The position numbers and the translations under genes are program-made. From the NCBI GenBank assembly GCA_038888155.1, contig JAWAJB010000011.1, positions 1-21,961 of the forward strand: a DNA stretch of 21,961 nucleotides, given 5' to 3'. The notes below the pieces were generated by a model that saw only the letters and a list, made by a program, of their open reading frames with translations, was not told the origin of the DNA and searched no databases. Origin of the DNA: Desulfurococcaceae archaeon (GTDB lineage: Archaea > Thermoproteota > Thermoprotei_A > Sulfolobales > Desulfurococcaceae). Below, piece by piece: positions 1-21,961 of the stretch. How positions within the stretch are numbered: the first letter of the stretch is position 1; each line of letters starts with the position of its first letter.

Positions 1-126
1 AACAAGTTATTCATTAAGATAAAAGCATCGCGAACCACTATACAATTAATTGATTTTAGTCTTTTTAGTTTTAAACTCCGATTGAAAACAAAGAACACAT
101 GACGAGCTGTACACGACCGATTTTCT

Positions 127-471
127 TTTTCAACTCATTCTTTATTGATACTTGTTAACTAGGTCTTCAAGGCTACTCTCAGGGCCCTCATCTTTCAATT
201 CATTCTTTATTGATACTTATCCCTGCTTCGCTAGTGATGGTGGCTTCAGCGTTACTTTCAATTCATTCTTTATTAATACAAAAGGGCGGTGCAGAGTTTC
301 ATTGACTTGATGTATGATGCTTTCAATTCATTCTTTATTGATACGCTAACTTCTTCTACAGCTTTGTCAATATCAAACCTCAAGCCTTTCAATTCATTCT
401 TTATTGATACGCTTTAACCTTTACCCATTCTCCCTTATTCAGATAACTTTCAATTCATTCTTTATTGATAC
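127..471 (-). CRISPR. CRISPR array 1: 6 repeats, 5 spacers (36-41 nt); repeat CTTTCAATTCATTCTTTATTGATAC on plus, GTATCAATAAAGAATGAATTGAAAG on minus
   Basis: Repeats start at 127 (degenerate, TTTTCAACTC...), 192, 255 (one G>A change), 320, 386 and 447. Orientation is minus because the degenerate copy is at the left, the conserved leader is at the right, and the minus-strand repeat ends in the canonical ATTGAAAG tag. Confidence 0.97.
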
Positions 472-593
472 CGAGGTCTCATGGGAGCCTTCCTCGGCCC
501 CTCCTCTATTTTTTCTCCTCCCCTGCGTATTTAACTGTTGCGCTATTGAGGAGTGGCTCGATGGTCCTGGGCCGCCCAACAGCCACTCCTCAA
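472..593 (-). promoter_or_regulatory. CRISPR leader 1 with TATA-like box (minus TTAAATA, 528-534) and a 13-bp inverted repeat (546-558 / 581-593)
   Basis: Homologous to the sequences right of arrays 2 and 3 (CGAGGTCTCATGGGA...CTGCGTATTTAACTGTTGCGCTATTGAGGAGTG...CACTCCTCAAA). Confidence 0.88.
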
Positions 594-761
594 ACTGTAT
601 AACATATTTTCGTTATCCACACATTGGTTTTTGTGGTTTTGATATGTATGCTGTTTCGACTTTTATCATTGCATGTATATTCAAGCATAAAGATATATAC
701 GATATATACAATGATTTATCGTTATGATAGTAAAGTCACCCAAAAAGTGAGGATGCCTAGT

Positions 762-1580
762 ATGGCGAGGATTCTCCACATTGAGACTACGGGTACAAGT
801 TTGCTCAGAAATGCCGCTGCTTTGTGCGAAAACTATAATAGCCTAGCCAAGCACTGCGCTAAACTTGATTTGTGGGCGAAAGCAGATGTAGATTCCACAG
901 AAGATATTGAGGCTGGCAACAACGCCGTGCCAGGCTCGCTTATCTTTAAGGGCTTGCTTGAGGCTCTGTCAAGCGACCCAAGAAGGCTTAGCGCAGAGAT
1001 GAACGCCTTTTTATCTTTTCTTGATACCTTGAAGGGGCCGCACGAGCATATGGTTTTTTTACTCAGCAGCGATACCGGATCTGGGTGGCTATGTAGCAAG
1101 GTTATTGAGGATTTCCTAAGAAGCATGGAAAGGATTCCGAGCACGTATGTTAATGGGGAGCACGTAATAAAAATGGTGGAGATACGCAGAGTGCCCATGC
1201 TGGGCAGAGACTTTAGTAAGGGCACACTAAACCTAGTTGCAGAGACAAAGAAAATCATAACTAGATTCGGGCCACAGGTAGATGAAATTGCTTTTAATCT
1301 TACAGGCGGTTATAAACCTGAGACCGGCTTCCTCCTATTAACAGCCGGCTTGCTTGGAGCTAACAGGGCATACTACATCCACGAGACTATGAGGCGTGTG
1401 GTCGAGGTACCTATCCTCCCACTATCAATAAATGAGCCTGTAGCCACTGTTCTCAAAAATATAGCTAGCGGAAAATACGATGAGACAGGCTATAGAATAC
1501 TCAGAGAGTACAGAATACTAAGACCGTGGGAGAAAGAGCCCCACTGGCTAAGAGAGCTCGCCAATGTTCTGCTAGAATAA
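762..1580 (+). CDS. crn1: CRISPR-associated CARF protein of the APE2256/SSO1393 family, probable cA4 ring nuclease (Crn1-like), about 272 aa
   Basis: Family motifs TTGTSLLRN, SAEMN, LLSSDT.SG, FNLTGGYKPE and YYIHE...VEVP; adjacent to csx1 and cas10. Start moved from the track's 624 to ATG 762 (GTGAGG RBS at 747-752; ATG 753 is an alternative). Ring-nuclease activity is inferred from the family. Confidence 0.78.
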   Translation: MARILHIETTGTSLLRNAAALCENYNSLAKHCAKLDLWAKADVDSTEDIEAGNNAVPGSLIFKGLLEALSSDPRRLSAEMNAFLSFLDTLKGPHEHMVFLLSSDTGSGWLCSKVIEDFLRSMERIPSTYVNGEHVIKMVEIRRVPMLGRDFSKGTLNLVAETKKIITRFGPQVDEIAFNLTGGYKPETGFLLLTAGLLGANRAYYIHETMRRVVEVPILPLSINEPVATVLKNIASGKYDETGYRILREYRILRPWEKEPHWLRELANVLLE

Positions 1581-1584
1581 CTTT

Positions 1585-3066
1585 TCAATCTATTTTTAAT
1601 TTACTAACTATATCGCTGAGGCTTAATCTATATTTAAAAGTAATTTTTAGTTCCTCATCACCAATATATACCTCAACAATGTTATCCTGAAATCCCACGT
1701 GCGCTATCATTATTCTTTCATTAATAATCGGTTTATCCTTATTCTTACATGAATCCACATTAAGTTTTTCCTTAATTTCGCACAGCAACATCCATTTTCC
1801 CTTCATTTTTTCGTAGTCATTCCTCGCTTTTTCTTTGAACTCACCCAAAAATTTTTCAATTAAGCTTAATTCGTTGTTAATCAGCTTTGGTAACCCCCTA
1901 TAGACGTATTCATAGACTCTTGTTAGGTCTTCGTATTTTAATTGCTTGATGGTAGGTGCACCATCAGGTTTATCACTTAAACGGTTGCATACAGCTCGGC
2001 TTAGCTGAAGGAGGTATATGAAGTCGGGGTTAATCGCAAGTGGCCATTTAACCTTTGTTCTCGCTTCTCCTGCGTCTTCTATTTTGGCAATCTTTCTGAT
2101 TTCGGCTTTTATTTTGCTGTAAGCTTCATCTATTCTCTGACAACTAGCTTTGTTTGTAGCTAGATATAGTCCGAGGGGAATGGGATAGTATATGGATAAA
2201 TAAATGTTGTATAGGTCTACGAGAGCCATGTCAGCATACTTCTCAATCTCTTTCTTAATTTCTATGAAATCCGATACTTTAGTCTTTACTTGCGCCAATG
2301 GCTCAGCCACTCTCGGCTTTTCGTGTATTAGCTCAATGTTTCTTTTTTTAATGGATATTGCTTTATTCAATAATAATGGCCTATCTGTAGATGACCGTGG
2401 AGGGTCACTATTATAGACTTCAATGTCTACACTATTTATGTGCTTATGGGCAAGTAAGTTTATGCTTGCAAGCCTCGAAGCAACGTACATGATTGTTGAA
2501 GGCATAAAGTTTAAACCGTGACTCAAATCCAGGACTATTTTAGAGTAACAATTCCTCAGAAGCAGGTCTCCGATCTCGCTCATAACAATTGATTGAAAGT
2601 TTCTAATATCTCCTCTGAATTCCCAGTTTCCTCCTGGCGATCCCACTGCTGGTGCTACCACTACTTTTGTATTTCCAATGGTCTCCGCATTTATTTCGTT
2701 GGTCAAGCCATATTTTTCTACTAAACATGTAAAGAACTTTTTTACGAACTCCTCGAGCTTGAGCACAAGGTCCAAGTAACTATTGGATGATTTTGCTTCT
2801 TTTATATAGTAGTATAACTCATTATAGCATTTGCAACAAGCGGTTTCTTTTTGCAATACTTGTCCATCAGCAAGGCTGTCGAGAACTATAATTACTATAT
2901 CGGTATTTCTCCCCAGGGAGAGCAGAAGGGGTATCAGTGATGTGCAGTACTTTCTGCCCGAAGACCCTCCTTCACCCATAACGTACTCAAATTCATCCCA
3001 AACATTTGGCATGCCCCACGTGGCTATTAGGAGAGTCCTTCCTGTATCCCAACAACTCAACACCAC
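1585..3066 (-). CDS. csx1: Csx1 CARF-HEPN cOA-activated ribonuclease (MJ1666-like), 493 aa
   Basis: N-terminal LIATWGMP.W...Y, VLDSL and VAPAVG; DxTHG-type motif DLSHGLNFM; VYNSDP; C-terminal HEPN R-X4-H (RIMIAHVG); directly downstream of cas10. Confidence 0.92.
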   Translation of the reverse strand: MVLSCWDTGRTLLIATWGMPNVWDEFEYVMGEGGSSGRKYCTSLIPLLLSLGRNTDIVIIVLDSLADGQVLQKETACCKCYNELYYYIKEAKSSNSYLDLVLKLEEFVKKFFTCLVEKYGLTNEINAETIGNTKVVVAPAVGSPGGNWEFRGDIRNFQSIVMSEIGDLLLRNCYSKIVLDLSHGLNFMPSTIMYVASRLASINLLAHKHINSVDIEVYNSDPPRSSTDRPLLLNKAISIKKRNIELIHEKPRVAEPLAQVKTKVSDFIEIKKEIEKYADMALVDLYNIYLSIYYPIPLGLYLATNKASCQRIDEAYSKIKAEIRKIAKIEDAGEARTKVKWPLAINPDFIYLLQLSRAVCNRLSDKPDGAPTIKQLKYEDLTRVYEYVYRGLPKLINNELSLIEKFLGEFKEKARNDYEKMKGKWMLLCEIKEKLNVDSCKNKDKPIINERIMIAHVGFQDNIVEVYIGDEELKITFKYRLSLSDIVSKLKID

Positions 3067-3075
3067 ATCCCTGTG

Positions 3076-6000
3076 TTAACTTGTTGTGGCTAGTCTTGTG
3101 GCTAGCAGTATATGGTCAAGAGTAGTCTTCGATGCTAATAATGCCCTGAGGGCATCGTGGAGCTTTTCTCTTGACCCTACGATATCATCAGGGTAAACAA
3201 GCAGTTTTATTGTACATTCATTGTTAATTGCATTGATTTTTTGAAACACATCGTTTAATTCAATCAGATTTTTATATCTGCGTGCCCATACATACGCGTA
3301 CTCGATCTCTATTGGAAGCATCTCTATCATTATTTTTTCCAGGTCCACGTGGTCTTTTTCCGCCTCTGCCCTCTGCACTATTTGGGCTAACTTGGCACCG
3401 ATCATGGATAAAATATACAGATCGCGTCTGTACATAAGTAACTTTTCTATCTGCTCCGCTGCTTCTCTGGTAAGTAAGCCTTTGTTGTATAGGTAGATTT
3501 GCTCGAGCATCCTTGCCAAGCACTCAAGGTTCCAGCAAGTAGTTATATCGGCTGGCCATGGATAATGCCTTGACGGTTTCTCGAGAGGCACTAAATCGAT
3601 TAGCTTGTACAGCTTTTTCCCATCAACTTTCACTGGTATCAATGTGGGGCTTGACAGTTTGAGAGCGGCGCTCGCCTTCACTTTTTTCGCTTGCCTGAGC
3701 AAATCAACGACATCTTCGTAGAGCAGAATTATAGGTAAATCGCTCTTATCTATTGTTATCCCAACGCTAAATGTGAGATGTGGGAGCACTGACCGCACGT
3801 CCTTATATACGCTCATGATATACGATATAACGGGTATCCAATCCCCATAGAAGACGGCGTCATCCCCTCCAGCGTAAAGGGCAATTACATCCTCAAACAG
3901 CTCGTGTTTTTCAAAAATCTTCAGGTAGGATTTAGCAACGATCGTTAAATTAATGAGCTCTGATATAGTCACGAGTCTTGAGGGGGAATAGCTCGCTAGA
4001 CGCTTGACATCACCTAATTTATCGCAATCCATTTTGCCGATGACTATGAGGTCATACTCATCGAGGCTCTTTAAGCGGAATTCTCCAGAATCGCTTGTCT
4101 TGCTTATAGAGTGATGCGAGTTAAAGGGGAACGATGAGAAAGATACGTCGATCCCTAATGAAAGCAGTTTCTCTACGGTCTGTCTCAAATCATCAAGTAT
4201 CTCCGAGTGTCTCGAAGGTATGAACTCAACGAAAGTATTGATGGTCTTGATGTCCATTCGGGCATAAATGTTTCTTGGTTTGCTAAATATTTCCCTGGAT
4301 TCTTTAATGATATCTGTTAATACCTTTAACATGATGCTTACTGCCGACCATACACTTTTAGAGTATTCAGGGGAAAGAGGGTTAAGCTGATCTGGTTGCT
4401 TTAAGGAAACCAGGGTGTAAAGCGCACCAGCATTGCTCAATGGAACGAAGCCTATGCTTATGCCATGCTGAATCGAGCACAGCAAAGCTCTCCGCGTAGC
4501 ATTCCCGCGGCATAAACTCTTAGTTACTGCGTTGGTTAGTGACTCAATAATATCGGTTGCAGGCGAGGGAAGGGCATCCTCGCCTTCCTCGTAGAAGTAT
4601 AGACCGATTACCGCTACCATGTTTCTAGCCAAGGAGCCCGCTACGAGGCTTAAGTGCGTTGCGCCGCTTATTATTTCTTCTTCCCTCAGGGTATCAGGGC
4701 CAGCCATTTCGCCTACATAGTCCATGTTTCCGGAATCCACTATCAAACCATTCTTCTCAATGTCTTCTTTAGAAACAGACTCATTAGTTAAGGCATCAAA
4801 ACCCACTATATCTCTGGCATCTATGTACAAGGGCTCCTTAGCTATTCTTGTCACCTTAGCTATTCCCAAGTTCAAGGCGAGCGAATCTAGTATATCATGG
4901 AAGCCTCCCTCCTCCCTTACCAACGATTTAATGAAGTCCGTTGAATCTACATCAAAGGCCTTGGAATAAGCTACCGTGAACCCTAATCTTCCATTAAACT
5001 CATGTTTACTCAGCTTATATGATACGCTTCTTAATTTTTCCACTCGTCTATTAAGGTCAGGCAAATCCGGGATAACGATATCTATGGATCCTCCTTCTAT
5101 TGTCAGTAAGTTGCTTCTAGGCATCCCGCCAAATAGATATAGGATGTATGATGCTAAGGCGTCCTGAGCAAGTTCTACTAGAAGGCTTCTTCCACGTAAA
5201 AGCCTGCTTGCGCCTCCTGCTCTCCTAGCTCTTGATATGAATTCTTGAATTTGGTTAACATCTAAGACTAGAAGCCTTAGCTTTCCTTCATTTGATACGA
5301 GAGATGATGCGTAGGCTGCTGAGAGCTTGCTGTGAGCATATAAGCTGATGTCTGGGGCAAGCGTTGAGTAAATGGCTGATGGAACCAATAAACATGTATA
5401 CTTAATTAATTCCTCAATTGTATCAATGAGTCCTATCTTTAGTCCATGTTCTTTTATGTTATACAGGTCTAGAACAATGTTTAGCTTATCGGCAAACTCC
5501 TTAACAACAAGACTGTAACTTGACAGCTCCACTGCATCCTCTATTTTTCTGGCTTTTAAGTTGACTAGATTTTCACTACTAATCGTGGAAACGGGAAGCC
5601 ATATGGAATCCTCAAAAATTCTTGCTTTCTCTACAAGCAGGTCTTTAATTGTTCTCTTCAGCTCTTCCTCATTACATGGATCGGCTATACATGACTCTAC
5701 CGCTAAGGCGTATTTCTTCAGAGCCACCTTAAAATTCTCAACTATGTCTTTTTCTGAGGTCTCTTCTGTGTCTGCAAGTCTCCCCGGTTCCGTAGTTTTA
5801 TCAATATTGGTTTTTAGCCCGACAGTTTCGAGATATCCGGAGAGAGCTAATATCCATGTAGGAGTTAAAAGCGGGGTGTTCTCTGGCTCGTATTCAATCT
5901 TTTTGTTTTCCATCGATATTAAGTTTTTCATTACGTCGTAAGCTTTCTTCGAGAACTCGAAGGGCTCTCCGAACCTACGTTCACTCGATGATAACCTATC

Positions 6001-6294
6001 GCTTTTTTTAACAACATCCTCAACGACGCTCTCAATTTTTTGAGGAATCTCTAGGCCTCTCTGCGATATCGCGTTTAATACCCACCTAGTTGTTTCATCG
6101 TGCCTTATCTCCAAAGCTTTAGCCATTAATGTGTTGATATCCATCTTTGTGAGCTCCGATAAAGCTCTTAAGGCTTCCTCAACGTCTTTACCTTTTTCTT
6201 TTCCGCTTGCTGCTCTGCGCAGAAACCTCTGTATAGGTTTACCGATATCGTGTAACAATCCGTAAAGTGAGGCTAGCGCGACTTCTCTACGCAT
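3076..6294 (-). CDS. cas10: Type III-A large subunit Cas10/Csm1 (HD nuclease plus palm cyclase), about 1072 aa
   Basis: HD domain LLHDIGK and SDRLSSSER; PDISLYAHSKL; palm1 DVNQIQEFI...LLRGRS; palm2 KMDCDKLG and YAGGDD. Preferred start is ATG 6294 with a GGTGGTG RBS upstream (the track starts at 6306). Confidence 0.96.
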   Translation of the reverse strand: MRREVALASLYGLLHDIGKPIQRFLRRAASGKEKGKDVEEALRALSELTKMDINTLMAKALEIRHDETTRWVLNAISQRGLEIPQKIESVVEDVVKKSDRLSSSERRFGEPFEFSKKAYDVMKNLISMENKKIEYEPENTPLLTPTWILALSGYLETVGLKTNIDKTTEPGRLADTEETSEKDIVENFKVALKKYALAVESCIADPCNEEELKRTIKDLLVEKARIFEDSIWLPVSTISSENLVNLKARKIEDAVELSSYSLVVKEFADKLNIVLDLYNIKEHGLKIGLIDTIEELIKYTCLLVPSAIYSTLAPDISLYAHSKLSAAYASSLVSNEGKLRLLVLDVNQIQEFISRARRAGGASRLLRGRSLLVELAQDALASYILYLFGGMPRSNLLTIEGGSIDIVIPDLPDLNRRVEKLRSVSYKLSKHEFNGRLGFTVAYSKAFDVDSTDFIKSLVREEGGFHDILDSLALNLGIAKVTRIAKEPLYIDARDIVGFDALTNESVSKEDIEKNGLIVDSGNMDYVGEMAGPDTLREEEIISGATHLSLVAGSLARNMVAVIGLYFYEEGEDALPSPATDIIESLTNAVTKSLCRGNATRRALLCSIQHGISIGFVPLSNAGALYTLVSLKQPDQLNPLSPEYSKSVWSAVSIMLKVLTDIIKESREIFSKPRNIYARMDIKTINTFVEFIPSRHSEILDDLRQTVEKLLSLGIDVSFSSFPFNSHHSISKTSDSGEFRLKSLDEYDLIVIGKMDCDKLGDVKRLASYSPSRLVTISELINLTIVAKSYLKIFEKHELFEDVIALYAGGDDAVFYGDWIPVISYIMSVYKDVRSVLPHLTFSVGITIDKSDLPIILLYEDVVDLLRQAKKVKASAALKLSSPTLIPVKVDGKKLYKLIDLVPLEKPSRHYPWPADITTCWNLECLARMLEQIYLYNKGLLTREAAEQIEKLLMYRRDLYILSMIGAKLAQIVQRAEAEKDHVDLEKIMIEMLPIEIEYAYVWARRYKNLIELNDVFQKINAINNECTIKLLVYPDDIVGSREKLHDALRALLASKTTLDHILLATRLATTS

Positions 6295-7427
6295 AGCTCG
6301 CACCACCCTAGACCCAATAAGTTATTCTGTGGGCCGACGAGTTTTATGGTAGAGTCATTCCACTTTCTATGAAGCCTTTTACTCATGGATTTCTTTAATT
6401 CCTCATACATTTGTGGATACTGTTTTTTTATGTATAAATCAATGGTTTTCGCTATATGCCCCGTCATAAAACCAATTCTAGAAATTACACAGTTCTGTTG
6501 GGAGGCTCCACAGTACTTTTCTTTGAAACTCTGAAGAACTCTTTTGTAACCACGTAATTCATTGATATCTTTTATCAGAGATAACTCATGGTCAACTAAG
6601 TCGCATCCGAAGGTTCTCAATGATGCTGTGAGGTCTATGCTCGCTAACTCATTTAGCTTATCGATAATGCCTAATAGGTCTTGTCTGCTTTTTTCCGGGG
6701 CCTCGAAGCTAGGTCTGGCTTTCACGATTTTAATCTCGTATCTCAGGTTCCCGCCGACAAGCACTATGCCCGCCATGCTCGACAATCTAGTTAATTTAGT
6801 TACTTCTCTTCGTTTAGACAAATTATACACTGTGAGCCATTCAAGCGAGTAACTCAACGATTCCTTGGCAAGAGGGTCCGATACATGTAGGTTCTGCAAC
6901 ATATCAACTTCCCCTTTCTGCTTTTCTAGTCGTTTTCGCTTGAAGAAGTACTGTTCCAAGGGTGTGCTAGCATTAATTAGTTTCTCCACTTTCAGACTAT
7001 CTATTGTTTTCTTGATCATCTCAGAAAAACGTTCACGCTTTATATCGTTAGACGTAAGCATGTAGTACATTAAGGCTGTTCTTATGTATCCCTTCAACGT
7101 GGACCCAGGAACAACATGCTCCTGTGGGAGCTTTACTCTTTTTCCCGCATCCAGCTCTCCAATATTGTTCATTGATGTTAGTTTGCATGGAAGAGCGTCT
7201 CTGTGCTTCATAAAAATTTCGTGTATTTTATGCTCCTCCGTGTTTGCTATCTCCAAAACCACTTGGCTGGGCAGATTCTCCATGTCTATCACACAAACGT
7301 CTTTTTGTCTTATTAAGACATCTCTCCCAACAACCCCCTCCGTGCCACCAAGAACAATTGTAGGCGTCAGTGGCTTGAGCGATGCTCTGTACTTCTTTAA
7401 GGTAAGATGAGCTAGACTATTATCCAT
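6273..7427 (-). CDS. csm5: Type III-A RAMP Csm5, 384 aa
   Basis: LKPLTPTIVLGG, VPGSTLKGYIRTAL, LHVSD, RIGFMTG..KT and C-terminal LGLGWCEL; position after csm4. Confidence 0.9.
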   Translation of the reverse strand: MDNSLAHLTLKKYRASLKPLTPTIVLGGTEGVVGRDVLIRQKDVCVIDMENLPSQVVLEIANTEEHKIHEIFMKHRDALPCKLTSMNNIGELDAGKRVKLPQEHVVPGSTLKGYIRTALMYYMLTSNDIKRERFSEMIKKTIDSLKVEKLINASTPLEQYFFKRKRLEKQKGEVDMLQNLHVSDPLAKESLSYSLEWLTVYNLSKRREVTKLTRLSSMAGIVLVGGNLRYEIKIVKARPSFEAPEKSRQDLLGIIDKLNELASIDLTASLRTFGCDLVDHELSLIKDINELRGYKRVLQSFKEKYCGASQQNCVISRIGFMTGHIAKTIDLYIKKQYPQMYEELKKSMSKRLHRKWNDSTIKLVGPQNNLLGLGWCELCVEKSR

Positions 7428-8490
7428 GAAGCGTCACCGGGTTGAATACAATGGCGGGCTCATAGTTCATTCCTTCTAGTCTTGGAAGAGTTATCACTAG
7501 GAACGGTCTGTTAGTGTGGCTTGAGAAGTAGGCGAGGCTGCCTACGTCTAGTAAACGTAGGAGGGGGAGCCAATAATTGTTGTATGGTCCCCCGCTTATC
7601 CCCTCCAAGATTCTCTGCGTGCCGTAGGTCAGCTCAGGATTTATGCCAGTGTACTGACCTGCGTAGGGCGGATAAGAGCCAAGGAGATAGGCGTATCCTT
7701 TTCTCCAGCTAGTATTGCTTCTCAATACTTCCTCGTCTCTCTCTGAGACTTTAATCTTCATTAACCTAAACCTACCGAAGCCCCTGCTTTTATACCCCCC
7801 GATACCTATGTCGCCGAAAACCTTGAGCATTTCTGTCGCATGCTCTAGTAGTGACTCGCTATGTGAGGCCAGGGCAACCCAGAAAGGGGATTTGGCCCTT
7901 ATCCCATCAACCCTATAGACGTCGGCCGCGCCTGTGACTCTATCTATTCTTGAGTTATTCATTACAATTCTTTCATAGTACCTCTCTTTCTTGATGCAAA
8001 CTTCTCTGCAGTCTGAATCATCGGCACACACTATATAGTTATCCATAATTGTCTTAAGCATGACGCTATCTATGGTTTCATGCGTTGTTCTCCCGCGGCA
8101 CTCGTATACAATGCTTCTTCCAAACAGTTTGCTGAGTAACGGTGAGCCTTGCTTGTTAACGCATTTCTCAACGAAGTTTAAGAGCGTCTTTATAGCCGGC
8201 AGGGTAAACCACTCGGGGAGAGCCTTTTTAGCGCCAGGGGCTATTGGCACTACGGGTCTGCGTACAAGAAGCTTGGCTGATTCTCCACAAACATGAATTG
8301 GTAAGAGGGCTGTGGCGCTTATCTCCCCTGTTATAATACTCTGAATTAACTCTTTATTCCCCGTCATAGATGACGCTTCAATCAATCCTCTGAGGATTGT
8401 TGTGTGGTCAATTATCTCCTCGCTTCTCGACCATCCAACGTGGTAGCCCAGGCTAAACTCTATCCCCGTGACCTTAATGCTCCAGGCCAT
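7420..8490 (-). CDS. csm4: Type III-A RAMP Csm4 (Cas5 group), 356 aa
   Basis: YHVG...IDHTTILRGL, ISATALLP, NSRIDRVTG and G-rich loop GIGGYKSRGFGRF; lies between csm3 and csm5. Confidence 0.88.
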   Translation of the reverse strand: MAWSIKVTGIEFSLGYHVGWSRSEEIIDHTTILRGLIEASSMTGNKELIQSIITGEISATALLPIHVCGESAKLLVRRPVVPIAPGAKKALPEWFTLPAIKTLLNFVEKCVNKQGSPLLSKLFGRSIVYECRGRTTHETIDSVMLKTIMDNYIVCADDSDCREVCIKKERYYERIVMNNSRIDRVTGAADVYRVDGIRAKSPFWVALASHSESLLEHATEMLKVFGDIGIGGYKSRGFGRFRLMKIKVSERDEEVLRSNTSWRKGYAYLLGSYPPYAGQYTGINPELTYGTQRILEGISGGPYNNYWLPLLRLLDVGSLAYFSSHTNRPFLVITLPRLEGMNYEPAIVFNPVTLHG

Positions 8491-8492
8491 AT

Positions 8493-9467
8493 TTACGTAC
8501 CACTAGGTTTCGAATCTTCGCTGAATAATTTACTAGTTATATCATTTGCTATTTCATCTAGCTTGCTCCTGAGATCCTCCAGGTTGCTCAGCTTGGCTAT
8601 AGTTGGTTGCTTAACAACTGATATTCCATCTTGTGTTTTGTTTATCTTGAAAAGTTCGATTACTATGTCTTCAAACCCCACTCTACCATATCCTCTCGAG
8701 CCAGAGGAGCCTAGATAGGTGTCCTCTACGAGCTTCAGGCCATTAGCGAATGTCTCCAGGTATTTCTTTAGGTGATTCCTATCTACATCGAATATAAGCA
8801 TTGTCACTGTACCTTCAAACTCCGCGCCGGGCTTTACTCTCGGGAAGGTTCTTGGTTCAGCGGCTGAGGTTATTCTGTCAATTCTGTTCTCTGATTTTTC
8901 CTCTAGGAAATCCGCTATGCTTTTGGCCTTAAGCTTCTCGACCGTTTCTTTTGATGGGTAGAAATCATCGAACAATAGCCTGGTGGGAGCTAGGTTTGAG
9001 AATAACTCTTTTAGTTTCTGCTCTGCATTATCGGTTTTACCTAGATGTTCCTTTATTTGTGAATAATTCGCGGCTGCCCATCCGAAAAGGTCATCTATTG
9101 GGCATCTCTCAACGACGTCACTGTAGAAGTCATTGCTGTTCATTAACTTTGTTCCCCTCACGTGTTGCCAGATTTTTTGGTCTTGGTCAGCAGTGTAGAG
9201 CTTTTTGCCATAGGCAATTTCCAGAAGAGACCTGATGCGGCCCTTGAGGCTTGAGCCCGGTATGTAGGGGACCTCGAGTTCTATTTCCTCGTTATTAATG
9301 AGGTATTTCCTGCTTGTTACGATGGGGTATTGGTCAGCTCCACCTATCTTAAAAGCTTGTGCTTGGGCTGGCATTCTTATCAACAGACCTGTTTTTGTAG
9401 TTATCTTCATTGTTATTTTTAAGTAGCCTTTTAATTCACGCTTGAAAGATAGAGAGCTTTGCACCAT
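8493..9467 (-). CDS. csm3: Type III-A backbone RNase Csm3 (Cas7 group), 324 aa
   Basis: TGLLI...IGGADQYP (catalytic Asp position retained), PYIPGSSLKGRIRSLLE, LFG, RLLFDD, EKSENRIDRIT.A.PR and YLGSSGSRGYG. Confidence 0.95.
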   Translation of the reverse strand: MVQSSLSFKRELKGYLKITMKITTKTGLLIRMPAQAQAFKIGGADQYPIVTSRKYLINNEEIELEVPYIPGSSLKGRIRSLLEIAYGKKLYTADQDQKIWQHVRGTKLMNSNDFYSDVVERCPIDDLFGWAAANYSQIKEHLGKTDNAEQKLKELFSNLAPTRLLFDDFYPSKETVEKLKAKSIADFLEEKSENRIDRITSAAEPRTFPRVKPGAEFEGTVTMLIFDVDRNHLKKYLETFANGLKLVEDTYLGSSGSRGYGRVGFEDIVIELFKINKTQDGISVVKQPTIAKLSNLEDLRSKLDEIANDITSKLFSEDSKPSGT

Positions 9468-9470
9468 GTT

Positions 9471-9950
9471 TCATCCCTCCTTTCCGTACTGGTAGACCAA
9501 AACCGCTAGGGCATCAAGTATCATTTTTCCATTTTTAGCCATTTCCCTACAATTATGTATATTGTCGCCTTGCTCTCTTGAAGCCTCCTGCATGCACCCT
9601 AGTACTTTGCTTAGGATTTGCTCGATGTACCGGGGAAGCTGTCCCACTAATAGCTCTCTTGCTTCTTGATATTTAACTAGAATTAGTGATTTCGTTAACG
9701 CTGTTATGGCTGAGGTAGGGTTTTTTCCCCTCTCAACCTCTTCGAGAGCAGATGATGCTATCTCGTGTACTCTACGATAAGAAGATTTAGTTGTCTTTTT
9801 TACGACTTTTTCTTTATCTCTTTTTCCAATAATAAGCTCTGCTTCTTCTTTGCTTTTCGCTAAAATATCCCTCACGAAATTGGATACATTCTCGACGTTT
9901 TTCAGGTCTATGTTAATAGTGTCTGGGTTACGAGTGGGAGGATGAGACAT
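9471..9950 (-). CDS. csm2: Type III-A small subunit Csm2 (Cas11), 159 aa
   Basis: Small helical protein with TTKSSYRRV, LVKYQEAR and C-terminal LDALAVLVYQYG, which are Csm2-like; immediately upstream of csm3; GAGGT RBS. Confidence 0.8.
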   Translation of the reverse strand: MSHPPTRNPDTINIDLKNVENVSNFVRDILAKSKEEAELIIGKRDKEKVVKKTTKSSYRRVHEIASSALEEVERGKNPTSAITALTKSLILVKYQEARELLVGQLPRYIEQILSKVLGCMQEASREQGDNIHNCREMAKNGKMILDALAVLVYQYGKEG

Positions 9951-10082
9951 TAAGAATGTACCTCTAACTATGATTGCTCGAACTTTTATTTAAAACATTA
10001 TGTTACTTAGAAAACATCATTCGATGTTTCGTGGTTACTATTTTTACTTTTAGCACTAAATATTTATTTAGGCTAATGGGCG
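9951..10082. promoter_or_regulatory. Divergent promoter region between the csm operon and the orphan ORF
   Basis: Minus-strand TTTTAAATAAAA (about 9984-9995) upstream of csm2; plus-strand TATTTATTTA (10061-10070); palindrome AAACATC-ATTC-GATGTTT (10012-10029). Confidence 0.6.
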
Positions 10083-10592
10083 TTGCCGATGGTCTTGATG
10101 CTCAGGGCTTCCATCGGCGTCATTGACAAGAGGGTTATGGGTAAGCCTAAAGAGGGCATGCTAACTTCGGCATGCCAGGTAGCCTGTTATATTTATAGGG
10201 ACAATAAGCTCGCTGAGGTTTGGCTTAAGTGCTCCTCAATCAATGATTTCTACTTATCTTTGGAGCAGCTTGTCTTGATAGGGATTGTTGTGGAGAAGGT
10301 AGGTTTTCTGAATGGCTTAATCTGTTCATTCAAGGGTCTTGAGCACATAGATGCTCTGACCGCGCTTCAGTCAGACCAGCTGGTCGGGGGCGAACTAATC
10401 CTGCGTTACTACCTTGAAGACAAGTTCTCACATCTATTCCAAAAGCTACATGAAGAGAAGCTCGTTGAGAAGGCATTGATTCACCCCACAAAAAAACTGG
10501 TAAAGATTAGGTTGCTCGGAGAGGCGAAGTCAAGCGTTTTCTTCGATAGCTGTGTAAGAATCCTGAAACCAATCAAGCTCCCACCAATCTAA
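10083..10592 (+). CDS. Hypothetical protein (about 164-169 aa), not recognisable as a known Cas family
   Basis: Only long ORF in the gap, with no competing ORF in the track; TATA-like box upstream; globular protein-like composition. Start could be TTG 10083, ATG 10089 or ATG 10098. Confidence 0.72.
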   Translation: MPMVLMLRASIGVIDKRVMGKPKEGMLTSACQVACYIYRDNKLAEVWLKCSSINDFYLSLEQLVLIGIVVEKVGFLNGLICSFKGLEHIDALTALQSDQLVGGELILRYYLEDKFSHLFQKLHEEKLVEKALIHPTKKLVKIRLLGEAKSSVFFDSCVRILKPIKLPPI

Positions 10593-10766
10593 CTCAACAC
10601 TTTATACGTGAGAAAGCATGTGTTAGGCGTAGTGAAACAAAGATTTACAATAACCAGCATCGATGCTCAACATATAATCACGCAATGTGTCCCTGGATGT
10701 TTAATTATTCCTTGTAACACAATTATCTAAATTTAACGCGTAACATAAAGATAATAAATATTGAGA

Positions 10767-11562
10767 CTTTCAATTCATTCTTTATTGATACAGGAAAAAA
10801 GGTCTGCAAGAGATGTGGAGAATAGAAACAGTCTTTCAATTCATTCTTTATTGATACTTAAGTTTTGCATAGGGGACGATCACAGGAGAATAACGCACTT
10901 TCAATTCATTCTTTATTGATACACGGATTAACGCTTGTTCTAGTATTGGGAAAAGAGTATCTTTCAATTCATTCTTTATTGATACAAGTGTAAATCCAGA
11001 GTTCGACAATTGCAGAGTTACGTATCTTTCAATTCATTCTTTATTGATACGTGTGGGAGTGTGGTGGGAGAAGGGAGAGAGAGGGCTTTCAATTCATTCT
11101 TTATTGATACAACAGCGAGAGTAACGCTTAAAGCCAAGTTGACGACGAGCTTTCAATTCATTCTTTATTGATACCCTTTTTAAGTCCTTGGTTCTAATTT
11201 TTAATGGCATTCCCTTTCAATTCATTCTTTATTGATACAACCAAAAATATAATGCTCCCGCCCCTTGGCTCTTCGCCATCTTTCAATTCATTCTTTATTG
11301 ATACTTTATTGATGTAGTGAATTTCTTTAAGACTCTTAAGGAAACTTTCAATTCATTCTTTATTGATACGAGCATGTAGTCCCCCGTTGGATGAACCGTG
11401 AAGACCCAGCTTTCAATTCATTCTTTATTGATACGCTCGTCCCTCAATATCTTCTTGAAGCTATTGCTCTTTGCTTTCAATTCATTCTTTATTGATACGA
11501 AGCCTGCTTTAACGAGTTTTTTTGCTAGTGGCTTTGGCTTTCAATTCATTCTTTATTGATAC
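10767..11562 (-). CRISPR. CRISPR array 2: 13 identical C-type repeats, 12 spacers (35-41 nt)
   Basis: Repeats at 10767, 10833, 10898, 10961, 11026, 11086, 11150, 11214, 11280, 11345, 11410, 11474 and 11538; leader at the right. Confidence 0.98.
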
Positions 11563-11713
11563 CGAGGTCTCATGGGATAGTTCCTCGGCTCCTTCCCCTA
11601 TTTTTTCTCTTCCTCTGCGTATTTAACTGTTGCGCTATTGAGGAGTGAAGGTTGGGCAGCACAGAATCATCGAGTCACTCCTCAAAGTATTAAAACTTTC
11701 TTTTGGTTTATTT
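11563..11713 (-). promoter_or_regulatory. CRISPR leader 2 (TATA-like 11620-11626; inverted repeat 11638-11648 / 11675-11685)
   Basis: 146/151 identical to 21493-21643 and homologous to leader 1. Confidence 0.9.
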
Positions 11714-11731
11714 CTTATTGGCTGGTTCATC

Positions 11732-12604
11732 ATGGGTTCTTTGACTATTGTTGATTTTGGGCTTAGGGCTGTTTCTGGCGGTGGTTTGCCTTGGTTTGTG
11801 GGTCATGAGTGTAGGGGTGCTTTTCTGGGCCTTGTTTCCGGGCTTGACTCCTCCTTGGCTCATGTTCTTCATGAGGGTGTTGATGGTAGAAGCGTTTTTT
11901 CTATTAAGCCTTTACTTTTCGTGTCCGGCTTCACAGTGGTTTTTCCTGATAAGAAGATGAGCAGGTTTCCCGTTGATGGGAACGTTGTTTTTGAGCCAGG
12001 AGCTAGGGCTGGGATAAGCGTTGTTTTGTTAAATGAGGAGCTTGCAGGGAGGCTTGTCCCCAAGCTGATCGGGTACCCGCAGCACCTTAAGCTGGTCGTC
12101 AAGAACTACGAGTTTATGGTGGAGAGCTTGCGCCTCTCGTTCATCAACCCAGCGAGCATCATGAGCACTGATGAATCTGTGGATGAGCTAGACGTGGAGT
12201 TTGTCACGCCCACGTACTTTAACCCGCTGAGAGGCGACATGAGCTACAAGGTTCTTTACCCGGACCCCACATTACTTTTCGCGTCACTCATATCGATAGC
12301 GCATCAACTAACCGGCGCTAGCTATCCAAAGCCCGAGGAATTAGCTAGTCATGTCTACGTGAGCGGGCTTGACATAAAAACACCGTATGTAAGGGAAGTC
12401 ACCAAGGAAGCGCCTACAGGCTTCGTTGGCTGGGCCAAGATAAGGTTCAGAAAGACAACTCCGCTTGAAACAAGAAAGCTCGTGCTGGGATTACTAAAAC
12501 TAGGCGAAATAACAAACGTAGGGGGGAACAGAAGTGGGGGATACGGAGTAATAAAACTGAAAACCCAAAAAGAAAAACAAGAAAAACAAAGCACACAGAG
12601 CTGA
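11732..12604 (+). CDS. cas6: Cas6 crRNA-processing endoribonuclease, about 290 aa
   Basis: RGAFL, LAHVLHE...FSIKPL, FVTPTYF, LYPDPTLLF.SL, GFVGW and the terminal G-rich loop GEITNVGGNRSGGYG. Start moved to ATG 11732 because the track's 11645 start lies inside the leader. Confidence 0.93.
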   Translation: MGSLTIVDFGLRAVSGGGLPWFVGHECRGAFLGLVSGLDSSLAHVLHEGVDGRSVFSIKPLLFVSGFTVVFPDKKMSRFPVDGNVVFEPGARAGISVVLLNEELAGRLVPKLIGYPQHLKLVVKNYEFMVESLRLSFINPASIMSTDESVDELDVEFVTPTYFNPLRGDMSYKVLYPDPTLLFASLISIAHQLTGASYPKPEELASHVYVSGLDIKTPYVREVTKEAPTGFVGWAKIRFRKTTPLETRKLVLGLLKLGEITNVGGNRSGGYGVIKLKTQKEKQEKQSTQS

Positions 12605-12620
12605 GCTGTTTTTTAATTGA

Positions 12621-13262
12621 TTAAGCTATTAAAGATGAAGCCTTTATCTTCGTTATCCTCAGCAATATTTTGCCTGTAAGTGTGAGCTCAAAGATCTTTT
12701 TATCCTCGTTCTTGTGCACCAAGCCTTTTTTCATTAAATTTTTAAGCAACCTGCTAGCCGTTGATTTACTTACTCCTAGCTTCCTTGATAGCTCGGTAAC
12801 TCTGCAAGGCAACGCTTCCAGCGCTTCTCTCTGTCTATCAGTCAGAACACTAGCAGGCATAGCTAGCGTCGGCATTTCGACTCTCTCCCCCAGAGTCTCG
12901 GTAGTCATGTAAACCTTTCTAACACCCGAGAAGCAAGCTGCTAAAAAAAGCGATAGAGAAATCCCCTTGGGTCCACCGGTAATATCAATTATAGGTTCAT
13001 CGCTATTTGAAATAATAATTGACAACTTAGCAACGTTGTTCTCTAGATCTGCTTCATTAAGCCTTAAAACCTCTATACCAATGCCCGGGTTTACGGCTCG
13101 AACGAAGTCAACTATACTCTTTATGGCATTCTCTGTTTTTGGATGGCTAACCGCTGAGGTCACCAAATATATCCTGTCATTTATGCTAAGCCCCTTTTCA
13201 CCGACAAGTCTAATTAAAGAGGACTGATCAAAACCCAGCGAAGCAATGAACGTTTTAGGCAA
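12621..13262 (-). CDS. csa3: Csa3 CARF-wHTH transcriptional regulator, 213 aa
   Basis: CARF motifs FIASLGFD...IR and IDITGGPK; C-terminal wHTH LTDRQ.EALE...ELSRKLGVSKSTASRLLKNLMKKGLV...FELTLTG; divergent from the I-A operon. Confidence 0.92.
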   Translation of the reverse strand: MPKTFIASLGFDQSSLIRLVGEKGLSINDRIYLVTSAVSHPKTENAIKSIVDFVRAVNPGIGIEVLRLNEADLENNVAKLSIIISNSDEPIIDITGGPKGISLSLFLAACFSGVRKVYMTTETLGERVEMPTLAMPASVLTDRQREALEALPCRVTELSRKLGVSKSTASRLLKNLMKKGLVHKNEDKKIFELTLTGKILLRITKIKASSLIA

Positions 13263-13412
13263 CGCAATCCCATATATATATGCAACTGCTTGTTTTATAT
13301 AGCTTAAGAAAACTGTAACGTGTTTCTGGGAAAAGCTAACTTAATCCTCAGTGTTCCGTGGTTATGAATAAATAATAGTTATTCTTTAAAAGTTTATTCC
13401 GGGTGTAAATCT
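13263..13412. promoter_or_regulatory. Divergent promoter region between csa3 and the type I-A operon
   Basis: Minus-strand TATATAAAA (13293-13301); plus-strand TTTAAAAG (13385-13392); GGGTG RBS-like sequence before 13413; motif shared with 10010-10037. Confidence 0.6.
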
Positions 13413-13973
13413 TTGTTGCAAGAAGAATCATTACATGAAGAAAAAGAGCTAGGTAAAGTTCTAGCTGTGCTCTACGTAGAGTTGGGGGATCCCTCTTACA
13501 TTGACAAGCTTGCACAATCCTCCTCAAAGGACCTAGTTCTTTTTAGAATAGGGGAAGCTCTGCGCGACTATCACTCCTTGGTTAACAAGGGATTTGAGAA
13601 TGAATCTGTCGCCGAGTTGGCAAGGAGCATAGATTTTCAAAGAGTAGAAAAATGCCTCAGTAAAATAAAAGCTATAGATAGCGTCAAGGAGCTACGCGAG
13701 ACCATCTCTCTTGCTACGTCCTATGCATTGGCTGAAGCAGCAAGGCTAAGGTCAAGGGAAGCATATCTTACTGCAAAAAGCGTTTTAACGTATCTAAGCC
13801 AAAAAGGATTGCTTAAGGACCATAAATCGGCTCAAGATATCAGAAAAATTGTGGAGGAAAACATCGATCAAGTCTCAAGAGAACTGATTATTCCTAAAGA
13901 AAGAATCCTTGATGTATTGAAAGATGAGAAATTGATTGAAAGGCTATTATCCAAAATGGAGGTGAAAGAGTGA
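13413..13973 (+). CDS. csa5: Type I-A small subunit Csa5 (Cas11) with C-terminal extension, 186 aa
   Basis: LAVLY....SYIDKLAQSSSKDLVLF.I.EALRDY.SL is Csa5-like; first gene before cas7. Confidence 0.82.
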   Translation: MLQEESLHEEKELGKVLAVLYVELGDPSYIDKLAQSSSKDLVLFRIGEALRDYHSLVNKGFENESVAELARSIDFQRVEKCLSKIKAIDSVKELRETISLATSYALAEAARLRSREAYLTAKSVLTYLSQKGLLKDHKSAQDIRKIVEENIDQVSRELIIPKERILDVLKDEKLIERLLSKMEVKE

Positions 13974-14998
13974 TGGTGTACGTCTCCGTCAGAGGCAGAA
14001 TATGGCTTCAGACAGAAGCAGCAAACATGGTTGAAAGCATAGGCAATTATGTTAAGCACCGGAAAGTCCCTGTACTAGTCAAAGAGAAGGATGCTTACAT
14101 TACGTTTTTCGTGCCAGCCATATCCGGTGAAAGCATAGCACATACTTATCAAGTTATCTTAGCGGAAGAACTGAAGAAGAAGAAAAGCAAGGTATGCAAG
14201 TACTGCGAAAAAGGCATTTTCCTAAAGAGTACAAACGCGGAAATCTATAAAGAAGTAACCGGGAAAGAGCCCCCTAAGTCATCTACATCAAAAGAAAACA
14301 AACAGGATGACCTTTCTCGAATAGAGGAGATAGAAAGATCCATAATAGAGAGCTGCGGCGTAGAGGACATAGGTGGTTTCCTCTTTGCGGAGAAGGGGGT
14401 AAACGTAAAAAGGACGTCCAGCTTCCAAACCGGTTATATGATACCAGTCAGAGAAGTCTTGGGAGCAGTTAACATAGAACCACAGCTCCACAGCAGATAC
14501 GCCCTAGGAACAAAATTCGTGAGCGTGACCACAGGAGCAGCGGGCCAAATGATATATTACGTCGAAGTCTCCTCAGCCCTATTCAGCTTCGCCTTCGACC
14601 TTGATACAAAGTACATCGGCAAGTACACATTCCATGTTGAAAAATATGGCGAAAATGTAATTAAAAGCGAAGAAATTGTGAAAAGAGCTGAATCAGCGTT
14701 AGAAGCACTAAAGAGACTTCTGCTTGACTTCCCTGTAGGAGCTAAGAGAACAAGGTTTAACCCCTCCGACCTGAGATGGGAGTCCATAGGCATCGCTGTT
14801 TCAGATGATGTATGGACCATGCCTTCAAGCTTCACCAAGGATTACCTTGAGAGAGCTTACGCGAAAAAGAATAAGGTGAGCTATAACACGGTGATTCATG
14901 CTTACTCTGAAGATAAGTGTGTTGCTGATAAATGCTATGGAACACCAGAAGAAGCAATACTTGGTTCCGTGGCTGATGCTGAAGGGAGAATTAAATGA
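13970..14998 (+). CDS. cas7: Type I-A Cas7/Csa2, about 342 aa
   Basis: EAANMVESIGNYVKHRKVP, VPAISGESIAHTYQ, CKYC, EDIGGFL, VKRTS, QLHSRY, QMIYYVE.SS and GAKRTRFNP; GGAGGTGA RBS (start GTG 13970 or ATG 13973). Confidence 0.96.
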   Translation: MMVYVSVRGRIWLQTEAANMVESIGNYVKHRKVPVLVKEKDAYITFFVPAISGESIAHTYQVILAEELKKKKSKVCKYCEKGIFLKSTNAEIYKEVTGKEPPKSSTSKENKQDDLSRIEEIERSIIESCGVEDIGGFLFAEKGVNVKRTSSFQTGYMIPVREVLGAVNIEPQLHSRYALGTKFVSVTTGAAGQMIYYVEVSSALFSFAFDLDTKYIGKYTFHVEKYGENVIKSEEIVKRAESALEALKRLLLDFPVGAKRTRFNPSDLRWESIGIAVSDDVWTMPSSFTKDYLERAYAKKNKVSYNTVIHAYSEDKCVADKCYGTPEEAILGSVADAEGRIK

Positions 14999-15783
14999 AG
15001 GGATTTATCTTTGACTTAGAGTTCATGTGGGGATTTCAAGCAAGAGTAGTAGGCATGTCTAAGACCTCCCCATCCTTTCCTGTCCCTCCCCCGACAACCG
15101 TGTTGGGGGCTATTGCTGAAGCTTACGCGAGGAGGAAAGGCTTTAGCGAGGGCAGGGCATCAACGCTTAACGAGCTTGCGAGGGAGATTTTAGCTCTAGG
15201 TTATAAACCGCTGAATGCGATTACTCTACAGTTCCAGGACGTGAACAGGATTGTGAGTGTTAGGACTGCGGGTGAAGTAAGGTATCCTTCCGTGAAGGAC
15301 CCCTACGGGTCTTTCGACGCACCTGCTAGAGGCAAAACCGTGACTTCCTCGCTCAACGAAAAACCTCCTACAATGAGGGTCTTCGCAGTAGTCAAGGACA
15401 CGCTAGACATCACCTCAGACGACATATGGAGAGTTAAGAGGCTTGGAAGCAAGGAGAGCATGGTATCTGTCGTGGAGGTCATCGAAGGTGTTCCAGAAGT
15501 CATATGTGAAGGTGAAGTGGAAACGGACTACTCATTGCTCCTCACGCCGGAGTTGGAGAGCAGTATTATTGATAGAGAAGGCAACTTTATTGAGTTAGAA
15601 TTCGTCCCAATAACTAGCCTAGTTTCAGGAGACTCCCCTGCTAGGCTATACTTGAATTATAAGGTAGTTAGGCACTTAATTCCAGTACCTCTTGTAAGGA
15701 GGGGTCGACTTATAGTTAAGTTGCCTCCTGGCTACGCAGGCTATAAGATAAATAATGAGGTGGTGATAGGCCTTAGTGAGTGA
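14995..15783 (+). CDS. cas5: Type I-A Cas5, 262 aa
   Basis: WGFQARVVGMSKTSPSFPVPPPTTVLGAIAE, FDAPARG and RLGSKES.VSV; ATGA overlap with cas7. Confidence 0.95.
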   Translation: MKGFIFDLEFMWGFQARVVGMSKTSPSFPVPPPTTVLGAIAEAYARRKGFSEGRASTLNELAREILALGYKPLNAITLQFQDVNRIVSVRTAGEVRYPSVKDPYGSFDAPARGKTVTSSLNEKPPTMRVFAVVKDTLDITSDDIWRVKRLGSKESMVSVVEVIEGVPEVICEGEVETDYSLLLTPELESSIIDREGNFIELEFVPITSLVSGDSPARLYLNYKVVRHLIPVPLVRRGRLIVKLPPGYAGYKINNEVVIGLSE

Positions 15784-16882
15784 TGACACTCCGTTATTGG
15801 AAATACAAACACCTCCTGACGGGACGTTGCTATCATCCATGCTCTACGAGGGGTTGCTTAGAATTAAAAGTAAATGCATGACGCAACTCACTAAGGAATG
15901 CTTAAAAAGTGGCTTGCTCGAGATTCTGGGAGATAAGAATATTGACTTCCGATTCACAGGCAATGACGTGAGGTACGTCAAGTTTAAAAGATTAGATAGC
16001 GACTTCATAGAGTTTCTATTCAAAAACATTGAAATGCTTGATTTAAGGATCAGAGTAGAGTTGGTCCGTGAGAAAAGCGAGATGAAGGTAAGGGTTAGTA
16101 GCCCCTCATTTTCCAGAGCACAAAAAGAGTACTCGTTTCAGATAATGAAGGTTGATAGGTATAAGGGAATATCCAGCATAGAATTACAAACAATAGATGA
16201 GGAGATCACGACTTATGCTGACATGAATGGATTACTTATGTTCTTTTACGGTCTCACGTCATCTTATGTCACAACTGTCAGGACTGAGGGTAATATCGAT
16301 CATTACTTCTTATTCTTCGATATAGAGACTCTGCTGAAGGATGTGTTGAGAGGGAACCCGACTAGTTGGCTGGATATTAAAGACCATGTAGTTTTAGCTA
16401 TTAGGGACGTGATCAGGAGGTTTGGCGAGTTTAATGATGAAGCAATAACTCTGGTAGTCTTACTTAACACTTATGTCTTGGAATCTCTAAAGAAACTAAA
16501 TGTTCAGAATGTCGGCTTCAGATTAGTCAAAGTGCGAGGGGAGGGCTGGACATATAAGGTTTACGTTGACATGCCTATAGGCGTTTACATCAAGCAGAAA
16601 CTGTATGAGGATATGGAGTTGGTTAATGAACTTAACAAAGTTCTCAGCGTCTTACTCGAGCCTGCAGGCAGATTTGTTAAAGGAAGGGATAAATATGGCG
16701 ACGGTTACCACGCTTTTAAGGCAATTAGGTACTTGTACAACTACATAGCTTCCGGAAGCCCCACATACTTATTCAACATGTATAGGGAGGTTCTTGAGGC
16801 CTATAATTCAGCTAATTGTAATCGAGCCCCTTATGCCGAGGAGTACTTAAGATGCTTTTTGCGGAGCCATATAAAAAGGTAG
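15776..16882 (+). CDS. cas8a: Type I-A large subunit Cas8a (Cas8a2/Csa4-like), 368 aa
   Basis: Position between cas5 and cas3'; motifs TPP, FTGND, FQIMKVDRY.G, GLTSSYVT, YFLFF and EG.TYKVY. Call rests partly on synteny. Confidence 0.8.
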   Translation: MSDDTPLLEIQTPPDGTLLSSMLYEGLLRIKSKCMTQLTKECLKSGLLEILGDKNIDFRFTGNDVRYVKFKRLDSDFIEFLFKNIEMLDLRIRVELVREKSEMKVRVSSPSFSRAQKEYSFQIMKVDRYKGISSIELQTIDEEITTYADMNGLLMFFYGLTSSYVTTVRTEGNIDHYFLFFDIETLLKDVLRGNPTSWLDIKDHVVLAIRDVIRRFGEFNDEAITLVVLLNTYVLESLKKLNVQNVGFRLVKVRGEGWTYKVYVDMPIGVYIKQKLYEDMELVNELNKVLSVLLEPAGRFVKGRDKYGDGYHAFKAIRYLYNYIASGSPTYLFNMYREVLEAYNSANCNRAPYAEEYLRCFLRSHIKR

Positions 16883-18417
16883 AAAAGTATCTTAGAGAAA
16901 GAGGGCGCGGTAAATACGAAGAAAGACCTTACCTAGATGAGCTAATTAATGTTTTGTCGAGTGATTCGAGCAACTACCTTGTAACCGCACCTACGGGTTA
17001 CGGCAAAACAGCTATTTCAATGAGCATAGCTCTGGGTAGCTTCAACGAGTTTTCTAAGTCAATAATCGCATATCCACTTAGATCCTTGATTGAAGAGCAA
17101 GTAGGCATGTTTAGAAAACTCTTTGATTTCGTTGGGATAGGCAAAGACTTTGTCGGCGCTAGGTATATGGGCAGACACGAGTCACCATATCTAATTCACC
17201 CTGTTACGCTGACCACCATCGACACACTATCTTTAACGGCGCTTGGCCTCTCACCGGAGGATATGTACAGTGTTTTGAAAGGTCTCTCATCCGAAGACTG
17301 GTTCGAGAACCTAGGGCACTACCTTTTCTCATGGTCCTCGGTGTTCTCCTCGTCAAATATAATCTTAGACGAGGTTCACTCGATGTACGATACGAGTAAA
17401 TCACTGAGTTTCTTAGTAGCTCTAATGGATCTATGTAGTTCCACGGATGTAAGACTACTATTAATGACTGCGACCTTACCTAGGAGCTTTGAGCAAGCGC
17501 TAAGTGGCAGAGTAAAAGTAAGGAGGTATACTAGGGATGATGACCCTAAGTTCTTCGATGAACGTCTCCACAAGAATTACCGTGTTGAGCTTCTAGGCTT
17601 GAAGGGCTACAACAAGTTTGAGATTATTAAAGAAATCTTGCTGAAAAATGTGTTTAGCAAAGCCTTAGTAATTTTCAATACAGTTGAGGACGCAGTTAAT
17701 TTCTATAGGTTGCTTGATGGCAAAAAAATTCTTATTCATTCACGGTTCTCCGTGGAGGATAGAGAAGCAAAACTACATGAATTAAGGGCCCTGGAGGATT
17801 CTCCTGGCAAGATGGTGCTCGTGAGCACACAGGCTGTTGAGGCAGGAGTTGATTTTTCTTCTGACCTGATAATAACGGAAATAGCTCCTCCCATATCTCT
17901 TGTACAGAGATTCGGCAGATTTTTGAGACGCGATGAGAAGTCTGGTCGCGTGTTTGTTTGGTTTGAGGAGGATGGCTTCTATAATGATACATACAAGGTC
18001 TATAACGCTGATTTAGTGAAGCGTACGATAGATTTCTTGAGTGGCAATAATGATGTGAACTTGCATGTGGGTTACGATGATTTTCTTGACCATGTTTACG
18101 TTGATCCTCCTACGGTCGACAATAGGCTCATTAACAAGATTAGAAACGTTTTCTGGGACCTAATCGAGCCATCTAAATCGGCGCTAGAACTGCTAATAAA
18201 GCTTGAGGGTAGTTTTGTTAGGGACGGATACCTTGTTACCGTGGTTACCGATGACAACGTCGAAGTCAACGTTAACTATGAGTATCTATTGAAGCTTAAA
18301 AGGAAGGGCTTGTGCGTTGAGTGTACTGAAGACAAGAGGGAAGTCTTGCTCAGGTCGCTGAGGGGACATAAGTTCTATGTAAAGATCAGATATGATAAAG
18401 AGGTGGGGCTTGTCTAG
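16852..18417 (+). CDS. cas3: Cas3' SF2 helicase (no HD domain), 521 aa
   Basis: Walker A APTGYGKT, YPLRSL, Walker B ILDEVH, MTAT, IFNTV, HSRF, STQAVEAGVD and QRFGR. Confidence 0.96.
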   Translation: MLFAEPYKKVEKYLRERGRGKYEERPYLDELINVLSSDSSNYLVTAPTGYGKTAISMSIALGSFNEFSKSIIAYPLRSLIEEQVGMFRKLFDFVGIGKDFVGARYMGRHESPYLIHPVTLTTIDTLSLTALGLSPEDMYSVLKGLSSEDWFENLGHYLFSWSSVFSSSNIILDEVHSMYDTSKSLSFLVALMDLCSSTDVRLLLMTATLPRSFEQALSGRVKVRRYTRDDDPKFFDERLHKNYRVELLGLKGYNKFEIIKEILLKNVFSKALVIFNTVEDAVNFYRLLDGKKILIHSRFSVEDREAKLHELRALEDSPGKMVLVSTQAVEAGVDFSSDLIITEIAPPISLVQRFGRFLRRDEKSGRVFVWFEEDGFYNDTYKVYNADLVKRTIDFLSGNNDVNLHVGYDDFLDHVYVDPPTVDNRLINKIRNVFWDLIEPSKSALELLIKLEGSFVRDGYLVTVVTDDNVEVNVNYEYLLKLKRKGLCVECTEDKREVLLRSLRGHKFYVKIRYDKEVGLV

Positions 18418-18419
18418 GC

Positions 18420-19151
18420 ATGGTAATATACAGCTTTTTTAATGAAGGTGTAAAGGAGAGGCTGAGGGATCATGTGCTATACGCATTAGAAACTTTTAGC
18501 GAGACAAGCAGGTTGGTTATATTCGGTAATAAGCTTAACAGGGATTTCTACTTGATGCTTAAGTACTCTATTATGTTGCATGATTTCGGTAAGGTAATTT
18601 TTAATCAGTATAAGCGAACAGAAGTTCAGAGAATGAGTTTTGAGGGGCATGAGATTATTTCGGCGTGGTTTGCCAACGAGTATCTAAGGAGGATGAAGGG
18701 GTTGATAAGCCCGGATGAGAGAGCCATGATTGTCCTTTCAATTTTATTGCATCATCACCCAATGAGTCTCCGTGAGAGAGCCGATAGGCTTGAGGAGGCC
18801 CTAAGCAAAAAAGCCAAGAGTGTAGGAGAGCTGGTAATCAATAAGGAAACACTTGAGGGCTTCTACGCTGAACTAGACGGCATAATAGAGCCGGTATTCA
18901 TCAATGTTGACAAATCGGTAAAAGAAATTCTTGAAGAAACAGTCGGTTACTCTGGCATCCAACATGAAAGCCTGTCAAGAGAATACTGGAAGAATATATG
19001 GATGAATGGAACACCTAACAAAAGAAAAACTTTTCTACTCTTGACCCAGGGGCTGGTGGCAGCCGACTACAATGCTGCCAGCAAAGTCAGAGGAGAAGGA
19101 ATCTCGGAATTCGCTAAGACAATATCGACATACTTAAAGTACTGGACTTAG
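18420..19151 (+). CDS. cas3'': Cas3'' stand-alone HD nuclease, 243 aa
   Basis: ERLRDHV, LHDFGK, SFEGHEIISA, LLHHHPM and LVAADY; a split cas3 is typical of type I-A. Confidence 0.95.
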   Translation: MVIYSFFNEGVKERLRDHVLYALETFSETSRLVIFGNKLNRDFYLMLKYSIMLHDFGKVIFNQYKRTEVQRMSFEGHEIISAWFANEYLRRMKGLISPDERAMIVLSILLHHHPMSLRERADRLEEALSKKAKSVGELVINKETLEGFYAELDGIIEPVFINVDKSVKEILEETVGYSGIQHESLSREYWKNIWMNGTPNKRKTFLLLTQGLVAADYNAASKVRGEGISEFAKTISTYLKYWT

Positions 19152-19259
19152 AAACTGACTAGAGACAAATCAAACGATTTTTCTTCCTATTATAAAAACT
19201 CCAAGCACCTACAATCGAATAAACCAAGAAGTCTTAACTCTCAAAGCAACATGTTCCAT

Positions 19260-21492
19260 ATCTCAATTCATTATTTATTGATACCGAAATAGCGGATATG
19301 CCTTATCATCAAATTTATTGGTCACTTTCAATTCATTCTTTATTGATACAGTAATGAGCGAGTTTGCTGATGTACTGGAAGACTACATACTTTCAATTCA
19401 TTCTTTATTGATACACGGTAAGCTGGCTAAGGCGCCGAGGAGCTACGGGCTGAACGCTTTCAATTCATTCTTTATTGATACAGAATGTACTTCTTGAGCA
19501 GAGCTATGATGGAGCCATACTCCTCTTTCAATTCATTCTTTATTGATACATCTTCGGGACTAACCTCTTCGTCCTTTATGCCTGTGTTCCCTTTCAATTC
19601 ATTCTTTATTGATACTTTAAAGTTTGGGATAAAGGAATCACAAAAACGCTAAGTGCTTTCAATTCATTCTTTATTGATACTTATTTACTTGTGGTGTGAA
19701 TGAAGCTTAAAGACGACCCTCTTTCAATTCATTCTTTATTGATACTTGCCCTGGATTTACGTTTACGAAATACGCTTTTCCTTCTTTCAATTCATTCTTT
19801 ATTGATACGCCTTTAGCTTGAGCAGAGTAATAGCGAGGCAGATAAACTTTCAATTCATTCTTTATTGATACAATAGTGAGACCCCCAAACCAACCGCGAT
19901 GGAGAAAGCTATGCTTTCAATTCATTCTTTATTGATACATATATTTCTTAGTGATAAGCATTGATAATAACCCTTAGCAAATCTTTCAATTCATTCTTTA
20001 TTGATACCTTAGCTCCCCTCCCTCAAGATACCTCGCCCCCCTCCTACTTTCAATTCATTCTTTATTGATACTTTAAACAATATTACCGTGATGGTATTCC
20101 TCAACTGGCTAGTTTCAATTCATTCTTTATTGATACGCTGGGCGTTTGTCAAAATCTATGAGAACTATATTGGTTTCAATTCATTCTTTATTGATACACT
20201 TCTGGGACTCTCCTCTTGGGAGAGAGGTTTACAGGTTTCAATTCATTCTTTATTGATACCCCATCATCATCGAAGAATTTTTTGATTTCATTGATGTGTT
20301 TCAATTCATTCTTTATTGATACATGTACAGGCTCTGGTTGGGAGCAATGGTCACCGATCCCGGTTTCAATTCATTCTTTATTGATACCCAATCCAGCCAC
20401 AGACACAGCCACAGCCATCAGTGTTTCAATTCATTCTTTATTGATACATAAGGGTAACGAGGAATAACGATAACTATACATATACCGTGTTTCAATTCAT
20501 TCTTTATTGATACGCTTATCAAGAGATTCGTGAATACGGCTTCGGCTTCGGTCTGGTTTCAATTCATTCTTTATTGATACCTAGCCTGGGGGCTGGTAGA
20601 GAGCCAAATGCTTCGCGTTTCAATTCATTCTTTATTGATACTTAAACGTAATCGTCTCTAAACTCATAAGTAATCACCTGAGGTTTCAATTCATTCTTTA
20701 TTGATACGAAGCTTCAGCAACAACAGTTGAGGTATTCGCCACAGTGTTTCAATTCATTCTTTATTGATACGAGACGTCTTTGCGGGGGTGATCCTTCGCT
20801 AGGAAGCCGAGTTTCAATTCATTCTTTATTGATACAAGAGAGTACCTAGGGAAGGTAATAGTGATAGCAGACGCAGTTTCAATTCATTCTTTATTGATAC
20901 ATCACCTCGTGCTTCTCGCTCGACGTGAAGCATTTGTGTTTCAATTCATTCTTTATTGATACAAAGCAAGGGAACAACCATATACGTTCCCTATGAGCTA
21001 AGTTTCAATTCATTCTTTATTGATACCCAGATGAAGTCAACAGCTTGATTACAAGTGTAGGTAAACTGAGTTTCAATTCATTCTTTATTGATACTAGTCC
21101 ATAACTCTCTCCACACACCTTTTATCCTTCTTGCATGTTTCAATTCATTCTTTATTGATACACGCAATGAACATTTTGGAGCACGACGAGAGAGCAGAGG
21201 TAGTTTCAATTCATTCTTTATTGATACTACGGAGCCACCCAGTAGGTGGGAGTACATGGCTCGGGTCGGTTTCAATTCATTCTTTATTGATACTTCATCC
21301 TGAAACAGGATTAAAAATCAAAACCAAAAATTTGGTTTCAATTCATTCTTTATTGATACTTGTTGCCCGGGGCATCCTCTACAAAGTGGTTGGGTGGGTC
21401 TTGTTTCAATTCATTCTTTATTGATACCTGGCTCTGGGCGGGGATCCACTTCACTCCATACCTTCCAGTTTCAATTCATTCTTTATTGATAC
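19260..21492 (-). CRISPR. CRISPR array 3: 35 repeats, 34 spacers (35-44 nt); 1 degenerate, 12 C-type and 22 G-type repeats
   Basis: Degenerate terminal repeat ATCTCAATTCATTATTTATTGATAC at 19260; CTTTCAAT-type repeats starting at 19325 through 20047; GTTTCAAT-type repeats starting at 20112 through 21468; leader at the right. Confidence 0.98.
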
Positions 21493-21643
21493 CGAGGTCT
21501 CATGGGATAGTTCCTCGGCTCCTTCCCCTATTTTTTCTCTTCCTCTGCGTATTTAACTGTTGCGCTATTGAGGAGTGATTGTTGAGCAGCCCGGAATCAT
21601 CGAGTCACTCCTCAAAGTATTAAAACTTTCTTTTGGTTTATTT
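21493..21643 (-). promoter_or_regulatory. CRISPR leader 3 (TATA-like 21550-21556; inverted repeat 21568-21578 / 21605-21615)
   Basis: Near-identical to leader 2. Confidence 0.9.
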
Positions 21644-21685
21644 TTAAAATAACGATCGTTGAAAATATTAAGTAGGTGTTGAAAC

Positions 21686-21961
21686 TTGAGTTACGTTGCT
21701 CTTGTTATTTATGACATTAAAGACAACAGGCTTCGATTCGAGATTGCTAATTTTCTCAGACAAGTTGGGCTAAGCCGGATACAAAAAAGCGCATTTGCTG
21801 GCCCTATTAAGCCATCGCTTAGATCAGAAATAGAGGCTGGAATTAGGAGAATAGTGAAGGAGTGGGATAACTATAACATTCAGGTCTACGTCATGACAAG
21901 CGCTACTTACTCGAATAGGACTGTTATTTCATCTGGCTATATTATTGAGGATGACGATAAG
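21686..21961 (+). CDS. cas2: Cas2, 3'-truncated by the window edge and absent from the ORF track
   Basis: Manual translation from TTG 21686 (AGGTG RBS at 21674-21678) gives MSYVALVIYDIKDNRLRFEIANFLRQVGLSRIQKSAFAGPI..., with the hallmark YDI.D.R and GL.RIQKSAF.G motifs. No stop codon in 92 codons. Confidence 0.93.
   Translation, partial: MSYVALVIYDIKDNRLRFEIANFLRQVGLSRIQKSAFAGPIKPSLRSEIEAGIRRIVKEWDNYNIQVYVMTSATYSNRTVISSGYIIEDDDK

Follow-up and report, generated by a model that had tools for sequence, protein, structure and literature searches.

Introduction

In the leaders of bacterial type I-F CRISPR systems, two inverted repeats flank the distal IHF site, and, through the U-turn imposed by IHF, these repeats are reported to meet the Cas2 dimer as symmetric pillars, each bound by one of its equivalent faces (bioRxiv 10.1101/2023.05.26.542337). 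Inverted motif pairs have also been reported in leaders of Pyrococcus furiosus and of bacteria (PMC13748974). In the Sulfolobales, type I-A leaders carry in their distal part the CAPPa/Csa3a motif, a CRISPR-specific palindrome located about 12 bp upstream of the BRE/TATA elements in loci that contain csa3, and the available accounts link it to array transcription and adaptation (PMC5587795, PMC8699464, PMC4333418, PMC9456107). The Csa3b operators RI and RII (TTTTCN8GAAAA) are described as palindromic sites upstream of the type I-A interference promoter, where csa3 is a neighbouring gene (PMC5389559). Integration in the type I-A system of S. solfataricus is reported to require host factors (PMC5815122).

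Here we describe an inverted repeat of 48 bp in the three CRISPR leaders of a 21,961-nucleotide stretch of DNA from a Desulfurococcaceae archaeon (GCA_038888155.1 JAWAJB010000011.1:1-21961), hereafter the window. The initial annotation of this DNA, made from the sequence alone, could name no described element that matched it. In fact, none with this sequence or geometry came to light, but the type I-F pair and CAPPa are close functional analogues. In a limited literature search we found no published description of the element or of the leaders of its lineage; a large survey of leader motifs was reportedly carried out by Santiago-Frangos and colleagues in 2021. We propose that the element is probably the landing site of a symmetric protein that guides either spacer uptake or array transcription.

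Results

An inverted repeat of fixed span in three CRISPR leaders

The three CRISPR arrays of the window are all on the minus strand, so oriented that each leader lies to the right in window coordinates (Table 1), and their repeat, read on the minus strand, is GTATCAATAAAGAATGAATTGAAAG. Between the arrays there is a type III module, with Cas10, RAMPs, Csx1 and an APE2256-family CARF protein, and a type I-A-like module, with Cas6, Csa3, Cas7/Csa2, Cas5, the Cas3' helicase and an HD nuclease. The genes adjacent to the leaders in the window (APE2256, Cas6 and Cas2) are in all three cases transcribed away from the leader. Csa3-family genes number four in the assembly, and the source organisms come from hot-spring samples.

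Table 1. Coordinates of the CRISPR arrays, leader modules, inverted-repeat elements and related genes in the window.
Feature	Position	Strand	Remarks
CRISPR array 1	127-471	-	6 repeats
CRISPR array 2	10767-11562	-	13 repeats
CRISPR array 3	19260-21492	-	35 repeats
Leader 1, conserved module	472-593	-	First repeat to distal arm
Leader 2, conserved module	11563-11685	-	
Leader 3, conserved module	21493-21615	-	
TATA-like box, leader 1	528-534	-	TTAAATA on the minus strand (TATTTAA on the plus strand); putative promoter element
TATA-like box, leaders 2 and 3	11620-11626; 21550-21556		Same box as in leader 1
Leader 1 element	546-593		9-bp arms 546-554 and 585-593; inner 30 bp 555-584
Leader 2 element	11638-11685		Arms 11638-11646 and 11677-11685
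Leader 3 element	21568-21615		Arms 21568-21576 and 21607-21615
csa3	12621-13262	-	CARF and winged helix-turn-helix regulator; PF22662 (1.6e-16) and HTH families
cas2	21686-21961	+	Cut by contig end; divergent from leader 3; component of the candidate integrase; PF09827 (2.7e-12)

All three leaders contain TTGAGGAGTG-N28-CACTCCTCAA with a span of 48 bp, and both the sequence and the coordinates of the three sites agree with those annotated initially, as does the identical span. When the pattern was relaxed to TTGAGGAGTG-N{20,30}-CACTCCTCAA, the window still gave only these three matches, against 0.00 expected from 100 shuffles, and no other site was found in the whole 2.42-Mb assembly. The perfectly complementary arms are 13 nt long in leader 1, around N22, and 11 nt long in leaders 2 and 3, around N26, just as first described. 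Since the repeat ends at base 471, the element occupies positions -75 to -122 of leader 1. Its location upstream of the minus-strand TATA-like box was also correctly recognized, and the gap, first given as about 12 bp, is exactly 11 bp from the TATTTAA box to the proximal arm.

The conserved part of the element consists of two inverted 9-bp half-sites, TTGAGGAGT and ACTCCTCAA, with the cores GGAGT and ACTCC; they are separated by 30 bp, which places their centres 39 bp apart. Six matches to the half-site with at most one mismatch occur in the window and all of them are leader arms, while the ten exact matches elsewhere in the genome are apparently in coding regions, as judged by eye. The covariation first proposed for the inner arm pair, i.e., the 11th position (G:C or A:T), holds within the window; however, 7 of the 14 homologous leaders lack a pair here, and the metagenome copy L043a has A.C.

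A different, leader-proximal inverted repeat, CCGAGG-N15-CCTCGG (471-497, 11562-11588 and 21492-21518), begins at the last base of the first repeat and recalls the Cas1-bound leader stem-loop of S. islandicus. It was dropped as a general leader feature, as L045b, G242 and G246 show direct repeats at that place.

The assembly that contains the window (G000) measures 2.42 Mb with 6.4% contamination, and the genomes of its genus 0.9-1.5 Mb. The leader family occurs otherwise mostly in family f3; mis-binning of the window's contig (C11) or a transfer of the CRISPR module may be involved. Two more arrays of the same assembly, on contigs C15 and C21, belong to another repeat family, GAATCTCA[T/A]AAAGAGAATTGAAAG; their leaders are unrelated and lack the 48-bp element, and that of C21 has a strong hairpin right at the first repeat (a 13-nt stem with one mismatch and a 4-nt loop).

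Homologous leaders in metagenomes and related genomes

A BLAST search with the leader against 60 relatives, and then against 325 genomes of the order, gave no homolog, the weak matches being coding DNA. BLAST evidently lacked the sensitivity needed, as homologs within the same order were afterwards recovered with covariance models. A scan of metagenomes with a 21-mer that adjoins the element on its outside yielded four contigs with six leaders, namely L043a, L043b, L044 (cut by a contig end), L045a, L045b and L046. One leader was obtained from genome G211 by a search for the fixed-spacing pattern, and covariance models built from the leaders added two from G246, five from G242, one from G144 and two from G245. 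Altogether, 19 complete copies of the element were collected from the window, the metagenome contigs and five other archaeal genomes. The covariance models permit insertions and deletions and did recover leaders with 15-nt and 17-nt deletions, so that other spacings were within their reach. Among the matches listed for the full element with at most one mismatch, only the three leaders of the window's own genome and the G211 leader are present.

With the models, applied to part of the first-look candidates, no leader homolog was found in 29 genomes of family f2, in 41 sampled genomes of f13, the family with the largest genomes, or in 67 of f9; families f5 and f7, like the order's small families, were covered by BLAST and the fixed pattern. 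By these searches the leader family is narrow, comprising four genomes of family f3 plus G144 and the window's assembly in f1. Arrays with related repeats in G006, G038 and G049 have unrelated leaders.

Several candidates were set aside during these searches. Twenty-five records with exact arms and gaps of 18-38, from bacteria and one Nitrosopumilaceae MAG, were taken as chance occurrences, with spans between 38 and 55 and none of 48. A model match of 24 bits with shorter spacing (L098:1501-1643) was considered spurious, as it is inside an ORF of 228 amino acids and has no adjoining repeat. The full-element pattern with three mismatches was noise, its match count being equal to that of the reversed control. 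The contig that carries L044 ends inside the element (L044:6633-6655); its terminal sequence resembles a sequencing adaptor, and we take this contig end to be probably an artefact.

The gene beyond the distal arm varies from copy to copy. It encodes Cas2 at leader 3, L045b and G246a; Cas6 at leader 2, L043a and two G242 leaders; and the APE2256 CARF protein at leader 1 and L046. Elsewhere we found a peptidase M24 gene (G211), a convergent tRNA synthetase gene (G242_C65), a convergent csa3 (G246b) and a convergent ORF without assignment (L045a). As the neighbouring genes differ, the element belongs to the leader; in addition, homology between leader classes stops 0-28 bp past the distal arm. 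The element is the distal boundary of a leader module of about 123 bp, and not part of the neighbouring promoter. A leader of about 400 bp is reported to be needed in S. solfataricus (PMC13748974), compared with the only ~123 bp conserved here.

Some of the loci have peculiar arrangements. On an 84-kb metagenome contig an ORF on the array strand stops (TAG) 1 nt before the distal arm (L045:8416-8475), and two arrays with leaders of different age are face to face on the same contig across about 3 kb that hold cas2 and cas4. In L082/L097 (G242 contig C62), cas6 is flanked on both sides by leaders of this family; the leader downstream of cas6 is a remnant, has two degenerate repeats and abuts a long array of an unrelated 30-nt repeat.

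Spacing, position and pairing of the arms are conserved

The core GGAGT-N30-ACTCC, with letter variants in some lineages, was found in 17 of the 19 complete copies, which represent the window lineage, G211, G246, G242 and G144. The variants are GGAAT/ATTCC in G246, GAAGT on one side in G144 and GGAGG in L043b. The 30-bp spacing is present in all 12 leaders followed by arrays of at least four repeats and in all three leaders whose arrays are cut by contig ends. Only two copies have N29, both in G245 and both in orphan leaders with 0-1 repeat, one of which also lacks the TATA region. The element decays once the array is gone, and its spacing is lost only in orphan leaders.

Position is conserved as well. 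A MAFFT alignment of 14 leaders, made without leader 1 (flipped), L045a (a duplicate of leader 3), L044 (cut), and the later found G144 and G245, contains no gap between the TATA-like box and the distal arm. In 16 of 17 copies, 74-76 nt separate the repeat from the start of the element, although the DNA of this interval has a mean identity of only about 67%; the one outlier is a remnant that shows, besides its truncated repeat, a deletion of 15 nt. No indel separates the TATA-like box from the proximal arm in 18 of 19 copies, and an A/T-rich box occurs at the same place in all lineages.

Regarding the pairing of the arms, 117 of the 126 cells in the nine conserved pairs of the 14 aligned leaders are complementary (93%). 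When 14 pairs were considered, 76.5% of the cells were paired, against 37-50% with the partner slid by one to three columns. Compensatory changes were observed at four arm positions: in G242 T:A became A:T and G:C became T:A, and in G246 A:T became T:A and G:C became A:T. These approximately four covariation events in two lineages, independent of the window, offer modest support, as the copies stem from about five lineages and independent events are few. Judging from the excess of paired cells over the slid control and from the compensatory changes, the symmetry appears to be under selection. It had been proposed initially that selection keeps the symmetry and the length but not the loop, and an alignment of related leaders had been suggested as a test of covariation; the alignment bears the proposal out, since arms and span are kept while the inner sequences of different lineages cannot be aligned.

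The inner segment is hypervariable and was inverted in leader 1

The loop of leader 1, regarded at first as strongly diverged, is instead inverted: 20 of 28 positions are identical to leaders 2 and 3 after reverse complementation, against 5-6 of 28 in direct orientation, and none of 100,000 shuffles reached an inverted identity of 20/28. The comparison of its inner 30 nt with seven close copies gave 22-26 identities inverted and 7-12 direct. These copies include L046, the positional ortholog of leader 1 beside the same APE2256 gene, and the nearest inner sequence (26/30) is that of the un-flipped copy L043b. Thus, only one of the eight close copies, leader 1 itself, is flipped. Contigs from three DNA runs of three hot-spring studies, one of which may be the window's own source, all have the orientation of the window with no differences over 526-800 or 546-694, which indicates that the flipped state is not an assembly slip. 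Neither a second orientation nor a strand-changing joint was seen in the contigs of these three runs, in which rare variants are hidden. In our reading the inversion arose incidentally, when the arms recombined or served in template switching, and a symmetric site tolerates it. Small hairpin-loop inversions between short inverted repeats are described for chloroplast non-coding DNA. They share with leader 1 an inner segment exactly reverse-complemented between intact arms; however, they explain the flip only and not the conservation of the element. Array 1, which follows the flipped element, has 6 repeats and the orthologous L046 array at least 32, an observation that we mention as an anecdote.

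The inner segment also changes rapidly. Between leaders 2 and 3, five differences fall within the 30 inner positions and none within the other 121 positions shared in leader, arms and flank (Fisher p = 2e-4), and hence the initial remark that all five differences are in the loop was accurate. In turn, leader 1 and L046 differ, after flipping, at 8 of 30 inner positions, against 12 of 275 positions when the leader is taken together with 200 nt of its flank (p = 2e-4). The inner 30 bp change at least six-fold faster than the flanks, while the arms and the length remain constant. Between lineages the inner identity is 3-11 of 30, i.e., at chance level, except for G211, G144 and G242 among themselves; a first impression of conserved blocks inside the loop was overturned by the identity matrix. 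A raised mutation rate of the loop, cassette-like exchange between paralogous leaders or diversifying selection may account for this hypervariability. Leader L043a (L043:9014-9155, minus strand) is in fact a mosaic, with its repeat-proximal 50 nt of the leader 1/L046 type and its inner segment and distal flank of the leader 2 type, which points to recombination between paralogous leaders.

Comparison with described elements

With the type I-F pair, exemplified by IR_proximal and IR_distal of Pseudomonas aeruginosa, the element shares two inverted leader motifs that precede the first repeat, a spacer whose size (30 bp here) would suit a bound protein and two-fold symmetric recognition, and a presumed need confined to leaders. 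In contrast to that bacterial system, which uses a Cas2/3 fusion and IHF, and hence a Cas1-Cas2/3 integrase, the locus described here is archaeal and I-A-like, with separate cas2, cas3' and cas3'' genes; moreover, its arms keep a specific core and its spacer shows no bender motif conserved between lineages.

The likeness to CAPPa lies in the CRISPR-specific symmetry, the distal leader position, the csa3 gene in the locus, and the placement upstream of the promoter elements, at 11 bp here. However, CAPPa is described as TCCCN8GGGA, a site of about 18 bp for one winged-helix dimer (PMC5587795, PMC8699464, PMC4333418, PMC9456107), whereas our element has 9-bp arms 30 bp apart. TCCCN8GGGA has two one-mismatch matches in the window (2170 and 2996) against 5.7 expected, both in genes and none in a leader. 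As for the csa3a gene and the acquisition-cassette promoter with which CAPPa is associated, Csa3-family genes, which may be of type a or b, are present here, and the elements of leader 3, L045b and G246a adjoin cas2, other copies being beside unrelated genes. The Csa3b operators differ in sequence, size and place, as they are reported at the interference cas promoter and not in the leader (PMC5389559), and the three matches to TTTTCN8GAAAA in the window (8636, 13634 and 16109; 2.1 expected) are all inside ORFs. Because defining features of both the type I-F pair and CAPPa were looked for and found wanting in this locus, we did not file the element as a member of either.

Discussion

What the data ask for is a two-fold symmetric reader of duplex DNA that touches two 9-bp sites with centres 39 bp apart and is indifferent to the sequence between them. 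Among the mechanisms listed in the initial annotation, a protein site on duplex DNA fits best, while the RNA hairpin and the cruciform found no support. We tentatively favour a docking site on duplex DNA for a two-fold symmetric complex, and in particular for the Cas1-Cas2 integrase on a folded leader, while conceding that this identification is less than an even bet. Two half-sites at an exact spacing of 30 bp, with a spacer free of sequence requirements, would suit docking by a two-fold symmetric assembly, and equivalent surfaces of the Cas1-Cas2 integrase would contact the half-sites. The 30-bp spacer might be forced into a U-turn by an architectural host protein, as IHF does in type I-F leaders, or else the leader DNA might lie flat along the integrase; either arrangement would present the first repeat, 74-76 bp off, for spacer integration. 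The bending factor of such a U-turn is hypothetical, and these archaea are not known to have IHF. A Cas1-Cas2 ruler in the style of E. coli would hold a duplex of the spacer length minus 10; the modal spacer length here is 40, and the coincidence of N30 with 40 minus 10 is a numerical hint only. A bolder version, which we consider unlikely, would make the element the landing pad of a type I-A-like integrase in archaea without IHF or histones: the arms would be read by the two-fold symmetric Cas1-Cas2, N30 would correspond to its own duplex ruler, and the leader would either mimic a bound prespacer or hold a U-turn by means of a crenarchaeal architectural protein, the missing host factor of type I-A. 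If that were true, the hypervariable and inverted inner 30 bp would be scars of integrase or hairpin activity.

Several observations speak against docking of the integrase. The inner 30 bp contain no motif shared between lineages that would mark a sequence-specific bender, and in type I-F systems Cas2 is reported to read the repeats mainly by shape (bioRxiv 10.1101/2023.05.26.542337), whereas the kept GGAGT core looks more like base-specific recognition by a transcription factor. The short conserved leader, of about 123 bp against the approximately 400 bp reported for S. solfataricus (PMC13748974), also counts against it. Furthermore, a distance of 11 bp from a TATA-like box is the classical location of an archaeal activator site. 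The main rival reading, which stays strong and which we rate only a little lower than docking, takes the element as an upstream regulatory site of the pre-crRNA promoter, where a transcription factor on both half-sites would activate or repress the array and, where present, the divergent cas gene. Csa3, perhaps responsive to cA4 from the neighbouring type III module, is the obvious candidate, with a csa3 gene in the window, four paralogs in the assembly and one csa3 abutting a G246 leader. The proximal arm keeps its 11 bp to the conserved TATA-like box without indels in 18 of 19 copies, and its core is sequence-specific. The Sulfolobales offer a precedent: both the leaders and the acquisition promoter are described as having the CAPPa palindrome 12 bp upstream of BRE/TATA (PMC8699464), Csa3a of S. 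islandicus, whose type I-A system is the nearest one studied, is reported to bind a leader-distal motif at -130 to -103 and to activate the array (PMC5587795), and mutation of this distal motif is reported to lower adaptation (PMC9456107). However, centres 39 bp apart are unlike the known Csa3 sites, whose half-sites of 4-5 bp are 8 bp apart; TCCCN8GGGA and TTTTCN8GAAAA are absent, with up to one mismatch, from the leaders and from the csa3-cas intergenic region; and other cas promoters showed no half-site, all six matches in the window being leader arms. A promoter site would also leave the conserved distance to the repeat unexplained, and it is for this reason that we favour integrase docking over a regulator, as a scaffold needs this distance and a promoter does not. 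The two readings are not mutually exclusive; in S. islandicus the leader-distal motif is reported to affect both array transcription and adaptation (PMC9456107, PMC5587795).

That the arms pair within a strand, during replication, integration or transcription-driven supercoiling, and that the resulting hairpin or cruciform is recognized as a structure, for instance by Cas1, seems improbable to us. The arms are complementary and covary, single strands fold to -7.9 to -16.0 kcal/mol (37°C, DNA parameters), the one inner inversion requires at least one event of pairing or recombination between the arms, the hypervariability of the inner segment is what an exposed loop might show, and S. islandicus Cas1 is reported to bind stem-loop ssDNA non-specifically (PMC9456107). 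Nevertheless, a 9-bp stem with a 30-nt loop is a poor cruciform that would not need the strict N30, a specific arm core is kept and not just any complementary sequence, the covariation is equally expected for a palindromic protein site, and short stems are weak in hot-spring organisms (-3.5 to -9.9 kcal/mol with RNA parameters at 80°C). A hairpin in a transcript that crosses the element, serving as terminator, processing site or stabilizer, has still less to recommend it and we give it almost no credit: although the RNA stem is stable (-14.3 to -26.8 kcal/mol at 37°C) and genes on the array strand terminate, at some loci, 1-10 nt short of the element, the position upstream of the conserved TATA-like box puts the element outside the predicted pre-crRNA. 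Rfam gave no matches at gathering score in the whole window, neither strand has a consistent T-run after the element, the mismatches lack strand bias (two G.T and three A.C on the plus strand, the latter being G.T on the minus strand), and the strict N30 is again unexplained. A programmed switch, in which the inner 28-30 bp would flip between two orientations and thereby change leader function, is just as hard to credit. It would agree with the orientation of leader 1, opposite to that of L046 and six other close copies, and with the repeat number of its array, 6 against at least 32 in the ortholog; however, only one of eight close copies is flipped, a Pfam scan of 17 window ORFs revealed no recombinase, and the segment is far shorter than known invertible elements. 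The single orientation in the contigs of the three runs also counts against a switch, weakly so as contigs drop rare variants. Finally, the palindrome could have no function of its own and be kept by hitch-hiking with the leader together with hairpin-templated repair or gene conversion between the arms, which we hold to be very improbable. Template switching can perfect arms without selection, and leaders do recombine, as the mosaic L043a testifies; on the other hand, arms and N30 persist, with compensatory changes, in leaders otherwise about 67% identical, they remain unchanged beside an inner segment that evolves at least six-fold faster than the flanks, and the spacing is lost only in orphan leaders.

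For bacteria with IHF, and lately also for the histone-bearing Pyrococcus, it is understood how CRISPR integrases find the leader-proximal repeat; this leader family would allow the question of the host factor and the leader signals to be put to the test in crenarchaeal type I-A-like systems. Its module of about 123 bp is compact and contains a single, clearly delimited symmetric element, whose arms, spacing and orientation can be mutated cleanly. Should the element be the site of a regulator, CRISPR-associated regulators would gain a new operator geometry. In any case, paired inverted repeats separated by a fixed spacer occur in archaeal leaders too, besides those of bacterial type I-F systems.

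What the first reader, a model, noticed from the sequence alone, without database searches (positions are those of the whole stretch)
20047..20136. One-step repeat switch inside array 3 changes the crRNA 5' tag (AUUGAAAG to AUUGAAAC)
Seen: the 12 intact trailer-side repeats (19325-20071) and every intact repeat of arrays 1 and 2 begin CTTTCAAT. All 22 leader-side repeats from 20112 begin GTTTCAAT, with no interleaving. Established: new repeats are copied from the leader-proximal repeat, and the last 8 nt of the transcribed repeat form the crRNA tag used for effector loading and type III self/non-self discrimination. Inference: one mutation, or a recombination with a sister array, was propagated through about 21 later acquisitions. 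That gives an internal time stamp and shows this base is repeat-templated rather than PAM-derived. The cell would make two tag classes that might sort differently between Csm and Cascade or differ in Cas6 processing.
Basis: partly seen in the sequence, partly recalled or inferred. Interest (0 to 1): 0.7.

Follow-up and report, generated by a model that had tools for sequence, protein, structure and literature searches.

The report
One-base repeat switch in CRISPR array
Partway along a CRISPR array of a hot-spring archaeon the last letter of the repeat changes once and stays changed in all newer units, which is a tidy example of a known way that repeat mutations are copied forward rather than a new kind of system.

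Summary
Array 3 (19260-21492) has one degenerate trailer repeat, then 12 repeats starting CTTTCAAT (19325-20071), then 22 starting GTTTCAAT (20112-21492), with no interleaving. A conserved leader lies to the right of all three arrays. The arrays are therefore read on the minus strand, and the changed base is the last repeat base, giving the inferred crRNA tags AUUGAAAG and AUUGAAAC.

The first bases of the spacers vary, so this base belongs to the repeat. It is copied with the repeat. This differs from E. coli I-E, where that base comes from the PAM and is not propagated (PMC3338789).

The G-type is real. Logan contigs from three runs of three different studies hold pieces of the G block, and an unrelated metagenome contig carries 11 G-type repeats. 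It is also rare. In 17 related arrays, 208 of 210 repeats keep C.

Open points: whether the change arose in place or came from a G-type array, and direct proof of the junction. No function was tested. Block-wise repeat variants are already described (PMC4869251, PMC3396285). This is a new member of a known kind, and interest is low to moderate.

The parts
19260..19284 (-). Degenerate trailer-end repeat of array 3 (first base A, 2 mismatches in the core)
19325..20071 (-). C-type block: 12 exact repeats, CTTTCAAT... on the + strand and ...AUUGAAAG in the transcript, with their spacers. This is the older part of array 3.
   Evidence: Logan contigs 19846-19939 and 19915-20007 in run X1 have depth 49-51.
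20047..20071 (-). Youngest C-type repeat. Its 31-mer (C + core + TTTAAA) also occurs at 19591.
20072..20111 (-). Junction spacer. It is the oldest spacer whose crRNA would carry the AUUGAAAC tag.
   Evidence: Covered without differences by the X1 contig 20048-20393.
20112..21492 (-). G-type block: 22 exact repeats, GTTTCAAT... on the + strand and ...AUUGAAAC in the transcript, with 21 spacers between them. This is the leader side of array 3.
   Evidence: Contigs in X1 (20048-20393, 20366-20841, 21139-21498), X2 (20140-20448, 20782-20962, 21265-21492) and X3 (20573-20981).
21493..21685 (-). Leader of array 3. It is conserved with the right flanks of arrays 1 and 2 and holds an 11-bp perfect inverted repeat at 21568-21578 / 21605-21615.
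21686..21961 (+). cas2, cut off by the contig end
   Evidence: TIGR01573, E 1.3e-13
10767..11562 (-). Array 2: 13 repeats, all C-type. Its leader is nearly identical to that of array 3.
127..471 (-). Array 1: 6 repeats. Five are C-type and one is a degenerate trailer repeat.
11645..12604 (+). cas6-like gene, the presumed enzyme that makes the 8-nt tag
   Evidence: TIGR01877, E 4.6e-8, 33.7 bits, below the curated cut-off of 58.65
13970..19151 (+). Type I-A interference genes: cas7/csa2, cas5a, an unassigned 368-aa ORF, cas3' and cas3''
3076..9467 (-). Type III (Csm-like) genes: cas10/csm1, csm5, csm4 and csm3

Best explanation
Array 3 is a Cas6-type CRISPR array read on the minus strand from a leader at 21493-21685. 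At one point in its history the last base of the leader-adjacent repeat changed from G to C in the transcript sense (C to G on the + strand). This is the base that touches the spacer and ends the 8-nt crRNA tag.

The change could have been a point mutation. It could also have been a one-base slip at the repeat-spacer cut when spacer 20072-20111 was integrated.

Each new acquisition separates the two strands of the leader-adjacent repeat and fills both in. Both daughter repeats therefore inherit the change, and all 21 later units carry it. Older units keep the old base.

So the base is templated by the repeat and is not supplied by the incoming spacer or its PAM. The adaptation machinery accepts the variant. 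Its effect on crRNA processing, loading and interference is probably small.

Shown here: the block structure, the orientation, that the base behaves as repeat, that G-type repeats exist in independent data, and that they are rare in the family.

Inferred: the copying mechanism, the 8-nt tag, an origin in place, and near-neutrality.
For: - There are 12 C-type then 22 G-type exact repeats with no interleaving. P = 3.6e-9 for such an order by chance.
- The leader is on the right for all three arrays.
- The first three spacer bases next to the variable base differ from spacer to spacer in every block.
- cas2 lies next to the leader, and cas6, type I-A and type III genes are in the window.
- In run X1, contigs over the trailer flank, the C block and the G block have similar depth (63.5; 49-51; 48-59). 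One contig runs from the core of the last C-type repeat through the junction spacer and five G-type repeats.
- The break of that contig at 20048 is what a 31-mer graph should give if 20047 is C, because C + core + TTTAAA occurs twice in the array (19591 and 20047).
- Pieces of the G block occur in runs of three different studies (X1, X2, X3).
- Literature: the leader-adjacent repeat is the one duplicated (PMC4872114 abstract; PMC3396285 passage). Propagated repeat mutations are described (PMC4869251 passages).
- In P. furiosus, Cas1-Cas2 tolerate a G/C exchange at the first and last repeat bases in vitro (PMC6698737 passage).
Against: - No listed contig or read shows bases 20047 and 20112 together, so the physical junction rests on the MAG assembly.
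- The bin looks mixed. It has 2.42 Mb against 0.9-1.5 Mb in 16 genomes of the same genus, and 6.43% contamination.
- An independent contig (L014) has 11 G-type repeats with the identical 24-nt core, G-type even at its trailer end, and an unrelated flank. The allele has therefore moved between arrays at least once or arisen twice, which weakens the case for an origin in place here.
- The tag is otherwise invariant in the family. In 17 other arrays 208 of 210 repeats have C, and the two exceptions are trailer-most repeats. That hints at selection on this base and argues against strict neutrality.
- No protospacer was found, so the PAM is unknown.
- No RNA data were examined.
Confidence: 0.55

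Rival explanations
1. The G-type leader end was imported. Homologous recombination or gene conversion took place within a repeat between array 3 and a pre-existing G-type array of a sister strain or a mobile element. This replaced the leader-side part of array 3, and later acquisitions went on copying the G-type repeat. A crossover inside the 24-nt shared core gives exactly the junction seen.
For: - A pure G-type array with the identical core exists (L014). All 11 of its repeats are G-type, including the trailer-most one. It shares none of the window's 51 spacers, and its flank has no match in this genome.
- One flank ORF matches a phage/virus protein family (phrog_13890, E 4e-7).
- Block mixing of repeat variants in crenarchaeal arrays has been ascribed to recombination or to copying from another array (PMC3396285 passage).
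- Related arrays show several block switches (L026, L012, L016, L017).
Against: - The first 85 nt of the array 3 leader are identical to the array 2 leader of the same contig, so nothing looks foreign there.
- Spacer GC and length do not differ between the G block and the other spacers (0.468 against 0.434, permutation p = 0.24).
- No G-type array was found in the 324 other genomes of the order. Seven of them have one copy each of the 14-mer, about the same as the reversed control pattern.
- No G-type array was found in viral contigs.
Confidence: 0.28
2. The junction is an assembly artefact. The contig joins the trailer part of one strain's C-type array to the leader part of another strain's G-type array through the shared repeat.
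For: - The window is a contig of a metagenome bin that is larger than its relatives and has 6.43% contamination.
- Run X1 holds thousands of short contigs with this repeat (3245 laid, 3058 fitting more than one place), so many related arrays coexist there.
- The 31-mer at the junction repeat is duplicated within the array.
- No listed contig spans both diagnostic bases.
Against: - Depth is even across the trailer flank, the C block and the G block in X1 (48-63.5).
- The contig 20048-20393 attaches the junction spacer to a repeat core on its left and stops exactly where the duplicated C-type 31-mer predicts.
- The repeat (25 nt) is much shorter than usual reads, so reads span whole repeat-spacer-repeat units. 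This last point is an inference, as the assembly method is not known to me.
Confidence: 0.1
3. The last repeat base is supplied by each incoming spacer, as in E. coli type I-E. The switch would then reflect a change in PAM selection, for example an exchanged Cas4 or Cas1.
For: - The precedent in E. coli I-E (PMC3338789).
- The variable base sits at the repeat-spacer cut site.
Against: - The base is strictly uniform over 22 and over 12 units, while the adjoining spacer bases are diverse.
- Arrays 1 and 2 keep C at their leader-adjacent repeats although they share the leader type.
- In I-E such SNPs are sporadic and are not propagated (PMC3338789 passage).
Confidence: 0.02

Closest known systems
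Propagated repeat mutations in CRISPR arrays, as handled by CRISPRDetect (PMC4869251; passages read)
   Same: A repeat change appears at one point and is carried by all repeats toward one end of the array. [quoted passage not shown] It also names the 3' motif ATTGAAA(N), found in 1070 arrays, so the last base is known to vary between arrays.
   Different: Here the change is in that last base, inside an array family where it is otherwise constant, and it divides one array 12 to 22. The paper's example is in a supplementary figure that I could not see.
'DR mixing' in Pyrobaculum arrays (PMC3396285; passage read)
   Same: This is a crenarchaeal type I-A/III context in which single arrays hold blocks of different repeat variants, for example 8 and 5 repeats with different 5' motifs. 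The authors propose recombination, or copying of a leader-proximal repeat from another array.
   Different: Those variants differ in core or 5' motifs by several bases. Here there is a single base at the 3' (tag) end.
PAM-derived last repeat nucleotide in E. coli type I-E (PMC3338789; abstract and passages read)
   Same: It concerns the same position, the spacer-proximal last base of the repeat and last base of the crRNA handle.
   Different: In I-E the base comes from the PAM and a deviant base is not passed on to the next unit. Here the deviant base was passed on 21 times, so it is repeat-templated.
P. furiosus Cas1-Cas2 integration requirements (PMC6698737; passages read)
   Same: The repeat ends in ATTGAAAG. 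The first and last repeat bases are the two attack sites. [quoted passage not shown]
   Different: That was an in-vitro study in a euryarchaeon with a 30-nt repeat. The single-base mutants are in a supplementary figure that I could not see. Nothing was tested for this 25-nt repeat.

Membership tests
CRISPR array of the Cas6 / ATTGAAA(N) repeat kind (archaeal type I-A and type III context) | Regularly spaced identical direct repeats separated by unique spacers | tested here: met
   35 units in array 3 with spacers of 35-44 nt. No spacer is duplicated elsewhere in the genome.
CRISPR array of the Cas6 / ATTGAAA(N) repeat kind (archaeal type I-A and type III context) | A conserved leader on one side and a degenerate repeat at the other end | tested here: met
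CRISPR array of the Cas6 / ATTGAAA(N) repeat kind (archaeal type I-A and type III context) | Adjacent cas genes (cas2, cas6, type I-A and type III effector genes) | tested here: met
   The cas6, csm4 and cas10 hits are below the curated cut-offs but have E of 4.5e-9 or better.
CRISPR array of the Cas6 / ATTGAAA(N) repeat kind (archaeal type I-A and type III context) | The repeat ends in ATTGAAA(N) in the transcribed sense | tested here: met
   The reverse complement of the repeat ends ATTGAAAG or ATTGAAAC. The motif is as named in PMC4869251.
CRISPR array of the Cas6 / ATTGAAA(N) repeat kind (archaeal type I-A and type III context) | Cas6 cuts 8 nt before the repeat end, giving crRNAs with an 8-nt 5' tag | not testable with these tools
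   No RNA run was examined. The tag is inferred from P. furiosus work (PMC4215187).
Propagated leader-proximal repeat mutation | Variant repeats are contiguous, reach the leader, and are absent from older units | tested here: met
   (22 of 22 leader-side units are G, 12 of 12 older intact units are C); orientation
Propagated leader-proximal repeat mutation | Both blocks lie on one DNA molecule | tested here: inconclusive
   Depth is even and contig 20048-20393 fits, but no listed contig holds both 20047 and 20112.
Propagated leader-proximal repeat mutation | The variant arose in this array rather than being imported | tested here: inconclusive
   A pure G-type array exists elsewhere. The leader shows no foreign signature.
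PAM-derived terminal repeat base (type I-E-like) | The terminal base follows each spacer's own PAM, and a deviant base is not inherited by the next unit | tested here: not met
   The deviant base was inherited through 21 further units. The protospacers needed for the direct test were not found.

The most novel reading that the evidence does not exclude
The G-type allele may not be neutral. It puts a G at the 5' end of the repeat on both attacked strands (GTATCAAT... on one strand, GTTTCAAT... on the other, 7 of 8 alike instead of 6 of 8). That could make the repeat-spacer site a better Cas1-Cas2 substrate. If so, the allele promotes its own copying. This would help to explain why the array that carries it is the longest (34 spacers against 12 and 5) and why the same allele fills a second, unrelated array (L014). 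A further possibility is that the changed tag base biases crRNA loading between the type III and type I-A complexes.
Probability: 0.1. Interest if true: 0.6.

Novelty: new member of a known kind. Interest (0 to 1): 0.3.

Why it matters
The switch is a natural marker. It shows that in this archaeal adaptation system the last repeat base is copied from the repeat and not taken from the invader's PAM, which is the opposite of E. coli type I-E. It also splits the array into an older set of 12 spacers and a younger set of 22, which can date acquisitions in population studies.

The affected base ends the crRNA tag, and that tag is otherwise constant in this repeat family. The locus therefore offers a ready-made pair of substrates for asking whether tag position -1 matters for Cas6 cutting, for loading into type III and type I-A complexes, or for spacer integration. 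No functional difference is shown here, and as a phenomenon it is already described.

Tried and rejected
Protospacers and PAM. None of these searches gave a usable protospacer, so the PAM test could not be done.
- Spacers against the genome itself gave only one 26-nt match at 88%.
- Array 3 against 50,697 phage records gave only 30-nt matches at E = 4e-3 to Pseudomonas and Bordetella phages. I take these as chance.
- Array 3 against 72,556 plasmids gave no match.
- Two 22-nt spacer ends against viral contigs gave 0 and 0. I tried 2 of the 34 spacers of array 3 and then stopped.
- A candidate match of spacer 20008-20046 in G084 (E 3.1e-4) proved to be a C-rich low-complexity match with a 3-nt gap. 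I dropped it.

Repeat core in viral contigs: 0 matches.

RNA folding: both repeat variants give the same weak 5-bp hairpin (-0.9 kcal/mol, z about -0.4). This gives no argument for a processing difference.

Spacer GC and length on the two sides of the switch do not differ significantly.

Parts without cover in other runs are not used as evidence.
- X2 and X3 showed no contig over the spacers of the C block.
- X4 showed none over the G block.
- In X4 a reported joint 20007 to 21469 is only a repeat matched to one of many places. That contig is a C-type leader end with other spacers.
- The 'opposite strands' joint at 21615/21700 coincides with the leader's inverted repeat.

Pfam gave nothing for four unassigned window ORFs or for the three L014 flank ORFs.

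Literature. In the passages I saw of PMC4215187, only whole-tag changes, changes to the first two bases, and a 5' addition were tested. I found no test of tag position -1 alone. The search for AUUGAAAC/ATTGAAAC returned mostly primer sequences. I did not read the one CRISPR listing (PMC4832164). I have not shown that a tag-end switch like this one is absent from print.

Supplements are closed. Two supplementary figures may bear on these claims and were not seen: CRISPRDetect Additional file 1 Figure S7c, and Figure S9 of PMC6698737.

Full report
**What is in the sequence**

The window is the whole of contig C11 of a 134-contig, 2.42-Mb assembly. A script found 54 copies of a 25-nt repeat, grouped in three arrays.
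- Array 1 (127-471) has 6 units. The left-most is degenerate and the other five start with C.
- Array 2 (10767-11562) has 13 units, all starting with C.
- Array 3 has a degenerate unit at 19260-19284. It then has 12 exact units starting CTTTCAAT (19325-20071) and 22 exact units starting GTTTCAAT (20112-21492).

There is no interleaving. A random order would give this arrangement with probability 3.6e-9. The flagged span 20047-20136 is the last C-type repeat, a 40-nt spacer and the first G-type repeat.

**Orientation and context**

The sequence to the right of each array is conserved. Arrays 2 and 3 are identical for the first 85 nt after the repeat and similar for about 170 nt. Array 1 is similar for about 110 nt. 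The left flanks are unrelated, and the degenerate repeats are on the left. The leader is therefore on the right and the arrays are read on the minus strand.

In that sense the repeat is GUAUCAAUAAAGAAUGAAUUGAAA followed by G (old) or C (new). The changed base is the last repeat base and touches the spacer.

The surrounding genes are as follows.
- A CARF/ring-nuclease-like gene and csx1.
- cas10/csm1, csm5, csm4 and csm3.
- A cas6-like gene and csa3.
- cas7/csa2, cas5a, cas3' and cas3''.
- After the array 3 leader, cas2, which is cut by the contig end.

That the last 8 nt form the crRNA tag is inferred from work on P. furiosus (PMC4215187, passages). No RNA data were examined here.

**Is the base repeat or spacer?**

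In the transcript sense, the three spacer bases that follow the variable base differ from spacer to spacer in every block. The variable base itself is constant over 12 units and over 22 units. It therefore behaves as part of the repeat.

In E. coli type I-E the same position is supplied by the PAM, and a deviant base there is not passed to the next unit (PMC3338789, abstract and passages). Here the deviant base was passed on 21 times.

I could not make the direct test, because no protospacer was found. One candidate was rejected as low-complexity.

**Is the G-type real?**

I laid Logan contigs of four public runs on 19200-21700.

In X1, the best holder and possibly the source sample:
- Contigs cover 20048-20393, 20366-20841 and 21139-21498 without differences, at depth 48-59.
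- Contigs of the C block (19846-19939, 19915-20007) have depth 49-51.
- The trailer flank has depth 63.5.

In other studies:
- X2 holds 20140-20448, 20782-20962 and 21265-21492.
- X3 holds 20573-20981.
- X4 holds three consecutive C-block spacers (19783-20009). It also holds a leader joined to a C-type first repeat with other spacers.

So G-type repeats with these spacers are seen in runs of three different studies, although the best holder, X1, may be the sample the window was assembled from and is then not independent support.

The junction is only partly shown. The X1 contig 20048-20393 links the junction spacer to a repeat core on its left, but it starts one base after the diagnostic C. 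That break is expected if the base is C, because the 31-mer C + core + TTTAAA occurs twice in the array, at 19591 and 20047. Even depth argues against a join of two strains of different abundance. The assembly is nevertheless a bin that is larger than its relatives (0.9-1.5 Mb in 16 genomes of the genus) and has 6.43% contamination. I keep a chimera at about 10%.

**How unusual is the base change?**

A BLAST of array 3 against 325 genomes of the order gave matches in 46, including this one. From the fetched loci, together with those of the public scans, I extracted 18 non-duplicate related arrays with 221 repeats. Two further loci were dropped as duplicates.
- 208 repeats start with C.
- One starts with T and one with A. 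Both are trailer-most repeats.
- The 11 that start with G all belong to L014.

L014 was found by searching specifically for the G-type repeat, so it is not a fair sample. Without it, 208 of 210 repeats are C.

The first 14 nt of the G-type repeat occur 22 times in this genome. They occur once each in 7 of the 324 other genomes, about as often as the reversed control pattern. Of the five such places fetched, four are not repeats and one is a lone repeat-like unit.

The central part of the repeat, by contrast, varies a good deal between arrays, and block-wise switches there are common.
- L026 has four variants in successive blocks.
- L012, L016 and L017 have a different trailer-most repeat.

Block switches are thus ordinary in this family. 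A switch in the tag is not.

**The second G-type array**

A scan of metagenome contigs for the 25-nt G-type repeat found one 1366-nt contig, L014. Its features are these.
- It has 11 G-type repeats with the identical 24-nt core, including the unit at the trailer end.
- It shares none of the window's 51 spacers.
- Its flank has no match in this genome.
- One small flank ORF matches a virus protein family of unknown function (phrog_13890, E 4e-7).

The allele has therefore either moved between arrays at least once or arisen twice. This leaves the origin in array 3 open. It may be a change in place, by point mutation or by a one-base slip of the repeat-spacer cut when spacer 20072-20111 was taken up. 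It may instead be a replacement of the leader end by recombination with a G-type array. A crossover inside the shared core would leave the same junction.

The array 3 leader shows nothing foreign. The spacers on the two sides do not differ in GC or length (p = 0.24). I rate a change in place at about 0.55 and import at about 0.28. In both cases the block is explained by copying of the leader-adjacent repeat at each acquisition, and I rate that copying at about 0.85.

**Function**

Nothing here shows a functional difference. Both repeat RNAs fold into the same weak hairpin.

In P. furiosus the first and last repeat bases are the two sites attacked by Cas1-Cas2. Exchanging G and C at both did not significantly alter integration, and guanine is the preferred base at attack sites in several systems (PMC6698737, passages).

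In this window the new allele puts a G at the 5' end of the repeat on both strands. That could make it an equal or better integration substrate. I list this as the most novel reading not excluded (probability about 0.1).

The tag as a whole is needed for Cmr loading (PMC4215187, passages). In what I read, position -1 alone was not tested.

**Comparison with what is known, and verdict**

- Propagation of repeat mutations through later repeats is stated in the CRISPRDetect paper. That paper also treats ATTGAAA(N) as a repeat-end motif with a variable last base, found in 1070 arrays (PMC4869251, passages).
- Blocks of different repeats within one array, with recombination or copying from another array as the proposed causes, are described for Pyrobaculum (PMC3396285, passage).

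This case is a clean new example of that kind, with three particular points.
- It hits the last tag base.
- It shows repeat templating at the position that is PAM-derived in type I-E.
- It shows that the variant supports at least 21 further acquisitions here and fills an 11-repeat array elsewhere.

I rate it a new member of a known kind, with interest 0.3.

Noticed in passing
window 546-558/581-593, 11638-11648/11675-11685, 21568-21578/21605-21615: Each of the three leaders has a perfect 11-13-bp inverted repeat (TTGAGGAGTG.../...CACTCCTCAA) about 75 nt from the first repeat. The loops are variable, 22-26 nt long. In leader 1 the stem is longer and its 11th pair is G-C instead of A-T, which is a change on both sides. 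This may be a protein-binding or structural element of the leader. The 'opposite strands' joint of contigs at 21615/21700 coincides with it.
   Followed up: partly
whole assembly G000: The bin has 2.42 Mb and 6.43% contamination, while 16 genomes of the same genus have 0.9-1.5 Mb. Matches to array 3 are more frequent in another family of the order (f3, 17 of 52) than in the window's own genus (2 of 16). The contig may be mis-binned, or the locus may have been horizontally acquired.
   Followed up: no
G000 contigs C15 (about 6799-10160) and C21 (13594-14440): There is a second CRISPR repeat family, which also ends in ATTGAAAG. It has 52 copies on C15 and 14 on C21. The only Cas1 match of the assembly lies on C15 (4835-5641, minus strand). 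C15 has 35% GC against 41.6% for the window. No cas1 was found that continues the window's cut cas2.
   Followed up: partly
L026 (G229:C125), L012, L016, L017: Related arrays show block-wise repeat switches in the central part of the repeat. In L026 four variants follow one another in blocks of 1, 1, 5 and 4 toward the leader. In L012, L016 (+ strand) and L017 only the trailer-most repeat differs. The two ends of the repeat stay constant.
   Followed up: partly
L014 1-700: The flank of the independent G-type array holds small ORFs. One is a 71-aa ORF matching phrog_13890 (unknown function). Another is a 45-aa acidic, cysteine-rich ORF. A third ORF runs into the first repeat, and there is no degenerate terminal repeat. 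The array may sit on a mobile element.
   Followed up: partly
window 19591-19621 and 20047-20077: Two spacers of array 3 begin with the same six bases after a C-type repeat, so a 31-mer is duplicated inside the array. This is a built-in branch point for k = 31 assembly graphs, and it lies exactly at the junction repeat.
   Followed up: yes
window 19783-20009 in run X4: A run labelled as a groundwater metagenome holds three consecutive C-block spacers without differences. On their trailer side it has a different spacer. It also has a C-type leader end with other spacers. This points to spacer loss or recombination among related arrays in other places.
   Followed up: no
window 9471-9950, 10083-10592, 13413-13973, 15776-16882: Four ORFs inside the cas clusters have no NCBIfam or Pfam match. 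By position they could be the small type III subunit, an unknown gene, csa5 and cas8a. That assignment is inference only.
   Followed up: partly
window 21537, 21591, 21593: There are leader variants in other runs. X1 and X2 have a 1-nt deletion in a T run. X2 and X4 have C>A and G>A changes that match the array 2 version of the leader loop. This is consistent with exchange between leaders or with strain variation.
   Followed up: no
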